From positions 41,048-105,047 of the forward strand of contig JAAYAM010000161.1 in the NCBI GenBank assembly GCA_012719355.1: a stretch of 64,000 bases of DNA, written 5' to 3'. The stretch comes from Acidobacteriota bacterium. GTDB taxonomy: Bacteria; Acidobacteriota; UBA6911. Below, piece by piece: positions 1 through 64,000 of the stretch. The translations under genes were made by a program, and so were the position numbers. Position 1 is the stretch's first letter; each line of letters opens with the position of its first letter. The notes under the pieces were generated by a model, which worked only from the letters and a program-made list of their open reading frames with translations, was not told the DNA's origin and made no database searches.

Positions 1-21
1 GCAAAAGAGCTCTTTCCTGTC

Positions 22-420
22 ATGTCTTTGCCTTCTTTCGAAATCGCCGAACAGGAGATGAACGAGTTGCTCAGGATGCAGAAACGTACGCTCGAACTCG
101 TACTGGGCCAGAGCACAGCTTATATGAATTCGATGCGGACGAACCCGTTTGTGACGGATGGCAGAGAGATAAAAGGGGCAATGCACGATTCGGCTGAATA
201 CCTTGTCTCGATGCAAAAGAAGGCTGTCGATTTCGCCACACAACAGACTCAGCGATTTACGGAATTGATGAGACAGGAACCCGGCACATTCGGGACAACC
301 GGCATGGGCGCGGCAGATGCGATTCAGCGCGGGACAGATGCATTCGTCCGCGCGCAGAATCGCTTCTGGGAAATCATGTTGAAGCCTTACGAGAATACCA
401 GAATCGAGGCTCAGGGCTGA
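22..420 (+). CDS. phasin-like / hypothetical protein
   Basis: 132-aa ORF, helical and Q/K-rich, weak resemblance to PHA granule-associated phasins; no motif confirmed. Confidence 0.4.
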   Translation: MSLPSFEIAEQEMNELLRMQKRTLELVLGQSTAYMNSMRTNPFVTDGREIKGAMHDSAEYLVSMQKKAVDFATQQTQRFTELMRQEPGTFGTTGMGAADAIQRGTDAFVRAQNRFWEIMLKPYENTRIEAQG

Positions 421-944
421 GCGGCGCCGGATGTCTGTACCGCCTCTGCTGAAGTCTTGTCCGTGATTCTTTGCGTCAGAGCCTGGCAGGCATCAACAAA
501 GAACACCATGGCAAATAGCGCCAGGCCTGTCGCCATGAAGTAGGCGAAAGGATAAAGAGCTACTTCAAGAACCGCTGTCGTGGCACCCCTGTCTCGATAC
601 GCCGCGGCCTGAACGAACCCTGACCAGGCGGCGCATGCGCAGACAAGCGCCGTGATTAACAGAAACACCCCTTCCGTGACTCTCCGGATCGTGGGCGGAA
701 GTTTCTCCACAAACATGGTGATCCGCACATGTCCTTTGATCACCTGCGTGTGGGCCAGGCTGCCGAAGATCACGACTACCATACCCATTTCTGTTATTTC
801 GTATGTTCCGGGAATGTAAACCCCTACGGCATGCCTCAGGACAATGTCGAGAAACACCATCAGGGCCATCAGAAACAGTACTGCCATGGAAACGCAGTGC
901 AATAATTCCGATGCACGTCTGATCGCTTTATTCGCCGTTGCCAT
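411..944 (-). CDS. dctQ: TRAP transporter small permease subunit (DctQ family)
   Basis: 4-TM small protein with DctQ-like N-terminus (MATANKAIRRASELL...); adjacent to DctP/DctM; start chosen at internal Met. Confidence 0.75.
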   Translation of the reverse strand: MATANKAIRRASELLHCVSMAVLFLMALMVFLDIVLRHAVGVYIPGTYEITEMGMVVVIFGSLAHTQVIKGHVRITMFVEKLPPTIRRVTEGVFLLITALVCACAAWSGFVQAAAYRDRGATTAVLEVALYPFAYFMATGLALFAMVFFVDACQALTQRITDKTSAEAVQTSGAAQP

Positions 945-2016
945 CCTCACCACTTCCGCTGCCTCGCCCTCTATGTTTATCGAGAAGCTCAACGATTCTT
1001 TCCATTACCTTCTGAGCGGGATATCCGCCGGCGGCCTTTTTCTTCACCCATCTGGCGTTGGCCGCATCCGCAATCTCTTTCAGACGTGCGCGCTGTTCGG
1101 CCGAGAGGTTGTAGATTTCACTGCCCCTCTCCTTTAGTCTCTTTTTCATCTCATCGGTAATCCGGTCATACCGGGCGGCAAATGAAGCCCTCGCCTCAGG
1201 AGTCTGGGTCAGCTCATCCAGTATCGCCCTGAGATCACCAGGAAGAGCCTCATAGTTTTTCCGATTCATCAGGACAAAGTAGGGATTCACGGTAACGCGC
1301 TCATCCAGGATGTAATTGAGCCGATCATACAATTTGAATGCATTGAATGCGTTCCAGTCGGTAATAACCCCGTCGATCACACTTCTTTCAAGTGAGGAGT
1401 AGAGCTCTCCCACCATTATTGAAACAGGAGTTGCGCCCGCCTCGATCACGAAATCGGTAGGCGGACCGCTGTTTGCTCTCAGCTTCATTCCTTTCAGCTG
1501 ATCGACGGAAGTAATCTTCTTTGCGGTGGTAGCGATCGACGAGTAATTCATACCTATCAGGAGCAGCACTTTGAACTCTGAGTATTCATCTTTGAGGTAA
1601 TCCGTCGTCGTAAAAAGCTCCCAGAGCGCTTCTGTGGCCTGTGCGGAACTCTCAACACCGATCAAAGGCAGGGTTAACGCCTCCGTCATCGGGAAGACTC
1701 CGGGAAAGGACGAGGGAAGTCCTCCACCGATATCGCATGTTCCGTTGAGAACCATATCCACGGTGTCTCTGGCACTGCCGAGCTGAGCGCCGTGGAAAAC
1801 CGAAATCTTCAGCCTTCCGTTGCTCCTGCGGATTGCTTCCGCAGCCAACTCATCGAAAAACATCCCCTGCGACGCGGTTGCGGGGTCGTGGTGGTGGAGC
1901 GTCAGCTCATAGACTCTTTCTCCGACCGGGTCCCGGGTCCCGCCACACCCGGCAAACACCAGCAGAACCCCGGTTAAGCACGAGACTACTGCGGCTGACT
2001 TTGCCTTCGACGCCAT
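928..2016 (-). CDS. dctP: TRAP transporter substrate-binding protein (DctP family)
   Basis: Lipoprotein-like signal (..VFAGCGG) followed by DctP-type periplasmic binding fold; flanked by DctQ and DctM. Confidence 0.85.
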   Translation of the reverse strand: MASKAKSAAVVSCLTGVLLVFAGCGGTRDPVGERVYELTLHHHDPATASQGMFFDELAAEAIRRSNGRLKISVFHGAQLGSARDTVDMVLNGTCDIGGGLPSSFPGVFPMTEALTLPLIGVESSAQATEALWELFTTTDYLKDEYSEFKVLLLIGMNYSSIATTAKKITSVDQLKGMKLRANSGPPTDFVIEAGATPVSIMVGELYSSLERSVIDGVITDWNAFNAFKLYDRLNYILDERVTVNPYFVLMNRKNYEALPGDLRAILDELTQTPEARASFAARYDRITDEMKKRLKERGSEIYNLSAEQRARLKEIADAANARWVKKKAAGGYPAQKVMERIVELLDKHRGRGSGSGEDGNGE

Positions 2017-2060
2017 AATGTAACCTACCTCTTGAATCGCGGATCCCATACGATCGCCGG

Positions 2061-3362
2061 TCAATAAAGAAGCGACGGAAGGAAGAGTGCAACCTGCGGC
2101 ACCAGCATCACGGTAATGACCGCAAGCGACAGCGCTATCAGGAACGGGAATACGCCGCGGAATATCGTCTGCATCGGGATCTCTCTTGCGATGCCGTTAA
2201 TGATAAACACGTTCATGCCGACGGGTGGAGTGATCAACCCGGTTTCCATGATCATTACCATCAGCACCCCAAACCATATCGGATTCATCCCAAGGCTTTG
2301 TATCACCGGAAGGAATATCGGAACCAACAGCACGATCATTGCGAGAGAATCCATGATGCACCCCATCGCAAGATAGAGTGCGAGTATGAGTGCAAGCACC
2401 AGGTAAGGTGGTGCATCCATGGACAGAATTGCCTCTGCGAAACTGGACGTCAGACGCGTCAGACTTAGGAAATAGCCGAAGATATTGGCTCCGATCACGA
2501 TCAGAAGGATCATGGAGGAGGTCCGCACCGTACCGGACAAGGCCTCCTTCAGGGTTTTGAGCGAACACTTCCCTCTGCAGACCATGAACAGAAATGCTCC
2601 GATCGCTCCGACCGCAGCTCCCTCGTTTGCCGTAAAGAATCCACCGAATATGCCGCCGATCACCACGACGAAAAGCATGAGAATGGCTGCAATTCCCTTG
2701 AGGGACGCGATTCTTTCCTTGAGCGTGAACTTCTCGCCTCTGGGCCCGAGTGTCGGATTCTTTCGGACCGTGACGGCGATCGTAGCCATATAGTAAACCA
2801 TCAACAGCAGGCCCGGCACGAAGCCCGCCGCAAACAGGACTCCGATCGACTGCTCAGCGGTAATTCCATACAGTATGAATCCTATGCTGGGTGGTATCAG
2901 GATTCCGAGGGTGCCGCCGGCTGCAACTGAACCGGCTGACAGGCTCGCGGCATACCTGTACTTTCCCATTTCGGGCAGGCACACGGTTGCCATTGTTGCG
3001 GCCGTTGCCGTGCTTGAACCGCAGATCGCGGAGAATCCCCCGCATGCGGCTATGGTGGCAATCGCCAGTCCTCCGGGCATACGCCCGAGCCAGACGTGGC
3101 AGGCTCGATAGAGGTCGGCGCTGAGTCCTCCGTGGAAGGCGAACTGGCCCATCATGATGAATAACGGGATGACCGCTAATGAGAAACTCGCCGTCGTATT
3201 AAACGGAACCGACTTCAGCAGACCGAGGGCGGCGGCAGGATCGACAGCAATTGCGAACCCCGCCACGCCGGCCGTCAGCATTGCAAAACCTGTGTTCATC
3301 CCCAGAAACAGGAGAATGAGCAGCAGGACAATTCCAAAAACACCTATTGTCAGCAGATCCAT
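2061..3362 (-). CDS. dctM: TRAP transporter large permease subunit (DctM family)
   Basis: 433-aa polytopic membrane protein with typical DctM sequence (MDLLTIGVFGIVLL...). Confidence 0.9.
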   Translation of the reverse strand: MDLLTIGVFGIVLLLILLFLGMNTGFAMLTAGVAGFAIAVDPAAALGLLKSVPFNTTASFSLAVIPLFIMMGQFAFHGGLSADLYRACHVWLGRMPGGLAIATIAACGGFSAICGSSTATAATMATVCLPEMGKYRYAASLSAGSVAAGGTLGILIPPSIGFILYGITAEQSIGVLFAAGFVPGLLLMVYYMATIAVTVRKNPTLGPRGEKFTLKERIASLKGIAAILMLFVVVIGGIFGGFFTANEGAAVGAIGAFLFMVCRGKCSLKTLKEALSGTVRTSSMILLIVIGANIFGYFLSLTRLTSSFAEAILSMDAPPYLVLALILALYLAMGCIMDSLAMIVLLVPIFLPVIQSLGMNPIWFGVLMVMIMETGLITPPVGMNVFIINGIAREIPMQTIFRGVFPFLIALSLAVITVMLVPQVALFLPSLLY

Positions 3363-3473
3363 AGCCGAGATCCCGAATTCAGCTGTGAAGGATCTTCATG
3401 ATAAGCGCTTGTGGTCGAAAATGAAACGCTATTGCGACCGGCTTTCCAGATCGAGGAATGGGATCGGGCGGAG

Positions 3474-3956
3474 CTATTCCATAATCAGATGCAATATTCT
3501 CTCGGGATCCGCTCCATTCTTGATCCAGATATCTTCGAGTGTTCTTGCGTCTTCGATGAATATTCCATTTCGTTTGAGTTTTTCGGATGCCTGCGCGAGA
3601 TCAACATCCAACACCCTTAAGGCATCAGTTAGCGGAGCCTTCACCACTTTATTCATCAAGACCATATCCAGGGGCATGTTCGTTCGTTCCAGAATAACGA
3701 ATCCGATTGAGAGCAACAGGACAACTACTGTCGTAAAGGCAAATACTCTCTTCCTGAAATGGCGCCGCAAGGCTTTCCAGTTAAGAATCGTGTGAGCGGT
3801 CGCCACAACGACAAATCCCAGTCCCATCAACTCGTGGACGACCTCCGTGTAGCCGTCGAACAGATGAAAAAACATGAGAATGCCGGTAATCGCGAGAACA
3901 AGAAAAAGCACGAAAGTAAGCGGTGTAACGTAATTTCTGTCCAGGCTCATCATCAT
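3474..3956 (-). CDS. DUF4405-like His-rich integral membrane protein
   Basis: 160-aa ORF, 3-4 TM helices with conserved His pairs (HLFDGYTEVVHELMG..TAHTILNW). Confidence 0.45.
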   Translation of the reverse strand: MMMSLDRNYVTPLTFVLFLVLAITGILMFFHLFDGYTEVVHELMGLGFVVVATAHTILNWKALRRHFRKRVFAFTTVVVLLLSIGFVILERTNMPLDMVLMNKVVKAPLTDALRVLDVDLAQASEKLKRNGIFIEDARTLEDIWIKNGADPERILHLIME

Positions 3957-4068
3957 AGTCCAGAGGCGTCTCCCTTAACGTCGAATCCAGGCGGAATGGC
4001 TTGTCGTCGGACAAGTGCCGAACCCTGCTTCGGCCCCTGCGCAATTTGTCGGTCTGTCCGGAACGATT

Positions 4069-5013
4069 CTACTCGAGACGATGGTTGCGTTCCAACTCGG
4101 CGCGATCCCAGCCGGCCAATGCGGCTCCGACGTCATATGTGCTTTCGAGGAACTCCATCAGAGCATCATCGGGCGAATCCATTTTCCTCATGTCATCGTA
4201 GAGGAATATGAATTCCTTCGCGGTGCTGTTGTAAAGAGCTTTTTCCGGGCGGATCAGCTGTGCGCTCAGACCTTCAGGTTCGGGGGCGGTATAGGAGTAG
4301 AATGCCGGTTCATACACATTCCCGTCCGCCCGGTCGCGCTCAACCCGCATCCCCGGCCAGAATCCATGGCTGATCACTTCGTGCGAATAAGCCTCACGGG
4401 TTATCGCGTCAGCTCCTTCACGTTCCGGCGCCCGGCGGCCCGAAAAACGAGTAACCGCCAAGTCGAAACTTCCCCAGAAGAAGTGCACCGGACTGCATTT
4501 GCCTATGAAGCGGGAACGGAACTCCGTGAACACTCTCTCGGCCTGGGTCAAAATGCGCCAGAATCGGTTCGCGTAATCCGGGTCGTATGCCGCGTTGTCG
4601 TGATCCTGCAGAAAAGGGATCGGATTCTGCACTTCCACCGGGACTGGCCATATCTTCACATTCAGGCCGATACCGCCGAGCATCGCCATCGTCTCCCCGT
4701 AGAACTCGGCAACCGACATCGGCCTTAGCTGGAGTCGATCCCGGGTACCGTCGTCGCGGGACGCAACCAGTTGATGGTCAACGAAATCGAAGTCAATTTG
4801 ATAGATTCTCCTGCCGCAGGGCATCGGGAGTGTGGTCAGTCCCCTTGCAGTGACATACAGCGGGACATTCCACCAGTGGTTTATCAACGGCGTAAGGGCC
4901 AGCCGTATCTTACCAATGATCTGCGTCCACATATGCAGTGTCGCATAGGTATCCTGCCATTCTGCCAAAGGCAAGGAGGGCCATCTTTCATCGCTCATGG
5001 GATTGCCTTTCAT
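4069..5013 (-). CDS. conserved hypothetical protein (DUF5996-like)
   Basis: 314-aa soluble ORF with good coding statistics; no catalytic motif recognised. Confidence 0.55.
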   Translation of the reverse strand: MKGNPMSDERWPSLPLAEWQDTYATLHMWTQIIGKIRLALTPLINHWWNVPLYVTARGLTTLPMPCGRRIYQIDFDFVDHQLVASRDDGTRDRLQLRPMSVAEFYGETMAMLGGIGLNVKIWPVPVEVQNPIPFLQDHDNAAYDPDYANRFWRILTQAERVFTEFRSRFIGKCSPVHFFWGSFDLAVTRFSGRRAPEREGADAITREAYSHEVISHGFWPGMRVERDRADGNVYEPAFYSYTAPEPEGLSAQLIRPEKALYNSTAKEFIFLYDDMRKMDSPDDALMEFLESTYDVGAALAGWDRAELERNHRLE

Positions 5014-5125
5014 CGATTGTGCATACCGGGGAGTGCTGCATTCAGTATCTCACACCGACATGCGGTACCGAAAGGCGTCGCGACGTGAAAGACAGGACGT
5101 CAGGAGTCCCCTGGATCGACGCTGA

Positions 5126-6571
5126 TCACGAATAGGATGTGCAAATGAACTTCAGGTCGGTGAATTCCTCCATTCCGCAAACTGAATCTGATTTGCCGAT
5201 TCCGCTTTCCTTGACGTTACCTCCCCACGGGAATTCCGGGGTCATCATCCTTGGCATATTGATGAATACGCTGTCCACCTGAAGCCCGTTGGCCAGTCGT
5301 AATGCCTTGCTCCCGTCCCTGGTCCACACGCCTGCGCACAGTCCGTAAGTGGAGTCGTTGGCAAGCCGTATCGCTTCTTCGTCTGACGAATACTCCAGAA
5401 TACAGGCCGCTGGTCCGAATATCTCTTCTCTCACTATGGTCATGTCGTGTTTGCAGTCTGCCACCACTGTCGGCATCAGGAAATAGCCTCTGTCGAGGGG
5501 TGGCGTTGTCGGCCTTGCTCCGCCGTACACGATCCGGGCACCTTCTTCTCTCGCCGTCCTGATGTAATACTCCACTTTTTTCAGCTGCTGGAGGTTGGCC
5601 ATCGGTCCCATCGTGGTCGATTCCTCCCAGGGCAGGCCGACCCTGATTCTCTTCACCTCTTCGACGAATACCTCCAAGAACCTGTCATATACCTTCTCAT
5701 GGACATAGTACCTCCCAGGCGTCGAACAGTTCTGAGCGCTGTTGCCGTAATGTCTCCCAGCCTGCAGCCGAGCCGCTTTTTCGACATCGGCGTCTTCGCA
5801 GACGATCACCGGATTGTTGCCCCCGAGTTCCATGATGCATTTCTTGGCGGTCTGGCTTGCGGCTTGAAGAATGACCTTTCCGGTGTCGGTTGCGCCGGTG
5901 AAACGCACGACGTCCACACCCGGATGGGATGCGAGTGCGTCTCCCACAGTTCCGCCGGGTCCGGTGACTAGATTCACGACTCCTCGCGGGAGATCCGCCT
6001 TTTCAAGAATTTCCATGAACTTCACAGCCAGGATCGAATTTACGCTCGCCGGTTTGAGTATGGCTGTGTTGCCCATGACGATTGCCGGGCCAACCATGCT
6101 CAACATCATCATAAGAGGGACATTCCACGGAGTAATAACTGCGCACACGCCGATCGGCACACGCTGAAGATATCCGACGGTATGCGGCATCGACTGCGGC
6201 AGAACCTGCCCCATGATACCCCGGCTGATCGATGCGATGTATTCGAGTTGATCCACGGCGGCAGCTGCAAATCCTCTCGCAAGCATCACGGGCGTGCCGT
6301 GCTCGTTGACTTCAAGGTCGATCAGTTCCTGTGAATGCTCTCTGATCAAAGCGGCAAAACGCAGAATGGCTTTCGCTCTTTCCGCCTGCATCGCTTTTGA
6401 CCAGCCGGTGAAAGCTTCACTGGCAGCTTTCACCGCTTCGTCCACATCCTCCCTGCCCGCAAGAGGCACTCTGCCGAGTTCTTCTCCCGTGCTGGGATTT
6501 ACCGTAGCGAATGTCTTCCCTGATAGAGCGTCGACCCACTTGCCGTTTATGTACATTCTGTAATTTCGCAT
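5126..6571 (-). CDS. NAD(P)-dependent aldehyde dehydrogenase
   Basis: ALDH family hallmarks (MRNYRMYINGKWVD.. N-term, ELGGNNP, catalytic Cys region); start set at ATG with a GGAG RBS 6 nt upstream (ORF extends further but without an RBS). Confidence 0.9.
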   Translation of the reverse strand: MRNYRMYINGKWVDALSGKTFATVNPSTGEELGRVPLAGREDVDEAVKAASEAFTGWSKAMQAERAKAILRFAALIREHSQELIDLEVNEHGTPVMLARGFAAAAVDQLEYIASISRGIMGQVLPQSMPHTVGYLQRVPIGVCAVITPWNVPLMMMLSMVGPAIVMGNTAILKPASVNSILAVKFMEILEKADLPRGVVNLVTGPGGTVGDALASHPGVDVVRFTGATDTGKVILQAASQTAKKCIMELGGNNPVIVCEDADVEKAARLQAGRHYGNSAQNCSTPGRYYVHEKVYDRFLEVFVEEVKRIRVGLPWEESTTMGPMANLQQLKKVEYYIRTAREEGARIVYGGARPTTPPLDRGYFLMPTVVADCKHDMTIVREEIFGPAACILEYSSDEEAIRLANDSTYGLCAGVWTRDGSKALRLANGLQVDSVFINMPRMMTPEFPWGGNVKESGIGKSDSVCGMEEFTDLKFICTSYS

Positions 6572-6867
6572 TTCGATCTCCTGACTTCTTCCTGTTGGGT
6601 TGCAACGGCACCTCACATCCGCTGGTCCTGCAGACGCTGGAGGACCAGGGTTTGGCATGCTTTCCTCTTGTGCTCGGCACTGTGGTTCCAGAAGGTCCAA
6701 CCACACGCCCGGAATTCAAATGCTTTATGCGGCGGCACTCAGCCGGTAATTGGGTTGTTGCTGAAAGTCAGACGTATCGGGCATACGTTATCATAAAGAA
6801 TGACAGCGCGAATCAAAATATGACAACATGACCGTCCGTCCCCGCGCATGCAGAGCGCGGCCCTGCT

Positions 6868-7329
6868 GTGGCTCGGGATGCATTTGAAATCGGTTGCGTA
6901 GGAAATGTCTTTTCTGATAACTCTCTCGGTATGACTGATAGTTTGGGATCTGCTGAAAAGAACAGAAAGTCGCTGACTCTCCGGGCCTGCAACATAGGCG
7001 TACGGACGGCGCACATCATTGCAACCTGCATACTTGTCGGCGGGCACTATTTCGCTGTTGCGCCTGACCTTCTGCTTCCGTGGCTTTACGCCACCGTCGC
7101 TTCCGGTGCAATCCTGATACTGATCGAGGCTTATCCTGGCTGGCGATGGCATCGAGAGGCGCGTGGCTGCATGGTTCTGACCAAGATCGGCGTAATGTGT
7201 CTGGTCATCTGGCTATGGGAATATCGTGTGATCTGGCTGCTGACCGTAATCGTCATCGGCTCGATCGGTTCTCACATGCCCCGGCAATACAGATATTTTC
7301 AGGTAATACCCTGGCGCAGGATCGATTGA
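6868..7329 (+). CDS. hypothetical membrane protein
   Basis: ORF with about 4 predicted TM helices; no homology recognised; start uncertain (internal MTDSLGS possible). Confidence 0.35.
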   Translation: MARDAFEIGCVGNVFSDNSLGMTDSLGSAEKNRKSLTLRACNIGVRTAHIIATCILVGGHYFAVAPDLLLPWLYATVASGAILILIEAYPGWRWHREARGCMVLTKIGVMCLVIWLWEYRVIWLLTVIVIGSIGSHMPRQYRYFQVIPWRRID

Positions 7330-7352
7330 CCTCATCGGAACCGGCGGATGTA

Positions 7353-7778
7353 TCAGTGGTCTTCGGCGACGGCGGTCAGAACCAGTTTTCCATGTTTCAC
7401 GCCCTTGGTCGCGATCAACCCGTCGGCAACCTTTCTGATCTCTTTTGAACTGCCCCGCAACAGCAGCACCTCCAGGCAGAGATGAGGGGTCAGGTGGATA
7501 TGGATTGTAGAAATGATTGCATTCAGATGGTGGTGCTGATATTCGGTAAGCTTCTCCTCCAATTCGCGCTGATGATGATTGTAGACGAGTGTCAGCGTGC
7601 CGACTCCCTCGGCGTCTTCCCGCTTCAGGGTGTCTTCCATCAGAAGACTCCGAACCATATCGCGGATCGCCTCTGAACGGTTCTCATACCCCTTGCCGGC
7701 GCACAAAGAATCAAATTCAGAAAGCAGGCTTTCTTCCATCGAGACGCCAAAACGGACCAACCGATTACTCCTGGTCAT
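7353..7778 (-). CDS. nikR: nickel-responsive transcriptional regulator NikR
   Basis: N-terminal ribbon-helix-helix (EESLLSEFDSLCAGKGYENRSEAIRDMVRSLL) plus C-terminal Ni-binding domain with the HHH...H..C motif (EYQHHHLNAIISTIHIHLTPHLCLEV); ATG with GGGAGGGG RBS. Confidence 0.85.
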   Translation of the reverse strand: MTRSNRLVRFGVSMEESLLSEFDSLCAGKGYENRSEAIRDMVRSLLMEDTLKREDAEGVGTLTLVYNHHQRELEEKLTEYQHHHLNAIISTIHIHLTPHLCLEVLLLRGSSKEIRKVADGLIATKGVKHGKLVLTAVAEDH

Positions 7779-7878
7779 CGGCAACTTCCCCTCCCTCTAA
7801 GACGAAATCACTTTACGCCGAGCCGCTCTCAACCGAGAGTTGGAACGTTAGTAAAGGATTGTAAAAGCAATCTCGAGA

Positions 7879-10245
7879 CTACACCTTGCCCAGGGCCTTG
7901 AGAACCCTGTCCGGCGTGGCCGGCGGATCAACCCACCTGCCGATTGCATTCTGAATTGCGCAGATTACGAGATGTGTGTTCGCCAGGGAATGGCTGATGC
8001 CGTTGGAACCGTACGCGGCATTGCCTGCGCGCGTCTCCAGCAACTCCATGTCAACGGGCGAGACATCCAGAATTGTGGGTTTTTTGTATTCGATCATGTT
8101 GGTGTTCAATCTTACGCCGGTCGCCTTGTCGAAGATAAAGTCTTCCTTCAACTGGCATCCTTCGCTGAAATACATGACCTGATGAATCTGCCCTTCCAAA
8201 GAGGTGCGACGCATGATCTTACCTGTATCGGCGACCACTCCGAAGCGAAGTATCTCCACCTCACCGGTCTCGGTGTCGACGGCTACCTCGCACATTGCCA
8301 CGTTCATGGTATCCAGCTTCTTGCCCCGGTGGCTCCACAGGGCATCCGGAGGTTTGCCGGAGTAGGTTGCAAACAGATTGGCACGCACAGCCTGCGCGAG
8401 CGGGACACCGATGCCGGGATCCGATTTGACGATGACTCTGCCATCGCGCAGGTCGAGCTCTTCAGGTTTCCGGCCCTTCAAAGGGCTGGGGGTGGGCTTC
8501 TTTCCAAAGGAGCCGAATCCCCCGGCAGCGGGAGGATTATTCGCTTCCTCGACAGCTGCCTCCAGAATCTGCTTCTTCAGCTTATTCGCACATTCCTTCA
8601 CAGCCCAGGATGACGCGGTGGTTCCGTCGCTCCCGCCTCCCCAGGGCCTGTAGATCTCATGATGATCAAGGCTGGTCCGTATGTCCTCGTACTTCAAACC
8701 CAGTTCTTCGGCTACCACCATTGCGTTCGCTTCCATGATGTAGTTGCCGATCACCGGCCCTCGGGAGGGAAGGTACACCACGCCGTTCCTGAGTTCGAGC
8801 TTTGGACTGAACACCGTGCCGGAATGACGCGGGCACTGCTGGTAACGAAAGCTCGCACCGTGCAGCCTGCCGTCGGGAAGCCTCTTTTCGCCCGCTCCGT
8901 GCCACTTCCAGTTCATCATCTTCTTTGCAGCCTGGACACATGCTTCATAGCTGGGCACAGGATTGGGGTCGGTCTGGGATTCCGGGCCGTGGAGATTCAG
9001 CGTTGCAATCTCTATCGGATCCTTGCCCAGTTTTTCTGCAATCGCATGGATCGCCACGGTCAGGGAATCCCAGTTCATCGGATTATGCTGGCCGCTGAGC
9101 CACATCTTCCCGCGATTGCTGTCGACGACATCCATGTTCTGTTTGACGTTCTGACATCTGGTGGTGAAGTAGGGGCCATAGGTCTGGTCCATGGTATTGC
9201 CGAACATGGTGCTTCCACGCACACCGCCGTCGGCGATTGAAAAATCGTCGATTGCCGTAATCAGGCCGTTGCTCTTAAACCCGATTCTCAGATGAACGAA
9301 GCGCTGGTTCAGCGCGAAGTCGTACATCCCATAGCGCTCGCTGACGCACCGAACCGGCCGACCGGTTCTCCTGGCCAGGAGCGGCGTGATCAGCTGCTGT
9401 TTCCGGATGCCCCAATCGCAATACCTGCCGCCGACAAACATGCACTCTTGGAAGACCTTCTCCGGAGCGACACCATACATTCGTCCCACCTGATCATGTC
9501 CCCAGGGAGTGCCTTCAATTCTCAAGTTCTTGCCTTCGCCATGATAGGGACTGTCGAACCACCAGGCGACGCCGCCTACCGGGTTGGGAATATGGCTGCA
9601 GAAGGCCGCCGTGTTTACATCGACTTCCAGCACATGGTCAGCTTCTCTGAAACCTGCTTCGATGTCTCCCTCGCTGACGTTGGAATAGGAAACGTTCCCC
9701 TTCCTGGGGGGATTATTCCCTCCTCCCATGCCAAATCCGCCAGGGCTTCCTTTAGAGGCAGGAACTTCCGGTCGAATTACCGGAACGTCGGGCTTTCTCC
9801 CCTCGAGAAGATCCACAACGTGCGGCAGCACCTCCCATTTCACCTTGAGCCGCTTCAAGGCCTCGTCGCAGATGTCCTCGCTTTCGGCCACAACGATAAC
9901 CGCCACTTCGGTCCCTTCCTGGTCAGCGATGTTGTCAAGGAATGGGAGCGGAGGTCCCATAAAGCCTCCGCCGGCGCTCAGGTTCCTGATATCCTCGTCT
10001 TCCCAGGTGAGGATATCGACGACTCCGGGAATTGCCCTGGCTGCAGCGGTATCGACGCTGAGAGCCTTCGCGTTTGCGTACGGGCTCCTGAGGAATTTTG
10101 CATGGAGCATATCCGGGGCTGTGTAGTCGACGCCGTATTTTGCAATCCCTGATGCGATTGCGTGTGACAGCCTGCCGGGAAGATTGGCCTTCCCTACGAC
10201 TTTGAAATTTTCTCTCTGTCCGTTCACTCCAACGAGGTCAGCCAT
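7879..10245 (-). CDS. xanthine dehydrogenase/aldehyde oxidase family molybdopterin-binding large subunit
   Basis: 788 aa; a/b hammerhead N-terminus and Mo-cofactor binding domains typical of the CoxL/XdhB family; Gly-rich insertions. Confidence 0.85.
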   Translation of the reverse strand: MADLVGVNGQRENFKVVGKANLPGRLSHAIASGIAKYGVDYTAPDMLHAKFLRSPYANAKALSVDTAAARAIPGVVDILTWEDEDIRNLSAGGGFMGPPLPFLDNIADQEGTEVAVIVVAESEDICDEALKRLKVKWEVLPHVVDLLEGRKPDVPVIRPEVPASKGSPGGFGMGGGNNPPRKGNVSYSNVSEGDIEAGFREADHVLEVDVNTAAFCSHIPNPVGGVAWWFDSPYHGEGKNLRIEGTPWGHDQVGRMYGVAPEKVFQECMFVGGRYCDWGIRKQQLITPLLARRTGRPVRCVSERYGMYDFALNQRFVHLRIGFKSNGLITAIDDFSIADGGVRGSTMFGNTMDQTYGPYFTTRCQNVKQNMDVVDSNRGKMWLSGQHNPMNWDSLTVAIHAIAEKLGKDPIEIATLNLHGPESQTDPNPVPSYEACVQAAKKMMNWKWHGAGEKRLPDGRLHGASFRYQQCPRHSGTVFSPKLELRNGVVYLPSRGPVIGNYIMEANAMVVAEELGLKYEDIRTSLDHHEIYRPWGGGSDGTTASSWAVKECANKLKKQILEAAVEEANNPPAAGGFGSFGKKPTPSPLKGRKPEELDLRDGRVIVKSDPGIGVPLAQAVRANLFATYSGKPPDALWSHRGKKLDTMNVAMCEVAVDTETGEVEILRFGVVADTGKIMRRTSLEGQIHQVMYFSEGCQLKEDFIFDKATGVRLNTNMIEYKKPTILDVSPVDMELLETRAGNAAYGSNGISHSLANTHLVICAIQNAIGRWVDPPATPDRVLKALGKV

Positions 10246-10420
10246 TTTGCTCCGCCCCCTTTCAGTTTGTCAGCCGCTTTCCATGAGACGTTCTGACACT
10301 ATGATGCACATCTTCACTTCCTGCGCAACAGGGAACTGAGCGTCGGAGGCGGGGCGAATATGGTACGAGTTCAGTGGTCGAACCGGAGGCGTAATGATGC
10401 GAACGCATTCTTGCTCAGGG

Positions 10421-12805
10421 TCATGGCTCCTGCAACTCCTTGATACGGCTTTCGAGTACCTCTCGTTCGGAAACGGGAAGCCGCCCGCTGCTCAGAATGC
10501 CTTGATACAACGCCCGGGCCTCATCGGTCTTTCCTTGTTTGAGATAGGTCTCACCGAGCAGGAGTATCGCATCAAGATGGAAGCTCTTCTCTCGCGCCAG
10601 CCGCTGTAATATAGCTATCGACTCAGCACTGTCACCGCTCTGAAGAAGGTAGAACGCCAGCGAGTAGCGGTACTGCGAATTGTCCGGCTGAATTGTGCAG
10701 GCACGTCGCAGGTATTCGATCGCTGAAGCCATCTTACCCGACTGTGCATTCACCACACCCAGATTGTAGGCCGCTACGGCGGATCCCGGGTCAAGCTCTG
10801 CGGCTTTCTGCAAATGCGCGGCGGCTTCTTTCAAATTACCCATTTCTCCAAGCAGCAACCCGAGATTCAGGTTCGCCTCAACACTGTCAGGCTGTAATTC
10901 ACTCGCTCTGCGCAGGCTGTGAACGGCTTTGTCGTTCATGCCGAGTCCGTTGTAGGCGAACGAGATATTGACATGAGGCTGAAGCGCCCGCGGTTGCAGC
11001 CGTATAGCGGTCTCATAAAACGATACGGCCTGCCGGTAGTCACCCTGCGAGAGATAGAAGCTTCCCAAGTTGTAATAGGAGGACCAGTGGTCCGGACGAG
11101 CCTGGAGGAGCGACTTGAATTCCTCTGCCGCCTTGTCAAAGGCCCCGGCAATGCCGGCTTCCAGCACGTTCCGTGGAACTGACGCCATTGCGGAAGCGGC
11201 GCGCACCCGCACAACCCGCAATGGGTCGCTGAGCGCAGCACTCAGCACAATCAGGGCGGCACCGTCAATGCGGTCTCCCAGGGCTTCAGCGGCACTGGCG
11301 CGAACCAGGGGCGAAGGATCTTTCATTGCGCGTATCAGGACAGGCCATTTCCGGTCGTCATTGCAGGGCCGGAGCAAGCGTATCAGCGATGCGCTGAAAA
11401 CCGCGTCACGCCCTTCACTCTCCACGTACTCGAGCATGGCCGGCAGCTTCTTCCAGTCACGTCTTCGTGCAGCATCGATGAGAGAGGCGCGAAGAAGAAC
11501 CGGCGCCTGGTAGTCCCTCTTCCGCCATTTGCGGACCCACCCATCCGACCACCTGGCGTCCCTGTCGGTATGACAGATGTTGCAGGCATTCGGCGACTTG
11601 TAGGCTGCGGTTACCGCAGGAGTCGGCGGCAGCATCGAATGATCGCTGCGGCGCATCCGGGCGAATTCGGTCATCGGCATATGGCAGGAAATACACTGGC
11701 TCCCAGGACTCCCTTCGGGATGGTGCGAATGAGCTGAGGCATTTCCCACTTTGTCGTTATGACACGGAAGGCAGGCGTCGTTCTTCCGGGCGTCAGCAAA
11801 TCGAAACCTTCCGCTTGACGTGTGGCAATGCATGCAATCCATCTGTCCCGATTTCGCACAGGGACTCATCAACCACTGTGTGTATGTGTAGTTTTCACCA
11901 AGGTCGCGACCGTCGGGGTGATAATCCGGCAGATCAAGAACACCCAGATCGAAATGGTCAAAGAAATCATCTCCGGGTTTGTAGGAAGCAGTCAGAGGAG
12001 TTGCCTTGGCATGACATGTAGCGCAGGCGTCGCCCCCAATTTTCGTGCTGTACTTGGGCGGGCCGATTATGTCAATCTTCAAATCTTCGGGAGTGTTCCC
12101 CTTCCCGGCCTTGCGGCAGACACGGACGTGTTCAGTCGCAGATCCATGACAGGTTTCGCAGTTGATGCCCGGTTCAAGCCAGACGGAACTGTAGGTATCT
12201 GTTGCCTGATCGTAGTTTCTCGTGAACTGGCTGACGTGGCACCCGTAACATGATGTGTTGAACGTATACTCCGGATCTTTCCACCCTACCGGCTCTTCCT
12301 CTATGTCCTGAAAATGCCGGATTCCGCTGGCCGCCGTATCAAACCAGGATTTCTTCCGGACATCATACGCCAGGGGAAGAACCTGCAGACGCCCGCGATC
12401 CATTGACGTGAGGAAATAATAGACGTTCTTTCCTCCGAGGGCGTGCGCCAGAGGATATTCTTTCTTTCCTCGAGGGCCGCTCTCGCTGATCCAGGCGCGT
12501 GTGCCATCGAATTCCACCCGGCACGTGGAATCTCCAACAACCAGATCTTCGGTCTGCGGCGTAAGCCTGGTGCGAAACAATTCAGCCGTGAAGGGCTGCA
12601 TTGCCAGCCCATGATACGAAGTGGCCCAAAGCTGGTAAAACTCTTCGTGGCATTCGCGGCAGGACTGCGTCCCTGAATAGCCGTCAGAGGCGGCCGAATC
12701 ACCAGCCGTACCCCGAATCACCGACTGCAAGCTTTGATAGAAGATCGCCGCCGCGCAAAGCAGGACGACCGCCAAAAGTATGATGATCCATCTTGTCTTC
12801 TTCAT
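10421..12805 (-). CDS. membrane-anchored octaheme cytochrome c fused to HEAT and TPR repeats
   Basis: N-terminal TM helix; eight CxxCH motifs (CRECH, CYGCH, CETCH, CATCH, CMHCH, CLPCH, CISCH, CNICH); C-terminal HEAT-like (PLVRASAAEALG) and multiple TPR repeats; ATG with GAGG RBS. Confidence 0.85.
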   Translation of the reverse strand: MKKTRWIIILLAVVLLCAAAIFYQSLQSVIRGTAGDSAASDGYSGTQSCRECHEEFYQLWATSYHGLAMQPFTAELFRTRLTPQTEDLVVGDSTCRVEFDGTRAWISESGPRGKKEYPLAHALGGKNVYYFLTSMDRGRLQVLPLAYDVRKKSWFDTAASGIRHFQDIEEEPVGWKDPEYTFNTSCYGCHVSQFTRNYDQATDTYSSVWLEPGINCETCHGSATEHVRVCRKAGKGNTPEDLKIDIIGPPKYSTKIGGDACATCHAKATPLTASYKPGDDFFDHFDLGVLDLPDYHPDGRDLGENYTYTQWLMSPCAKSGQMDCMHCHTSSGRFRFADARKNDACLPCHNDKVGNASAHSHHPEGSPGSQCISCHMPMTEFARMRRSDHSMLPPTPAVTAAYKSPNACNICHTDRDARWSDGWVRKWRKRDYQAPVLLRASLIDAARRRDWKKLPAMLEYVESEGRDAVFSASLIRLLRPCNDDRKWPVLIRAMKDPSPLVRASAAEALGDRIDGAALIVLSAALSDPLRVVRVRAASAMASVPRNVLEAGIAGAFDKAAEEFKSLLQARPDHWSSYYNLGSFYLSQGDYRQAVSFYETAIRLQPRALQPHVNISFAYNGLGMNDKAVHSLRRASELQPDSVEANLNLGLLLGEMGNLKEAAAHLQKAAELDPGSAVAAYNLGVVNAQSGKMASAIEYLRRACTIQPDNSQYRYSLAFYLLQSGDSAESIAILQRLAREKSFHLDAILLLGETYLKQGKTDEARALYQGILSSGRLPVSEREVLESRIKELQEP

Positions 12806-12925
12806 TTCAGCCTCGTTCAAAGCATGCAGTTCGTTTTCCAGCCGGAGGTGAATATAACCGATTTAGCTTGCGGACCAAAGAAGTAAGTGTCATAAAAGGA
12901 AGACACCAATGAAAAGGAGGAGTGA

Positions 12926-14548
12926 ATGCAGTCAATGAGAAGAACGATTCTCACGGCAGCCGCGGTTTTCCTCTTTGTGAGTTTTGCCGCAGCAGGAGAA
13001 GAAGATAACAGCGGTGCATCCCGTGGGCCCAATATCCTGCTGGTTATTGCCGACGATATCGGGATTGATGCGACTACCAACATCTATCCGGGAATGATTG
13101 ACGATCTTGTGACGAAATACGGACCTTCCGGGCACAACCACCCCGGCTATCGCGAAATTGCGGGTAAGCCGGCTTCCACGCCTGCCATGGATAAGCTCGC
13201 CAGATTGGGGATGAGATTCACAAATGTCTGGGCGCATCCATTCTGCTCGCCGACGCGGGCAGCCATCTTGACCGGGCTCTATGCAGCCGAAACGAAGGTA
13301 GCCACCTATGCGGACGCACTCTCCCCGAAACACACAAGCTTCGTCCGGTTGTTGAAGGACAAAGGTTACAGTACAGCAGCATTCGGCAAATGGCACATGG
13401 CCGGGTTGCCGGGCAAACCTGTCGATTACCCCGGTATGAAGCCGAAACAGGCCGGATTCGATCTCTTCAAAGGAAATCTCCACGCCGCAATCAACTCATA
13501 CTGGGACTACGACTATCAGGTGCAGGACGCAAACACTCCGGAAGACAAATGGCGCAGCGAGCCGATGCCTAAGAAATCACTTCCCGGTATTGCTGCGACA
13601 CATTACGCTCCGGTAGTCAAAGTCGCCGACACCATAGAATGGATTAAAGCCAGGCAGGTGGAAAACCCGAATAAGCCATGGTTTGCATGGCTGGCATTCA
13701 ACCTGTCGCACACCACGATCAGGCAGAAGCCGAGTGCGATGGCCGTGCCGGATGCCGACACACTCGACGCCGCGAGTCACAAGGAGATGAAGGAATGCGG
13801 AGGCACGTTCGGATCGAATAACCCGGGCTCGTGCAGCGGCGAGGCACTCAACCGCGCCATGACCAATTCACTCGACACCGTTTTCGGTAAGCTGATGGAG
13901 GTGATCGACGGCATTCCCAACACCTACGTCATTGTTGTCAGCGACAACGGCACTCCCATGTACGGCAGGCCCAATCTCAACTTCATCGATAACATGTACA
14001 TCACCAGGAAGGACCGCGGAAAGGGGACTGCCTATCAAAGCGGCGCCCTGGTGCCGATGATCATTCGAGGGCCGCGGATAGCAGCCAACAGCGTAAGCAC
14101 TGAATACGCCCACGCAGCTGACCTGTTCTCCACCATTCTGGAACTGGCGGGACTCGCTGCACCGAAGCAGGTGGCCAATAGTGAAGGAACGAAAACGGTT
14201 CCCCTTTCCACAGTGTCGCTGGCACCGATTCTTTTTGACAAAGCGAAAAGCGTACGCGACCCGAACAGCGGCTACATATTCACGGAAACCAAGAACCTGA
14301 TGACGGGCGGCACTCGTATGGTCGGAGCCCGGAATGCAACCTACAAGGTCATCTGTACCGACAGCGCGGCCAACTGTCAGTTCTTTGATCTGATCAACGA
14401 TCCGCTGGAAGAGTATCCGCTCGCCAAACCAGACAGCTGCGATGGATATGCTGACGGAAAGTGGACGCCTTCAGATCCGCATTGGCACTATTGCCGGTTA
14501 ACGGATGCCGTTGCGAAGGAGTCTTTCCTCGCGACTGATACAAAATAG
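12926..14548 (+). CDS. sulfatase (arylsulfatase family)
   Basis: Signal peptide; sulfatase signature CSPTRAAILTG (formylglycine motif C-x-P-x-R); AAGGAGG RBS. Confidence 0.9.
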   Translation: MQSMRRTILTAAAVFLFVSFAAAGEEDNSGASRGPNILLVIADDIGIDATTNIYPGMIDDLVTKYGPSGHNHPGYREIAGKPASTPAMDKLARLGMRFTNVWAHPFCSPTRAAILTGLYAAETKVATYADALSPKHTSFVRLLKDKGYSTAAFGKWHMAGLPGKPVDYPGMKPKQAGFDLFKGNLHAAINSYWDYDYQVQDANTPEDKWRSEPMPKKSLPGIAATHYAPVVKVADTIEWIKARQVENPNKPWFAWLAFNLSHTTIRQKPSAMAVPDADTLDAASHKEMKECGGTFGSNNPGSCSGEALNRAMTNSLDTVFGKLMEVIDGIPNTYVIVVSDNGTPMYGRPNLNFIDNMYITRKDRGKGTAYQSGALVPMIIRGPRIAANSVSTEYAHAADLFSTILELAGLAAPKQVANSEGTKTVPLSTVSLAPILFDKAKSVRDPNSGYIFTETKNLMTGGTRMVGARNATYKVICTDSAANCQFFDLINDPLEEYPLAKPDSCDGYADGKWTPSDPHWHYCRLTDAVAKESFLATDTK

Positions 14549-14606
14549 TATATTTGTTCTGCAAAATCGGGAGGGAATGGAGAACCCACTGCACCTCCTG
14601 GAATCT

Positions 14607-14635
14607 GAGCTGCCGGCAGAAACGTCCGGCAGCTC
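14607..14635. promoter_or_regulatory. 10-bp perfect inverted repeat (GAGCTGCCGG-9nt-CCGGCAGCTC) downstream of the sulfatase gene
   Basis: Read directly in the sequence; no U-tract, so it could be a terminator-like or regulatory hairpin. Confidence 0.3.
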
Positions 14636-14762
14636 AAAGGCGGTTTACACACGACCTCGACCGCGCTACTATTTCCATCTCTCTTGAGATCAGAAAGGAT
14701 GTATCTGTGACTGCTGCGATGCGCTTGCGCTAACCGACAACCCGACACCGTCTCACTCGTCA

Positions 14763-14781
14763 ACACCCTGGCCTGCAGGGT
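14763..14781. promoter_or_regulatory. perfect palindrome CACCCTG-gcctg-CAGGGTG about 40 nt upstream of the MFS transporter start; candidate operator
   Basis: Read directly in the sequence. Confidence 0.3.
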
Positions 14782-14820
14782 GTGCTGTCTGTTATCGCCT
14801 GCATATCGAAGGAGTACACG

Positions 14821-16071
14821 ATGCATTCCGATGTTTCCGCCATTTCCCGCACCGCAAGCCCGCGTTGGCAACGCGCCTTTTATCCGATCTGGACAGGACA
14901 GCTCTTCTCACTGCTGGGGAGTGCAGTCGCTCAGTTCGCCCTGATCTGGTGGCTGACCATCGAATCAGGTTCGGCCGTCGTCCTTACAATTGCCTCACTT
15001 GTGGGCTTCATGCCGCAAGCACTGCTCGGCCCGGTGGTTGGGGTATGGGTAGACAGGTGGAGTCGCAAAGCCTGCATGATCGGCGCCGACTTGTCCATAG
15101 CACTGGCGTCGCTAGCGCTCGCCGGGGTCTTTGCCTTCGGTGATCCCTCGCAATGGATGGTCTTTCTCGTTCTGGCGGTGCGGTCCGTCGGCTCGGCATT
15201 CCACGTTCCGGCGTTTCAAGCTTCAATCCCGCTGATTGTCCCGCAAGAGGCCCTTACCCGGGTAGCTGGACTCAACCAGGCGATCTCCTCGGCTGGAAAC
15301 ATTGCCGGACCTATGCTGGCCGGGCTGCTGATCGCAAGGTTTCCGATGCAGGGGGTGCTGCTGGCTGACGTCTCGGGCGCCGCCATAGCGTGCGGCATGC
15401 TGGCACTAGTTTACATTCCCAGACCTTCGGCGTGCTCACACGGTAAAGTTCGGCCGGGCATGCTGCGCGAGATGGCAGCCGGCTTAAGGGAACTCTCGCA
15501 CTCACGCGGTCTGCTCCTGCTGTTGATCGCCCTTTCAATGGCTACCGTGATCTACATGCCGGTGGGCGCGTTGTTTCCATTGTTGGTGTTCGAACATTTT
15601 GAAGGTACCGCCACTCATGCAAGCTTCGCCGAGGCCGCTTTCGGCGCCGGGTTACTGGCAGGCTCGATTGCGCTCAGCGTTTGGGGCGGCTTCACGAGAA
15701 AAGTCTACACCATTGTCCTGAGTCTCGGGCTGATGAGCACTGCCCTGATAGCAATTGGCATGTTGCCGGGGAGCCGCTTCGACAGTTTTCTCGTCTTTGC
15801 AGCCGTGATCGGCGTGTCGGGTCCATTGTTCAGCGGACCCTTCACGGTGCTGCTGCAGATCATGGTTGCACCCGCAGCACAAGGACGAGTCTTTTCCATG
15901 GTCACAAGCATGATGCTCCTCGCCTCCCCGGTCGGCCTGATCATTGCAGGACCGGGAGCTGAACGGATCGGCGTTCCCGGGTGGTATTTCCTGTCAGGGA
16001 TCCTGGTATTCTGCGTTGGGGTTATCTGCTGCGTGGTGAAACCGATTCGGCATCTGGAGAGGGCCGGCTGA
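14821..16071 (+). CDS. MFS transporter
   Basis: 12-TM MFS architecture (EntS/MFS_1-like); ATG with AAGGAG RBS. Confidence 0.85.
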   Translation: MHSDVSAISRTASPRWQRAFYPIWTGQLFSLLGSAVAQFALIWWLTIESGSAVVLTIASLVGFMPQALLGPVVGVWVDRWSRKACMIGADLSIALASLALAGVFAFGDPSQWMVFLVLAVRSVGSAFHVPAFQASIPLIVPQEALTRVAGLNQAISSAGNIAGPMLAGLLIARFPMQGVLLADVSGAAIACGMLALVYIPRPSACSHGKVRPGMLREMAAGLRELSHSRGLLLLLIALSMATVIYMPVGALFPLLVFEHFEGTATHASFAEAAFGAGLLAGSIALSVWGGFTRKVYTIVLSLGLMSTALIAIGMLPGSRFDSFLVFAAVIGVSGPLFSGPFTVLLQIMVAPAAQGRVFSMVTSMMLLASPVGLIIAGPGAERIGVPGWYFLSGILVFCVGVICCVVKPIRHLERAG

Positions 16072-16104
16072 ACTGTTTCGAGCCAAGGGAACGGTGCGGG
16101 GGAA

Positions 16105-18387
16105 TTACTTCGCAACGACGACAGAGTCGCCACCCGCACTCTTGGCCCGGCTGAGGGCTGCCTCAGCCGAACGGAGGAGGTTTTCGACAGTCTGGCCGTG
16201 CCCGGGGAAGACAGCAAGACCGAATGATCCTGTGATATGCCCGACTTGTGTGCTCTGGTATTTCACTTCAAGTGTCCGGACCAACCCGCAGAGTGTTTCA
16301 GCACGCTTTCGCCCGATGTCGAGATCGCTTTGCGGAAGGATCACAACGTAAGTCTGGCCGGTGTAGCGGCACGCGATGTCACCCTTGCGGACATTGGCCT
16401 GAAGCAGCATCCCGGTCCTGCGCAGTATCGAATCGCCGACCTCGACTCCGTAATTCTCATTGATAGTCTGGAAACCATCGAGCTCCAGCATGATCACACT
16501 CAGCTGCTGCTGGCTCCGAACTGCCCGGCGCAGCTCCAGCTCGAGCGATTCTTCCATGAAGCTCCGGTTGAAGAGTCCCGTCAGCTGGTCGCGGATGGAC
16601 TGGGTGCGCAGTCTCTCGTGCAGCCGCAGGTTCGACAGCGCCATTGCGACATGCTCGGCCATGGCGGTAGCCAGCCGCTGTTTGGCTTCAGGCATCTTCA
16701 CATCATCGGGTTGAGTGAGGTGCAGCACCCCTACCGCCTCTCCTTGGGCCATCATCGGGACACACAGGTAACCATGCGGATATGGAGTATGGACGTGCTT
16801 GCAGACGAGACCCAGGCTGCAGTCTTCCACCCAGTGCACTCTCCCCCTGCGCAGCCCCCAGCATTCGTCCGGAGTGAATGTCGATTCGGCAACGGAACTG
16901 ATTCCCCACTGCGCGACGGACTCGACGATGTTGCGTGCAGGGCCGAGTACAAACAGCGCCCCGCCGTGCCGCGGAAACAGCTCCTGTGAGACCCGCACAA
17001 TCACTTCATAAACTTCTTCGGTCGTCAGGCACGCACGCAGGATGTCTCCCATCTCGCTCAGCAGCGTCAGTTCCCGCGTCCTCTGTTCCAGTTCGTTAAC
17101 CCATTCCTCGAGTGCCCGGTTCTCCTTCTGCAGAGCGTCTTCGGTTCTCTTACGCTCGGTGATGTCCCGCGCGGCGACATGAATTCCAACCGCTCTTCCC
17201 TGTCTGAAGATAAGGCGGCAGCTCGCTTCCACTACGGTCCGGCTTTCGTCCTTTGAGAGGAGCTCGATTTCGTAAACAACCGGAGTCTCACCGGCGATCT
17301 GACGTTGGATCATGCGCCGGGCATTCTGTCGGGATTCGGGAGCAACGAGGTCGCTGAAGAGCATCTGGAGAGCTTCAGCACGCGTGCGCCCTGTTATCCG
17401 TTCAGCCGCCTTGTTGAACGAGGTGATCTTCTCGTACAGATCAAGCGTGCACACCATGTCGCAGGAATTCTCAAACAACTCGCGGTAGCGTTCTTCATCG
17501 AGGCGTTTCTCTTCATCCTTTCCGGCAACGGTAACATCCCGGATAATGACAAACCCCCCGATTCCTCCCTCACCAATGGCGCGTGTGAGTGGACCGTAGT
17601 AAGCGTCGACCCTTACTTCCCGCGTTGTTCCTGCCGCTGAAAAACGTCTGCCCCTCGATACCCGCCTTTCACCGGCCAGCGCCGCAGCCAGATTCGTCTC
17701 TTCCGCCGGATCTTTCAGAAACGGAAATACGTCCTGCGCGGGCTTCGCGACCGCTTCCTCCCTGCTGACTCCGGAAAGCTGCTCCATCGCCGCATTCCAA
17801 AGAGTGATCAGGCCGGCCCGGTCGAAGGCCATGATGCCATCGTCACTGCTGTTGATGAGCGATTCCAGGAGACGTTTCTCGCTTCTCAAGGCGATTTCGG
17901 CGTTCTTCTGCTCGCTGATTCCCTCCATGAAAAGGCAACACAGCGGTGCACCGTCGGGTCCCTCGATCGAATAAATGGTGACGCGGGCCCAGGATGATTC
18001 CTGGTTTCGTTTTACGAACCGGCTTTCCAGCGTGGCAACCTGCGCCGCTCCGCCGAGCACTTCTGAAATGAGCTGCGTGCAGCGCTCCGCATCTCCTGCG
18101 ATGTCTCCGATGCTCAGACCCGGCACCGCATCTTGCGGATAGTCCAACATGGATAAGAAAGCACGGTTAGCTTTGACAATGCGGAGTTGACCGTCGGCCA
18201 GGGCAACGCCGAAAGGCCCGCGTTCGAAGACTTCGGTCGGCAAAGATGATTCGCCCGTCCCGCCGGGCAACGCCGCGGGGCGAGTCTCTTCCGCCTGATG
18301 CCTGATGAGATTCAGCAGATGCGATATCTCAAGGCGCAGCGATTCCAGTTCGTCGGCAAGGTCCTTCTCGCGCTTCTCTTCGTTCAT
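16105..18387 (-). CDS. PAS/GAF sensor with degenerate GGDEF domain
   Basis: Coiled coil, about 3 PAS domains, a GAF domain and a C-terminal GGDEF fold (RDQLTGLFNR...) in which the active-site GG(D/E)EF is replaced by TGQTY. Confidence 0.85.
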   Translation of the reverse strand: MNEEKREKDLADELESLRLEISHLLNLIRHQAEETRPAALPGGTGESSLPTEVFERGPFGVALADGQLRIVKANRAFLSMLDYPQDAVPGLSIGDIAGDAERCTQLISEVLGGAAQVATLESRFVKRNQESSWARVTIYSIEGPDGAPLCCLFMEGISEQKNAEIALRSEKRLLESLINSSDDGIMAFDRAGLITLWNAAMEQLSGVSREEAVAKPAQDVFPFLKDPAEETNLAAALAGERRVSRGRRFSAAGTTREVRVDAYYGPLTRAIGEGGIGGFVIIRDVTVAGKDEEKRLDEERYRELFENSCDMVCTLDLYEKITSFNKAAERITGRTRAEALQMLFSDLVAPESRQNARRMIQRQIAGETPVVYEIELLSKDESRTVVEASCRLIFRQGRAVGIHVAARDITERKRTEDALQKENRALEEWVNELEQRTRELTLLSEMGDILRACLTTEEVYEVIVRVSQELFPRHGGALFVLGPARNIVESVAQWGISSVAESTFTPDECWGLRRGRVHWVEDCSLGLVCKHVHTPYPHGYLCVPMMAQGEAVGVLHLTQPDDVKMPEAKQRLATAMAEHVAMALSNLRLHERLRTQSIRDQLTGLFNRSFMEESLELELRRAVRSQQQLSVIMLELDGFQTINENYGVEVGDSILRRTGMLLQANVRKGDIACRYTGQTYVVILPQSDLDIGRKRAETLCGLVRTLEVKYQSTQVGHITGSFGLAVFPGHGQTVENLLRSAEAALSRAKSAGGDSVVVAK

Positions 18388-18592
18388 AGTCTCGCCCGGA
18401 CGCCATGCGGCCTGCCAGGCAGCAGTCGATTTCATTGCATAACAGGATTTTAGCTACAGTCGCCCACGCTCTGGTTTATCGTAACAACGGCACGGAAGCT
18501 TTAGTCAATTCCACCGCTAACGCCCTGTAGTGAAGAAGGTTATCAGATTTTCCAGTCGTGTATGTTATTTTAGTCACGGCTACCGCGCTTCA

Positions 18593-18611
18593 TACCCCCT
18601 GCAAGGGGGTA
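18593..18611 (+). promoter_or_regulatory. GC-rich hairpin TACCCCCT-gca-AGGGGGTA in the 5' region of the radical SAM gene
   Basis: 8-bp perfect stem with 3-nt loop, about 40 nt upstream of the ATG at 18651. Confidence 0.3.
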
Positions 18612-18650
18612 CGAAGTGGAACGCAATCGTATTACGCATGGAGAAGAGCA

Positions 18651-19523
18651 ATGAAGTACGAAGGGATGATCTACCGCCCGCCAAGCGAAGCAGACAGCCT
18701 TATACTGCAGGTGGCAGTAGGGTGTTCATACAACGGCTGCACCTTCTGTCATTCCTTCCAGGGCAAGACCTTTCGCATCAAGTCTTTTGAGGAAATTAAA
18801 GAGGATATCGATGAGGCAGCCACGTACGGAACCATCCGGCGGGTTTTCTTGGCTGACGGAGATGCGCTGATCATTCCCCAGACTGAACTGGTCCGGATCC
18901 TCGCCTATTTGAAGGAAAAAATCAGAGGACTCGAGCGCGTCGGTATTTATGCCAACGCCGTTGACGTTCTTAAGAAGAGCACCGAAGAGCTTTTCGAACT
19001 CAGGCGACTCGGCTTGGGCATCATTTATCTAGGCCTCGAATCCGGGAACGCAGAGGTTCTCAAGCGGATCAGGAAGAACGCTACAGTGGACCAGATGATA
19101 CGGGCGGGGAAGCGGGTGAAAGAGGCCGGGATACTGCTCTCGATCACGGTGTTGCTCGGCGTCGGCGGCGTGGAGCTGAGCCATGCGCATGCCGAAGATA
19201 CAGGCAGAGTACTTTCCGGAATGGATCCGGAGTTCGTCGGTGCCCTGTCGCTCATGATCGTCCCGGGAACCCCGATACACGAAGAAATGCAGTCGGGAAA
19301 GCTCGTACTTCCGACGCCGTTCGAACTGATCCGCGAGCTGGGAACCATGATTGCGAACTGCCGCTTTACCAACTGCTTCTTCGCGTCAAACCACGCATCG
19401 AATTATTTGCCACTGCGGATCAGGATGCCTGCGGAGAAAGAGCAGGCGCTACAGCTGATTCACCAGGTTCTGCAGCGAAAAGACCCTGAATTGCTTCGCC
19501 CCGAGTATATGCGGGCACTGTAG
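18651..19523 (+). CDS. radical SAM domain protein (non-canonical Cx4Cx2C cluster motif)
   Basis: VGCSYNGCTFC motif near the N-terminus, glycine-rich SAM-binding segments (GIIYLGLESGN), GGAGAAGAG RBS; no SPASM domain. Confidence 0.8.
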   Translation: MKYEGMIYRPPSEADSLILQVAVGCSYNGCTFCHSFQGKTFRIKSFEEIKEDIDEAATYGTIRRVFLADGDALIIPQTELVRILAYLKEKIRGLERVGIYANAVDVLKKSTEELFELRRLGLGIIYLGLESGNAEVLKRIRKNATVDQMIRAGKRVKEAGILLSITVLLGVGGVELSHAHAEDTGRVLSGMDPEFVGALSLMIVPGTPIHEEMQSGKLVLPTPFELIRELGTMIANCRFTNCFFASNHASNYLPLRIRMPAEKEQALQLIHQVLQRKDPELLRPEYMRAL

Positions 19524-19702
19524 GACAGCCGGACGGCGATGGTAGTCTGTAGCCGTTTTCAGAATGGCTCCAGATGCAGGCAAACAACAATTTAGCTCCT
19601 CCCTCCGACTTCAATTCACCATTCGGTAAGGCTGCCCTCGATGGTATACTCCTGAAGGAACCGCGGTTCCGTTTCCGGCATAAGGAAGGTAGAGACAGTC
19701 TC

Positions 19703-20119
19703 ATGAACAATGTTTCTGCAAAAGCGAAATTCGTTCTGGGCGGCGTCGTTATCGTGGCGGCGCTTGGATGGCTGGGGTTCGTCGGCTTCGAGGAAAGCAA
19801 AGCATACTATATCACGGTCGATGAGTACGCCGCGTTGACGGAGCCGAGGGAAGGGCGGGTCTTCAAGCTTGCCGGCGACGTGGTTGCCGGCTCGATCGAC
19901 AGATCCAAACCTCAGATGGAATTCATAATTGCCAGCAACAACAAAGAAATCCTGGTGCGCTATGTCGGGAAGGACATAATCCCCGATACATTCAGGGACG
20001 GATCGACAGCGCTTGTGGAAGGAAGCGCCGCACCGGATGGAACCTTTCATGCTCGCCATATCGAAGCAAAGTGCGCCTCGAAATACGAAGCGGAATACGA
20101 CAAGAGAACCACTTCCTAA
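19703..20119 (+). CDS. ccmE: cytochrome c-type biogenesis heme chaperone CcmE, CxxxY variant
   Basis: N-terminal TM anchor and OB-fold CcmE signature (LVEGSAAPDGTFHARHIEAKCASKYE); Cys replaces the canonical heme-binding His of the HxxxY motif. Confidence 0.85.
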   Translation: MNNVSAKAKFVLGGVVIVAALGWLGFVGFEESKAYYITVDEYAALTEPREGRVFKLAGDVVAGSIDRSKPQMEFIIASNNKEILVRYVGKDIIPDTFRDGSTALVEGSAAPDGTFHARHIEAKCASKYEAEYDKRTTS

Positions 20120-20179
20120 CATCAGAATCCAGAATTCCGAATTCGGATACTTCTGAGTTCGAAGCCTTCAGGTAAGTAC

Positions 20180-22207
20180 ATGGCCAGTTTCGGCAACTTT
20201 TGTATTCTTTTTGCCTTATGCCTTTCGGGATATGCCCTTCTCGCCGCTTTGATCGGAGTCTCGCAGCGCCGGCAGACGATTGTGCGCAGTGCGGAACACG
20301 CCGTCTATGCCGCGACGGGAGCGATTACACTCGCTTTGTTCTCACTCCTGTACCTTCTGCTTACGGATGATTTTTCGGTATCCCATGTAGCGAATTCCAG
20401 CAGTCGGGAACTCCCGGTGTTTTTCAAGATCGCCGCAATCTGGGGAGCTCATGACGGATCGATGCTCCTTTGGGTCTTCTTCACCTCCCTCTTCTGCGCG
20501 CTGGTAGTCTGGCTGAACAGATTCCGGCACAGGGATATGATGCCTTACGTCATTGCGGTCCTGATGATCGACCTCGGTTTCTTCCTCTGCCTCAACGTCT
20601 TTATCTCAAATCCGTTCACGCAGCTGGCACAAGTATTTCCGGACGGCAGCTATCAGTCCTTCCTTCCCACCGACGGACGCGGGCTCAATCCGCTGCTGCA
20701 GCACTGGGCCATGGTGATTCACCCTCCCGTGCTCTACCTCGGATTCATCGGCTTCCTTGTCCCATTCGCTTTCGCTATCGCGGCCCTCATCACCAGGCAG
20801 CTTGGCGACACCTGGATCAGGACTACACGGCGGTGGACTCTTTTGACTTGGCTTTTCCTCGGCATCGGACTGATTCTGGGAGGCAAATGGGCGTATGTCG
20901 TGCTCGGCTGGGGCGGCTATTGGGCCTGGGACCCGGTGGAGAATTCGTCCCTTATGCCCTGGCTCGTCAGTACCGCGTTTCTCCACTCCGTGATTGTCCA
21001 GGAGAGAAGAGGAATGCTGAAGATCTGGAATATGCTCCTGGTCATCATCACCTATCTTCTCGGGATCTTCGGCACCTTCATCACGCGCAGCGGAATCGTC
21101 AGCTCCGTCCACGCGTTCGCCGCTTCAAATCTTGGACAGTTCTTCATTATCTATATGTCCGCGGTTCTCGGCGTGAGCCTCATCCTCGTCGCCAGTCGCC
21201 TCCAGTATCTGAAAAGCGAGCGCCGGCTCGATTCCATTCTCTCCAGGGAAAGCGCATTTCTATTCAACAACCTGATTTTGGTGGTCGCATGTTTTGCCAT
21301 CCTCTGGGGAACCATGTTTCCGGTTCTTTCGGAATGGATCAGGGATACCCAGATCACGGTCGGGCCTCCATTCTTCAACAACATCAATGTGCCGATCGGC
21401 CTGCTGCTCCTTCTTCTGACCGGGGTGGGGCCGTTGTTTGCGTGGCGCAAGACTTCCCTGGAGAGCCTGAGAAAGGCATTCCTGCTGCCGTCGATTTTCG
21501 CCGTTGCAACGTGTGCGGCGGTTCTCGCGGCGGGCGTGCGCAACTTCAGCTTCGTTGTTTGTATGACCCTGTGTACCTTCGTGCTGGTGACAATTGTTGA
21601 AGAGTTCTACAAGGGAACCAGAATCCGGATGTCTTCACGAGGAGAGAATCCTCTCCTTGCAGCCGTCAATCTGACGCTCAAAAACAGGAGACGCTACGGC
21701 GGCTATATTGTCCACCTGTCGATAATCTTCATGTTCGTGGGATTCGCCGGGAATGTATTCAATCAGGAAGCTTCCGGGCGGCTGGCAAAGGGCGCCGAGT
21801 TGACCATCAAGGATTATTCCTTAAAGATGGTCGATTACCGCGAAGGCGCCGGATCCAACTACCAGTATCGCCGGGCAGTTCTGGACGTGTATAAAGACGG
21901 CAAGCGCATCCGAACGCTCGAGCCGGAACAGAGGATGTTTACAGCGGGACAGCAGCAGACTACCACGGAGGTCGCGCTTCACAGCACACCGAAAGAAGAC
22001 CTTTATCTCGTCCTTGCGGGCGTCTCGCGAGATGGTTCAGTCGACATAAAGGCGTTCGTGAATCCGCTGGTATTCTGGATCTGGTTCGGCGCGGCAGTAA
22101 TGTTCTTTGGGGCTCTGATAGCTCTCATCCCTGAGAAGGGGAGGATCGGAAGCACGCAGCCAGAACTCGCCGGTCGGCAGACGGCAGGCGTCAATCCGGG
22201 AGTATAG
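20180..22207 (+). CDS. ccmF: cytochrome c-type biogenesis protein CcmF (heme lyase)
   Basis: 675-aa polytopic protein with WWD domain (GGYWAWDPVENSS) and conserved His residues. Confidence 0.9.
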   Translation: MASFGNFCILFALCLSGYALLAALIGVSQRRQTIVRSAEHAVYAATGAITLALFSLLYLLLTDDFSVSHVANSSSRELPVFFKIAAIWGAHDGSMLLWVFFTSLFCALVVWLNRFRHRDMMPYVIAVLMIDLGFFLCLNVFISNPFTQLAQVFPDGSYQSFLPTDGRGLNPLLQHWAMVIHPPVLYLGFIGFLVPFAFAIAALITRQLGDTWIRTTRRWTLLTWLFLGIGLILGGKWAYVVLGWGGYWAWDPVENSSLMPWLVSTAFLHSVIVQERRGMLKIWNMLLVIITYLLGIFGTFITRSGIVSSVHAFAASNLGQFFIIYMSAVLGVSLILVASRLQYLKSERRLDSILSRESAFLFNNLILVVACFAILWGTMFPVLSEWIRDTQITVGPPFFNNINVPIGLLLLLLTGVGPLFAWRKTSLESLRKAFLLPSIFAVATCAAVLAAGVRNFSFVVCMTLCTFVLVTIVEEFYKGTRIRMSSRGENPLLAAVNLTLKNRRRYGGYIVHLSIIFMFVGFAGNVFNQEASGRLAKGAELTIKDYSLKMVDYREGAGSNYQYRRAVLDVYKDGKRIRTLEPEQRMFTAGQQQTTTEVALHSTPKEDLYLVLAGVSRDGSVDIKAFVNPLVFWIWFGAAVMFFGALIALIPEKGRIGSTQPELAGRQTAGVNPGV

Positions 22208-22209
22208 CT

Positions 22210-22653
22210 ATGGCGGTTTGGGTGGCATGCACAGTTGTCGTGCTGGTAAGCGGCATATACGTTCTCAGGCCGCTCTTCAGGCAGAGCGCAGGGAATTTTG
22301 ATGTCGACCTTCTGTCTGAAACGGAGCTTGACCGGCTGCTCGACCGGAAATCGGTCGTCTACCGGAATCTCAAGGACCTGCAGCTGGAATTCAGGATGGG
22401 CCGGCTCTCCGAGGACGATTTCCGGCAGCTCGATGAGGGCTATAAGAACGAAGCCGCCTTGATATTGCAGAGGCTTGACCAGCTCGACGCTTCGGAACAC
22501 CTCGATGAAATGATCGAGAAGGATATCAGGGCGAAGAAAGCGAAACTGTTCGGTACAGCCACCCGGACTGCTGATTCATCACGTTGCCCGTCGTGCGGCG
22601 CACCGAGAATCGAGGGCAAGAAATTCTGCGGCGATTGCGGCCAGCGTCTGTAG
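22210..22653 (+). CDS. hypothetical membrane-anchored protein with C-terminal zinc ribbon (zinc_ribbon_2-like)
   Basis: N-terminal TM helix, coiled-coil, C-terminal CPSCGAPRIEGKKFCGDCG; starts 2 nt after the ccmF stop. Confidence 0.6.
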   Translation: MAVWVACTVVVLVSGIYVLRPLFRQSAGNFDVDLLSETELDRLLDRKSVVYRNLKDLQLEFRMGRLSEDDFRQLDEGYKNEAALILQRLDQLDASEHLDEMIEKDIRAKKAKLFGTATRTADSSRCPSCGAPRIEGKKFCGDCGQRL

Positions 22654-22658
22654 ACAAA

Positions 22659-23849
22659 ATGAGAAAATTATCGATTCCAGCATTGTTGTTTTTCCTGGCT
22701 ATTGTGCCGGCAGCCCGCGCACAACAGCAGTGGATCGCCGAAGGAAAACTGATCAACGGAACTGATCCGTCAATCATCGCGCGCGGTGTCGAAGTGGAGA
22801 TACTCAGCCTTGATGTCGGGATGAGCATTATCAAGGCAGGTTCCACGGATTCATCAGGGAAATTCCGCTTTGAAGGGCTCCCGCCAAACCGGAGGATGAT
22901 GGTTCGTGCAAACTACAAGGATGCCAACTATCACGCGCAGCTTTCATTCACCGCAGGAAAGGCCAACACGGATGTCACGGTGTACGAACCCACGACGTCG
23001 ATGGCAGGGATTGAGGTTCAGGAGGCATTTCTGGCTTTCCAGCAGTCAGGCGAAGATTTGAAGTTGCTTGAGACGGTCACCTTCAACAACAAGACGAACC
23101 CTCCAATGACCTTTGTCGCTCCCGAAGGTACTTTCAGGACTTCCAAATCTCCAGGGCTGCTCGAACCTCCTCAGATGAGGGTCACGGCCCCCGGCTCATC
23201 GATGCCGGTGGTCCAGTCCGTGCTCGAGAGCGCGGACGGCACGAACTATTACACTCTTTATCCTCTCCGGCCCGGGGAGACCACGTTCGAAGTCCAGCAG
23301 CTGCTTCCGTATAAGGATCGAAGCTACAGGCTGATCAAGAAGTTCTACCAGAATGTCGGCTCGCTGAATATCGGGGTGATACCGCAGGACATGGTGTTGT
23401 CCGGGGAAGGACTATCGAAGATCCAGTCGGACGGCGAGAAGAACTTCTCCATTTACCGCACCCCTTCGATCAAGGCGGGAACCGAAATAGCGTGGGAGTT
23501 TTCCGGGGGAACACCTGTGCCGGACGCCGCAGAAGAGCCCACGGGAGGATCGGAAATACAGGCAATCCCAAATGACGTGGGAGAGAGTGCAATTATGATA
23601 GGCTCACTCCTCCTGATGGGTTTTGTCCTGGTTCTCTGGTACGCGTTTAACCGCTCGCCGGAGGCGGCGGTCGGTCAGGCGGACGCGCGCACCCGCACGC
23701 TGAAGGAACAGAGGGAGCAGCTGCTGAAGTCGCTTGCCGAGCTGGACCATCGCAAGGACACCGAGTCGATTGGGCAGGATGAATATCTGAAGCAGCGGGA
23801 AGAAGGCAAGCGCCGGCTGCGGCGCATTTCACTTCTCCTGAAAGAATGA
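22659..23849 (+). CDS. hypothetical secreted protein with carboxypeptidase-regulatory-like beta-sandwich domain, C-terminal TM and coiled-coil
   Basis: Signal peptide, SGKFRFEGLPPNRRMMV motif typical of CarboxypepD_reg/Cna-B folds, one TM near the C-terminus, K/R/E-rich tail, no Cys; stop overlaps the ccmA start (ATGA). Confidence 0.6.
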   Translation: MRKLSIPALLFFLAIVPAARAQQQWIAEGKLINGTDPSIIARGVEVEILSLDVGMSIIKAGSTDSSGKFRFEGLPPNRRMMVRANYKDANYHAQLSFTAGKANTDVTVYEPTTSMAGIEVQEAFLAFQQSGEDLKLLETVTFNNKTNPPMTFVAPEGTFRTSKSPGLLEPPQMRVTAPGSSMPVVQSVLESADGTNYYTLYPLRPGETTFEVQQLLPYKDRSYRLIKKFYQNVGSLNIGVIPQDMVLSGEGLSKIQSDGEKNFSIYRTPSIKAGTEIAWEFSGGTPVPDAAEEPTGGSEIQAIPNDVGESAIMIGSLLLMGFVLVLWYAFNRSPEAAVGQADARTRTLKEQREQLLKSLAELDHRKDTESIGQDEYLKQREEGKRRLRRISLLLKE

Positions 23850-24598
23850 TTCGGCGACCTATGATTGAAGTTCGGAAACTGGCCAAACATTTCGGCAGGT
23901 TCCCGGTTCTGCGCAGCCTGGATCTGACGATTCGAAAAGGAGAGTTTGTCGCGCTCTTCGGAAGAAACGGGGCGGGGAAGACCACCTTTTTGCGAATTCT
24001 GGCCGGGCTTTCCCGCGCGTCCTCGGGAACCATGAGCATACAGCTCCCGGATGAGAAGAGATTCCGCTTTGCGCGAGGTGCGATCGGATATCTCTCACAC
24101 AACACGTCGCTGTATACGGATTTGACTGCGCTGGAGAATCTCGGTTTCTATTCCAGACTTATGGATGCACCTTCGGATGAAGCGTCGCTGATCCGGAAGA
24201 TCGAGCTGGTCGGACTGGCCGGACGTGAAAGAGAGCCGGTACGCAATTACTCGCGAGGAATGCAGCAGCGCCTCGCAATCGCAAGGGCCTTCCTGCACGA
24301 TCCGGAGATTCTGCTTCTGGACGAGCCTTTCACCGGACTGGACCAGGGGGGCTCCGAATTCCTCAAATGGTTTCTCGCGCAGGCGCACTCGGAAGGGAAG
24401 ACCTGCATCGTCGCGATCCACGATGCGTCTCTCGGCTATGAGATGGCAGACCGGCTTGTCGTTATCGAGAGAGGAGTGGTGGCTCTCGATGTGCCGAAAA
24501 CATCCCTGACTCTGAAGGAATTCGAGGAGAGGTACCTTGCCGTCACTCAGACGCGCATGCGGAGCAGCGTCGGTCCTAACGCAGGAAATCTCCTATGA
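23846..24598 (+). CDS. ccmA: heme exporter ATP-binding protein CcmA
   Basis: ABC ATPase with Walker A (GRNGAGKTT), signature and Walker B; operon position. Confidence 0.85.
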   Translation: MIRRPMIEVRKLAKHFGRFPVLRSLDLTIRKGEFVALFGRNGAGKTTFLRILAGLSRASSGTMSIQLPDEKRFRFARGAIGYLSHNTSLYTDLTALENLGFYSRLMDAPSDEASLIRKIELVGLAGREREPVRNYSRGMQQRLAIARAFLHDPEILLLDEPFTGLDQGGSEFLKWFLAQAHSEGKTCIVAIHDASLGYEMADRLVVIERGVVALDVPKTSLTLKEFEERYLAVTQTRMRSSVGPNAGNLL

Positions 24599-25263
24599 AG
24601 AGGATATGGGCCGTATTCCGGAAGGATCTGCTCGTTGAGTTGCGGACGAAGGACACGCTGAATTCGATGCTCTTTTTTGGAGTCGTCGTTCTCGTGGTCT
24701 TCAATTTCGCCATGGAATCCCTGCGCGATTCCGTTCGCACCGCAGTTCCCGGAGTTCTGTGGGTCGCGTTTGCGTTTTCCGGGACACTCGGCCTTAACCG
24801 GATGTTCGCCTCGGAAAAGGAGAATGGCTGCCTGCAGGGCCTGTTGATGATTCCTGTGGACCGCGGCATCATCTACTTTGGAAAGATGCTGGCGGCGACG
24901 GTATTCATGCTCATCGCCGAAGTGATCATATTCGTCTGCAGCCTTGTGTTCTTCAACCTGACGGTCTGGAATGAAATCCCTTATCTGGCCTTAGTTTTCC
25001 TGATCGGCACCCTGGGGTTCACTGCCGTGGGGACGCTGCTGTCCGCCATCGCGGTAAATACGAGGTTGAGGGAGGTTCTGCTGCCGCTTCTCCTTTTCCC
25101 GGTAATTCTGCCTGTCCTCGTCAACGCGGTGGAGGCTACCGGGATCATACTGAACGGCCCGGACTACGGAGCATTGAGACTGCCGCTCACGGTAATGACG
25201 GTTTTTACGGTGGTCTTCGGCACGGTTTCGTATCTCCTGTTTGAGCACGTCCTGGAGGATTAG
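24595..25263 (+). CDS. ccmB: heme exporter protein CcmB
   Basis: 6-TM CcmB-like protein, ATGA overlap with ccmA. Confidence 0.85.
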   Translation: MKRIWAVFRKDLLVELRTKDTLNSMLFFGVVVLVVFNFAMESLRDSVRTAVPGVLWVAFAFSGTLGLNRMFASEKENGCLQGLLMIPVDRGIIYFGKMLAATVFMLIAEVIIFVCSLVFFNLTVWNEIPYLALVFLIGTLGFTAVGTLLSAIAVNTRLREVLLPLLLFPVILPVLVNAVEATGIILNGPDYGALRLPLTVMTVFTVVFGTVSYLLFEHVLED

Positions 25264-25265
25264 GA

Positions 25266-25955
25266 ATGACGCACAAATACAGATCCCGCCTCGATACGGC
25301 ACTTGAGATCATCCTGGTCCCCGGAATGGGGCTCGCCCTGTACATGGCTTTTATCGTGGCTCCCCGGGAAGCTTCGATGGGAGACCTGCAGCGCATCTTC
25401 TACTTCCACGTGGCGGCGGCGATCGCGGGAATGACCGCGTTTGCGGTGAATTTCGCCGCTTCCCTGATGTATGTGATCCGGAAGAACCGCTGGTGGGATC
25501 ACGCCGCACTGGCGGCCGCTGAAGCCGGGGTTGTGTTCATGGTCATGGTGCTGATCACGGGGCCGATCTGGGCAAAACCGGCATGGTTCATCTGGTGGAC
25601 CTGGTCGCCGCGCCTGACTTCCTCTCTCGTACTGTGTCTGCTCTATGTCGCCTATCTCCTTATCAGGAACTATATCGGAGATCCGGACCGAAAAGCGCTG
25701 GTCTCCGCGGTATTCGGCATCATCGCTTTCGTGGATGCTCCTCTGGTATGGTTTTCGATACGGTGGTGGCGCGACCATCATCCAGGCCCGATGCTCGAGA
25801 CCGGAGGACTGGACCCGTCGATGCGTCCGGCGCTGTACATATGTATGGCGGTATTCCAGGTTCTCATGTTCTATCTGCTTCGGCGGCGTTTCCGTCTCGA
25901 GGGAATGCGCGACCAGGTGGAGTCGCTCTACCGCCAGGCAGACCTGGCGTCCTGA
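25266..25955 (+). CDS. ccmC: heme exporter protein CcmC
   Basis: WWD domain (WFIWWTWSPRLTSSL) and conserved His residues. Confidence 0.9.
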   Translation: MTHKYRSRLDTALEIILVPGMGLALYMAFIVAPREASMGDLQRIFYFHVAAAIAGMTAFAVNFAASLMYVIRKNRWWDHAALAAAEAGVVFMVMVLITGPIWAKPAWFIWWTWSPRLTSSLVLCLLYVAYLLIRNYIGDPDRKALVSAVFGIIAFVDAPLVWFSIRWWRDHHPGPMLETGGLDPSMRPALYICMAVFQVLMFYLLRRRFRLEGMRDQVESLYRQADLAS

Positions 25956-25958
25956 AAG

Positions 25959-26144
25959 GTGAGAATCATGAATCCTATAAATTATCTCTTCTCAGCATAT
26001 CTGGCCATCTGGATTATTCTGGCGGTCTATCTCCTGTCGATTCGGATGCGAGAGAAGAAGCTGCAGCAAGAAGTAGAGCAGCTGAGAGGGCTGATCGAAA
26101 GAGCGGATATCCACGAAGGACAGGAAGGAAAGCCTATCCGGTAG
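25959..26144 (+). CDS. ccmD: CcmD-like small heme exporter protein
   Basis: 61-aa single-TM protein immediately after ccmC. Confidence 0.55.
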   Translation: MRIMNPINYLFSAYLAIWIILAVYLLSIRMREKKLQQEVEQLRGLIERADIHEGQEGKPIR

Positions 26145-26180
26145 CACTCCGGCCTGCCATTGCACATCATTACTCGGCAT

Positions 26181-28367
26181 TCAATTGGAGGAGGCGAGTC
26201 GTTCCAGGACGGAACGTGCTTCCTGGCTGAGGAATTCCCATAGCCCGAGCTGCTTCAGGGTCTGGGGCAGAGGGATGCCCGAACGGCCCCAGCCGCGCTG
26301 CTGATAGTACACGTCGATAAGTCTGCGCAACTCCTGCCGGCGCAGTTGCATCAACTTTTCGCGTTTTTCCGTGGTGCTCATTCCGTTGAAATTTTCAGCA
26401 GACATTCCGAGGCGCTCTGCCAGGTCCCTGTCGTTGAATTCACGCTCCGATTCATAGAGGGCATCGTCTGTCGGGCCGATGGCACGATCGGGTATCCAGT
26501 CGTGCTTCCCTGTCTCAGAGCCGTACTTAAGCACGTTCATCACGCGCTGCAGGTTGATGTCCCGATCTGTCTGGGCGAAGATCTCTTCCCAGGTCAGGTC
26601 CTTTCCAAGAACACCGTTGTAGTACTCTGCATAGATTTCCTGAGACGCAGGATTTATATAGATGTCGGTGCCGGTGCGGGTCTCTGAGTCGGGATTGAAT
26701 ACGTCGACCCAGGGAAGCTTGCAGACTCCCATATTGTCGTTTCCCAGCCGGACGCGCGGATAGTTGATAAGCGCCCACGCCTTGTCCTCAAACGTGGGAA
26801 ATGCGCCGAGAAGATCCGCCTTGATCAGCCAGGCGGCTGCATGGTGCGCGCCGATGTCACTGGCGGCCGCGTACGACGCCTGCATGGAAACTGACTTGTG
26901 AGTCCGGTAGAAGGTGAACGGCAGTCCTTTCGCCTGCATGGCAAATTTTTCGAGTTCCGGGCGTATGTCTTCTCCCGTCCTGGCGTTGTATCTGGCCCAG
27001 ACCCAGTCGACGAGCTCCCTTATCCCTTTGCCGGCGGCTATGGCCATCCCGGTCGAACCGTGGGCCATACGGTGGATGAATTCCAGCGCCGAGGTTTCAT
27101 CGCCCCAGGAAAGCACCAGATCCTCTCCGTCTTCTTTGTCCAGGTAGCCGCGCTGAGTGCATTCCATCAGGAAGGCCATTACGCCTGCGGTTGTAATCGT
27201 GTCGATGCCGTAGTTATCGCAGTGCCAGTTGGCCTCCATTATAAATTCGGGATTCCACATTCCCAGATTGGAACCGAAACCGGCAGCGGTTTCATACTCG
27301 GGGCCATCCACCCAGACTGTTTTCCCCCTGTGACCGCCGCTCGTGAGGGTAACCCAGCCTCCTTTCGTGCACTGGAGATTGCACCCGGCAAAGCAGCCGT
27401 CCATGCCGCGGTGATCAAACAGATGCTCCGCATAATACTTGCCGCAGATCTGCGGCGCGCGTGGGTCAGAGCCGGCTTGAAAATTGCGCACCGGCAGCGA
27501 CTGATACTCGGCCTTGCTCATGAACGTGATCAGGCCGGCGCTCCCTTTTCGGTGCATCTGCAGTGAATTCGGATCGACTTCCCTGACGACTTTGTGCAGT
27601 TTGGCACCCGCCCGCTTCACCCTCTCCCAGTCGGCTGCGCCGTAAGGGTTCTCGCCACGGGGATTCTCGGCCAGCACCACGATTGCCCGGATCCCTTTGC
27701 GGCTCATGACAGAGCCCAGCCCGGTCCGGCCGGCCTGTTTTACCCGGAACAGCCCCCTGCGCCCGTCAACAGGCTTGGTTACGTCAAAATAGTGACTGTT
27801 GATGCAGCCGTAATTCGTATTGGCGGCCCCGATGCCGGTCGACATGAAAGCGATGTGGCGCTTTTCATATCCGGCTGCAGTGAAGCGCTCGGCGATCTCG
27901 CGCTCCAGATCGAAGGCTTCTTCGTGTGAAGGAGCGTCCTCGACGGTTACTTCGCACGTGTACCCGTTTACGACAATGAGGACCGGGCGATCGGCCTTGC
28001 CCGTCACCTGCAGCGCATCGAATCCGGCATATTTCAGATATGCGCCGAAGTATCCCCCGAAGTTTGAGACTCCCGCAATACCGGTGATTGGAGAAAGCGA
28101 AACAGCCATAGCCTTTGCAGTACCGGGAAACTGCGGAATTCCGCCCAGCGGGCCGTTCGCCAGAATCAGCGGATTCTCGGGATCGTCGGGCTTGGTCGCG
28201 GAGCTCGTCGCCTTATGGAGCAGGTAAAGTCCCAAACTGCGGCCGCCCAGGAAGTAATCCCGTACCTTAGGGTCGAGCCCGGGGACGGTAATCTCCCCGG
28301 TTGTGAGATCCACACACAGGAGCCGGTTCGTGTAGCCCCGCTGTATGCCGCCCTTCGGGTATTTCAT
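26181..28367 (-). CDS. aldehyde:ferredoxin oxidoreductase family protein (tungsten/molybdopterin, YdhV-like long form)
   Basis: AFOR N-terminal and catalytic domains (MKYPKGGIQRGYTNRLLCVDLTTGEITV..); 728 aa with C-terminal extension. Confidence 0.85.
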   Translation of the reverse strand: MKYPKGGIQRGYTNRLLCVDLTTGEITVPGLDPKVRDYFLGGRSLGLYLLHKATSSATKPDDPENPLILANGPLGGIPQFPGTAKAMAVSLSPITGIAGVSNFGGYFGAYLKYAGFDALQVTGKADRPVLIVVNGYTCEVTVEDAPSHEEAFDLEREIAERFTAAGYEKRHIAFMSTGIGAANTNYGCINSHYFDVTKPVDGRRGLFRVKQAGRTGLGSVMSRKGIRAIVVLAENPRGENPYGAADWERVKRAGAKLHKVVREVDPNSLQMHRKGSAGLITFMSKAEYQSLPVRNFQAGSDPRAPQICGKYYAEHLFDHRGMDGCFAGCNLQCTKGGWVTLTSGGHRGKTVWVDGPEYETAAGFGSNLGMWNPEFIMEANWHCDNYGIDTITTAGVMAFLMECTQRGYLDKEDGEDLVLSWGDETSALEFIHRMAHGSTGMAIAAGKGIRELVDWVWARYNARTGEDIRPELEKFAMQAKGLPFTFYRTHKSVSMQASYAAASDIGAHHAAAWLIKADLLGAFPTFEDKAWALINYPRVRLGNDNMGVCKLPWVDVFNPDSETRTGTDIYINPASQEIYAEYYNGVLGKDLTWEEIFAQTDRDINLQRVMNVLKYGSETGKHDWIPDRAIGPTDDALYESEREFNDRDLAERLGMSAENFNGMSTTEKREKLMQLRRQELRRLIDVYYQQRGWGRSGIPLPQTLKQLGLWEFLSQEARSVLERLASSN

Positions 28368-28529
28368 TTCCTCTTCTTCCTTCCTGCCAAAGCGTTACAC
28401 GATAAGGCGGTCCCCCGGTCCTGTCAAGCCAATCGGTCCCGCCGGAGCCTCGCCTCCAGGTATTTGAAACCGAAAGCCTTCTTTTCTCTCTTAATCTAAT
28501 AGGAACGACCGGGCCTGTCGGATCACTAT

Positions 28530-29516
28530 ATGAAATGGGAACCGCTGTTACGAAAGACTGGGAAGGTTTTCTTCTACATGATCTGTGGAATCACCGGAGC
28601 TTTCTCGGCGAGCGCGGTGGCGACCTGGATGATGATTCGCCCGGCCAGGAAGGCCCGCATCGACTGCATCCCCAGGATCAGCTACGGAAGACTTGAACCG
28701 TTTACGATCATCACCTCCGACGGACTGAATCTGCACGCGTGGGTGCAGCTTTCACAGGTGGCGACGGGAAACGACTGGGTGCTGCTGCTGCACGGCTACC
28801 GTTCCGACAGGGAGATCCTGCAGACGAGACGACGCTTCTTCGCACGGCGCGGGTACCATACACTGCTGCTCCATTTCCGTGGACACGGAAGCAGCCAGCG
28901 ATCGCGCATCTCCTACGGATTCAATGAACGTAAGGATGTCAGGGCTGCGTTCGACTTCATAAAATCGCTGCATCCCGATCAGCCGGTGAGAATCGGGATT
29001 GACGGGATATCGATGGGAGCCGCGGCGGCAGCCTATGCAGTCGCGTATGAGTTGGTCACTCCCGACTGGGTCATCCTCGAATCCTGCTACGACAACCTGA
29101 GGAGAGCCCTGACCAATCGGCTGGAGCTGCACGTGATGACCTGGTTTGTCCCCCTGATCGTGTGGCCGATGGAATTTGTGGCAGAGCACCTGTTTCAACT
29201 GCGCATACAGGATCTTAATCCGGCGGAAGCTCTGAAGAAGATCAGCTGTCCGGTCCTCGTGCTTGCCGGCGATTCCGAAAAAGTCCTCAAAAAGGGGGAT
29301 GTCGAGTCGCTTTACCAGTGCATCCCCGAACCCAAGAGACTGGTGTACTTTCCCGGAGCGGGACACGAAGACCTGCTCGTGAACAACCCACGCAGGTATA
29401 TCCGCTCCGTTGCCGATTTTCTGCGCGACTTCTCGTCACAGCGGCTTCCCGGACCGAAAAGCTCAAATATCTCCATAGCCCGGGAGATCGCGAAACAGGC
29501 GGAGGATTGCACCTGA
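28530..29516 (+). CDS. alpha/beta hydrolase with N-terminal membrane anchor
   Basis: HGxxS/GxSxG nucleophile elbow (GISMG) and Asp/His downstream. Confidence 0.7.
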   Translation: MKWEPLLRKTGKVFFYMICGITGAFSASAVATWMMIRPARKARIDCIPRISYGRLEPFTIITSDGLNLHAWVQLSQVATGNDWVLLLHGYRSDREILQTRRRFFARRGYHTLLLHFRGHGSSQRSRISYGFNERKDVRAAFDFIKSLHPDQPVRIGIDGISMGAAAAAYAVAYELVTPDWVILESCYDNLRRALTNRLELHVMTWFVPLIVWPMEFVAEHLFQLRIQDLNPAEALKKISCPVLVLAGDSEKVLKKGDVESLYQCIPEPKRLVYFPGAGHEDLLVNNPRRYIRSVADFLRDFSSQRLPGPKSSNISIAREIAKQAEDCT

Positions 29517-29530
29517 AGGGCGATGCGGGC

Positions 29531-30937
29531 CTAACGCTGCGCCATTGCGGACTCGATCTCAGGAATCGTCTTGGGTATTCCCGGACCAAGCACAGTCGCG
29601 CCGGTCGGGGTGACAAGAATGTTGTCCTCTATCCTGATCCCTCCGAATCCCAAATACCCATTTACCTTTTCGTAATCGATGAACTCGCTGTGCAGGTTCT
29701 CCTTCTGCCAGCGTTCAATGAGTGCGGGGATGAAGTAAATCCCCGGTTCCACCGTGAGGACGAAGCCGTGCTCGAGCGGGCGGCTCAGACGAAGGTAATT
29801 CAGGCCGAACTGTCCGCTCCGCTTCTCCTTCTTTCCGTAGCCGACAATATCACCCAGATCCTCCATGTCGTGTACATCGAGCCCAAGCATATGACCTATG
29901 CCGTGGGGAAAGAAGAGCGCATGGGCTCCGGCTTCGATGGCGTCTGACGGATTGCCCCGCATCAGTCCTGTTTCGCGCAGCCCTTCAGCCATGATCCTGC
30001 AGGCGGCGAGGTGCACGTCGCGGTACGAAATACCCGATTTGATCATCCCGATGGTCCCGAGCTGCATGCGAAGGACAATCTGATAGATACCGGCCTGTTT
30101 CGCTGTGAACCTGCCGCTGACCGGGAAGGTCCGCGTAATGTCGGATGCGTAGAACAGCGGAGACTCCACGCCGGCATCGATCAGCAGAAGCTGGCCTTCC
30201 TGCATTATCCCGCTGTACGAGTGGTTGTGCAGCACCTCCCCGCGTATAGTGACGATAGGGTTGTAGGCCTGCTGCCGATCATGTGCAAGCGCGATCCCCT
30301 GCATGACTCCGGCAATCTCGCTTTCGCGTTTTCCCGGACCCATTTCTGCCATGGCCGCGCGGTGCATCAGGTCGGTGATCGCGAGCGCATCCTCAATTTC
30401 CGCAATCTCAACTTCCGTCTTGATGCTCCTCTGCTTTGCGACCTCTTCCATCAGGACCTGTGATACATTCGCAATCACCTCTGCCGGTTCCATGTTCAGC
30501 AGCTGCGCTGCCCTGTAAAGGGAAGAATACTGATAAGGCGGAAGATAATGGATCCTGGCGCCGTCGCTGCGGACGCCGGCCAGGTGCTCTTTCACGCGTT
30601 CGATTTCCTCTGCGATGTCGATCCCGGCATCACGCGCAAGCTCGGCACGCGAGCGGGTGGGGCCTGTCCAGACGATGTCGTCGATGTCCGCCTCTCTGGC
30701 AAACAGAATGTCGTGGTCCTGTTCCGGAAACGAGAGCATCAGGAGATCGGGTTCGGACAACCCCGTGTAGTAAAGGAAATGGGAATTCTGGCGGAAAGGA
30801 TAGGTGTTTCCCGCATAGTTTCTGGGCTGCAGTGAATGCCCTATCCAGAGAATCACGCCATCGACTTGTCTGCGGATCTTGTTGCGGCGCTGCCTGTAGA
30901 TTTCCGGCCAGTCCGGCTGAGAAGAATTTGTGCTCAC
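29531..30937 (-). CDS. pepP: Xaa-Pro aminopeptidase (M24B, PepP)
   Basis: Aminopeptidase P N-terminal domain plus pita-bread M24 domain with metal-binding residues (HGIGHMLGLDVHD). Confidence 0.85.
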   Translation of the reverse strand: MSTNSSQPDWPEIYRQRRNKIRRQVDGVILWIGHSLQPRNYAGNTYPFRQNSHFLYYTGLSEPDLLMLSFPEQDHDILFAREADIDDIVWTGPTRSRAELARDAGIDIAEEIERVKEHLAGVRSDGARIHYLPPYQYSSLYRAAQLLNMEPAEVIANVSQVLMEEVAKQRSIKTEVEIAEIEDALAITDLMHRAAMAEMGPGKRESEIAGVMQGIALAHDRQQAYNPIVTIRGEVLHNHSYSGIMQEGQLLLIDAGVESPLFYASDITRTFPVSGRFTAKQAGIYQIVLRMQLGTIGMIKSGISYRDVHLAACRIMAEGLRETGLMRGNPSDAIEAGAHALFFPHGIGHMLGLDVHDMEDLGDIVGYGKKEKRSGQFGLNYLRLSRPLEHGFVLTVEPGIYFIPALIERWQKENLHSEFIDYEKVNGYLGFGGIRIEDNILVTPTGATVLGPGIPKTIPEIESAMAQR

Positions 30938-30997
30938 TTTCCCCCCCTTTCCAGTTAAGAATACAGAATTCAGGAGTCGGGGGGAATGTCGGGATTG

Positions 30998-31990
30998 TTA
31001 CCGATTCGGTATTCCGACGGCTTCACGTACTCTGTGGAGCAGCGGCAGCGCCAGATCCCGGGCCTTCTTCACCCCTCGCGCAAACATTTCATCGACATAC
31101 TCTGGCTGCTTCTCGAGTTCCGCCCGACGGGCGCGCGCAGGTCCGAATCTTTCCATGAACGAATCGAAAATCGCCTGCTTGACTTCACGATAGCTCAGGC
31201 CGCCGCTGCGAAAACGGTCTGCCCAGTACGCCTGCTTTGCGGAATCACAGAAGAGTTTGAGGATCGGGAAAAGCATGCTCTTGTCGGGATCCTTCGGTTC
31301 GGCCACCGAAGCCGAGTCGGTAACGATCGAGAAAATCTGCTGGCGTACTTCCTGTTCCGGAGCAAAGAGCTCGATCGTATTATTGTAGGATTTGGACATC
31401 TTCCGCCCGTCCCGCCCCGGGATAGTCGCCACACTATCGGGAATGAATTCCTCCGGGATCGTGAGGATCTCTCCATAGGTGTTGTTGAAATACCCCGCAA
31501 TATCCCTCGTGACCTCGATATGCTGCTTCTGATCCTGCCCCACAGGAACACGGTTGGCACTCACAATCAGGATGTCCGCGGCCTGCAGCACAGGATAGGC
31601 AAACAGTCCGTGATCGGAGGGAATGCCCTGCTGCACCTTGTCTTTGTACGCATGGCACCGCTCGAGCAGTCCCATTGGAGTCACAGTCGTCAGGATCCAT
31701 TGAAGTTCGCATACCTCACGCAGATCGCTCTGAACGTAAAGGGCACAACGGGTCGGGTCCAGTCCCAGCGCGATGTAGTCGGCGGCCGTGCTTCGCGTCA
31801 AGCGCAGCAGCCGTTCCGGGTCGCGCAGCGAGGTAAGTGCATGGTAGTTCGCAAGAAAGTAGTAGCAGTCGTGGCCCTGCTCAATGAATTGAATGAACTG
31901 CTGGACCGCGCCGAAGTAGTTGCCCAGATGCAGATTGCCCGAGGGCTGGATACCCGAAACTATGATCATTTTTTGAGGGGTATTGGTCAT
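30998..31990 (-). CDS. trpS: tryptophan--tRNA ligase
   Basis: Class I aaRS HIGH-like (GNLHLGNY) and KMSKS motifs. Confidence 0.9.
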   Translation of the reverse strand: MTNTPQKMIIVSGIQPSGNLHLGNYFGAVQQFIQFIEQGHDCYYFLANYHALTSLRDPERLLRLTRSTAADYIALGLDPTRCALYVQSDLREVCELQWILTTVTPMGLLERCHAYKDKVQQGIPSDHGLFAYPVLQAADILIVSANRVPVGQDQKQHIEVTRDIAGYFNNTYGEILTIPEEFIPDSVATIPGRDGRKMSKSYNNTIELFAPEQEVRQQIFSIVTDSASVAEPKDPDKSMLFPILKLFCDSAKQAYWADRFRSGGLSYREVKQAIFDSFMERFGPARARRAELEKQPEYVDEMFARGVKKARDLALPLLHRVREAVGIPNR

Positions 31991-32102
31991 TCGCCTGTTT
32001 CCAGAATAGTTATAGTCAGGGTTGAACTGCAAATACTCGCATCCCGACGCGTATTTTGCAACGCGATTTCTCTCCCCGACGCTGCGCAAATGGTTCTGAT
32101 TC

Positions 32103-33296
32103 CTATTTTGTCTGCAGGATGTGTTTGGCGATAGTCTGAAGCTGCATGTTCGAGGTCCCCTCGTAGATCTTTCCTATTTTCGCATCCCTGTAGTACTTCT
32201 CGACCGGATATTCGCGCGTATACCCGTACCCGCCGTACAACTCGAGGCACTGGCTCGTCACACGCTCCGCCATGACCGACGAGTAGTATTTAGCCATGGC
32301 CGCCTCTTTGATGTACGGCCTGTCCGCCATTCTCAGCTTCGCCGCGTTGTAGACCATAAGCCGCGCAGCTTCAAGCTCGGTCGCCATCCGGGCAATGTCG
32401 AACTGAACAGCCTGAAAACTCGAAAGCTTATTGCCGAACTGTTCCCTCTCGCCGGTGTAACGGATGGCGTATTCCAGGGCCCCTTCGGCCACACCGATCA
32501 TCTGGGCTCCGATTCCGATGCGGCCGCCATTGAGCGTCTCCAGCGCGACCTTATACCCTTTTCCAGGTTCGCCCAGGACGCGGTTGTGCGGAACGAAGCA
32601 GTCGTCGAGAATGAGCTCACAGGTCGAACTCGCGCGAATCCCAAGTTTATCCTCTCTCTTCCCGATGGTCAGACCGGGCGAGTCGCGTTCAACAACGTAT
32701 GCAGTTATGCCGCGATACCCTTTCGACGGATCCTGGTTGGCAAACACTATGAAAATCTCGGCCTCTGCGGCATTCGTTATCCACAGCTTCCGGCCGGAAA
32801 GGACAAAACCGTCCCCTTTTTCGCAGGCTCTGGTGGCCATCGCGAATGCGTCGCTGCCGGAGCCGGCCTCGGAAAGAGCGTAGGAGCCGACGGCGTCTTT
32901 GCACAGACGCGGCAGGCAGGGGCGCTTCAGATCGTCGGCACCCCAAGTCATGATCGCGTTATTCACCAGAGTGTTCTGGACATCCATCATCACGCCCAGC
33001 GAGGCATCAACCCTGGAGATCTCCTCCACCGCGAGTATGGACATGAAAAACGTGCCGCCTGACCCGCCGAATTGCTCGGGAACATCGATACCCATCAGAC
33101 CCATATCAAAGAGCTGCCTGATTAGTTCCGGACTGATCCGGCCGTCCCTGTCCATCACGGAAACCTGCGGCCGGATCTGTTCCTCGGCAAACTCTCGTAT
33201 GCTGGTGCGAAACAACTGCTCATCTTCGGAAAGGATCGTTAGAGCAGGAGCAGTCCCTTCCATGCCATTCACCCTGTGAGAGTCCATCAATTCCAC
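32103..33296 (-). CDS. acyl-CoA dehydrogenase
   Basis: ACAD N-, middle and C-terminal domains (butyryl/short-branched-chain type), catalytic Glu region YGGYGYTREYPVEKYYRDAKI. Confidence 0.9.
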   Translation of the reverse strand: MELMDSHRVNGMEGTAPALTILSEDEQLFRTSIREFAEEQIRPQVSVMDRDGRISPELIRQLFDMGLMGIDVPEQFGGSGGTFFMSILAVEEISRVDASLGVMMDVQNTLVNNAIMTWGADDLKRPCLPRLCKDAVGSYALSEAGSGSDAFAMATRACEKGDGFVLSGRKLWITNAAEAEIFIVFANQDPSKGYRGITAYVVERDSPGLTIGKREDKLGIRASSTCELILDDCFVPHNRVLGEPGKGYKVALETLNGGRIGIGAQMIGVAEGALEYAIRYTGEREQFGNKLSSFQAVQFDIARMATELEAARLMVYNAAKLRMADRPYIKEAAMAKYYSSVMAERVTSQCLELYGGYGYTREYPVEKYYRDAKIGKIYEGTSNMQLQTIAKHILQTK

Positions 33297-33323
33297 CTCG
33301 TTCTGACGCCGCTCTTACCTCAA

Positions 33324-34001
33324 TCAGCTCAGATGCCTTGTCAGGAAATCCAGCGAGCGATTCCATGCGTCTTCGGCTGCGCTTTTGTTATAGACCTCCG
33401 GGCGCTCGTCATTGAAGAAAGCGTGCCCTGCACCCGGGTATATTTGAACCTCAACGCTCTTACCCAGGTCATTTAGCTTTTTCTCCAAATCCCGGGCAGA
33501 CTTGACGGTGACGGACTTGTCGTTTTCGCCGTAAATACCCAGAACTGCGGCCTTGAGCGAAGGCAAGTCGGGCCGGACTTTCGGGTGTGCTCCATAGAAC
33601 ACGATGCAAGCCGCTATGTCGGGGTTCCTGGTTGCCGCATAGAGTGCAAGCGCTCCCCCCATGCAGAATCCGATGACTCCGACCTTCCCGGTTGGGTTCG
33701 CGGTATGCTCCTGGAGGTACGAGACGCCGGCGGAAAGATCCTTTTCCGCCTTGTCGATATTCATCGCCATCATCAGCCTTTCCGCCTCCCCGGGCGATTT
33801 CGCGGACTTGCCGTGATAGAGATCCGGGGCCAGGGCCAGGAATCCGGCCCCTGCCAGTCGTTCGACGACACTCTTGATATGAGGCACGAGTCCCCACCAC
33901 TCTTGGATCACAACAACGCCGGGGCCCTTCCTGCCCGGCGTTTGAGCAAAGTAGCCCGAGACTGCCATACCATTACTGGCCAGTGTAACCATTTCACCCA
34001 T
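33324..34001 (-). CDS. dienelactone hydrolase family protein
   Basis: DLH fold with GFCMGG nucleophile motif. Confidence 0.85.
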   Translation of the reverse strand: MGEMVTLASNGMAVSGYFAQTPGRKGPGVVVIQEWWGLVPHIKSVVERLAGAGFLALAPDLYHGKSAKSPGEAERLMMAMNIDKAEKDLSAGVSYLQEHTANPTGKVGVIGFCMGGALALYAATRNPDIAACIVFYGAHPKVRPDLPSLKAAVLGIYGENDKSVTVKSARDLEKKLNDLGKSVEVQIYPGAGHAFFNDERPEVYNKSAAEDAWNRSLDFLTRHLS

Positions 34002-34133
34002 GACTTCTTTTCCTTCCTGTATGGCGGGGGGACGGACCTGTTAACCGTTATACCACTTTTCCGACGCAGGCCCACCCCGGTTTTTGGCCTTCGGCGGGGC
34101 AATCCGGACCGGGTCGGGGCCCCGTCGTGCCGT

Positions 34134-34162
34134 TTGACTAAAGGGTGCGGAATCCCTATAAT
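34134..34162 (+). promoter_or_regulatory. near-consensus sigma70 promoter (TTGACT-17nt-TATAAT) upstream of the GWxTD gene
   Basis: -35 TTGACT at 34134-34139, 17-nt spacer, -10 TATAAT at 34157-34162, GGAGGG RBS 5 nt before the ATG at 34195. Confidence 0.55.
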
Positions 34163-34194
34163 CAGACTCACGAATTGACTGTCCGGAGGGATCT

Positions 34195-35838
34195 ATGCGT
34201 TATCCGAGGTTCATTTTGTTTCTGGCTTTATTCGGCCTCGTTCTAAATGCAGGCTCCTATTCGTCTCCACCTGTCCAAGATGAAGGCGACACAAGTCAAT
34301 ATTACAAAAAGTGGCTCGAAGAAGATGTCGTATGGATCATTTCCGAGGAAGAGAAGGCTACGTTCAAGGCGCTGCAGAACGATGAAGAGCGGGAGGCTTT
34401 CATCGAGCAGTTCTGGCTGCGAAGGAATCCGGACCCGAGATCCTCGACAAATGCCTTCAAGGAAGAGCATTATCGGCGAATCGCCTATGCGAATGAGCGC
34501 TTTCATTCGGGCATTCCCGGCTGGAAGACCGACCGCGGACGCATCTACATAATGTTCGGTCCGCCGGATCAGAAGGAAGACCGACCGACGGGCGGCACGT
34601 ACGACCGGCCACTCCATGAGGGGGGCGGAAGGACCACAACGTTCCCCTTCGAAAAGTGGTGGTATCGGCATATTGATGGGATTGGAGACGATATCGAGAT
34701 CGAATTCGTCGACAGCTCGTTCACGGGTGAGTACCGGATCGCGATGAGCCCTGATGAAAAGGATGCGCTGCTTCATGTCGAAGGGGCCGGGCTGACGCTG
34801 GCGGAAGAGATGGGCCTTGCGGAAAAAAGAGACCGCGCCTATTTCAATCCGGGTGCCTTCAACGATCCCAACAACCCGCAGAGCATGTTCGCCCGCGCCA
34901 AGGATTCTCCTTTCTCGAGGATGGAGCAGTATTTTGCAGTCCAGCGTCCGCCGAAGATCAAGTTCGAGGACCTCAAGAGCGTAGTAAGCACCAAGATCAT
35001 GTACAACACGCTCCCCTATGACATGAGGATCGACTACATCCGGTTGTCCTCGGACAAAGTTCTGGTTCCGATAAGTCTTGAGCTGAACAATCAGACGCTG
35101 GAATTCAAGAGAGAGAACAATCTCAACCGTGCCAAGGTGCACGTGTACGGCATCGTTACGAGCCTTACCAATCGCATAATCGCTGAGTGGGAATCTCCCA
35201 TCAGCACCGACTTTACGGATGAGAATTTCGACTACGGAAAGAACAGGCGCTCGGTTTATCAGCACACGGTGGCGTTGCCCCCGGGTATGCGCTACAAGCT
35301 CGACCTTGTTCTGAAGGACATGAACAGCAACAATATCGGCTCGACGAGCCTGGGATTGAACGTCCCCAAGTTTGAGGATGGAGAACTGCAGTCGAGCACT
35401 ATTATTCTGGCCAACTCGATATCACCTGCCCCTGCGAATTCGGATCAGCTGCAACAGTACATCATCGGTGACATGAAAGTCGTTCCCAACGTAAAATCCG
35501 AGTACATACCGGGGCAGAACCTGATCACCTACATGCAGATCTACAACATGGGGATCGATCAGACCAGCGATAAGCCCGCGCTCGATGTGACCTTCACCGT
35601 AAGAAACGATGGCAAGGTCGTTGAAGAAATCAGCGACAGTCCCATCAACTCCGAGCAGTTTTTCTATGGGCCCCGCGTGGTGCTTCTGGGGAAAATTCCG
35701 ATCAAGGAGGGCTTCGCTCCGGGCAAGTATACGCTGGAGATAAAGGTCCTCGACAGGATAACGAACCGCACCCTTACCACGACAACGGACTTCAAGGTCA
35801 ACGAACTGCCGCAGAATCTCTCGGCGTCGAATCCTTAG
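34195..35838 (+). CDS. GWxTD domain-containing protein
   Basis: Signal peptide and GWKTDRGRIYIMFGPPD motif (GWxTD family); 547 aa. Confidence 0.8.
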   Translation: MRYPRFILFLALFGLVLNAGSYSSPPVQDEGDTSQYYKKWLEEDVVWIISEEEKATFKALQNDEEREAFIEQFWLRRNPDPRSSTNAFKEEHYRRIAYANERFHSGIPGWKTDRGRIYIMFGPPDQKEDRPTGGTYDRPLHEGGGRTTTFPFEKWWYRHIDGIGDDIEIEFVDSSFTGEYRIAMSPDEKDALLHVEGAGLTLAEEMGLAEKRDRAYFNPGAFNDPNNPQSMFARAKDSPFSRMEQYFAVQRPPKIKFEDLKSVVSTKIMYNTLPYDMRIDYIRLSSDKVLVPISLELNNQTLEFKRENNLNRAKVHVYGIVTSLTNRIIAEWESPISTDFTDENFDYGKNRRSVYQHTVALPPGMRYKLDLVLKDMNSNNIGSTSLGLNVPKFEDGELQSSTIILANSISPAPANSDQLQQYIIGDMKVVPNVKSEYIPGQNLITYMQIYNMGIDQTSDKPALDVTFTVRNDGKVVEEISDSPINSEQFFYGPRVVLLGKIPIKEGFAPGKYTLEIKVLDRITNRTLTTTTDFKVNELPQNLSASNP

Positions 35839-35908
35839 AGCTGCAAGCACAGCACCGGTGGTCGGGCAGGAGCCCGACCACCGAACCGTAAGGAATTTCC
35901 CGAAACCT

Positions 35909-36892
35909 ATGAATGTGTCGATTGTGATACCGACATGGCGTGGAAGACACCTGCTCGAAGCGTATCTTCCGTCCGCAATAGCAGCTTCCGATTACTATCA
36001 GCGCAAGAACGGGGCATCGACCGAGATAATCATTGTTGAGGATGCCGGAGGAGACGACACCGTCTCATGGGTCCGTTCAAATTTCGGGAGACGGGTTACC
36101 GTCATTGAACACGCGGAGAACCAGGGGTTCTGCGGCGCCTGTCAGACGGGATTCGAACATGCCCGCTTCCCGCTCGTACTGCTGCTCAACAACGACGTCC
36201 GAATCGAGCAGAACTGCATCTTACCGTTCGTGAGACATTTCGAAGACGCGAAAGTCTTCGCCGTGACCGGCAAGATGTTCAACCAGAAAGGGGACATGTT
36301 CTGCAACGGCGGCAAGGTCGGACGTTTCCGGCGCGGCATGTGGACCAGCTATCAGAATTATGACGTTCTTCCGCCTGCAGAGCTTGATTCTTCCTATCTC
36401 TCCTTCGCTGCAATCGGCGCTTTTTCGATGTATGACAGGGACAAGTTCCTCGGGATCGGCGGATTTGAACCGCTCGTCTCCATGTATGAAGATGTCGAGA
36501 TATCCTACCGGGCATGGAAGCGCGGCTGGGTCATCAAGTATGAGCCACGGAGCGTTGCTTATCATGACGCCAGCCAGAGCATGAAGCGCCGGTTCACGCG
36601 GCGTTCCCTGGACAAACTGTCGCTGCGCAGCAGGATTCTGATGCACTGGCTGCTGCTCCACGACAGGAGTATGTTCGGGATGCACGCGGCATCAATGGCA
36701 GGACGGCTGCTGGCTGGCTGGCTGTGGCTCGACTGGCCGTTCTACTGGGCTTTTGTCACGGGATTGAAGAACATCGCCGAAGTGCGGAGCAAGAGAGATC
36801 AGAACAGGAAGACGGCGGTGCGCCCCGACCGTGAGGTTTTGAGGCTTCTGAACAAATTCTATCGGACAGCCCCGATCACAAAGGGACCCTGA
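35909..36892 (+). CDS. glycosyltransferase family 2
   Basis: GT2 fold (VSIVIPTWRG..., DxD-like EDAGGDD). Confidence 0.8.
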   Translation: MNVSIVIPTWRGRHLLEAYLPSAIAASDYYQRKNGASTEIIIVEDAGGDDTVSWVRSNFGRRVTVIEHAENQGFCGACQTGFEHARFPLVLLLNNDVRIEQNCILPFVRHFEDAKVFAVTGKMFNQKGDMFCNGGKVGRFRRGMWTSYQNYDVLPPAELDSSYLSFAAIGAFSMYDRDKFLGIGGFEPLVSMYEDVEISYRAWKRGWVIKYEPRSVAYHDASQSMKRRFTRRSLDKLSLRSRILMHWLLLHDRSMFGMHAASMAGRLLAGWLWLDWPFYWAFVTGLKNIAEVRSKRDQNRKTAVRPDREVLRLLNKFYRTAPITKGP

Positions 36893-36946
36893 AGGCGCGA
36901 AGGATTTCAATCTTGTCCGGCAGCGAAATGGGCTACAATCGCCGCC

Positions 36947-37711
36947 ATGCAGCCTATTTCCGCCACCATCATCACCTGTAACGAAGAGCGTAACATAGCC
37001 CGCTCGCTGGAATCATTGTCGTGGGCCGACGAAATCGTAGTCATTGACAGCGGAAGCAGCGACGCCACTCTCGAGATCTGCCGCAGGTATACCGATAGAA
37101 TCATCCATCGCGATTGGACCGGATACGTGGATCAGAAGAATTTCGCGGTCGATGCCGCGCGCAACGACTGGATCTTCTCTCTCGACGCCGATGAGCGGAC
37201 CAGCGAAGAACTGCGCGCCGAGATCCTGGAACTGGCAGCCGCAGGTTTCACCAATTCCGGCTACAGGATCCCGCGGGTAGCCTGGTTCTTGGGACGCTGG
37301 ATCCGGCACGGCGAGTGGTATCCCGACTACCAGTTGCGTCTATTCGATCGGCGCCAGGCACGGTGGGGGGGAGGGCTCGTTCACGAATCGGTTAAGCTTG
37401 CAGGCAAACCGGGTCTCCTCAGGGGCGAAATCGAGCATTACACTTATCACAGCCTTTCAGACTACCTGAAAAGACTGGAGGTATACTCCACGCTTGCGGC
37501 GTCCGATTATAGCCGGAAAGGGAGAAAGGTTACACTTCTCGGCCTGGCCGGCAATCCTGTGGCCGCCTTCGTGAAATCGTATTTCCTGAAACGCGGCTTT
37601 CTCGACGGAATCCCCGGTTTTACCGTCGCCGTCATGGGCGCAGTCTCGGTCTTCTTCAAGTATGCCAAACTGTACGAAATGAAGAGACAGCTTGACGGCA
37701 GTGTCGGGTAA
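36947..37711 (+). CDS. glycosyltransferase family 2 (WaaE/KdtX-like)
   Basis: ISATIITCNEERNIARSLESL..DSGSSDAT GT2 signature. Confidence 0.8.
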   Translation: MQPISATIITCNEERNIARSLESLSWADEIVVIDSGSSDATLEICRRYTDRIIHRDWTGYVDQKNFAVDAARNDWIFSLDADERTSEELRAEILELAAAGFTNSGYRIPRVAWFLGRWIRHGEWYPDYQLRLFDRRQARWGGGLVHESVKLAGKPGLLRGEIEHYTYHSLSDYLKRLEVYSTLAASDYSRKGRKVTLLGLAGNPVAAFVKSYFLKRGFLDGIPGFTVAVMGAVSVFFKYAKLYEMKRQLDGSVG

Positions 37712-37794
37712 CCGGGGGTATTGAGACGGCTCCTTCGTACGTAACTGTGCTATAGTACTCGCTCGGTTTTTCCTGCAAATCTGAGGAGTGACTG

Positions 37795-38562
37795 ATGAAA
37801 GGAATCGTACTGGCAGGCGGTCTGGGTACAAGGCTATATCCTCTGACAAAAGTAACAAACAAGCATCTGCTCCCCATCTATAACAAGCCGATGATTTACT
37901 ATCCTATCGAAGCGATGGTAGGAGCGGGAATACGCGATATCCTCATCGTCACGGGAGGGAACAACGCCGGCGACTTTCTGCGGCTGCTCGGCAACGGCAG
38001 GGAATTCGGACTCAACCACATAGACTATGCCTACCAGGAGGGGGAAGGAGGAATCGCGGCAGCTCTTTCTCTCGCCGAGTTTTTCGCCGATGACCAACCA
38101 ATCTGTGTAATCCTTGGAGACAACATCGTTCAGGGATCAATCGCGCGGTATGTCGAGAACTTTGCCGGACAGGGCTCAGGCGCACGGATTCTGCTCAAGG
38201 AAGTACCCGATCCCCAGCGTTTCGGTGTGCCGGAAATCAAAGAGAACAAAATAGTCAGAATTGACGAAAAGCCGTCGCATCCGGCATCTTCGTACGCTGT
38301 CACCGGCATCTACATGTATGACCCGCAGGTGTTCGACATCATCAAGACCCTGAAGCCGTCCGGACGTGGTGAACTTGAAATAACCGACGTCAACAACTGT
38401 TACATCGCGAAGGGGAAGATGCAGTACGACATCCTGGACGGATGGTGGACTGATGCGGGAACCTTCGAATCTCTGCTTCGCGCTTCCAACCTGGTGTGTC
38501 AGAATGCCATGGAAAAGGAAAATTCCGGGTTGAAAAAGCAGCAGGCCGGAAATGTCTCCTGA
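37795..38562 (+). CDS. rmlA: glucose-1-phosphate thymidylyltransferase-like sugar nucleotidyltransferase (short form)
   Basis: GxxGTRLxPxT motif (LAGGLGTRLYPLTKVTNKHLLPIYNKPMIYY). Confidence 0.8.
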   Translation: MKGIVLAGGLGTRLYPLTKVTNKHLLPIYNKPMIYYPIEAMVGAGIRDILIVTGGNNAGDFLRLLGNGREFGLNHIDYAYQEGEGGIAAALSLAEFFADDQPICVILGDNIVQGSIARYVENFAGQGSGARILLKEVPDPQRFGVPEIKENKIVRIDEKPSHPASSYAVTGIYMYDPQVFDIIKTLKPSGRGELEITDVNNCYIAKGKMQYDILDGWWTDAGTFESLLRASNLVCQNAMEKENSGLKKQQAGNVS

Positions 38563-38577
38563 TCGGGCCGAGACAAT

Positions 38578-39609
38578 ATGAAAAGACTGTTGATAACAGG
38601 CGGAGCGGGCTTTATCGGGTCCAACTTCATCAGGTACATTCTTGCAAAGTATCCCGGGTACCATGTAATCAATCTGGACAAGCTGACCTATGCGGGAAAC
38701 CTGGAAAATCTCTCAGGCCTTGAGAATGATGCGCGCCATGAGTTCATCCAGGGAGACATATGTGACGCGGAAGCCGTGGCCGGAATCCTCCGCAAAGGGA
38801 TTGATTCCGTCATCAACTTCGCGGCCGAGTCACATGTCGACCGCAGCATTCTCAGCTCATCCGAGTTTATCCGCACCAACGTCGTCGGCACCCTTAACCT
38901 GATCGAACTCTGCCGCAAGAACCGTATCGGGCGCTACATCCAGATCTCGACCGATGAAGTTTACGGCAGCCTCGGATCTTCAGGGTTTTTCACCGAAGCC
39001 AGCCCGATTCAGCCGAACAGCCCATATGCGGCAAGCAAGGCGTCGGCTGACATGCTGGTCCGCAGCTATTGCCATACGCACGGGTTTCCCGGCATCATCA
39101 CGCGCTGCTCCAACAACTATGGTCCCTATCAGTTCCCCGAAAAGCTGATCCCCCTTCTTATCAGCAATGCAATCAACGGCTTTCCGCTTCCGATCTATGG
39201 AGATGGCCTGTATGTCCGGGACTGGATCCATGTCCGTGACCACTGTTCCGCCGTTGATGCCGTGCTTCATAACGGAAAACCGGGAGAGGTCTACAATATC
39301 GGCGCTCGGCAGGAACTGCCGAACATCCAGGTAGCCCGGACGATCCTGCGGCTGCTCGGCAAGGATGAGTCTCTCCTCACCTTCGTCGAAGACCGCCCCG
39401 GACATGACCGCCGCTACGCGATTGATCCGTCCAGAATCGAGAAAGAACTGAACTGGCGCGCCCAAACTCTTTTTGATTCAGGCATACGGGAAACGATCGA
39501 CTGGTACCGCAACAACTCCAACTGGATTGAACATGTGCGCAGCGGAGCGTATCTGACGTATTACGACCGGATGTACGGGCAGCGCCATAAAACGCTCTCC
39601 GAGATGTGA
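38578..39609 (+). CDS. rmlB: dTDP-glucose 4,6-dehydratase
   Basis: SDR extended family, TGGAGFIGSN Rossmann motif, YxxxK, RmlB-like throughout. Confidence 0.9.
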   Translation: MKRLLITGGAGFIGSNFIRYILAKYPGYHVINLDKLTYAGNLENLSGLENDARHEFIQGDICDAEAVAGILRKGIDSVINFAAESHVDRSILSSSEFIRTNVVGTLNLIELCRKNRIGRYIQISTDEVYGSLGSSGFFTEASPIQPNSPYAASKASADMLVRSYCHTHGFPGIITRCSNNYGPYQFPEKLIPLLISNAINGFPLPIYGDGLYVRDWIHVRDHCSAVDAVLHNGKPGEVYNIGARQELPNIQVARTILRLLGKDESLLTFVEDRPGHDRRYAIDPSRIEKELNWRAQTLFDSGIRETIDWYRNNSNWIEHVRSGAYLTYYDRMYGQRHKTLSEM

Positions 39610-39615
39610 GAAACG

Positions 39616-40470
39616 ATGCGCATTCTCGTTGTCGGCTGCAGTGGGATGCTGGGGACTGAACTCGTGGCTGCTTTCGGTACCGGACACGAGGTCGAGGGAA
39701 TCGATCTGCCGAGAATCGACATTACAGACCCCGGACGGTGCCTGGCGGCAGCAGAAGACCTGAAGCCTGAGGTTATAGTCAATGCGGCGGCATTCACCCG
39801 CGTCGATGACTGCGAAACCATGCGCGATAAGGCGCTGCAGGTGAACGGCTATGGGGCAGGAAACCTGTCTGCCGCGGCCGCTGCATCGGGAGCCCTGCTC
39901 GTCCACTACAGCAGCGATTACGTATTCGACGGACTCAAAGGCGAACCCTACGTCGAGGAGGACCCACCCAATCCGCAGAGCGTCTATGGCCAATCGAAAC
40001 TGCTTGGGGAGGTGATGGTACGTAAGCACTGCCCGAACCATCTGATCATCCGCACTTCCTGGCTGTTCGGCACCAACGGTCCCAACTTCGTCCGCACGAT
40101 TGTAGGGCTTGCCCGTAAAGGCTCGATGCTTCGGGTGGTAGATGACCAGAGAGGTAGCCCCACCTATGCAAAGGATCTGGCGATTCAGACCGTGAAGATG
40201 GTCGAAGCCGGCTGCAGGTCAACGTATCACGTAACCAACAGCGGATCCTGCACGTGGTTTGAGCTCGCATCAAAAGCCGTCGAATGGTCTGGAATGCCGA
40301 ACGCGCCCATTACCCCCGTCTCAACCCAGGAATTCCCCAGGCCCGCACCGCGCCCGTCAAATTCTGTTCTTTCCAACTGCCGGCTGGCACAGCAGGGTCT
40401 GAGCATCATGCGGCCATGGCAGTCGGCTGTCCGGGAATATGTCGAGAAAGAATTCCACGGGACGGCTTAA
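39616..40470 (+). CDS. rmlD: dTDP-4-dehydrorhamnose reductase
   Basis: RmlD-like SDR ([13 protein letters not shown]...). Confidence 0.85.
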
Positions 40471-40517
40471 ATACTCTCCACCGCTTCTGTATACTGAACA
40501 GTTTTGTGAATTCTGCA

Positions 40518-40985
40518 ATGGCCAAGAAACAGACAGGAGAAAAACTGATCGCATCAAACAAGAAGGCGTTCCACGACTACTTCATCCTGGAGAAGTATGA
40601 AGCGGGCATCTCGCTGCTCGGGACGGAAGTAAAGGCCATCCGGGAGGGGCGGCTCAACCTGAAGGACAGTTACGCGATGATCCGGTCGGGAGAGGCTTTT
40701 CTCCTGAACTGCCATATCAGTCCCTATTCTCATGGCAACAGGGAAAACCACGAACCTACCAGGACCCGAAAACTGCTGCTGCACCAGGGGGAGATCCGAA
40801 AACTGATCGGCAAGACGCAGGAGAAGGGTTTGACACTGGTTCCACTGCGCGTTTACCTGAAACGCGGAAAGGTGAAGGTCGAACTCGGAGTGGCCAGGGG
40901 AAAGAAGCTGATTGACAAGCGCGAGACGGAGCGGCGAAAAGAAGCGGACCGTGAAGCCAGATCGGCAATGAAGAGCAGACGCTGA
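40518..40985 (+). CDS. smpB: SsrA-binding protein SmpB
   Basis: Strong SmpB similarity ([32 protein letters not shown]...); start at ATG 40518 rather than the long upstream ORF extension. Confidence 0.9.
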
Positions 40986-41054
40986 TTTATCATCAAATTG
41001 ACGTGAGCACCCCAAATCCGGAGCCGCTCACCTATTCAGGTACCGGAGGAGTCT

Positions 41055-42542
41055 ATGCAGATCGAGCTGCGAGTCGAACAATACCCCCTGATTGCATGTG
41101 ACATGCTGGCTTTTCCGATTTTCGAAGACGAGACTGACAATTCTACTGCGCTGGAGCCGCTGGACAGGATAACGAACGGGGTTCTCAAGGCGGTTCTGTC
41201 CTCGGGAGAGTTCAGGCCCGAACTGCATAAGTCTCTGAAGATATATCGACCCACAGGTATTCAGGCCCGATACCTGCTGCTGGTGGGAGCCGGAAAGAAA
41301 GCTGCATTCGAGCCGTCGAAACTTCGCGAAATAGCCGGCGTCGCCGTGCGCAACGCAAGATCCAGTTCGTGCAAGACAGTGGCTTTCATGTGCCGAGGCG
41401 TCCATCCGGCGGGAATCGCCGCCCGAGCGGCTACCGAAGGGGCGCTGTACGCTGATTATGAATCAGACTTTTACAAAACGACTGAGAATGAACAAAAGGG
41501 TCTTGAAAGCTTCCTGCTCTTATTCGAAGAGGAGAAACCCCTGGAAGAAATCCGGGAGGGGATCCGGCGGGGGAACATCGTCGGCGATGCAACTAATTTT
41601 GCGCGCACCCTGGGGAATGAACCATCGAACATCCTGACACCCGCGGAGTTTGCAGAACGCGCCCTCGCCAGGGGAACCAGAGCAGGTCTCAGCGTTCAGA
41701 TCATCGAGCGGAAAGAGATCGAGAAGCTTGGAATGAACGCACTGCTCGCGGTCAGCCGCGGCAGCGAAGAGCCTCCAAAGCTGATCATCCTGAGAATGGA
41801 CAACGCCGGCCGAAAAAAAGCGGACAGTGAGCCTCTGTGGGCCCTGGTAGGCAAAGGAGTGACTTTCGACAGCGGCGGCATCTCAATAAAGCCCTCAGAG
41901 AAGATGGAGGAGATGAAGGGAGACATGTCAGGCGGCGCCGCGGTCCTGGCGACCATGATAGCACTCGCACAACTCCCGTCCCCACGCAATGTGATGGGAC
42001 TGATTCCGGCAGTTGAGAATCTGCCGAGCGGGAAGGCGACCAAACCGGGCGACGTGGTTCGATCTCATCTGGGGAAGACTATCGAGATCATCAATACCGA
42101 TGCCGAAGGGAGACTCATTCTTGCAGATGCCATGGCCTACGCCCGCACCCTTGGGGCAAGCCGGATAATAGATGTGGCAACCCTCACCGGTGCCTGCATC
42201 GTAGCACTGGGACAGGTGAACGCAGGCATGATGGGAACAGACCAGGAAACCATGGACAGGCTTCGCAGCAACTGCCGGATCACGGGAGAGGGACTGTGGC
42301 AGCTCCCGCTCGATGACGAGTACCGCAAGGCGATACGTAGCGACATCGCCGACATGAAGAACGTCGGCGACCGCAGGGCAGGCGCGATTACGGCTGCAAA
42401 ATTCCTGCAGGAGTTTGCCGAAGAGACTCCGTGGGTTCATCTCGACATCGCAGGAACCGATCTCGACACCGAGGGCCGTCCCTTCGCATGCAAAGGGGCC
42501 ACCGGATACGGCGTTCGCACGCTTGTGCAGTTGCTGGAGTAA
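41055..42542 (+). CDS. pepA: leucyl aminopeptidase (M17)
   Basis: NTDAEGRLILADA signature and M17 catalytic domain. Confidence 0.9.
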   Translation: MQIELRVEQYPLIACDMLAFPIFEDETDNSTALEPLDRITNGVLKAVLSSGEFRPELHKSLKIYRPTGIQARYLLLVGAGKKAAFEPSKLREIAGVAVRNARSSSCKTVAFMCRGVHPAGIAARAATEGALYADYESDFYKTTENEQKGLESFLLLFEEEKPLEEIREGIRRGNIVGDATNFARTLGNEPSNILTPAEFAERALARGTRAGLSVQIIERKEIEKLGMNALLAVSRGSEEPPKLIILRMDNAGRKKADSEPLWALVGKGVTFDSGGISIKPSEKMEEMKGDMSGGAAVLATMIALAQLPSPRNVMGLIPAVENLPSGKATKPGDVVRSHLGKTIEIINTDAEGRLILADAMAYARTLGASRIIDVATLTGACIVALGQVNAGMMGTDQETMDRLRSNCRITGEGLWQLPLDDEYRKAIRSDIADMKNVGDRRAGAITAAKFLQEFAEETPWVHLDIAGTDLDTEGRPFACKGATGYGVRTLVQLLE

Positions 42543-42568
42543 ACACAGATCGCAACACCATAGTGTCT

Positions 42569-43573
42569 CTACGGAACGCGGGGTGTGGCAAGCCTGAGCG
42601 CCCAGCGGATAGCCGAATTCATGCTGTCGTGGCGGGCAATCCCTTTGCCCGCTATCTCAAATGCGGTGCCGTGATCTACTGAAGTCCTGACAAACGGCAG
42701 GCCCAGAGTCACGTTGACCGACTCGCCGAAGCCAACCAGTTTGATGGGAGCCAGCCCCTGGTCGTGATATATGGCCAGAACGACGTCGAATTCACCGTTG
42801 TATGCTCTCCAGAACAGCGTGTCGGCCGGCAGCGGTCCCTCGATAACTGATTCAGGAAAGTCCGCCCGAGCCCTCCTGATCGCGGGAATGAATCGTTCGA
42901 CTTCTTCACTCCCCATAATTCCGCCTTCTCCGGCATGCGGATTGAGTCCCGCAACCGCCACCCTGCTGCACGGCAGCCGCAGACGCGGAAACTCGGTCAA
43001 TATGACACGCAGTTTTCGGTAAAGCAGGTCGGACGTGGCCAGGTCGACCGCAACCCTCAGCGGAACATGTATGGTCGCGAGCACCACCTTCAGGCGCTCG
43101 GTGAGGAATGCCATGGCGATCTCGGGAGTCCGGGTTATGTGAGCGAGAAACTCCGTGTGGCCGGGAAATTCGTAGCCCGCTTCCTGGAAGTGCTTCTTGT
43201 TCAGAGGGGCCGTCACCATTGCGTGCAGAATCCCCCGTTGACAAGCTGAAGCACACTGGATGATGTTTCTGGCAGCGGCATCGCCGGTCGCCCTTGATCC
43301 GACGCCAGACATGACGGCTTCCGTCGGGACATCCACTATCACGCGGTCAGGAAGATCGTCAGTTCCGGCAAGTCCATCGAGTGAGAGCATCTCGAAGTCA
43401 AACGACAGCCCCATCTCTGCGGCCCGCGACCGCAGTAGTTCCCAGCAGCCAAACAAGACCAGCCGGCAGGTCCCCTTGAATTCCCGCTCGCTGGCCGCGC
43501 GCAGCGAGATCTCCGGTCCTATTCCGGCTGGATCGCCTGTTGTGATACCTAGTTGGGGAAGAATAGCTTGAAT
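42569..43573 (-). CDS. pdxA: 4-hydroxythreonine-4-phosphate dehydrogenase PdxA (start codon unresolved)
   Basis: NPHAGEGG motif and full-length PdxA similarity; the conserved N-terminal ITTGDPAGIGPE is encoded in-frame upstream of the first TTG/ATG, with no ATG/GTG/TTG before an upstream in-frame stop near 43628. Confidence 0.7.
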   Translation of the reverse strand: MQAILPQLGITTGDPAGIGPEISLRAASEREFKGTCRLVLFGCWELLRSRAAEMGLSFDFEMLSLDGLAGTDDLPDRVIVDVPTEAVMSGVGSRATGDAAARNIIQCASACQRGILHAMVTAPLNKKHFQEAGYEFPGHTEFLAHITRTPEIAMAFLTERLKVVLATIHVPLRVAVDLATSDLLYRKLRVILTEFPRLRLPCSRVAVAGLNPHAGEGGIMGSEEVERFIPAIRRARADFPESVIEGPLPADTLFWRAYNGEFDVVLAIYHDQGLAPIKLVGFGESVNVTLGLPFVRTSVDHGTAFEIAGKGIARHDSMNSAIRWALRLATPRVP

Positions 43574-43655
43574 CCTGGCGAGATTGCCACCCCCTGAAAC
43601 CGGGCGGTGTGAAAGTGTAATGCTAAGTCATTCCCATGCCGAGCATCCATGTACC

Positions 43656-43982
43656 CTACTCCAGATCAACCTCATCTGGTTCCTGATCTTCGTTCTGCTT
43701 GTACATGTATTTGATCACATGCTTCAAAATCAGAAGATTCGGCCCATCACTGCGGTGCACTTTGATGCAGTTCTTGTCGTACCATTCGATGACTCCCCTT
43801 ATCTCCTCGCCGTCAGTCAACTTGACGATCATCGGTGTCTTGGCAGCCATCTGTTTGATGTAATAATAGTTTTCCGCGTTGGTCACTTCAGGTGGAACGC
43901 GTTTCCGAGGCACCGGTCCATAACGGGGCATCTGGTCCTTAATTTCGGACAAGCTCGGACGAATAAGTTTCCGGTTAACCAT
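43656..43982 (-). CDS. Sm-like (Hfq-like) RNA-binding protein, divergent
   Basis: 108-aa ORF; segment [44 protein letters not shown] resembles the Sm1/Sm2 motifs of Hfq; acidic tail. Confidence 0.5.
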
Positions 43983-44105
43983 TTAACGTCCTCCAGGGGA
44001 GGTTTAGAAATATAGCGATCTTCCGCGAGCAATACGTAACTGTTTAAAGTACGAAGCGTGCGATCGAAGCCGATTTAAAGCCAATTGTAGTATCACAAAC
44101 GATCT

Positions 44106-44134
44106 TTGACAAGCTAAAATTAATTCGCTAAATT
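44106..44134 (+). promoter_or_regulatory. putative sigma70 promoter (TTGACA-17nt-TAAATT) placing the transcription start at or near the TPR gene ATG (possible leaderless mRNA)
   Basis: -35 at 44106-44111, -10 at 44129-44134, ATG at 44144 with no recognisable RBS. Confidence 0.35.
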
Positions 44135-44143
44135 TGCCATATA

Positions 44144-44608
44144 ATGAACTTAGAAATCAAGCCGCGAACAGGGAACACGTCATTTACTACACGACTCGTT
44201 CTTCGTAATTGTCTCATTATTTTCCTGTTGCTGTCTGCAGCCCCAGCTCCGGCTCAGTCACGGAGACCCGAGTTGATCCGGGACACGGACGTCGCAGAAG
44301 GGACCGTAGTCCCCGAGCAGCCGGGGAAGAAGGAACCGGATCCTCTGCTGTCTCTGCAGAACCTGAATATCGGGAATTTCTATTATAAAAGGAAGAACTA
44401 TGACGCCGCCATCCAGAGATATCTGGAGGCACTGGAATATCAGCCGGATTCGGTCGAGGTGTACGAGGCCCTTACCCGGGCCTATGAAAAAAAAGGAGAC
44501 CGGACAAGCGCGATCAAGACATACCGGGAGTTTATTGAGAAGTACCCAGACTCTCCCAAGTCGCCTCAGTTCCGTGAGAAACTTGCCCGCCTGGAGGAAG
44601 GACTCTGA
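44144..44608 (+). CDS. secreted TPR-repeat protein
   Basis: Signal peptide and 2-3 TPR repeats (NIGNFYYKRKNYDAAIQRYLEALEYQPD...). Confidence 0.6.
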   Translation: MNLEIKPRTGNTSFTTRLVLRNCLIIFLLLSAAPAPAQSRRPELIRDTDVAEGTVVPEQPGKKEPDPLLSLQNLNIGNFYYKRKNYDAAIQRYLEALEYQPDSVEVYEALTRAYEKKGDRTSAIKTYREFIEKYPDSPKSPQFREKLARLEEGL

Positions 44609-44617
44609 CGGGAGGTC

Positions 44618-45700
44618 TCAGCGCTTTCCTGCAAATCCGAGGAACATCGCTTCCAAAGCCAGCTGGCGGTTTACGTTGAACTGAAGATCGCCTTTGAGCT
44701 TGTTTACGGCGTTTATCGCCCCTACCACCCTGGAGCGGTCCACGGCGGCGGCCACTTCTTCCATTTTTCCAAGCAGTTCCCTCTCGCCGACACGTTCGGG
44801 CGCCAGCATGACGAAGTAGATGTCTCGCAAGAGCGCAGCTACCGATTCGACCCATCGCTCGAAATGCTCTTTGTCCTTTGTGACCTGAACGGCGATGGCG
44901 CTGGCATCGGAAAACCTACCCTGCTTGAGGAGCAGCACAACAAAGTGAAACGCCAGCCTGCGGATTTCGCGGTACTCTTCGGTGTTGAAGCCCAGGGCGG
45001 CTGCCAGCCTGCCCCCGCTCAGCGCGGCAGCAAGGCGGCTGTCTTCCACGGTTCTCCCCTGCTGTTCGAAAAGGTACTTTTCGATCCGCTCCGGCGAAAT
45101 TTCGCCGAACTGCAGCACGCGGGACCGGGAGCGTATCGTCTGAAGCAGCACGTACGGATTCGTTGTGACCAGAATGATAACCGTACGGCTCGCCGGTTCC
45201 TCCAGAGTCTTGAGCAGGCTGTTTTGAGCTTCGGCACGCATTTGTTCGGCAGGATCGAGAATGACAACCCTGTACCGGGCCTCAAGAGGCTGGAAGGCGA
45301 TCTCATTGATCAATTCACGCACCTGGCCGATACTGATCGTCGTCTTCTCCGGCTCCACAAGCCTGATATCAGGATGGCGGCGGGTCCTGATCCTGCAGTG
45401 TGCACAACTGCCGCAGAATCCATCGTCCGCCTTGAGGCATTTCAGATAGCGGCTTTCAATTACGGCCATGATCCTGGTGCAGACAGAGCACTTGCCGCAG
45501 GATCCGTCATCGCGTGGAGCGAGGCAGTTCAGGTATTGCGCGATCAGCAGCGCAAGCGTGCACTTGCCGACCCCTTCCGGCCCGGCAAATATCATGGCAT
45601 GCGGGAGACGGTCCCGGGCTATTGCGCGTTTCAGAACATCGACGACTCGCGCGTTGCCGATGAATTCATCCAGACTGCCGGGCACTCTCCTCAGAGCCAT
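44618..45700 (-). CDS. holB: DNA polymerase III subunit delta' (HolB) with duplicated zinc module
   Basis: AAA+ clamp-loader fold (FAGPEGVGK), two tandem C-x7/8-C-x2-C-x2-C modules. Confidence 0.85.
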   Translation of the reverse strand: MALRRVPGSLDEFIGNARVVDVLKRAIARDRLPHAMIFAGPEGVGKCTLALLIAQYLNCLAPRDDGSCGKCSVCTRIMAVIESRYLKCLKADDGFCGSCAHCRIRTRRHPDIRLVEPEKTTISIGQVRELINEIAFQPLEARYRVVILDPAEQMRAEAQNSLLKTLEEPASRTVIILVTTNPYVLLQTIRSRSRVLQFGEISPERIEKYLFEQQGRTVEDSRLAAALSGGRLAAALGFNTEEYREIRRLAFHFVVLLLKQGRFSDASAIAVQVTKDKEHFERWVESVAALLRDIYFVMLAPERVGERELLGKMEEVAAAVDRSRVVGAINAVNKLKGDLQFNVNRQLALEAMFLGFAGKR

Positions 45701-46317
45701 TGATCAAGCAGCCCCCTGATTCTCGAAAAGACTTCATCCGGAGTACCTGAAGCAGGGACGATTGATATCCTCTCGGGATGCAGCGCGGCAAGTTCGAGAT
45801 ACGCCCCTCTCACTCTTGTATGAAACGCCAGGTCCTCCGCCTCAAATCTCCCCTCCGACTCGGCTGTGCCGGAAAGGAGGTTGCGCGTCCGTGCCCGGCC
45901 AAGTCCCTCTTCTGCAGCCAGATCGAGCAAAATAGTTCTGTCTGGTTCCCGTATTCCCAGGACTTGCGAGAGCTTCTCGATTTCGGCACCGGAGACTCCG
46001 CGCGCGGCTCCCTGATAAGCCCGCGTCGCGTCCTGATACCGATCTGAAAGGACCACGACCCCTCGAGCGAGCGCCGGTTCGATGACCTCCTTGAGATGCT
46101 GATACCGGTCTGCCAGGTAGAGGAGTACTTCGCACCACGGTTCAATACTGTAGCCGTTGGTTCCCAGAAGGATTTTGCGCAGCTCAATGCCGAATCCTGT
46201 GCCCCCCGGCTCCCTGGTACCGAGGCAGTCTATCCCCTTCTCCTTCAGATACGCCGCCGACCGGGCTATCTGCAGGCTCTTGCCCGAACCTTCGATTCCT
46301 TCAAACGTAATGAACAC
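45691..46317 (-). CDS. tmk: thymidylate kinase
   Basis: FITFEGIEGSGKS P-loop, DRY-like motif; GTG start. Confidence 0.9.
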   Translation of the reverse strand: MFITFEGIEGSGKSLQIARSAAYLKEKGIDCLGTREPGGTGFGIELRKILLGTNGYSIEPWCEVLLYLADRYQHLKEVIEPALARGVVVLSDRYQDATRAYQGAARGVSGAEIEKLSQVLGIREPDRTILLDLAAEEGLGRARTRNLLSGTAESEGRFEAEDLAFHTRVRGAYLELAALHPERISIVPASGTPDEVFSRIRGLLDQWL

Positions 46318-46490
46318 AAGAATTCTTGCCCGCCAGGAATAAGATCTTTAGAATTGCCTTTGCTTCAAGAGCAACCAGAGTAACAGAGCCCGCAGCCCAA
46401 CTCAACGCGAATCACCGCCTTGAGGAAGCGTGGAGGAAGTGCGGACGTATAATGCTTCTATCGGGCGGTGACGCAGAGGGAAGTGGCACG

Positions 46491-47186
46491 ATGAACTACA
46501 TTGCGCAGAATATCCGCGAGATCTGGGAGAGGATTTCCCAGGCCGCAGCCAGGGCCGGCCGTCTGCCCCACGAAATCACGCTGCTTGCCATCAGCAAGAC
46601 CTTCCCGGAGGAGGCAATCGCTCAGGCTGCCGGAGCGGGGCTCCTCAAGTTTGGAGAGAATCGGGTTCAGGAGGCGGAACGTAAGATTCCGCAACTCAGG
46701 CAAATCCAAAGGCTCGAGTGGCATCTTGTGGGTCATCTCCAGACAAACAAGGCTCGACGGGCGGCAGAGCTTTTCGACATGATCCATTCGGTGGACAGCA
46801 TCAGGCTTGCGTCCAAGCTCAACCAAGCCTGTCTCGAAACGGGCAAAGTACTTCCAGTACTGCTCCAGGTTGATCTTGGGGAGGAGGAGACCAAGTTCGG
46901 TGCCGCCTTGCAGGAGCTACCGGAGATGGTGGATGCGTTTTCAGCCTTCCGCGGACTTCGACTCGACGGGCTTATGACTATTCCTCCTTTCCTGGAACAG
47001 CCGGATCAGGTCCGGCCTTATTTCGCGAAACTGCGCGGACTGAAGGAAACGCTCGAACGAGAGCGGCCCGGTTGTCTGGGACAAGGACACCTCTCGATGG
47101 GAATGAGTCATGATTTCGAGCAGGCAATCGAGGAAGGAGCAACCATCGTGCGGATCGGCAGCGCGATTTTCGGACAAAGACAATGA
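46491..47186 (+). CDS. yggS: YggS family pyridoxal phosphate homeostasis protein
   Basis: Alanine-racemase N-terminal TIM-barrel-like fold (LLAISKT PLP-Lys region); GAGGGAAG RBS at the internal ATG. Confidence 0.85.
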   Translation: MNYIAQNIREIWERISQAAARAGRLPHEITLLAISKTFPEEAIAQAAGAGLLKFGENRVQEAERKIPQLRQIQRLEWHLVGHLQTNKARRAAELFDMIHSVDSIRLASKLNQACLETGKVLPVLLQVDLGEEETKFGAALQELPEMVDAFSAFRGLRLDGLMTIPPFLEQPDQVRPYFAKLRGLKETLERERPGCLGQGHLSMGMSHDFEQAIEEGATIVRIGSAIFGQRQ

Positions 47187-47488
47187 ATATCACGGATCTG
47201 CAGGTTCGCGCCACTGAAACCGGACTCGAAGTCCGTCTTCACATTCAGCCCCGTGCCAAGCGTCCGGGGATTGCCGGTATCCATAACGGCGCATTGAAGA
47301 TAAAGGTCACCGCACCGCCGGTTGACGATGCGGCAAACCGCGCAGTCATCGAGTTTTTCGCAACTCTTCTCGAGATCCCGAAGTCGAGCATCCAGATAGT
47401 CTCGGGCTTGAAAGCGAGAGAGAAGACTCTGGAAATAAGGGGCTTATCCCGGAGCGACTTTTTTGTCCGCGCCGGTCTCACTCCCTGA
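47183..47488 (+). CDS. yggU: DUF167 (YggU) family protein
   Basis: LKIKVTAPPVDDAANRAVIEFFATLL signature; ATGA overlap with yggS. Confidence 0.8.
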   Translation: MNITDLQVRATETGLEVRLHIQPRAKRPGIAGIHNGALKIKVTAPPVDDAANRAVIEFFATLLEIPKSSIQIVSGLKAREKTLEIRGLSRSDFFVRAGLTP

Positions 47489-47502
47489 GGTCTCCGCCGG
47501 GT

Positions 47503-47608
47503 TGTGGAAAAAACTGTGGAAAGCGCTGTGGATTCAGACACCTAACCGTTGGTTTTATGAGGTTTATCCCATTTATCCACAGGAATGGGTTCAGGGTGTG
47601 GAAAAAAC
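47503..47608. repeat. three tandem 12-bp TGTGGA-type units plus a fourth identical copy about 94 nt downstream, with an adjacent 7-bp stem hairpin
   Basis: TGTGGAAAAAAC / TGTGGAAAGCGC / TGTGGATTCAGA at about 47503, 47515, 47527, and TGTGGAAAAAAC again at about 47597, embedded in TCAGGGT-GTGGAAAAA-ACCCTGA. Confidence 0.5.
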
Positions 47609-48319
47609 CCTGATCAACACCACGGTGATGTTGTCAGGACCGCCGCGTGCATTTGCGGCCTGGATGAGATATTCGCTCGCCTGCTGAACGTCGGGTTTCT
47701 CAGTCAGGATTCCCAGGATGTCGCGGTCGAAAAGGACATCGGTCAATCCATCCGAGCAGAGAAGAAAAACATCTCCGGAAAGCGCCTCGCCACTCTGGAT
47801 TTCAGGCTCAACATGCGGCTGCGTTCCGACCGAACGAGTGATCAGGTTCTTCTGCGGGTGATGCGATATGTCGTCCTTGGTCAAAACGCCGCTTTCATAC
47901 AGCGGCCAGACCAATGAATGATCACGCGTCAGCTGGATGAGCCTGTTGCTACGCAGCAGATATGCCCTCGAGTCTCCCACCTGGGCGATATGGTAGCCGG
48001 ATTCATTGAAAGCCAAAGCCGTGAGGGTGCTGCCCATGCCGCGGTATTCGGGACAGGCTCTCTGGGTCTCATACACCCTTGTATTGGCCATCTGCACCGC
48101 CCTCATGAGCAGATCGGGCATCGGAGTCTCGGGACCGGCGCCGCAGACGATCTCTTCCATTGCGGCGGCTGCAATTCGGCTGGCAACCTCGCCGGCGGCG
48201 TGACCGCCCATTCCATCGGCTACAAGGAAAAGTTTGGTTCCGGGATTGGCAACACACGAATCTTCATTCGAGGTTCTGATTTTCCCCTGATCGGTTCGGG
48301 CGGCACATTCCAGGCGCAA
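47591..48319 (-). CDS. PP2C-family Ser/Thr protein phosphatase
   Basis: RTDQGKIRTSNEDS and LFLVADGMGGHAAGEVAS motifs; likely TTG start. Confidence 0.85.
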   Translation of the reverse strand: MRLECAARTDQGKIRTSNEDSCVANPGTKLFLVADGMGGHAAGEVASRIAAAAMEEIVCGAGPETPMPDLLMRAVQMANTRVYETQRACPEYRGMGSTLTALAFNESGYHIAQVGDSRAYLLRSNRLIQLTRDHSLVWPLYESGVLTKDDISHHPQKNLITRSVGTQPHVEPEIQSGEALSGDVFLLCSDGLTDVLFDRDILGILTEKPDVQQASEYLIQAANARGGPDNITVVLIRVFSTP

Positions 48320-48520
48320 TGTGTAAACTCCGGTTTGGTGTGGGTCTCCTCAGCCGCAGGTTCGCTGTAACGACAGACCAATCATACACTTCAATTTAGA
48401 TCCAAACCAATACCTTTGAAAGGGAAGAAGGCTGATTTCCCGCACCCGGAAGTGGGCGGGCAACACGACGGTTATGGTATCATTGACGCGCTAATCAAAC
48501 CCGAGGACACGAGGACATAA

Positions 48521-50284
48521 ATGAAAGCCGACTTCCGACTCCGGATTACACTCGCAGTTTCTCTTGTTTTTTTCAGTGCATTCACCGGATATGCAGGCGT
48601 ATCGCGCGCGCTGCAGGAGGAATACAAGCGCAACTATGAAAACAAAGCTCTGTTTCTGAAGATCCCAATCTATGCCGCTAAGCAAATGGTTTATATCAGC
48701 GGGGATAAAATCCAGGTAGAACCCGGCTCGGGGACCCCCAGATACAAGGTTGGTGACCAGATGAGGATTCTCGTCATCGATTTCGGAAATGACGAGATCA
48801 AACTCCGGCTCAGCGGAATAGCGTCTCCCGGAACGGCCGAAATTGGGTTCAGATTCGATGCGGCGCTGGAGGAGAATTTTCCGAATCGCGACACGTTCGA
48901 CCGCGCCCTTCGCTCCACTTTCACCCAGGGAGTCAGTTACACGGATATAGAAGATGCAAAGCAGGGTTTCGTTAAAGACGAGTTCGACCGGTCCCTCGAC
49001 CAGATAGCCGCCTCGGCATCAACCAGCCGGGATTCAGTACTCAAGACCATTACACCCCATATCCCTGCTTACCAGGACGCGCAGCGCGAACTTGATAACC
49101 TGAGGAACCGTGTCCAGGATCTGACCTCTCAACTGACCCGGTCGCAGTCGGAAAACCGCAAACTCGAAACCGAATCGAAGCACCAGCAGTCGGAGATATC
49201 CCGCCTCAAGAGTGCAAACGCCGACCTGATGCAAAGGATCGAGAGTTCGGCATCGCAGGTCTCCAAACTTGGGCAGGAACTGAAAGAGGCAAAAGGGAGT
49301 GCACAAGGCTACCAGAAGGAACTCGCAACCATACAGCGGTCGTTGAACCTGAAGGTGGATACATCGCGTGATCTCTCGTCACAAATTGCGGATCTCGGAC
49401 AGGCAATGCGGAATATGCAGAAGGAGAACCAGGGGCTCGAGAAGCAGATAGCGTCACTGCGCACCGATCTCGATGCCCAGAAGACAACCAACGCGCGCCT
49501 GGTGAGCGAGAACGATGAACTGAAGGCCGGCAACAAGAAAATGCAGAGCATGATTTCTGTCCTCACTTCGAAAGAAGATTCGCTGCAGAAGCAGTACTTC
49601 AGCCTCAGGACCGAAAAGGAGAAACTCGACGAGTTTGCGCGGCAGATAAAGTCGCTGCGCACCGAGATTGTTGAGGACAAGTCGGAAGGGGGGATCAGAA
49701 CCGGAAAGACCAATCTCTATCTCGGAAACGTACCTCTCGGCTCACTGAGCTGGAGCATTCCGGACTCCATCCGCCGCAATGAAAGCAAGGTGGCGGAAGC
49801 GCGTTTCTCGTCCGAATCGATCGACCGGGTGAAGTTGACACCGGAGGAACGAGACATTCTACGCTCACTTGGTGAGGGGCTTAAGATACGGGTAAGTCTC
49901 GCCTCGGGATCAGACGCGGTGAACATCTCCCCGGGAGACGATGAACCTGCGAAGGAAATTGCAGAGCGGGAGAATGCCGGCTGGCGGTGGAGTTTTGCCA
50001 GCGACGGTTTGCAGGACGCCGGGCTTATATTGACGGCGGCGGTGATCAACAAGGACTCCAATGAAGTGCCGGTATTCCAGCTTGACCATGCAGTTGCGGC
50101 ATCGAATATCCCGCGGCTGATCAGGGGATACCTGCAACCGGTACCGTTGATAGCAGGTGTGCTGCTGGGCCTTGTCCTGTTCGCCATTGCCGGGCTGTTC
50201 AGGCGACCGAAAGCGAAGAGTCCGCGGGGAAGACCTCCGGTGGGCGCACCACCGTCCTCCTACACAGGAACCAAGCAGCTGTAG
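48521..50284 (+). CDS. secreted coiled-coil protein with C-terminal membrane anchor
   Basis: Signal peptide, long Q/E/K/L-rich heptad region, C-terminal TM plus basic tail; GAGGA RBS. Confidence 0.6.
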   Translation: MKADFRLRITLAVSLVFFSAFTGYAGVSRALQEEYKRNYENKALFLKIPIYAAKQMVYISGDKIQVEPGSGTPRYKVGDQMRILVIDFGNDEIKLRLSGIASPGTAEIGFRFDAALEENFPNRDTFDRALRSTFTQGVSYTDIEDAKQGFVKDEFDRSLDQIAASASTSRDSVLKTITPHIPAYQDAQRELDNLRNRVQDLTSQLTRSQSENRKLETESKHQQSEISRLKSANADLMQRIESSASQVSKLGQELKEAKGSAQGYQKELATIQRSLNLKVDTSRDLSSQIADLGQAMRNMQKENQGLEKQIASLRTDLDAQKTTNARLVSENDELKAGNKKMQSMISVLTSKEDSLQKQYFSLRTEKEKLDEFARQIKSLRTEIVEDKSEGGIRTGKTNLYLGNVPLGSLSWSIPDSIRRNESKVAEARFSSESIDRVKLTPEERDILRSLGEGLKIRVSLASGSDAVNISPGDDEPAKEIAERENAGWRWSFASDGLQDAGLILTAAVINKDSNEVPVFQLDHAVAASNIPRLIRGYLQPVPLIAGVLLGLVLFAIAGLFRRPKAKSPRGRPPVGAPPSSYTGTKQL

Positions 50285-50286
50285 GG

Positions 50287-52080
50287 TTAATCGATATTGG
50301 CCACGGGAATCCGTCTGGCCGACGAGTTCCACGCCCGGATACGGGTCGCGTCGTCTGGATTAGAAAACTGGAAGTTGTATTTCTTGTTGCTGCGCGTCCT
50401 GACAACAAGCTCATTTTTGTCGAACATGAAGCCGCGCAGTTGTGAGAATTCCTCGTAGAAGCTGTGATCGGTCTCGGTCGTTCTGAACTCGAGCCCCTCT
50501 TCCGTGAACAGCAGCATCCCCCGGCAGCTGGAAAACGTATGTTTGTGGATGACATGAAAAGGGGTCTTGAGTACTGAACCGACCCGTGCGCGGTCACGCA
50601 GATCCTGAATCATCGACTGAATACGCTCGGGAGTGTATCGATCTGCTCCACCCAGTTCTCTTGCCTTCCGCAGGTGTTCCTCCGCCTGTTTGAAGTCGTT
50701 CCGGTGGTAGTCATAAAGAAGTCCCAGGTTCAGGTGGGCGAGAACGTTACCGGGGTTGAGCGAGAGGCATTTTTCAAAATTCAGTATTGCGGTATCGAGC
50801 TGCTTCTGATCCTGGTGGCTCGCCCCGATATAGAAGAATGCTTCATCGCTGTTCGGCTCGTACTTCAGGTATTCCTGCCACTCTGAAATCGACTTCTGGT
50901 AGGCTCCCGAGCGAAAGGCGTTCAGGGCCGACTGGCGCAGCTGTGCAACCTTTCTGCGAGACTCCTGTTCCTGGTCGCTGCGCTGGATGCGCTGCTGCTC
51001 CAGTTCCGCCACCTCGGCGAGTCTCGCCTCAACCATGGCAAGACGGGTCCTGCTGTAGTTGTCTTCGGGAAAGTACTGCAGCATCGTCCTGAAATCGTTT
51101 CGTGCCCCCTCCCAGTCGGAATTGGCGATCCGGGTGTCCCCACGATTCTGAAGCAGTTCCTTGAGACGGGCGATGCCCTCACGCACGTAGCTGTTGTTCT
51201 TGTCCAGCCGCTGGATGCTCCGGATTGCGTCGAACGCATTGTCTTTATCGGGCGGCACCAGACTCCCGATCTTCATTGCGGCGTCAGCCTTGGCTTTCCA
51301 GTCCTGTATTTGTTTTTCGCGGTCTTTGATGCTGGCGTCGATTTTGGCTGAGACATCTGCCAGCCGCTCCCCGATCGAGACGTCGTCGGGAAACAGGAGA
51401 GACAGGTTCTTGTACTGCTTCTCCGATTCCAGCCAGTCCTCGCGGGCATAAGCAAGTTCTGCCAGTCTGCGCACTGTTTCGCCGACCTTGACTTTCACTT
51501 CGGTGGCATAGCTGTTGGCGGGATCGACAGCCAGGATCTTGTCCGCGAAGTAGAGCACATTATAATCATCGGGAGGCGGCAGGAGTATGTTCTCTCTCAG
51601 AGCACCGTCGAGTTTCTTACGCCAGGCTTCGACTTCGGCAAGCTGTTCATTCGTCAGCTGTGGGACGAGCGGCTCCATTTTCCAGTGCAGATTGTCACTG
51701 GCGTATGGCATCACCGTCACCTGCTGGATCAGTTCCTTGTAGCCGTCCTTCGTCCCCCGGAGTTCGTGCTGCCCGCTGCGCAGATCGGAGATCGTCAACG
51801 GCGTCGCGCCACGCAACTTGCCATCTATCGAGACAAAGGCTCCCGGAGGAGTGGTCTTGATCGTGAGTGCTCCGTGTTTCGGTTTCCAGTACTGATACAG
51901 GAAAGCTCCCGCAAACCCGAGGATCGAGCAGAGAAGCAGGACCACGATCCCGATCATGAGCGTTTTGACGCTGATCTGGACGGGACGACCTACACCCCGC
52001 GCACCCAGTGGAGTTCCATCGGAGGGACAGTACTGGTAAGTTTCGGGATAGCTGTTACCGCATTGTGGACAGTTGCTCAT
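50287..52080 (-). CDS. membrane protein with N-terminal zinc ribbon, PEGA domain and TPR repeats
   Basis: CPQCG..YCPSDG zinc ribbon, one TM, PEGA-like segment (TIKTTPPGAFVSIDGKLRGATPLTISDL), multiple TPRs. Confidence 0.65.
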   Translation of the reverse strand: MSNCPQCGNSYPETYQYCPSDGTPLGARGVGRPVQISVKTLMIGIVVLLLCSILGFAGAFLYQYWKPKHGALTIKTTPPGAFVSIDGKLRGATPLTISDLRSGQHELRGTKDGYKELIQQVTVMPYASDNLHWKMEPLVPQLTNEQLAEVEAWRKKLDGALRENILLPPPDDYNVLYFADKILAVDPANSYATEVKVKVGETVRRLAELAYAREDWLESEKQYKNLSLLFPDDVSIGERLADVSAKIDASIKDREKQIQDWKAKADAAMKIGSLVPPDKDNAFDAIRSIQRLDKNNSYVREGIARLKELLQNRGDTRIANSDWEGARNDFRTMLQYFPEDNYSRTRLAMVEARLAEVAELEQQRIQRSDQEQESRRKVAQLRQSALNAFRSGAYQKSISEWQEYLKYEPNSDEAFFYIGASHQDQKQLDTAILNFEKCLSLNPGNVLAHLNLGLLYDYHRNDFKQAEEHLRKARELGGADRYTPERIQSMIQDLRDRARVGSVLKTPFHVIHKHTFSSCRGMLLFTEEGLEFRTTETDHSFYEEFSQLRGFMFDKNELVVRTRSNKKYNFQFSNPDDATRIRAWNSSARRIPVANID

Positions 52081-52173
52081 CGGACTAGCACGATATCACA
52101 GAGTGTGTGGATCAACAATGTTCCGGACGGAAGACCGCCTGGAACCGAGGTTTTCCGTCCGGAAGAGTTTTTC

Positions 52174-53550
52174 CTATGGAATGCTGAATTTCGAACGTGG
52201 GAGGAATTCTCCCCCGCCGGGACGTCCGATCACTTTGTTTTCACGCGCGATGATCTTGCCGCGCTGCAGTACGAGCCAGGTGGCTCCGCGCACCCTCATC
52301 CCCTCGTACGGAGTGTAATCCGAGCGTGATAACCCATTTGCCCTGGACATTGCGTTTTCCGCCCGGGGATCGAAGATCACCATGTCGGCATCGCTCCCCA
52401 CAGCGAGGGTGCCTTTGCGCGGAAAGAGTCCGAAAATTCTGGCGGGAGTGGTGCAGGCGATATCGACAAGGCGGTTCGGCGAAATCTTGCCGGTATGAAC
52501 CCCCGCCGAATACATCACGGCCAGCCGCTCCTGTATCCCCGGAAACCCTCGAGGAGCGAGGGTGAAATTCTCTTTTCCCAGGTTCTTCTGTCCCGCGTAG
52601 TTGAAGGCCCGATGATCACTGGATACGATGTGGATATCGCCGCTCACGATCGCTTTCCACAATACGTCGCTGTGCCACGAAGGACGCAGAGGCGGTGTGC
52701 AGTAATATTTCACTCCTTCCGAGTCCTCGTAGCGGTCACACGACAGCGTCAGATAGTGTGGACAAGTCTCGGCGATCACTGCCTGGCCGCGATCCCTGGC
52801 TGCTTTCACCTTTTCCGTTGCATGAGCGGATGAGAGGCTCGTCAGGCAGATCGGCGCCTTTGCCATATCCGCGACGCTTATGGCTCTAGCGGTTGCCTGG
52901 GCCTCCACTTCCGGAGGACGGGCATGCGGTATGAACCTCGGGAGAGTCTTCCCTTCGGTTACGAGCCGCCTCACGTACAGGTCGATGATATCTCCGTTTT
53001 CTGCGTGCAGGCAGGTGAGGGCGCCGGCCGCGCTTGCACACTGCAGAAACTCGAGCAGTTGCCCGTCATTGATGTAACATGGCCCATTCCCATCGAGTCT
53101 GAGGTGGAAACTGGTCACGCCCGCATCCACTATCGACGGTATTTCGCCCAGTATCTCCGAATTGACCTGGCACACAGCCATATGGAAACCATAATCTACG
53201 ATGGCCCTCGAAGCTGCCTTGTTCTTCCAGTCTTCCAGCGTCTGACTCAGCGTGCCACCCGGAACCTGCTCAGCATAATCCACTACGGTCGTTGTACCGC
53301 CCGCCGCTGCGGCCGCAGTCCCGGTCTCAAAATCATCTACCGTGGTCATCCCATCACACTGTGCATCCATATGGGTATGCACATCGACTGCGCCCGGCAG
53401 AACCCATTTGTCCGCCGCATCGATGATCTCGCTGGCGATCTTTGATATTTCTCTTCCGATTTCTGAAATGATCCCATTCTTCACCAGGAGATCCGCTTTG
53501 TATGTGTCAGTCGCGGTAATGATGGTCCCGTTTTTTATTAAAGTCGTCAT
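52174..53550 (-). CDS. dihydropyrimidinase / D-hydantoinase
   Basis: Cyclic amidohydrolase metal-binding motifs (DVHTHMD, carboxylated Lys region, SSDH). Confidence 0.85.
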   Translation of the reverse strand: MTTLIKNGTIITATDTYKADLLVKNGIISEIGREISKIASEIIDAADKWVLPGAVDVHTHMDAQCDGMTTVDDFETGTAAAAAGGTTTVVDYAEQVPGGTLSQTLEDWKNKAASRAIVDYGFHMAVCQVNSEILGEIPSIVDAGVTSFHLRLDGNGPCYINDGQLLEFLQCASAAGALTCLHAENGDIIDLYVRRLVTEGKTLPRFIPHARPPEVEAQATARAISVADMAKAPICLTSLSSAHATEKVKAARDRGQAVIAETCPHYLTLSCDRYEDSEGVKYYCTPPLRPSWHSDVLWKAIVSGDIHIVSSDHRAFNYAGQKNLGKENFTLAPRGFPGIQERLAVMYSAGVHTGKISPNRLVDIACTTPARIFGLFPRKGTLAVGSDADMVIFDPRAENAMSRANGLSRSDYTPYEGMRVRGATWLVLQRGKIIARENKVIGRPGGGEFLPRSKFSIP

Positions 53551-53932
53551 ATGTTCTCCAGCATGTGCTTCAGAGAAAGTTTTTACGTTAACCGGCATCA
53601 ATCACGTTGTCAGGGTGAACTCCGGCGGCAAGTCTCTGCGCCCAAGCCTGGATGTGCGGCTCGCTTGACACTTCCCTTCTTTCCTTCGGTCTTCCCGAGG
53701 TAAGGCTGCGATCGATCCGGTGTAACTGAAGGGAGGGGTTTCTGGAAATATCGCCGCGGCTCAGTAACCGCCAACACCCCTTGCCCGGGATCAACGAACA
53801 TCCCTGATTATATCAGAATGTAGGAGTTAAGCCTTCGGTTCAGATGAAAACTGCCGATATTTTCAGCGGCCCCCGGGAGAGGATTTTCTCCCCGCCGGCT
53901 CGCCCGGCACACTCTGTTATACTTCCCTCAGT

Positions 53933-54310
53933 ATGAAGTACACCCGCCAAGAGATGCGCCGCATATTGCTCCTGCTCAGAGCGGAGATGCTTGCCTATCT
54001 GCAGGTGAGTGCGGACGAGACGCGATTCTGCCAGCGCTGCCTTCTGCCCCTGCCTGAAGGGGAATACGAAAACTATGATTTCTGCCCGTGGTGCTGCCAC
54101 TCTCTCGGCGGCTGCGAACCGCGTTACGACGAATCCAGGAGGATCATCGAAAGGGATGAACTCGAGAGGCGCGTCGAGATTCAGTGCGGCGAATGCGGCT
54201 GTGAATATGATCAGCCCGCCCGGTATCCTTATAGATTCTGCGCCGTTTGCGGCGCTCCGTTCGCACAGGAAGACGAGATAATCATCGAACTCCCCTGGCT
54301 TGTCTGGTGA
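53933..54310 (+). CDS. Cys-rich small protein (putative double zinc ribbon)
   Basis: 125 aa with CQRC..CPWCC and CGECGC..CAVCG pairs; preceded by about 380 nt of non-coding sequence. Confidence 0.45.
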   Translation: MKYTRQEMRRILLLLRAEMLAYLQVSADETRFCQRCLLPLPEGEYENYDFCPWCCHSLGGCEPRYDESRRIIERDELERRVEIQCGECGCEYDQPARYPYRFCAVCGAPFAQEDEIIIELPWLVW

Positions 54311-54460
54311 TTCTTTCTGTCGGGAACCCTTTTCAGGGTTCCCGACAGTGTGGGTTGTGGGTCGACTTCTTGTGAAGAGTGGTTTAGCACATATCAAAAA
54401 GCATGTTGGCTGAATTTTACCCGTAACGGGGAAAGCTTCAGTGGCTTGCGTCACAAAACG

Positions 54461-55750
54461 TCACAATACCCTGGCAAAGATGGCGTCAATGTGGCGCAGC
54501 TGAAGTTCGGGATTGACGACAGACCGGATCTCTTCATCCGAAAGGACTTTTGTTATATCGGGATCCTCCAGCAATGTCAGGACGAAATCCTTGTCCTCGT
54601 CCCACACCTTCATCGCACAACGCTGGATCCACCTGTACGCTTCTTCCCTGAGCACCCCTTTACGCGTCAGGTCAAGGAGCAGCTGGCCCGAATAGGCGAG
54701 TCCCCTCGTCAGCGCTATGTTCTTCAACATGCGTTCGGGATGGACAACGAGACCTGAAATGATTCTGGTCATCGCGCGGAGCATGTAGCAGAGGACGGAG
54801 GTCGCATCGGGCAGAATCACACGCTCAGCCGAAGAGTGGGAGATATCGCGCTCGTGCCACAGTGCCACATTCTCCATCGCGGTAACTGCGTACCCGCGCA
54901 GCAGGCGCGACAGCCCGGAAATCTGCTCGCATTTGACCGGATTGCGCTTGTGCGGCATGGCGGACGATCCTTTCTGGCCGGTGGCAAACGGCTCCTCCGC
55001 CTCTCTCACCTCGGTCCGCTGAAGATGGCGTATCTCGGTCGCATACTTGTCCAGCGAGCTGCCGATAATTGCTATCGTCGACAGGTATTCCGCATGCCGG
55101 TCCCGCTGGAGGGTCTGGGTCGAGACCGGAGCAGCTTTCAGACCCAGCCGCCTGCAGACCTCAGCCTCCACGTCGGGGGCGAGGTGAGCGAAAGTCCCGA
55201 CAGCACCCGACAGTTTCCCAACCGAAACTGTTTCCGACGCTCTCACCATCCGCTCCCGATTGCGGCGCATCTCGTCATACCAGACCGCGAGCTTCAGCCC
55301 GAACGTGGTGACTTCAGCATGCACTCCGTGTGTGCGACCCATCATTAAGGTCATGCGGTGCTCCTGCGCCCGCTCCCTTAGAACGCGTCGCAGTTCGTCA
55401 ATGGCGGCAATGATCTTTTCGCTTGCCTGCTTCAGCTGCAATCCTCTGGCAGTGTCGATCACATCGGTGGACGTGAGTCCCCAGTGAATGTAGCGAGAGT
55501 CGGGGCCGAGGAATTCCGCCACGCTCGTAGTGAACGCGATGAGGTCGTGGTGAGTCACCTTTTCGATTTCCTTTATCCGTTCCACTGAAAAGGCGGCCTT
55601 CGCTTCGATGTTTTCCATCGATTCCTTCGGGATCCAGCCTCTTTCCGTCAGGACACGGCAGGTTTCCAGCTCGACCTGGAGCCAGGTGCGGAACATGTTC
55701 TCTTCGGACCAGATTGCGGCAAAATCTTCAGGCGTGTAGCGGTCGATCAT
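54461..55750 (-). CDS. purB: adenylosuccinate lyase
   Basis: Fumarate lyase family signature and full-length PurB similarity. Confidence 0.9.
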   Translation of the reverse strand: MIDRYTPEDFAAIWSEENMFRTWLQVELETCRVLTERGWIPKESMENIEAKAAFSVERIKEIEKVTHHDLIAFTTSVAEFLGPDSRYIHWGLTSTDVIDTARGLQLKQASEKIIAAIDELRRVLRERAQEHRMTLMMGRTHGVHAEVTTFGLKLAVWYDEMRRNRERMVRASETVSVGKLSGAVGTFAHLAPDVEAEVCRRLGLKAAPVSTQTLQRDRHAEYLSTIAIIGSSLDKYATEIRHLQRTEVREAEEPFATGQKGSSAMPHKRNPVKCEQISGLSRLLRGYAVTAMENVALWHERDISHSSAERVILPDATSVLCYMLRAMTRIISGLVVHPERMLKNIALTRGLAYSGQLLLDLTRKGVLREEAYRWIQRCAMKVWDEDKDFVLTLLEDPDITKVLSDEEIRSVVNPELQLRHIDAIFARVL

Positions 55751-55829
55751 ATTCGTTCCTCTTCAGCAGATCAGGACAGAAAAAGAATACCAGCTGACAC
55801 CGTTCGAGAAACAGGACGGAGCCTGTTGC

Positions 55830-56618
55830 TCAATAGCGATACGTTTTGCTGATCTGATCGGGGCCGGCCAGTTCCAGTCTGGTGTGCAGGCCGGCCGAAT
55901 CCTGGCGCGAATCCAGCCCTCTTTGGGCGCAAAGCAGAGCCAGTTCGGGAAGGTTGTTGTTCTTGCTGAGATGGGCAAGGACGACGTGCCGTGCCTTTCC
56001 ATCGAAATCGTTTGCAAGAAAGCTCGCCACCGAATCGTTGGAAAGATGGCCGCGCCGGCTCATCACTCGCTGTTTGAGCGCCCATGGATAGGGGCCGACC
56101 TTCAGCATCCGGACATCGTGATTTGATTCCAGCACCAGGGCATCACATCCTTTCAGGCGTTCGAGCACAAGATTGGAAAGAAATCCGAGGTCGAGCGCAA
56201 TCCCTATCTTCACTCCATCTTTTTCGATCACGAATCCCAGCGGATCGCTCGCATCGTGGGGGACCGAAAAACCGGTAATTGTGATGCCGTTGACCTCAAA
56301 CGGTTCTCCGGCGCTGATTTTGCAGAGGTTATTTCTGGGATCGAGTTTTATGTTCGAAGCGGCGAACGCGCCTTCAGTCATGAAGACGGGTATGTCCAGG
56401 TTCTTCACCAGGGGACCGACTCCGCGGCAGTGGTCTCCGTGTTCATGGGAAATCACAATTGCCGAAAGCTGGCCCGGTTCGACCCCGCACTCTCGCAGCC
56501 TTCTTGCGGTCTCACGGCCGCTCAGCCCGGCATCAACAAGGATATTGCTGGCCCCGTCGCTCACCAGCGAGGTGTTCCCGGAACTGCCGCTCCCCAGCAA
56601 TGTGAAGCTCAGCCCCAT
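55830..56618 (-). CDS. MBL-fold metallo-hydrolase
   Basis: HxHxDH motif (ISHEHGDHCRG); ATG 2 nt after the M16 peptidase stop; the longer upstream ORF overlaps the peptidase and is rejected. Confidence 0.8.
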   Translation of the reverse strand: MGLSFTLLGSGSSGNTSLVSDGASNILVDAGLSGRETARRLRECGVEPGQLSAIVISHEHGDHCRGVGPLVKNLDIPVFMTEGAFAASNIKLDPRNNLCKISAGEPFEVNGITITGFSVPHDASDPLGFVIEKDGVKIGIALDLGFLSNLVLERLKGCDALVLESNHDVRMLKVGPYPWALKQRVMSRRGHLSNDSVASFLANDFDGKARHVVLAHLSKNNNLPELALLCAQRGLDSRQDSAGLHTRLELAGPDQISKTYRY

Positions 56619-56620
56619 GG

Positions 56621-57883
56621 TCACAGTTCCAGTGCAGCTGTTCGCAGCCCGCTGCCGTTCCGCCCTGTCAGGGCCGTCATTGAGAGCGAAGATGCCTCGA
56701 GCATCCTGCTTGCCAGATCCCTGATCTGTCGCGCCGTCACCCGTTCGACCGCGTCGAGGATCTCTTCCAGTCTGTAGAATCTGCCGAAGTAAATCAGCTG
56801 ATGCGCGAGGTGGGTCATCCTGCTGCTTGAGCTCTCCAGCCCGAGCATAAAGGAGCCTTTTATGTTCTCTTTGGCGCGCTTCAGCTCCTGTGAAGGGACA
56901 AGCGTCTCCCGGAGTTTTCGAAGTTCTTTTTTCGTAAGCTCGACCACCTGCAGCGCGTTTCCCGGGGCGCTCCCCGCATAGACGACCATGGAACCGGCGT
57001 CGCGATAGAGGTTCAGCATAGAGTAGATCGTGTAAACAAGCCCGCGCTTTTCGCGTATGTTCTGAAACAACCTGGAACTCACTCCTCCCCCCAGGATGTT
57101 GCAGAGGAGGTGCGCAGCATACCGCTCTTCGGACACCGCGGTGGGCGAAACAGTGCCCATGCATATATGGGCCTGTTCAAGGTGAGCTTTATGGCGGATC
57201 TGCCGTCCTGAACTGATTTCGGGCGGCTGCCCGAGGTCGGCCGCGACACCGGGGTTGAGATTGGAGAAATATCGCTCGGCCAGCTCGAAGACCTCACGGT
57301 GTTTGATATTTCCCGCAACCGAAACCACCATGTTTTGCGCGTTGTAGTTCTGCCTGAAAAACCTCTTCACATCGCGGCGCGTGATCCGGCTTACAGATTC
57401 CTTTGTCCCCGAAATCGGCCTGCCAAGCGGATGGTTCTTCCAGAAATTCTCGAGATACAGGTCAAGAATCAACTCCTGAGGAGAATCCTCGACCATGTTG
57501 ATCTCTTCGAAAATCACATTTCTCTCACGCTCGATTTCCGCAGAAGGGAAAACCGGATTCAGCACTATGTCGGAAACAAGATCGAAGGCAAAAGGGAGCT
57601 GCTCATCAAGAACCTTCGCATAAAACCCGACGTACTCCTTCTCGGTGAAAGCGTTCAGCTGGCCTCCCACGGAATCGATCGACTGCGCGATTTTCGCGGC
57701 GGAACGGGTTCTGGTGCCCTTGAAAAGAAGGTGTTCGATAAAGTGGGAAATGCCGGTCTCGACAGCCTGTTCAACACGTGAACCGCACTTCACCCACACG
57801 CCGAGCGACGCCGAGCGCAGATGCGGCATTACCTCGGAAGCGATCGTGAGGCCGTTTTTCATCTGTCTCTTCTGAACATCCAT
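56621..57883 (-). CDS. M16 family zinc peptidase (insulinase-like)
   Basis: HxxEH zinc-binding motif (HFIEHLLFKGT). Confidence 0.85.
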   Translation of the reverse strand: MDVQKRQMKNGLTIASEVMPHLRSASLGVWVKCGSRVEQAVETGISHFIEHLLFKGTRTRSAAKIAQSIDSVGGQLNAFTEKEYVGFYAKVLDEQLPFAFDLVSDIVLNPVFPSAEIERERNVIFEEINMVEDSPQELILDLYLENFWKNHPLGRPISGTKESVSRITRRDVKRFFRQNYNAQNMVVSVAGNIKHREVFELAERYFSNLNPGVAADLGQPPEISSGRQIRHKAHLEQAHICMGTVSPTAVSEERYAAHLLCNILGGGVSSRLFQNIREKRGLVYTIYSMLNLYRDAGSMVVYAGSAPGNALQVVELTKKELRKLRETLVPSQELKRAKENIKGSFMLGLESSSSRMTHLAHQLIYFGRFYRLEEILDAVERVTARQIRDLASRMLEASSLSMTALTGRNGSGLRTAALEL

Positions 57884-57959
57884 AGCGTCGGGCGAACATC
57901 AGCTCTGTTGTTGTTAACGCCGTATTTCTTATCACAACGTGCAGTGCCCTGAAAGGAAA

Positions 57960-59081
57960 ATGGTCGCGGAGCCTGAACTCCAGGTCCCGCAGATGATACA
58001 CTTTGCTGCTATGGCACTGGTAAACCTTATGGGCCGGAGTCTGGAGGAAATCGAGGAGGCAATCTCCGGCCTGAACGAGCCGAAGTATCGCGCGCGCCAG
58101 ATCTATGCGGGAATATACCGCCGCCTGCTTCATTCGTGGGATCATTTCACCGATTTGGGAAAACAGCTGCGCGAGAAACTGAAGGAGCAGTTCACAATCG
58201 AGCATCCTCCGATACGGCAGGTATTCGTATCCAGGGACGGCACGCGCCGCTATCTTTTCGAGGTTCCACCCGGACAGAAAATAGAATCCGTCTTCATACC
58301 CGAAGACCGGAGGGATACGGTGTGTATCTCGACCCAGGCGGGGTGCGCTGTAGGATGCCTTTTCTGCGTCACAGGGAAACTGGGGCTGCGCCGCAATCTT
58401 ACTTCCGGCGAGATCGTGGGACAGGTACTGGCACTACAGTCAGACAGGGGAACGGCGGCAAAGCGCCTTAATATCGTCATCATGGGAATGGGCGAACCGC
58501 TCAACAATTATGACAACGTCATGAAGGCTATACGGCTGATGACGCACAAGGACGGAATGTCTATTTCGCCGCGGCGCATAACTCTTTCCACATCAGGCGT
58601 CGCGCCCGGAATCCGCAGGCTGGCAAAAGAGGAGGTGATCCCGAATCTCGCAATTTCGCTGAACGCAACGACTGACAGCGTGAGAGACATGCTCATTCCG
58701 ATCAACCGGAAATGGAATATCGCAGCTCTGCTCGAGACCTGCCGCGGTTTTCCCCTCGAACAGAGAAGGCGCATTACGTTTGAGTACGTTTTGATCGAAG
58801 GAGTAAACGATTCGCCGGAAGACGCCCGGCGCCTGGCCGATCTGCTCCAGGGACTCAAAAAGAAAATCAACCTGATACCGCTGAATGCCGATCCCTGGAT
58901 CCCGTTGAAGACTCCTTCGTGGGACCGCATTCTCGATTTCGAGAAAATTCTCGTCGACCGCTGCATCACGGTCAACATCAGGCGGTCCCGCGGAGACGAC
59001 GTATCTGCCGCCTGCGGGATGCTGGCCGGCCGGGAAGAACCCGCTGCAGACGCAGCAATTCCGCCCGGGCCCGCCCGATAG
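57960..59081 (+). CDS. rlmN: 23S rRNA (adenine2503-C2)/tRNA methyltransferase RlmN
   Basis: Radical SAM CAVGCLFC motif, MGMGEPL, full RlmN similarity; start at ATG with AAAGGAAAA RBS. Confidence 0.9.
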   Translation: MVAEPELQVPQMIHFAAMALVNLMGRSLEEIEEAISGLNEPKYRARQIYAGIYRRLLHSWDHFTDLGKQLREKLKEQFTIEHPPIRQVFVSRDGTRRYLFEVPPGQKIESVFIPEDRRDTVCISTQAGCAVGCLFCVTGKLGLRRNLTSGEIVGQVLALQSDRGTAAKRLNIVIMGMGEPLNNYDNVMKAIRLMTHKDGMSISPRRITLSTSGVAPGIRRLAKEEVIPNLAISLNATTDSVRDMLIPINRKWNIAALLETCRGFPLEQRRRITFEYVLIEGVNDSPEDARRLADLLQGLKKKINLIPLNADPWIPLKTPSWDRILDFEKILVDRCITVNIRRSRGDDVSAACGMLAGREEPAADAAIPPGPAR

Positions 59082-59087
59082 ATCGGA

Positions 59088-59829
59088 TTATTCCGCCGCG
59101 GTAAGGGCGATCACGGCCATCATGCGTCCGGCCGCAGCTCCTTCCGCCCTGTACGAGAAGAATCGCCCGGTGCCGCAACACGTGCAGGCATTCAAATTAT
59201 GGCAGTTCTGTTCCCGGACTCCGGCACTCTTCAGCTGGATTTGCAGCGCCTTCCACAAGTCAAGATGATATTTCCCTGCTTGGACGGGTGAAGCTTGGGC
59301 GAGGGATGCCCCCGGAAACTCTTTTTCGAACAGTTCAGCCACTTCCACGCCCGTTTCAAAACAACATTCTCCGATTCCCGGTCCTGCCGCGACAAGAAGG
59401 TCCGCCGGATCACTGCCGAATGCCCTGTTCAGCGCAAAGACAGTCTCGGACAGAATGCGCTTCACAGTTCCTCTCCATCCCGCGTGAACGGCTGCAATGG
59501 CACGCTTCATCGGATCGACCAGCAGAACCGGCACACAGTCCGCGGTTCTGACCGCGACCGCGACATTCTCCATCCGCGTGGCGAGAGCATCTCCCTCTCT
59601 TGCTTTCCAATCCTTACGGTAATCATCTATGATGTGGACGGTGTTCGAATGCACCTGGCGCAGCATCGCAAGCTGCAGGGCGTCGAGTCGCAGGGCCGAC
59701 AGCAACGCGCCGGCGTCCCCATGCCGCGTGGAAAAGGCGTGACTCAGCTGCGGGACAGATTCAAAAGCTCTGCAGCTGTAGTACTGCACACCCTGGCGCT
59801 TACGGAGTGAGAAGTCATCCCGGTTCATC
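59088..59829 (-). CDS. pgeF: peptidoglycan editing factor PgeF (YfiH/laccase-domain, DUF152)
   Basis: Cu-oxidase_4 fold with conserved His/Cys (TADCVPVLL, AAVHAGWRG). Confidence 0.85.
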
Positions 59830-59885
59830 GCCTGAGATTCTGTGGCGGTGCGCGGCTTGATGTCAACCGGGATTGGGAGCAATCG

Positions 59886-60260
59886 ATGATCATCGGCACC
59901 GGCGTGGACATCGTCGAGATTGAACGTTTTCGCAAAGCGATCGACCGGTCGAGGGACCGGTTCATCACGCGGATTTTCACGCCTGCGGAACAGCAGTACT
60001 GCAGCAGCCATCGCGACCCGGTCCCGCATTACGCGGCAAGGTTCGCCGCCAAGGAAGCAGCCTTCAAAGCATTGGGCACGGGATGGGCGAAAGGAGTGAC
60101 CTGGCTCGACGTGGAAGTCAGGAGGGAGAAACCGGAGGCTCCGGGTATCGTCCTGTCCGGGGAAGCGGCGCGGCGGTTCCAGGCCATGGGGGCGCGCAGG
60201 GCACACGTAACCCTATCCCACTCCGACAACTGGGCAGTGGCTTTCGTAATCCTGGAGTGA
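59886..60260 (+). CDS. acpS: holo-[acyl-carrier-protein] synthase
   Basis: IIGTGVDIVEIERF and FAAKEAAFKALG motifs. Confidence 0.9.
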   Translation: MIIGTGVDIVEIERFRKAIDRSRDRFITRIFTPAEQQYCSSHRDPVPHYAARFAAKEAAFKALGTGWAKGVTWLDVEVRREKPEAPGIVLSGEAARRFQAMGARRAHVTLSHSDNWAVAFVILE

Positions 60261-60265
60261 CTCGG

Positions 60266-60583
60266 CTACTCGAAGACATCGACGACGCGTGACTCGTCGG
60301 GTTTCTGGAGGTTTTCAATCGCCCGCAGCAGTTCCTCAAAGAAAGGACCCGGAGGAACCGGATCCGGATGCTGCATGCTGTTGAGCGGCCTCACCAGTCC
60401 GGCTGCAGCTGCAATTTCCTGCTCAAGTCTCTGCAGGACCGTCTTCTCTTCTTCCTGCTCCAGGGGACGGGCTTGCTCGCTCTTGGGCTCCTCCACAGGT
60501 TCCTGCTTTACCTGTCTCTGCGGCTCGATCTCCCTCGAGTGCATCTGGACTCTATCCAGCATGTTCAGTGTTGTGGAAAACAT
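60266..60583 (-). CDS. hypothetical acidic low-complexity protein
   Basis: About 105 aa, E/Q/P-rich; no homology recognised; could be non-coding. Confidence 0.3.
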   Translation of the reverse strand: MFSTTLNMLDRVQMHSREIEPQRQVKQEPVEEPKSEQARPLEQEEEKTVLQRLEQEIAAAAGLVRPLNSMQHPDPVPPGPFFEELLRAIENLQKPDESRVVDVFE

Positions 60584-60668
60584 ATCTGAACGCTCCCGAT
60601 CTTCCTGATCGGCTTTCCTTGTTAGCAGATTTGTGAGGCAGATCACAAAAACGGGGTATCGGCTCGAG

Positions 60669-61973
60669 TCACTGCAGGACGGCACGTGTTGAGCCGGGTT
60701 GCACATCCTCGATGCGGATGTCGACAAGCGTATTGGGAGGAACGGTAAGACCCGGAACCCGTGCTTCTATATAATTTCCGGTCAGAACCGTCGACTCACC
60801 CATCTCCTCCTGGTTCGAGAGCGTGATGGCCGGAAGGACCTTACCAGTAAAGCGCCTGCGGAATGCCAGATTCTTTGACTTTGACATCGCCAGGAGCCTG
60901 CCCATTCGTTCTTTGACAATCTCCGGCGGAACGCGGTCAGGCAGCGAGAAAGCCTCCGTCCCTTCTCGTGGGGAGAACGGAAATATGTGGAGATAGGCAA
61001 GGGGCGAATCTTCGATCAGTCTGCAGGTTTCTTCGAAATCCTGCGCGGTTTCTCCCGGAAATCCCACCAGAACGTCCGTACCTAGCGCCACATCTGGAAT
61101 TTCTTCGTCTATGGTCCGGAACAACTCCCGGACCCTGGCAGCGGTGTACGGTCGCCGCATAGGGCGCAGAATGCGGTCGCTGCCGCTCTGCAGCGGCACG
61201 TGAAAGTGATGTGCAAAGATTGGGCTTTCCGCTGCAAGTCTTATGATGGAAGGTTCAAGCCAGATCGGCTCTATGCTGCTCAACCTGATCCTGCCGATTC
61301 GAGGGATTTCGATTATCCGGGTCAGCAGGTCGTACAGGCGTGCATGTCCTTTGATTTTCCGTCCGTAAGATCCCAGGTTGATTCCGGTGATTACGATCTC
61401 CTGAAATCCCCGCTCGACCAGGGACCGTATCTCTTCCAGTATGGGTTCCGGTCGTGCGCTGCGTCCGGGGCCGCGAACATGCGGGACGATGCAGTAGGAA
61501 CAACAGTTATCGCATCCGTCCTGCACTTTCACGAGCGGACGCGTTTTACCCCCTGTCAGGGCCATGGAAGGGACGCTGCACTCGAGATGAGACTGCAGAG
61601 GAGGGTGGACTACTATGGCTTCCCCGCCTGGAGCGGCGAGATCCCGGACAAGTTCCGGAAGGCGCTCTCGTTCTTCATTCCCGAGAACCATGTTTACGCC
61701 CGGAATGGCGGCAAGAGTATCGGGGTCGCGTTCCGCATAGCAGCCGGTAATGACCAGGCGCGCCCCGGGATTGTCCCGGTGCAGACGGCGTATGGTCTGG
61801 CGCACCTGCTGATCGGAACCGTGCGTGACGGTGCAGGTATTCACCACAATCAGGTCGGCATCGGCAGGGGCAGCGGTTTCCGTCATCGACAGACGGCTGA
61901 GCCCATGGCGCAGCGCGGCGCTATCGGCCTGATTGCAGCGGCACCCGAAGGTCACGAGTGAAAACTTAGACAC
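60669..61973 (-). CDS. mtaB: tRNA threonylcarbamoyladenosine methylthiotransferase MtaB (MiaB-like radical SAM)
   Basis: MTTase N-terminal (LVTFGCRCNQADS), radical SAM CDNCCSYC, TRAM-like C-terminus; GTG start overlapping purE stop. Confidence 0.85.
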   Translation of the reverse strand: MSKFSLVTFGCRCNQADSAALRHGLSRLSMTETAAPADADLIVVNTCTVTHGSDQQVRQTIRRLHRDNPGARLVITGCYAERDPDTLAAIPGVNMVLGNEERERLPELVRDLAAPGGEAIVVHPPLQSHLECSVPSMALTGGKTRPLVKVQDGCDNCCSYCIVPHVRGPGRSARPEPILEEIRSLVERGFQEIVITGINLGSYGRKIKGHARLYDLLTRIIEIPRIGRIRLSSIEPIWLEPSIIRLAAESPIFAHHFHVPLQSGSDRILRPMRRPYTAARVRELFRTIDEEIPDVALGTDVLVGFPGETAQDFEETCRLIEDSPLAYLHIFPFSPREGTEAFSLPDRVPPEIVKERMGRLLAMSKSKNLAFRRRFTGKVLPAITLSNQEEMGESTVLTGNYIEARVPGLTVPPNTLVDIRIEDVQPGSTRAVLQ

Positions 61974-62472
61974 CCCGCGTCTTCCTTAATTCCGTGTCAC
62001 GCTGTTCGACGCTGTCAGCCAGCTGCTTCTTGTATCTGTGAAGACGTTCCGAAAGATCGCTGTCGCTCAGCGCCAGTATCTGGGCGGCGAGAACGGCGGC
62101 ATTGCTTGCTCCGGACCTGCCGATCCCCATTGTGGCTACCGGCACGCCCGCCGGCATCATTGACGTCGAAAGCAGAGCATCCAACCCATTCAGCGGCGAG
62201 GAATCGATCGGAACCCCGATAACCGGAATGGTCGTATGAGAGGCGATGACGCCGGCCAGGTGCGCGGCAGCGCCTGCGCAGGCAATCACGACCTGCACTC
62301 CCCGCCCCTCCAGTTCTGAGGCGTAGCGCTGCGTCCGGGTCGGCGATCTGTGTGCGCTCGATATCGTGACTTCGTGCTCGATGCCGAAATCGGCAAGTAT
62401 TCTGAGCATGTTCTGAATCACCGGAAAATCTGAATCACTCCCCAGGACTATCGAAACCTTGGGCTGGGTCAC
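61966..62472 (-). CDS. purE: 5-(carboxyamino)imidazole ribonucleotide mutase
   Basis: PurE fold (VSIVLGSDSD.., AGAAAHLAG); GTG start with GGAGGAAG RBS. Confidence 0.9.
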   Translation of the reverse strand: MTQPKVSIVLGSDSDFPVIQNMLRILADFGIEHEVTISSAHRSPTRTQRYASELEGRGVQVVIACAGAAAHLAGVIASHTTIPVIGVPIDSSPLNGLDALLSTSMMPAGVPVATMGIGRSGASNAAVLAAQILALSDSDLSERLHRYKKQLADSVEQRDTELRKTRGV

Positions 62473-62494
62473 GCTTCCTCCGATCGGCGTTAAA

Positions 62495-63793
62495 TTATAC
62501 CAGTGGTTCCTCCATGCTGGCCTTCAATCCTTTTGCGCCTATATCCCTGCGGTGATGCATGCCTTCAAAGTGTATCTTATTGACCGCCTCATAGGCCACC
62601 ATCACGGCCGAAGCCAGGTCCTTTTCCGTAGCGGTCACTCCGAGGACGCGTCCTCCCTCGGTGACAAAGTTATCTCCCTCTGCGCGTGTTCCGGCATGGA
62701 AGATGGCAACACGCCGGTCTTCTTCAGCCATTTTGAGTCCGGTGATCACCTTACCTTTGAGATACGGACCCGGATACCCTCCCGAAGCCAGCACGACGCA
62801 GACTGCGGCACCGTCATCCCATTCGGCGTTATACTCCTTGAGCCGGCCCTGACACAGCGCCTCGCACAGCCCGGCGAAATCGCTCCTGAGCCGAGGCAGA
62901 ATAACCTGCCCTTCAGGATCACCCATCCGGACGTTGAATTCCAGAACCTGAGGCCCCCTGCTCGTCAACATCAGACCGGCATAGAGTATCCCCTGGAAAG
63001 GGAATCCCTCTTCCTTCATGCCGCTGATCACAGGACGGATGACGCGTTTCAACACATCGCTCTCGAGTTCCGGGCCGAGGATGTCATTGGTCGAGTACGC
63101 CCCCATTCCTCCGGTGTTCGGTCCCGAATCGTTGTCGAAGGCCGCCTTATGGTCCCTGGCAGCTACCGCCGGAAGAATGGTTTCCCCGTCTGTGAAGACT
63201 ATGTAGGACGCTTCGACTCCCTGCAGGCATTCCTCAATCACGATTCGGTCACCTGCCTCACCGAATTCGCGATTGATCATGATCCTCGTGACGGCGTCTC
63301 TTGCTTCATCTGCATCACGGGCGACTATCACCCCCTTTCCCGCGGCAAGCCCATCGGCCTTCACCACTATCGGGTAAGGGGTTTCGGACGATCCGAGATA
63401 GGCGAGAGCGATCTGGGGATCCTGGTAGACCGTGTAGGGGGCTGTCGGAACTTTGTGCCGGGCCATGAAGTCCTTTGCGAACACCTTGCTCGACTCGAGC
63501 TGCGCCGCCTCCCGGGTGGGTCCAAGGACTCCTGCTCCGAGGGGTTTCAAGGCATTGACCAGACCGGATGCAAGTGGAGCTTCCGGCCCGACCAGCACGA
63601 AATCTATCTTTTCTTTCTTCACCAGATCGCACAACGCCTGCGTATCGTCAGGACGAACCGGGACGCAGCGCGCGCTGCGGGCGATCCCTGCATTGCCGGG
63701 TGCGCAGAATACCACTCTTACCCGCGGGCTCTGCTTCAGTTTCCAAACGAGGGCATGTTCTCTTCCGCCGGAACCGACAACCAATACTCTCAT
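62495..63793 (-). CDS. purD: phosphoribosylamine--glycine ligase
   Basis: MRVLVVGSGGREHAL N-terminus, ATP-grasp domain; ATG with GGAGAGG RBS. Confidence 0.9.
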   Translation of the reverse strand: MRVLVVGSGGREHALVWKLKQSPRVRVVFCAPGNAGIARSARCVPVRPDDTQALCDLVKKEKIDFVLVGPEAPLASGLVNALKPLGAGVLGPTREAAQLESSKVFAKDFMARHKVPTAPYTVYQDPQIALAYLGSSETPYPIVVKADGLAAGKGVIVARDADEARDAVTRIMINREFGEAGDRIVIEECLQGVEASYIVFTDGETILPAVAARDHKAAFDNDSGPNTGGMGAYSTNDILGPELESDVLKRVIRPVISGMKEEGFPFQGILYAGLMLTSRGPQVLEFNVRMGDPEGQVILPRLRSDFAGLCEALCQGRLKEYNAEWDDGAAVCVVLASGGYPGPYLKGKVITGLKMAEEDRRVAIFHAGTRAEGDNFVTEGGRVLGVTATEKDLASAVMVAYEAVNKIHFEGMHHRRDIGAKGLKASMEEPLV

Positions 63794-63872
63794 AGTGCCT
63801 CTCCTGTAACCCGGCCGCACAGTCGGCTCCGCCAGAGGGGCTGACTCGCCGGTCTGTCTCCATCTTCTGCTT

Positions 63873-64000
63873 CAGATTTTATCCAGATCAATCGACTTGA
63901 GATAGGCGCGAAAAGCCGGGCCAAGCTCTTCATTTTTCAGTGCAAACTCGATAGTGGCCTGGAGAAACCCGAGCTTGTCTCCCGCATCATGACGCTTACC
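63873..64000 (-). CDS. partial CDS (C-terminal fragment, product unknown) running off the window edge
   Basis: Open minus-strand frame ending ...AFRAYLKSIDLDKI* about 50 nt upstream of purD; identity not determinable. Confidence 0.3.

Follow-up and report, generated by a model that had tools for sequence, protein, structure and literature searches.

The locus and the cytochrome protein

The window, that is, the whole 64,000-nucleotide stretch of DNA that was analysed, contains a single multiheme ORF and a single sulfatase ORF, and these are divergent neighbours 120 bp apart. An orphan Mo-hydroxylase gene lies on the other side of the multiheme ORF. The genes and the region between the divergent pair are as follows.

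7879-10245, minus strand: orphan Mo-hydroxylase, 175 bp from the cytochrome gene
10421..12805, minus strand: coding sequence of an octaheme cytochrome c with HEAT and TPR repeats, 794 aa plus stop (ORF list, translation and colinear homologs of about 796 aa)
12806..12925, no strand: divergent intergenic region between the cytochrome and sulfatase genes, 120 bp (from ORF coordinates)
12926..14548, plus strand: exported Cys-type S1 sulfatase, 540 aa (Pfam Sulfatase, E 6e-37; PDB matches are S1 sulfatases; synteny)

The cytochrome gene starts with an ATG at 12805, with GAGG 5 nt 5' of this codon; a longer alternative start, TTG at 12820, is possible. The ORF is intact, and more than 100 homologs are colinear over 94–100% of the query. 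Judged by the ORF and these homologs, there is no frameshift between the cytochrome and the repeats, and the separate C-terminal gene that the original prediction had named as its possible refutation is absent. A promoter and terminator scan of 10000–13100 returned counts close to those of shuffled sequence and was uninformative about how the genes are arranged in operons.

Attachment of c-type heme requires protein export, and the cytochrome is therefore taken to be exported. The N-terminal segment, MKKTRWIIILLAVVLLCAAAIF, is predicted to serve as a signal anchor or as a Sec signal that is cleaved between AAA and I, and residues 2–34 were modelled as a helix by AlphaFold2. The hydrophobic segment behind the membrane anchor first proposed is thus present, but a cleavable Sec signal is also possible. 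That the protein is a Sec-exported periplasmic octaheme c-type cytochrome, either N-terminally anchored or secreted, is well supported. The features of the export segment and the heme domain, all on the minus strand, are listed below.

12734..12805, minus strand: N-terminal hydrophobic segment, residues 1-24, MKKTRWIIILLAVVLLCAAAIFYQ, predicted Sec signal peptide or signal anchor
11531..12673, minus strand: octaheme cytochrome c domain, residues 45-425, OcwA/OmhA/MccA/c554-type fold
12647..12661, minus strand: heme motif 1, CRECH, residues 49-53 (sequence; invariant)
12338..12544, minus strand: beta-sheet insertion between heme 1 and heme 2, residues 88-156 (strands at pLDDT 80-97 in both models)
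12236..12250, minus strand: heme motif 2, CYGCH, residues 186-190 (sequence and HMMER alignment)
12146..12160, minus strand: heme motif 3, CETCH, residues 216-220 (sequence; invariant)
12011..12025, minus strand: heme motif 4, CATCH, residues 261-265 (sequence; invariant)
11873..11917, minus strand: conserved loop PDGRDLGENYTYTQW, residues 297-311, aligned by HMMER with the distal His-His segment above heme 2 of OcwA
11858..11860, minus strand: Cys316, a non-motif cysteine and predicted axial heme ligand (from its alignment column)
11822..11836, minus strand: heme motif 5, CMHCH, residues 324-328 (sequence; invariant)
11759..11773, minus strand: heme motif 6, CLPCH, residues 345-349 (sequence; invariant)
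11681..11695, minus strand: heme motif 7, CISCH followed by MP, residues 371-377 (sequence; invariant)
11570..11584, minus strand: heme motif 8, CNICH, residues 408-412 (sequence; invariant)

Exactly eight CxxCH motifs are present, between residues 49 and 412, giving several covalent heme sites in an exported protein. All eight are invariant in 34 homologs (52–94% identity) and in 113 sequences of several phyla, and the pattern is therefore far above chance. Seven candidate distal ligands are universally conserved for the eight hemes (H65, H226, H359, H362, H389, C316 or Met, and M376), and M376, which follows heme motif 7, is invariant in all clades. This count is suggestive of a five-coordinate heme 2 that may serve as a substrate site; H284 and H164 could supply the missing distal ligand. 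Within the conserved loop, D298, R300, E304, N305, and Y306 are invariant in all 126 close relatives and nearly so in 220 relatives at 40–65% identity. Column 316 holds Cys in all 346 sequences of the clade at ≥40% identity; in the clade below 40%, Met occupies it in 50 of 68 sequences and Cys in 16. The column aligns by HMMER with the His of WLMTGH in OcwA, and Cys316, the only extra invariant Cys outside the heme motifs, is predicted to be an axial heme ligand. This ligand role and the heme-by-heme mapping onto OcwA come from alignments and not from coordinates.

The full-length AlphaFold2 model, with 34 close homologs in its alignment, gave pLDDT of 35–50 in the heme domain, and a Foldseek search with the heme domain of that model matched only TPR proteins. 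The structure of the domain was therefore taken from a model of this domain alone, for which 113 diverse sequences were used. TPR and alphaRep matches likewise dominated when a full-length profile was compared with the PDB, and a heme-domain profile was used instead. Behind the hemes lie two repeat arrays.

11171..11506, minus strand: HEAT-like repeats, residues 434-545 (Pfam HEAT_2, E 2.7e-8; alphaRep PDB matches; pLDDT about 90)
10430..11158, minus strand: seven TPR repeats, residues 550-792 (Pfam TPR families, invariant columns, AlphaFold2 and Foldseek)

Pfam HEAT_2 matched residues 471–541 with 34.4 bits (cutoff 27.7), and AlphaFold2 placed paired helices, equal to about 3.5 HEAT-like repeats, across the first array. 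Many Pfam TPR families matched residues 553–775 with E down to 2e-30, including TPR_8 at 102.8 bits (cutoff 25.7), and the 14 helices of the seven TPRs were modelled with pLDDT above 90. Foldseek found the rigid solenoid similar to consensus TPR (CTPR) and OGT TPR superhelices (E 1e-11 to 1e-9). Asn579, Asn613, Asn647, and Asn681 are invariant at a 34-residue spacing in four TPRs, as is known from TPR proteins with extended peptide ligands. It is reasonable to regard the solenoid as a partner-docking element. As originally described, one polypeptide carries eight CxxCH motifs in its N-terminal part, in a periplasmic-type domain with HEAT-like and TPR solenoids behind it; at least six TPRs had been claimed and seven are found.

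Rarity of the architecture, which had also been claimed, is contradicted by the size of the family. The cytochrome domain alone matches 5,170 representative clusters (50%-identity clusters), and for 1,040 of these the E-value is 1e-30 or lower. Among the best 150 matches, 66 are full-length sequences, of which 55 have exactly 8 CxxCH motifs and 64 have the same C-terminal region. The original prediction would have yielded to an architecture both common and functionally characterised; the first proved true and the second did not, as a literature search for multiheme or octaheme proteins with TPR, HEAT, sulfatase or formylglycine returned no paper on the family or the pairing. It is well supported that the family is very large, widespread and uncharacterised, and that the octaheme-HEAT-TPR fusion is its standard architecture. 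A separate "cytochrome-only" architecture was considered and rejected, HEAT/TPR ORFs following such members directly, which makes them split genes or long-read frameshifts. Some family members are named "nitrite reductase c552" in databases, which looks like mis-annotation.

Sulfatase genes beside the cytochrome

The exported sulfatase, and not the nearby molybdenum enzyme, is the conserved partner of the cytochrome. The sulfatase of the window begins with a hydrophobic leader, MQSMRRTILTAAAVFLFVSFAAAG, which is taken to be a signal peptide, and its formylglycine motif, CSPTR, is at aa 107–111 (nt 13244–13258). A sulfatase gene is adjacent to the cytochrome gene in 10 of 13 assessable loci at ≥65% identity, in 16 of 54 at 40–65% (23 of 54 within 5 kb), and in 0 of 20 below 40%; the difference between identity classes has a Fisher p of 5e-4 without phylogenetic correction, for loci that are phylogenetically non-independent and genomes that are in some cases sulfatase-rich. 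Sulfatases form the largest neighbour cluster (38 of 102 loci). At distances of up to 500 bp from the cytochrome gene, sulfatase genes occur at 4.8 per 10 kb, and farther away at 0.35–0.6 per 10 kb; many of the pairs lie on the same strand with 33–98 bp between the genes. Separate look-ups of P0074, P0001, P0114, P0281, P0290, and P0296 also showed the pairing; no sulfatase was found within 7–8 kb at P0118, P0278, P0361, and L009.

The partner sulfatases belong to at least 10 subfamilies with 22–35% mutual identity. Nearly all carry the Cys-type motif C-x-P/A-x-R, which was not found in two members, including one ORF truncated at its N-terminus; complete members begin with hydrophobic leaders read as signal peptides. 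No FGE or anSME cluster recurs among the neighbourhoods of the cytochrome gene. In the clade below 40% identity, a comparison of Cys with Met at column 316 against sulfatase adjacency was uninformative, with only 4 Cys-type loci. Neighbourhoods were scored on all ORFs, the longest-only ORFs having lost sulfatases to antisense ORFs in GC-rich loci such as L012 and L085. The case for pairing sulfatase and cytochrome is one of gene context.

Synteny with the Mo-hydroxylase was rejected: a homolog is absent near the cytochrome gene in 15 of 16 loci, and in the remaining locus it is 4 kb away. Chorismatase-like and HAD neighbours are absent from the 64-kb window. A ccm heme-maturation operon is located 7 kb from the cytochrome gene.

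Possible functions of the cytochrome

The conservation of an exported sulfatase as neighbour points to a putative redox role in sulfatase biology. The C316 clade (≥40% identity) probably works with the exported Cys-type formylglycine sulfatases encoded adjacent to it. The best explanation as a whole, given a probability of about 35%, is that the protein is a periplasmic octaheme redox partner of sulfatases. The HEAT/TPR solenoid would be where the sulfatase polypeptide docks or is bound as a peptide, and the heme chain would wire the bound partner to the respiratory electron pool.

S1 sulfatases are inactive until a Cys or Ser is oxidised to formylglycine. A maturase is favoured as the specific activity because the two-electron conversion of Cys to formylglycine is the sole redox step of an S1 sulfatase and the at least 10 partner subfamilies share only that motif. 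An oxygen-independent periplasmic sulfatase-activating oxidase using a heme/C316 step is accordingly proposed tentatively, as a possible but not a likely function. The TPR/HEAT groove would hold the CxPxR segment of the sulfatase, C316 and its heme would act on the substrate thiol, and the remaining hemes would take the electrons away. It is more doubtful that the C316 clade represents a third route to sulfatase activation, independent of O2 and radical SAM and acting on unfolded Sec-exported sulfatases. Cys would then be converted to formylglycine at the His/Cys heme or at an open heme, with two electrons passing through the heme wire to the respiratory chain; in a variant, the cytochrome would reductively or oxidatively process a sulfo-enzyme intermediate, and organosulfate cleavage would be coupled to respiration.

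To our knowledge, formylglycine is formed by only two systems, the O2/Cu-dependent FGE and the cytoplasmic radical-SAM anSME, and a further bacterial sulfatase-maturing activity has been postulated for a long time. We know of no precedent for heme-based Cys-to-formylglycine chemistry without O2 or H2O2. Among the Pfam/NCBIfam hits listed, the cytochrome shows no similarity to FGE or radical-SAM enzymes, and other parts of these genomes could carry genes for canonical maturases, namely cytoplasmic anSME or FGE. The signal of the sulfatase in the window contains RR (MQSMRRTIL); if this marks a Tat substrate, the enzyme would leave the cytoplasm folded and already matured.

A credible, if rather unlikely, alternative is that the cytochrome is a generic periplasmic or extracellular electron-transfer component, its TPR/HEAT region scaffolding respiratory complexes and its adjacency to sulfatases reflecting co-regulation or a shared ecology in peat and sediment that are anoxic and rich in organosulfates. 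In favour, OcwA and OmhA, whose structures are the closest, serve as terminal reductases in extracellular electron transfer; multiheme cytochromes are encoded and expressed in very large numbers by Acidobacteriota of peat (bioRxiv 10.64898/2026.05.27.727921); the ccm operon is not far away; and members below 40% identity keep the architecture without the sulfatase link. However, no porin, outer-membrane cytochrome, quinol dehydrogenase (NrfD/CymA/NapC type) or redox partner recurs adjacent, ecology by itself does not readily account for the tight and often operon-like spacing to many sulfatase subfamilies, and the clade-specific invariant Cys316 is left without an explanation.

A less probable function is that of a periplasmic octaheme enzyme similar to MccA, OTR or TsdA, with sulfite, thiosulfate, tetrathionate or a sulfo-intermediate bound to an enzyme as its substrate. 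A His/Cys or five-coordinate heme would then act beside a sulfate-releasing hydrolase, as SoxAX does with SoxB. Against this, S1 sulfatases release sulfate, which is irreducible without ATP activation; the sequence has neither CX15CH nor CX17CH, the catalytic residues of MccA were not found in it, and it has no significant match to TsdA or SoxA. OcwA did not reduce sulfite (PMC6703420), and the conservation of a peptide-binding solenoid would be left without a reason.

It is also improbable that there is no functional link, in which case adjacency would combine inherited synteny with chance in sulfatase-rich genomes and the cytochrome would have a role unrelated to its neighbours. Sulfatase density is already about 0.5 per 10 kb at 2–10 kb, the 12 closest loci have one orthologous sulfatase in common, which fits vertical inheritance, and 3 of 10 looked-up loci have no sulfatase. 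Yet the immediately adjacent position is enriched 8- to 14-fold, and adjacency extends to at least 10 non-orthologous subfamilies placed divergently, upstream or downstream on the same strand; with so many subfamilies in differing orientations and orders, repeated independent juxtaposition would be required.

A cytochrome-maturation chaperone (a CcmI/CycH/NrfG-like TPR protein), or a redox or gas sensor signalling a His/Cys ligand switch through the solenoid, is very unlikely. The Pfam TPR_CcmH_CycH match (PF23914; 56.7 bits, cutoff 42) belongs to a set of about 25 generic TPR matches that overlap one another; ccm genes are nearby, but the cytochrome gene is outside the ccm operon and other loci do not share the synteny with ccm. 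In 6 related loci there are sigma-54 activators or histidine kinases, and the window has a PAS-GAF-GGDEF gene close by, but eight hemes are excessive for a sensor and the protein has no output domain. Docking of the solenoid to the adjacent Mo-hydroxylase or an outer-membrane complex to feed it electrons, as first suggested, is hardly credible: although the two genes share a strand with no terminator-like site between them and the near-identical P0001 also has a gene directly downstream (cut by the contig end and unannotated), the hemes and solenoid are periplasmic and the Mo-hydroxylase, which begins MADLVGVNGQ... and has no signal peptide, is therefore cytoplasmic, its homolog is also absent adjacent in P0074, P0114, and P0118, and no outer-membrane components recur among the neighbours.

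As a widespread periplasmic family with genomic ties to many sulfatase subfamilies, these cytochromes would be a concrete and testable candidate, and, if the redox partnership is true, they could add a new sulfatase maturation or redox-coupling step. The cleavage of organosulfates is believed to be a source of sulfate in anoxic, sulfate-poor peat dominated by Acidobacteriota (bioRxiv 10.64898/2026.05.27.727921). At minimum, context is provided for thousands of proteins that carry only the label "tetratricopeptide repeat protein" or the wrong label of nitrite reductase. The result is still useful if the link turns out to be regulatory only, since it shows an ordinary architecture and allows docking to the Mo-enzyme to be discarded.

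Comparison with known systems

The heme domain is placed with good support in the OcwA/OmhA/MccA/c554 branch of NrfA-related multiheme cytochromes, and its backbone fold resembles that of the solved clade 3 members of this superfamily (Soares et al. 2022). OcwA, a nonaheme cell-surface terminal reductase of Thermincola potens (PDB 6I5B; OmhA, PDB 6QVM), and MccA carry an extra beta-sheet domain, at residues 75–156 of OcwA (PMC6703420), and the cytochrome shares this insertion between hemes 1 and 2. The heme equivalent to its heme 2 is the five-coordinate site in c554, OcwA, and MccA (PMC6703420). Sequence identity to OcwA is about 22%. OcwA has nine hemes and two open sites, each capped by His-His, whereas the cytochrome has eight hemes and a GENY cap: the invariant GENY loop stands where OcwA has its distal His-His above heme 2, and the invariant Cys316 where it has the His of WLMTGH. 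The heme without a counterpart in the cytochrome is OcwA heme 5 or 6, probably heme 5, the active-site heme of NrfA type that MccA also lacks; in the profile alignment, heme 5 of the cytochrome could correspond to either. OcwA resides in a Gram-positive cell wall and ends in a short three-helix bundle, whereas the cytochrome is assigned to a Gram-negative periplasm and ends in a 360-aa HEAT and TPR solenoid.

MccA, the octaheme sulfite reductase of Wolinella succinogenes (PDB 4RKM), matched the cytochrome by sequence with E 0.017. Its CX15CH/CX17CH heme 8 motif is absent from the cytochrome, and its Cu-binding Cys pair and catalytic Lys/Arg/Tyr are not identifiable in the sequence; MccA itself lacks TPR and HEAT repeats and has a different gene context, the mcc operon. 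Hemes 2–3 of the cytochrome align with c554 (E 1e-9) and hemes 7–8 with NrfA (E 1e-8 to 1e-5). c554 has four hemes and NrfA five, one bound by CxxCK, whereas the cytochrome has eight and no CxxCK, and only its C-terminal hemes align with NrfA.

FGE (Cu/O2) and anSME (radical SAM) share with the cytochrome only a genomic logic, that of adjoining Cys-type sulfatases of many subfamilies, as in atsB-atsA or FGE-sulfatase pairs. There is no likeness in sequence or fold, neither an FGE-sulfatase domain nor a radical-SAM CxxxCxxC with SPASM is among the Pfam/NCBIfam hits listed, and the chemistry would be periplasmic and heme-based in place of Cu/O2 or SAM radicals. The cytochrome is not in a known sulfatase maturase family and, by hypothesis, may work like one. 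TsdA, SoxAX, and DsrJ share with it the predicted Cys axial ligand, with no detectable homology to TsdA or SoxA (SoxA 1h31, E 0.54); these proteins and MauG have two or three hemes and the cytochrome eight. SoxAX with SoxB resembles the cytochrome with its sulfatase, in that a periplasmic c-type heme protein stands beside a sulfate-releasing hydrolase, and MauG, a diheme c-type enzyme that matures another periplasmic enzyme, provides a precedent in logic.

Architecture and size of the octaheme-HEAT-TPR family

The octaheme cytochrome is encoded by a single ORF of 794 codons plus stop on the minus strand of the window (10421-12805). A GAGG lies five bases ahead of the ATG at 12805, and an alternative TTG start at 12820 would lengthen the protein by five residues. 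The N-terminus, MKKTRWIIILLAVVLLCAAAIF, begins with a positively charged tip, continues as a hydrophobic stretch and is predicted to be a signal anchor or else a Sec signal that is cleaved. Exactly eight CxxCH motifs are present (residues 49-412), all of them invariant in 34 aligned homologs as well as in a set of 113 sequences drawn from several phyla, in agreement with the original prediction of one polypeptide with eight motifs in its N-terminal 420 aa. Pfam assigned Cytochrome_C554, Cytochrome_C7 and Cytochrom_c3_2 to the N-terminal half, HEAT_2 to residues 471-541 and many stacked TPR families to residues 553-775. The first AlphaFold2 model contained seven helices at 434-545, or about 3.5 HEAT-like pairs, and fourteen helices at 550-792, or seven TPRs (pLDDT >90), which bears out the expectation of HEAT-like repeats and at least six TPRs. 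Foldseek matches of the TPR part were consensus TPR superhelices and the OGT TPR domain, and the solenoid carries one invariant Asn per TPR at 579, 613, 647 and 681. More than 100 homologs of ~796 aa were colinear with the protein across 94-100% of its length; the repeats are therefore not a separate gene.

The family is very large. A search with residues 1-440 alone against 1.84 billion representative proteins gave 5,170 matches at E<=1e-3 and 1,040 at E<=1e-30. Among the best 150 representatives, 66 had at least 680 aa and the remainder were metagenomic fragments; 55 of these 66 had exactly eight CxxCH motifs and 64 had a C-terminal region aligning to the HEAT/TPR part, so the architecture is not rare as had been supposed. 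A second search, using a profile built from twelve diverse heme domains, found 2,704 proteins at E<=1e-20 in Acidobacteriota, Desulfobacterota, Planctomycetota, Verrucomicrobiota, Nitrospirota and others (heme domain 52-65% identity). Apparent "cytochrome-only" members have separate HEAT/TPR ORFs directly after them, which makes the fusion the family's standard form. Two examples from long-read MAGs (L171:7001-9256 and L172:7001-9410) have cytochrome ORFs of 434 or 516 aa, HEAT/TPR ORFs directly after, and one to three sulfatase genes beyond. Such ORFs are either split genes or frameshifts (homopolymer errors) in long-read assemblies, and "cytochrome-only" database entries from the family call for caution. 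Family records are named "tetratricopeptide repeat protein", "HEAT repeat domain-containing protein", "multiheme c-type cytochrome" and occasionally "nitrite reductase c552"; the public records of P0304 and P0381 say "ammonia-forming cytochrome c nitrite reductase subunit c552". This nitrite reductase naming is probably wrong because the family is without the CxxCK motif, and it could inflate nrfA counts in metagenome surveys. No curated NCBIfam model matched the protein at its cutoff and no paper on the family was found; the family is common but uncharacterised.

Heme domain and Cys316

A heme-domain profile searched against the PDB matched OcwA (6I5B, E 2.7e-25), OmhA (6QVM, E 6.5e-16), chain A of 6R2Q (E 9.6e-13), which is labelled otherwise in the match table and which we take to be MtrA, cytochrome c554 (1BVB, E 1e-9) and several entries of NrfA enzymes (E 1e-8 to 1e-5). 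OcwA has a c554-like block of four hemes and after it an NrfA-like block of five, with open sites at hemes 2 and 5, and it carries an extra beta-sheet domain (residues 75-156) common only to OcwA and MccA (PMC6703420). The OcwA match fell into three segments that jointly cover nearly the whole heme domain. Hemes 1-4 aligned with OcwA hemes 1-4 and hemes 6-8 with OcwA hemes 7-9, while heme 5 aligned with OcwA heme 6 in the better-scoring segment and with OcwA heme 5 in the tail of another. From this alignment, the NrfA-type active-site heme is most probably absent. MccA and NrfA themselves were ruled out as identities, since the protein has neither a CX15CH nor a CxxCK motif. Overall, the protein combines an exported octaheme cytochrome of OcwA/MccA type with a HEAT/TPR solenoid in one polypeptide.

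Candidate ligand positions were inspected in an alignment of 414 family members, in which H65, H226, H359, H362, H389 and M376 were conserved in all clades. Cys316, in WLMSPC, lies outside any heme motif. This column was Cys in 126/126 sequences at >=65% identity to the target and in 220/220 at 40-65%; in the <40% clade it was Met in 50 of 68 and Cys in 16, and OcwA has the His of WLMTGH at the aligned position. These three residues are the classical axial ligands of heme, so the simplest reading of this pattern is that column 316 is a distal ligand and that the clade of the target has a predicted His/Cys heme. The adjoining loop PDGRDLGENYTYTQW (297-311) is almost invariant and aligns with the OcwA segment bearing a His-His cap above heme 2.

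Sulfatase genes beside the cytochrome gene

Genes of the window
6739-7152, minus: 137-aa ORF, no Pfam or NCBIfam match
7353-7784, minus: NikR-type regulator, after the Mo subunit
7879-10245, minus: xanthine-dehydrogenase family Mo-binding subunit (Mo subunit), 788 aa, 175 bp downstream of the cytochrome gene; no adjacent FeS or FAD subunit genes
12926-14548, plus: sulfatase, 540 aa, divergent, 120 bp upstream of the cytochrome gene
18558-25955: 321-aa radical-SAM gene directly upstream of ccmE, ccmF, a 421-aa ORF, ccmA, ccmB and ccmC
26181-28367, minus: tungsten-type aldehyde:ferredoxin oxidoreductase (AFOR)
34195-35838, plus: GWxTD-domain protein beside glycosyltransferase and sugar-nucleotide genes
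50287-52080, minus: PEGA+TPR protein

The remaining genes are housekeeping. Beyond the Mo subunit lie nikR, the small ORF and an aldehyde dehydrogenase; beyond the sulfatase lie an MFS transporter, a PAS-GAF-GGDEF protein, the radical-SAM gene and ccmEF...ABC. A radical-SAM gene at the head of a cytochrome c maturation operon is unusual; the sole matches of its product were weak, to B12-binding radical-SAM methyltransferases, and the closest relatives (L082-L084) have the same radical SAM-ccmE-ccmF order. The Mo subunit, on the same strand as the cytochrome gene, had been proposed as docking partner. Its N-terminus, MADLVGVNGQRENF, has no signal peptide, so that it is cytoplasmic and beyond reach of a periplasmic solenoid, and synteny amounted to a homolog near the cytochrome gene in 1/16 genome loci, at 4 kb; docking can hardly be entertained.

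The window holds one sulfatase within its 64 kb, and the target is its only multiheme ORF. The sulfatase has a hydrophobic leader, MQSMRRTILTAAAVFLFVSFAAAG, read as a signal peptide, together with the metal-binding DD and the Cys-type formylglycine motif CSPTR, and its PDB relatives are S1 sulfatases. For 102 loci on genome and metagenome contigs that contain a family member, all ORFs were called and then searched with an HMM made from eight neighbouring sulfatases.

Sulfatase genes near the cytochrome gene, by identity to the target
>=65%: 13 assessable loci; <=400 bp, 10; <=5 kb, 11
40-65%: 54 assessable loci, many on short contigs; <=400 bp, 16; <=5 kb, 23
<40%: 20 assessable loci; <=400 bp, 0; <=5 kb, 2

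Fisher's exact test of >=40% versus <40% gave p = 5e-4, uncorrected for phylogeny, the loci not being phylogenetically independent. At >=40% identity, 29 sulfatase genes begin <=500 bp from the cytochrome gene, a density of 4.8 per 10 kb flank versus 0.35-0.6 at 0.5-10 kb, and many pairs are same-strand with gaps of 33-98 bp. In all-against-all clustering of neighbours, sulfatases were by far the largest cluster (38/102 loci), followed by a chorismatase-FkbO/Hyg5-like and RidA fusion (11 loci), a periplasmic HAD hydrolase (6) and sigma-54 activators (6). Rather than a single orthologous group, the adjacent sulfatases make up at least 10 subfamilies with 22-35% identity to one another. Almost all belong to the Cys type (CSPTR, CTAGR, CTPSR, CAPSR, CVPAR, CCPTR, CGPSR); two, of which one is an ORF truncated at its N-terminus, showed no formylglycine motif. 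Complete ones start with hydrophobic leaders, read as signal peptides. One subfamily has CTAGR in place of the canonical C-x-P-x-R (L012:5912-7522, L092, L093, L105, L119). Separate look-ups of single loci with precomputed Pfam annotation found an adjoining sulfatase for P0074, P0001, P0114, P0281, P0290 and P0296, one at 4 kb for P0380 and none for P0118, P0278 and P0361. Overall, the juxtaposition with exported Cys-type sulfatases is strong, repeated, independent of orientation and spread over many subfamilies; it is limited to the Cys316 clade and is incomplete there.

The chorismatase FkbO/Hyg5-like N-domain and RidA (Ribonuc_L-PSP) proteins, of 370-430 aa, lie beside the cytochrome gene or between it and the sulfatase gene (L005:6793-7953, L008:6750-7892, L109:5449-6720, L134:7371-8513, L099:5918-7228, L081:6992-8101) and are absent from the window; they may be a sign that a small aromatic molecule takes part in the same process. 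At L090:2269-8851, a family member directly follows a Bat-like aerotolerance cluster that encodes two VWA proteins, one TPR protein and one protein of 493 aa, with no sulfatase nearby.

Possible function and related cytochromes

The gene context suggests, with a probability of about 0.6, that the cytochrome is functionally coupled to sulfatases. The two would act together, the solenoid, with its invariant Asn residues, binding the sulfatase or its unfolded N-terminal segment and the hemes serving a redox step. To our knowledge, a hydrolytic sulfatase needs redox chemistry only once, for oxidation of Cys to formylglycine. The formylglycine motif is the only thing that the diverse partner sulfatases share, and known maturase genes (atsB, FGE) likewise often adjoin sulfatase genes. 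On these grounds an oxygen-independent periplasmic sulfatase-activating oxidase would be the single likeliest specific mechanism, unlikely as it is in itself. We know of no precedent for anaerobic heme-based formylglycine chemistry, and the sulfatase signal contains RR, which, if it marks a Tat substrate, would speak for maturation in the cytoplasm. No FGE or radical-SAM maturase cluster recurred in the neighbourhoods of the 102 loci, and no dsr, FGE or anSME genes were seen within the 64-kb window.

A generic electron-transfer or EET role, with the sulfatase merely co-regulated, is rather unlikely, though the likeliest of the rival readings. His/Cys-ligated hemes are typical of the sulfur-converting cytochromes TsdA, SoxA and DsrJ, and a sulfur-oxyanion enzyme in organosulfate use is distinctly unlikely, with the CX15CH motif of MccA missing. 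That there is no functional link is a little less expected again, given the peak of sulfatase genes within 500 bp, set against the loci where none was found. A chaperone or sensor role is quite improbable. Functional coupling to sulfatases remains the preferred reading.

Neither rarity, the earlier reason for interest, nor the Mo enzyme as partner holds, though the feature is real. The interest shifts to a large unstudied OcwA/MccA-like octaheme branch, linked by gene neighbourhood to formylglycine sulfatases and predicted to have a His/Cys heme. The target resembles OcwA and MccA in having the same beta-sheet insertion, modelled at residues 88-156, and MccA also is without the NrfA-type active-site heme, as seems probable for the target. 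TsdA, SoxA and DsrJ have His/Cys hemes, and the same ligation is predicted from the alignment for the clade of the target.

Follow-up and report, generated by a model that had tools for sequence, protein, structure and literature searches.

A beta-rich membrane protein family and its small partner in System I* cytochrome c maturation operons: a candidate non-TPR analogue of CcmI

The operon described here belongs to an Acidobacteriota bacterium (NCBI GenBank assembly GCA_012719355.1, contig JAAYAM010000161.1, positions 41,048 to 105,047) and lies within a stretch of 64,000 nucleotides, the window, that was analyzed as a whole. Downstream of a radical-SAM gene, a single strand carries the order ccmE(CxxxY)-ccmF-orf147-orf397-ccmA-ccmB-ccmC-ccmD, in which the genes from ccmF through ccmD overlap or are separated by at most 5 nt. 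The genes, with the evidence supporting each assignment, are:

18558-19523, + strand: radical-SAM gene (Pfam search)
19703-20119, + strand: ccmE of the Cys type, AKCASKYEAEY (Pfam CcmE; motif read in the translation; JGI call of 138 aa)
20180-22207, + strand: ccmF, the haem lyase (Cytochrom_C_asm and CcmF_C; TIGR00353, 470 bits)
22210-22653, + strand: orf147 (sub-threshold Pfam zinc-ribbon matches; TIGR03142 match across the family; AlphaFold2 model)
22659-23849, + strand: orf397, the window protein that founds a so far unannotated family of ccm operons, predicted to be a bitopic membrane protein (ORF and translation, 396 aa)
23846-24598, + strand: ccmA, its start overlapping the orf397 stop (TIGR01189, 140.7 bits, cut-off 131.6)
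24595-25263, + strand: ccmB (PF03379, E 2.4e-36)
25266-25955, + strand: ccmC (TIGR01191, E 1e-37)
25959-26144, + strand: ccmD, of the alternative CcmD family (TIGR04391, 41.1 bits, cut-off 24)

Two starts are available for ccmE: the longest ORF begins at 19574, the JGI call at 19703. The product carries CxxxY and not HxxxY, the mark of the variant System I* (PMC3601427, PMC9084895), and is of that type. System I* is a variant Ccm pathway with a Cys-type CcmE, often devoid of CcmH and CcmG (Allen 2006, Goddard 2010, reviewed in PMC3601427); it has been known since 2006 that CcmH and CcmG are absent from it and that its CcmE has no haem-binding His, and it has been described with an auxiliary CcmI (PMC3601427). 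The window resembles it in several respects: the CcmE motif reads CASKY, CcmABCD and CcmF are present, and neither CcmH nor CcmG is encoded in the operon, CcmH being undetectable across the 64 kb. A canonical CcmI gene, coding for a membrane anchor and a TPR domain, is also missing from the operon. By its gene content, this is a System I* operon without CcmH. The difference from the described systems lies in the two extra conserved genes, orf147 and orf397. Genes of these types go unmentioned in three reviews (PMC3601427, PMC9084895, PMC3884852), and full-text literature searches returned no description of the orf397 family in ccm operons. To note, an octahaem cytochrome encoded 10 kb upstream carries a fused TPR_CcmH_CycH-type domain.

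The orf397 gene is an intact reading frame of 396 codons. Its ATG is located 5 nt past the orf147 stop and its TGA shares bases with the ccmA ATG (...gaATGAtt...), an ATGA overlap already pointed out by the sequence-only reading. From the N- to the C-terminus, the protein is predicted to comprise:

22659-22721, + strand: Sec signal peptide, residues 1-21, boundary ARA/QQQ (sequence reading, AlphaFold2 helix 5-19, alignment conservation)
22728-22988, + strand: periplasmic domain 1, residues ~24-110, a CarboxypepD_reg / transthyretin-like beta-sandwich with a conserved NGT motif
23001-23522, + strand: periplasmic domain 2, residues ~115-288, a larger beta domain without sequence family (AlphaFold2 strands 118-283, pLDDT ~90)
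23583-23654, + strand: single TM helix, residues 309-332, N-out/C-in (AlphaFold2 helix 309-332; NR and other positive residues directly after)
23676-23846, + strand: cytoplasmic helix-turn-helix, residues 340-396 (AlphaFold2 helices 340-367 and 373-395)

The N-terminus, MRK followed by a hydrophobic stretch and ARA/QQQ, is typical of a Sec signal peptide. In the AlphaFold2 model, built on 20 homologues (mean pLDDT 82.7), residues 25-283 fold exclusively as strands and are followed by a disordered linker (289-308) and the TM helix; this puts the length of the periplasmic part at about 290 residues, and not 320 as first stated. Otherwise, the architecture initially proposed, i.e. a signal peptide, a periplasmic beta part, one TM helix and a charged cytoplasmic tail, agrees with both sequence and model. 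The tail is 64 residues long and indeed charged (15 K/R and 13 D/E). The generic coiled coil first envisaged gives way to a predicted helical hairpin (AlphaFold2, TIGR03142) with a motif resembling the CcmI N-terminal domain, REQLLxxLAxLDxxxxxxxIxxxEYxxQRxxxKxxL. The CarboxypepD_reg-like fold that had been recognized would apply to domain 1, hence to about 85 of the 396 residues. As compared to CarboxypepD_reg (PF13620) and transthyretin-like proteins, the remaining sequence and the ccm context are foreign to that family.

Domain 2 harbors the most conserved motifs of the family: NNKTxPP, LESxDGxSYYxLYPLxPG, and FSGGT. In predicted fold it is similar to ITIH1, to ribophorin I and to the N-terminal beta domain of M1 aminopeptidases. 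When Foldseek was run with the entire chain, ribophorin I/OST1 ranked first (E 5e-8 to 7e-6), with TM-scores of ~0.2-0.3 and a very high rmsd. Ribophorin I/OST1, an accessory subunit of the oligosaccharyltransferase, also assembles a signal peptide, a beta ectodomain, one TM helix and cytosolic helices; it shares, however, no sequence similarity with orf397 and belongs to another domain of life and another chemistry. The resemblance may be an architectural analogy and not homology, due to convergence or to a generic beta-sandwich topology.

Across the broad family, N144, P205, and G283 are invariant, and G29, N33, T35, G54, Y91, P183, G206, Y218, and L362 nearly so; no Cys, His or Met is conserved. 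As had been noted, orf397 itself contains 0 Cys; 272 of its 343 relatives are Cys-free past residue 30, and CxxC occurs in a single one of the 343. Searches of orf397 and 48 relatives revealed neither a thioredoxin nor a CcmH signature, and no NEAT- or HasA-like fold match was obtained for orf397. CcmH, with its LRCxxC motif, and CcmG, with its thioredoxin fold, are periplasmic CXXC thiol-redox components. Without conserved Cys, His or Met, a CcmG/CcmH-type redox role is therefore excluded for orf397, and the early statement that it does not substitute for these proteins extends to the whole family; a classical haem-binding site is, by the same token, argued against. With G, Y, P and N as its conserved residues, orf397 looks more like a binding scaffold than like a redox or haem site.

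The family is large and poorly annotated. A search of 5.8 billion proteins returned 337 close homologues of orf397 (50-62% identity), all unnamed or "hypothetical"; those bearing a taxon name belong to Acidobacteriota. Among 1.84 billion cluster representatives, the orf397 profile identified 2291 relatives at a threshold of E<=1e-3, of which 733 reach E<=1e-10; a good number are full-length proteins of ~400 residues that share the layout of orf397 at no more than 20-25% identity. The profile also draws in generic repeat proteins, such as P0230. More than 3800 family sequences are found in Ca. Acidoferrales, a second acidobacterial clade, where the best annotation is "carboxypeptidase-like regulatory domain-containing protein"; the family thus amounts to thousands of sequences within Acidobacteriota. 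No Pfam or NCBIfam model scores above its cut-off with orf397, and the family is not represented in the PDB, from which orf397 itself and the family profiles retrieved only matches without significance (FtsB, a transthyretin-like protein, and zinc ribbons of ribosomal proteins, at E>0.003). An assignment to an unrelated family was also looked for in domain scans of the relatives, and none of these sources claims orf397.

The genomic context was inspected at 32 loci of close relatives, all Acidobacteriota MAGs, taking one genome per GTDB species; the gene order was read by tblastn with the window proteins as far as each contig extends. All 32 loci display, contig extent permitting, the order CcmE-CcmF-(CcmH)-orf147-orf397-CcmA-CcmB-CcmC-CcmD. 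Context was further inspected for 12 distant relatives (~20-25% identity), of which 2 reside on contigs too short and 10 are informative. In each of these ten, including KSB1 and Planctomycetota members, ccm genes flank the orf397 relative. They are listed below, "small" and "big" standing for the orf147 and orf397 homologues and single letters for the Ccm proteins:

L033 (candidate division KSB1): E-F-small-big-A-B-C
L039: E-F-small-big-A-B-C
L040 (Planctomycetota; duplicated ectodomain, 661 aa): E-F-H-small-big-A-B-C
P0144 contig: E-F-H-small-big-A-B-C
L041: F-H-small-big-A-B-C-D
L036: H-small-big-A-B-C-D
L034: small-big-A
L038: F-H-small-big, then a PNPOx gene
L042: F-H-small-big, two unrelated ORFs, then CcmE-A-B-C
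L043: F-H-small-big, then an unrelated gene

The association of the family with ccm operons, singled out beforehand as the point to be tested, is very strong: 32 of 32 and 10 of 10, hence 42 of 42 informative contexts. In every locus examined, the orf147 homologue is located directly upstream of the orf397 homologue. This adjacency, together with the cytoplasmic motif common to both proteins, sustains the proposal that orf397 works together with orf147. In each of the 27 Acidobacteriota loci where it is readable, CcmE carries CxxxY, as it does in L033, L039, L040, and L042. In L041, a TPR protein is encoded downstream; it is devoid of CXXCH and exhibits a weak, TPR-only similarity to the cytochrome-TPR fusion of the window, and is therefore not a conserved neighbor.

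A genuine CcmH (PF03918, E 1e-18 to 1e-22) is encoded in 12 of the 32 loci by a separate ORF between CcmF and the orf147 homologue, and CcmH also precedes the pair in L036, L038, L040, L041, L042, L043, and the P0144 contig. CcmF, or CcmF-CcmH, invariably precedes the pair. On gene order, this F-H-small-big arrangement places it in the CcmI slot of ccmFGHI-type operons. The split operons are instructive: in L038, L042, and L043 the pair remains with CcmF-CcmH, apart from CcmABC, while none of the examined loci shows the reverse split, in which the pair would sit beside CcmABC and apart from CcmF/H. The CcmI-slot order, the split operons and the resemblance of orf147 to the CcmI N-terminus (see below) point to the pair belonging to the haem-lyase half of the pathway (CcmF/CcmH/CcmI) and not to the haem-delivery half (CcmABCD/CcmE).

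In the family alignment, the TM helix of the orf147 proteins is followed by a conserved stretch (...RKxVVYxNLKDLEFExxMGRLSxxDFxxLxxxYKxEAAxIL...), which a linker connects to a C4 zinc ribbon; the Pfam zinc-ribbon matches of orf147 are sub-threshold. The AlphaFold2 model, built with database homologues, predicts a TM helix (2-24), a helix (30-62), a turn at a conserved Gly, a second helix (68-114) and the ribbon (123-147). The partners encoded in L034, L036, L038, L042, and L043 are only 88-129 residues long and lack the ribbon; they retain the TM helix and the motif, which therefore constitute the core. The names given to the partner in the source databases are automatic and inconsistent ("Zn-ribbon and HTH transcriptional regulator", Nob1, L32, TiaS). 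When the orf147 family was used as query, the matches were confined to close 147-aa relatives, and none of the 120 listed is fused to an orf397-like or TPR domain.

Both members of the pair exhibit a weak similarity to TIGR03142, the CcmI N-terminal domain, all matches falling below the curated cut-off of 29.3 bits. It is matched by 19 of 23 orf147-family members (best E 1.3e-5) and by the last 100 residues of orf397, TM helix and tail (17.4 bits, E 0.004, model positions 8-73), and it is the sole family recurring among 20 orf397-family tails (8 of 20). The tail profile also aligns with the orf147 family using hhalign (E 1.7e-4, probability 50%), and a TM helix followed by a helix-turn-helix is predicted in the AlphaFold2 models of both proteins. 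In a shuffle test, an HMM restricted to the cytoplasmic region of the small-protein family was run against 49 real and 1960 shuffled tails: the median was 6.8 bits for the real tails, as compared to -0.5 for shuffled and -0.1 for reversed ones, 73% of the real tails scoring above the 99th percentile of the shuffles and 35% above the maximum of all 1960. The tail of the window orf397, with 4.3 bits, is slightly under that 99th percentile. As judged from the hhalign match and the shuffle test, orf147 and orf397 carry related modules made of a TM helix and a helical hairpin, a similarity for which composition alone is insufficient to account. FtsB is a generic TM and coiled-coil protein. Because the tail profile also matches FtsB (E 0.003) and the tail motif resembles GvpG and SHOCT, this hairpin may be a generic oligomerization module; the link to CcmI specifically comes mainly from orf147 and from the gene position.

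CcmI (CycH) corresponds to the C-terminal part of E. coli CcmH, has NrfG as a paralogue and is a subunit of the CcmFHI haem ligation complex. It is an apocytochrome c chaperone, whose N-terminal module of two TM helices and a cytoplasmic leucine-zipper-like loop is followed by a periplasmic TPR domain (PMC3884852). The orf147-orf397 pair resembles it by its operon position after ccmF/ccmH, its membrane anchor, its large periplasmic domain without catalytic or redox residues, and by TIGR03142 being the top or sole recurrent match of the TM and helical parts of both proteins. In every informative context, the orf397 gene is found beside CcmF or CcmF-CcmH, as expected for a CcmI. In contrast, the ectodomain of orf397 is predicted to be all-beta: neither the TPR domain of CcmI (PF23914, TPR_CcmH_CycH) nor Ig_CycH, with or without which it occurs, was matched at E<=0.1 by orf397 or 48 relatives. 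The pair is furthermore split over two genes with one TM helix each, the ectodomain precedes the TM helix instead of following TM2, orf147 bears a zinc ribbon, and all sequence matches fall below the family cut-off. The defining TPR feature being absent, orf397 is therefore not to be filed as a CcmI.

Gene order and the CcmI-like motif favor apocytochrome and haem-lyase docking as the role of orf397. We propose, with about equal weight for and against, that orf147 and orf397 form a two-protein, non-TPR functional analogue of CcmI, docking apocytochromes at the CcmF(H) synthase. The two proteins would associate in the membrane, held together by the one TM helix that each possesses and by the related helix-turn-helix modules on the cytoplasmic side. 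Orf147 would supply a CcmI-N-terminal-like anchor that docks on CcmF, or on CcmFH where CcmH is present. The ~290-residue beta-sandwich ectodomain of orf397 would replace the TPR domain of CcmI, bind Sec-exported unfolded apocytochromes and hold them near the WWD/haem site of CcmF for ligation. Several features speak against this CcmI-analogue reading: the TIGR03142 matches below cut-off, the likeness of the tail to FtsB, GvpG, and SHOCT, the score of the window tail in the shuffle test, the topology with an ectodomain N-terminal to the TM helix and one TM helix per protein, the low TM-score (~0.3) of the ribophorin I match, and the TPR_CcmH_CycH-type domain encoded upstream in the window. More tentatively, and as a possibility to which we lean less than halfway, the pair could be unrecognized, required subunits of the System I* synthase, a ribophorin-I-like beta-sandwich chaperone with a minimal CcmI-type anchor, that replace CcmI and, where CcmH is absent, part of CcmH/CcmG.

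Among the alternatives, the one that survives best would make the pair an accessory of CcmABCD-CcmE haem delivery, specialized for loading or releasing haem at a Cys-type CcmE. It might for example stabilize or discharge the Cys-haem adduct, the hairpins and the zinc ribbon touching the CcmA ATPase. CxxxY is indeed present in every neighboring CcmE, i.e. in the 27 readable Acidobacteriota loci, in KSB1, Planctomycetota, and L042; the orf397 stop overlaps the ccmA start and CcmA comes directly next in most loci, and the near-invariant Y91 and Y218 could in principle ligate haem. We nevertheless regard this accessory role as unlikely. The split operons keep the pair with CcmF-CcmH and never with CcmABC, a normal CcmD is already encoded in the operon, and orf397 offers no conserved His, Met or Cys and no match to a NEAT- or HasA-like fold. 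Furthermore, Desulfovibrio and archaeal System I* function with a Cys-type CcmE and no such protein has been reported there (PMC3601427, PMC9084895).

A second alternative is that of a transmembrane sensor or regulator, which would perceive apocytochrome, haem load or envelope state and signal through the hairpins to the zinc-ribbon orf147, tuning Ccm expression or activity. The bitopic topology predicted for orf397, with its cytoplasmic tail, and the cytoplasmic C4 ribbon of orf147 are suited to such a role, and "Zn-ribbon and HTH transcriptional regulator" is one of the source names of the partner. Those names are, however, automatic and inconsistent, the ribbon is evolutionarily dispensable, being absent from five distant partners, and what is conserved in orf147 is the CcmI-like TM helix and hairpin; moreover, Pfam and NCBIfam searches detected no DNA-binding, kinase or anti-sigma domain. 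We consider signaling of this kind improbable. Finally, the pair might be unrelated to cytochrome maturation, a CarboxypepD_reg-type surface protein or peptidase regulator merely co-transcribed with ccm, as the extreme abundance of CarboxypepD_reg domains in Acidobacteriota, the sole naming of relatives after such a domain and the generic repeat proteins drawn in by the profile might suggest, but such hitch-hiking is hardly credible given a synteny maintained in 42 of 42 informative contexts across three phyla at ~20-25% identity, the tight packing or overlap of the pair with ccmF and ccmA, and the lack of any recurrent peptidase or other partner gene.

Acidobacteriota, in which multihaem cytochromes are numerous, abound in soil. 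A large unannotated family and its obligate small partner are now defined, embedded in System I* operons from three phyla or more, and the pair appears to add to the Ccm pathway a new accessory module that consists of two genes and is widespread. How apocytochromes are supplied to the haem lyase of System I* is an open point in the literature (PMC3601427, PMC9084895). Were the pair to consist of required synthase subunits, it would explain how multihaem cytochromes mature in System I* without canonical apocytochrome-handling proteins. If these are the missing substrate-handling subunits, the annotation of cytochrome c biogenesis in Acidobacteriota would change, and the compact 8-gene operon would lend itself directly to the reconstitution assay already established in E. 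coli delta-ccm. The CcmI-analogue reading, if true, would further mean that the chaperone function of CcmI is possible on a beta-sandwich instead of a TPR scaffold.

The flanks of the ccm operon in the window (System I*, with a Cys-type CcmE) carry the following genes:

10421-12820, (-), octahaem cytochrome-TPR fusion of 798 aa, with 8 CXXCH motifs and C-terminal HEAT/TPR repeats
18558-19523, (+), radical-SAM protein, just 5' of ccmE
26181-28367, (-), tungsten-type aldehyde:ferredoxin oxidoreductase (AFOR_N and AFOR_C), convergent with the ccm operon

The fusion gene lies on the strand opposite to the ccm operon, which is found ~7 kb downstream. Its N-terminal cytochrome part matches Cytochrome_C7, c3, c554 and MtrC-like families, and the HEAT/TPR region matches TPR_CcmH_CycH (56.7 bits, above the Pfam cut-off of 42); the product is an octahaem cytochrome bearing a CcmI-type TPR domain. 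No such fusion was detected in the flanks of the related loci. At the other end, the aldehyde:ferredoxin oxidoreductase gene is located directly 3' of ccmD in 11 related loci, with 59-81% identity.

The start of orf397, the bitopic protein encoded upstream of ccmA, is annotated differently in the public JGI call, which begins 9 codons downstream (window 22659-22685 being affected), yields 387 aa and drops the n-region of the signal peptide. The ATG at 22659 agrees better with the homologues than the JGI start does. The homologue of a Planctomycetota MAG (L040:7001-8986) is 661 aa long: the entire periplasmic module (the NGT/CarboxypepD_reg domain and a second β domain) is tandemly duplicated, followed by a single TM and the tail. 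At locus L031, the homologue (7444-7911) of orf147, the small partner encoded 5' of orf397, is unlike the family throughout after ~residue 70 and has no zinc ribbon; the orf397 homologue also seems divided over two reading frames in the ORF list. These anomalies look like frameshifts, arising from either assembly errors or pseudogenes. To note, in the ccm operon of L015, an inserted gene (L015:5744-7123) separates ccmF from the orf147 homologue and encodes the reverse transcriptase/maturase of a group II intron (RVT_1 and GIIM).

The radical-SAM protein is 77-88% identical among 11 loci (L001, L003, L005, L006, L008-L013 and L015), and no Ccm protein is as conserved among them. Its best matches, partial only, are B12-type rSAM methyltransferases; a search for a B12 domain in the protein detected none. 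The gene is seen only at loci devoid of CcmH. A true CcmH, sited between CcmF and the orf147 homologue, is present in 12 of the 32 acidobacterial loci (~6900-7480 in L014, L016, L019, L020, L022, L024 and L027-L031; 846-1253 in L023), and has been lost from the clade of the window. Since the Cys-type CcmE is kept in all 12 CcmH-bearing loci, the presence of CcmH is variable inside this System I* lineage.
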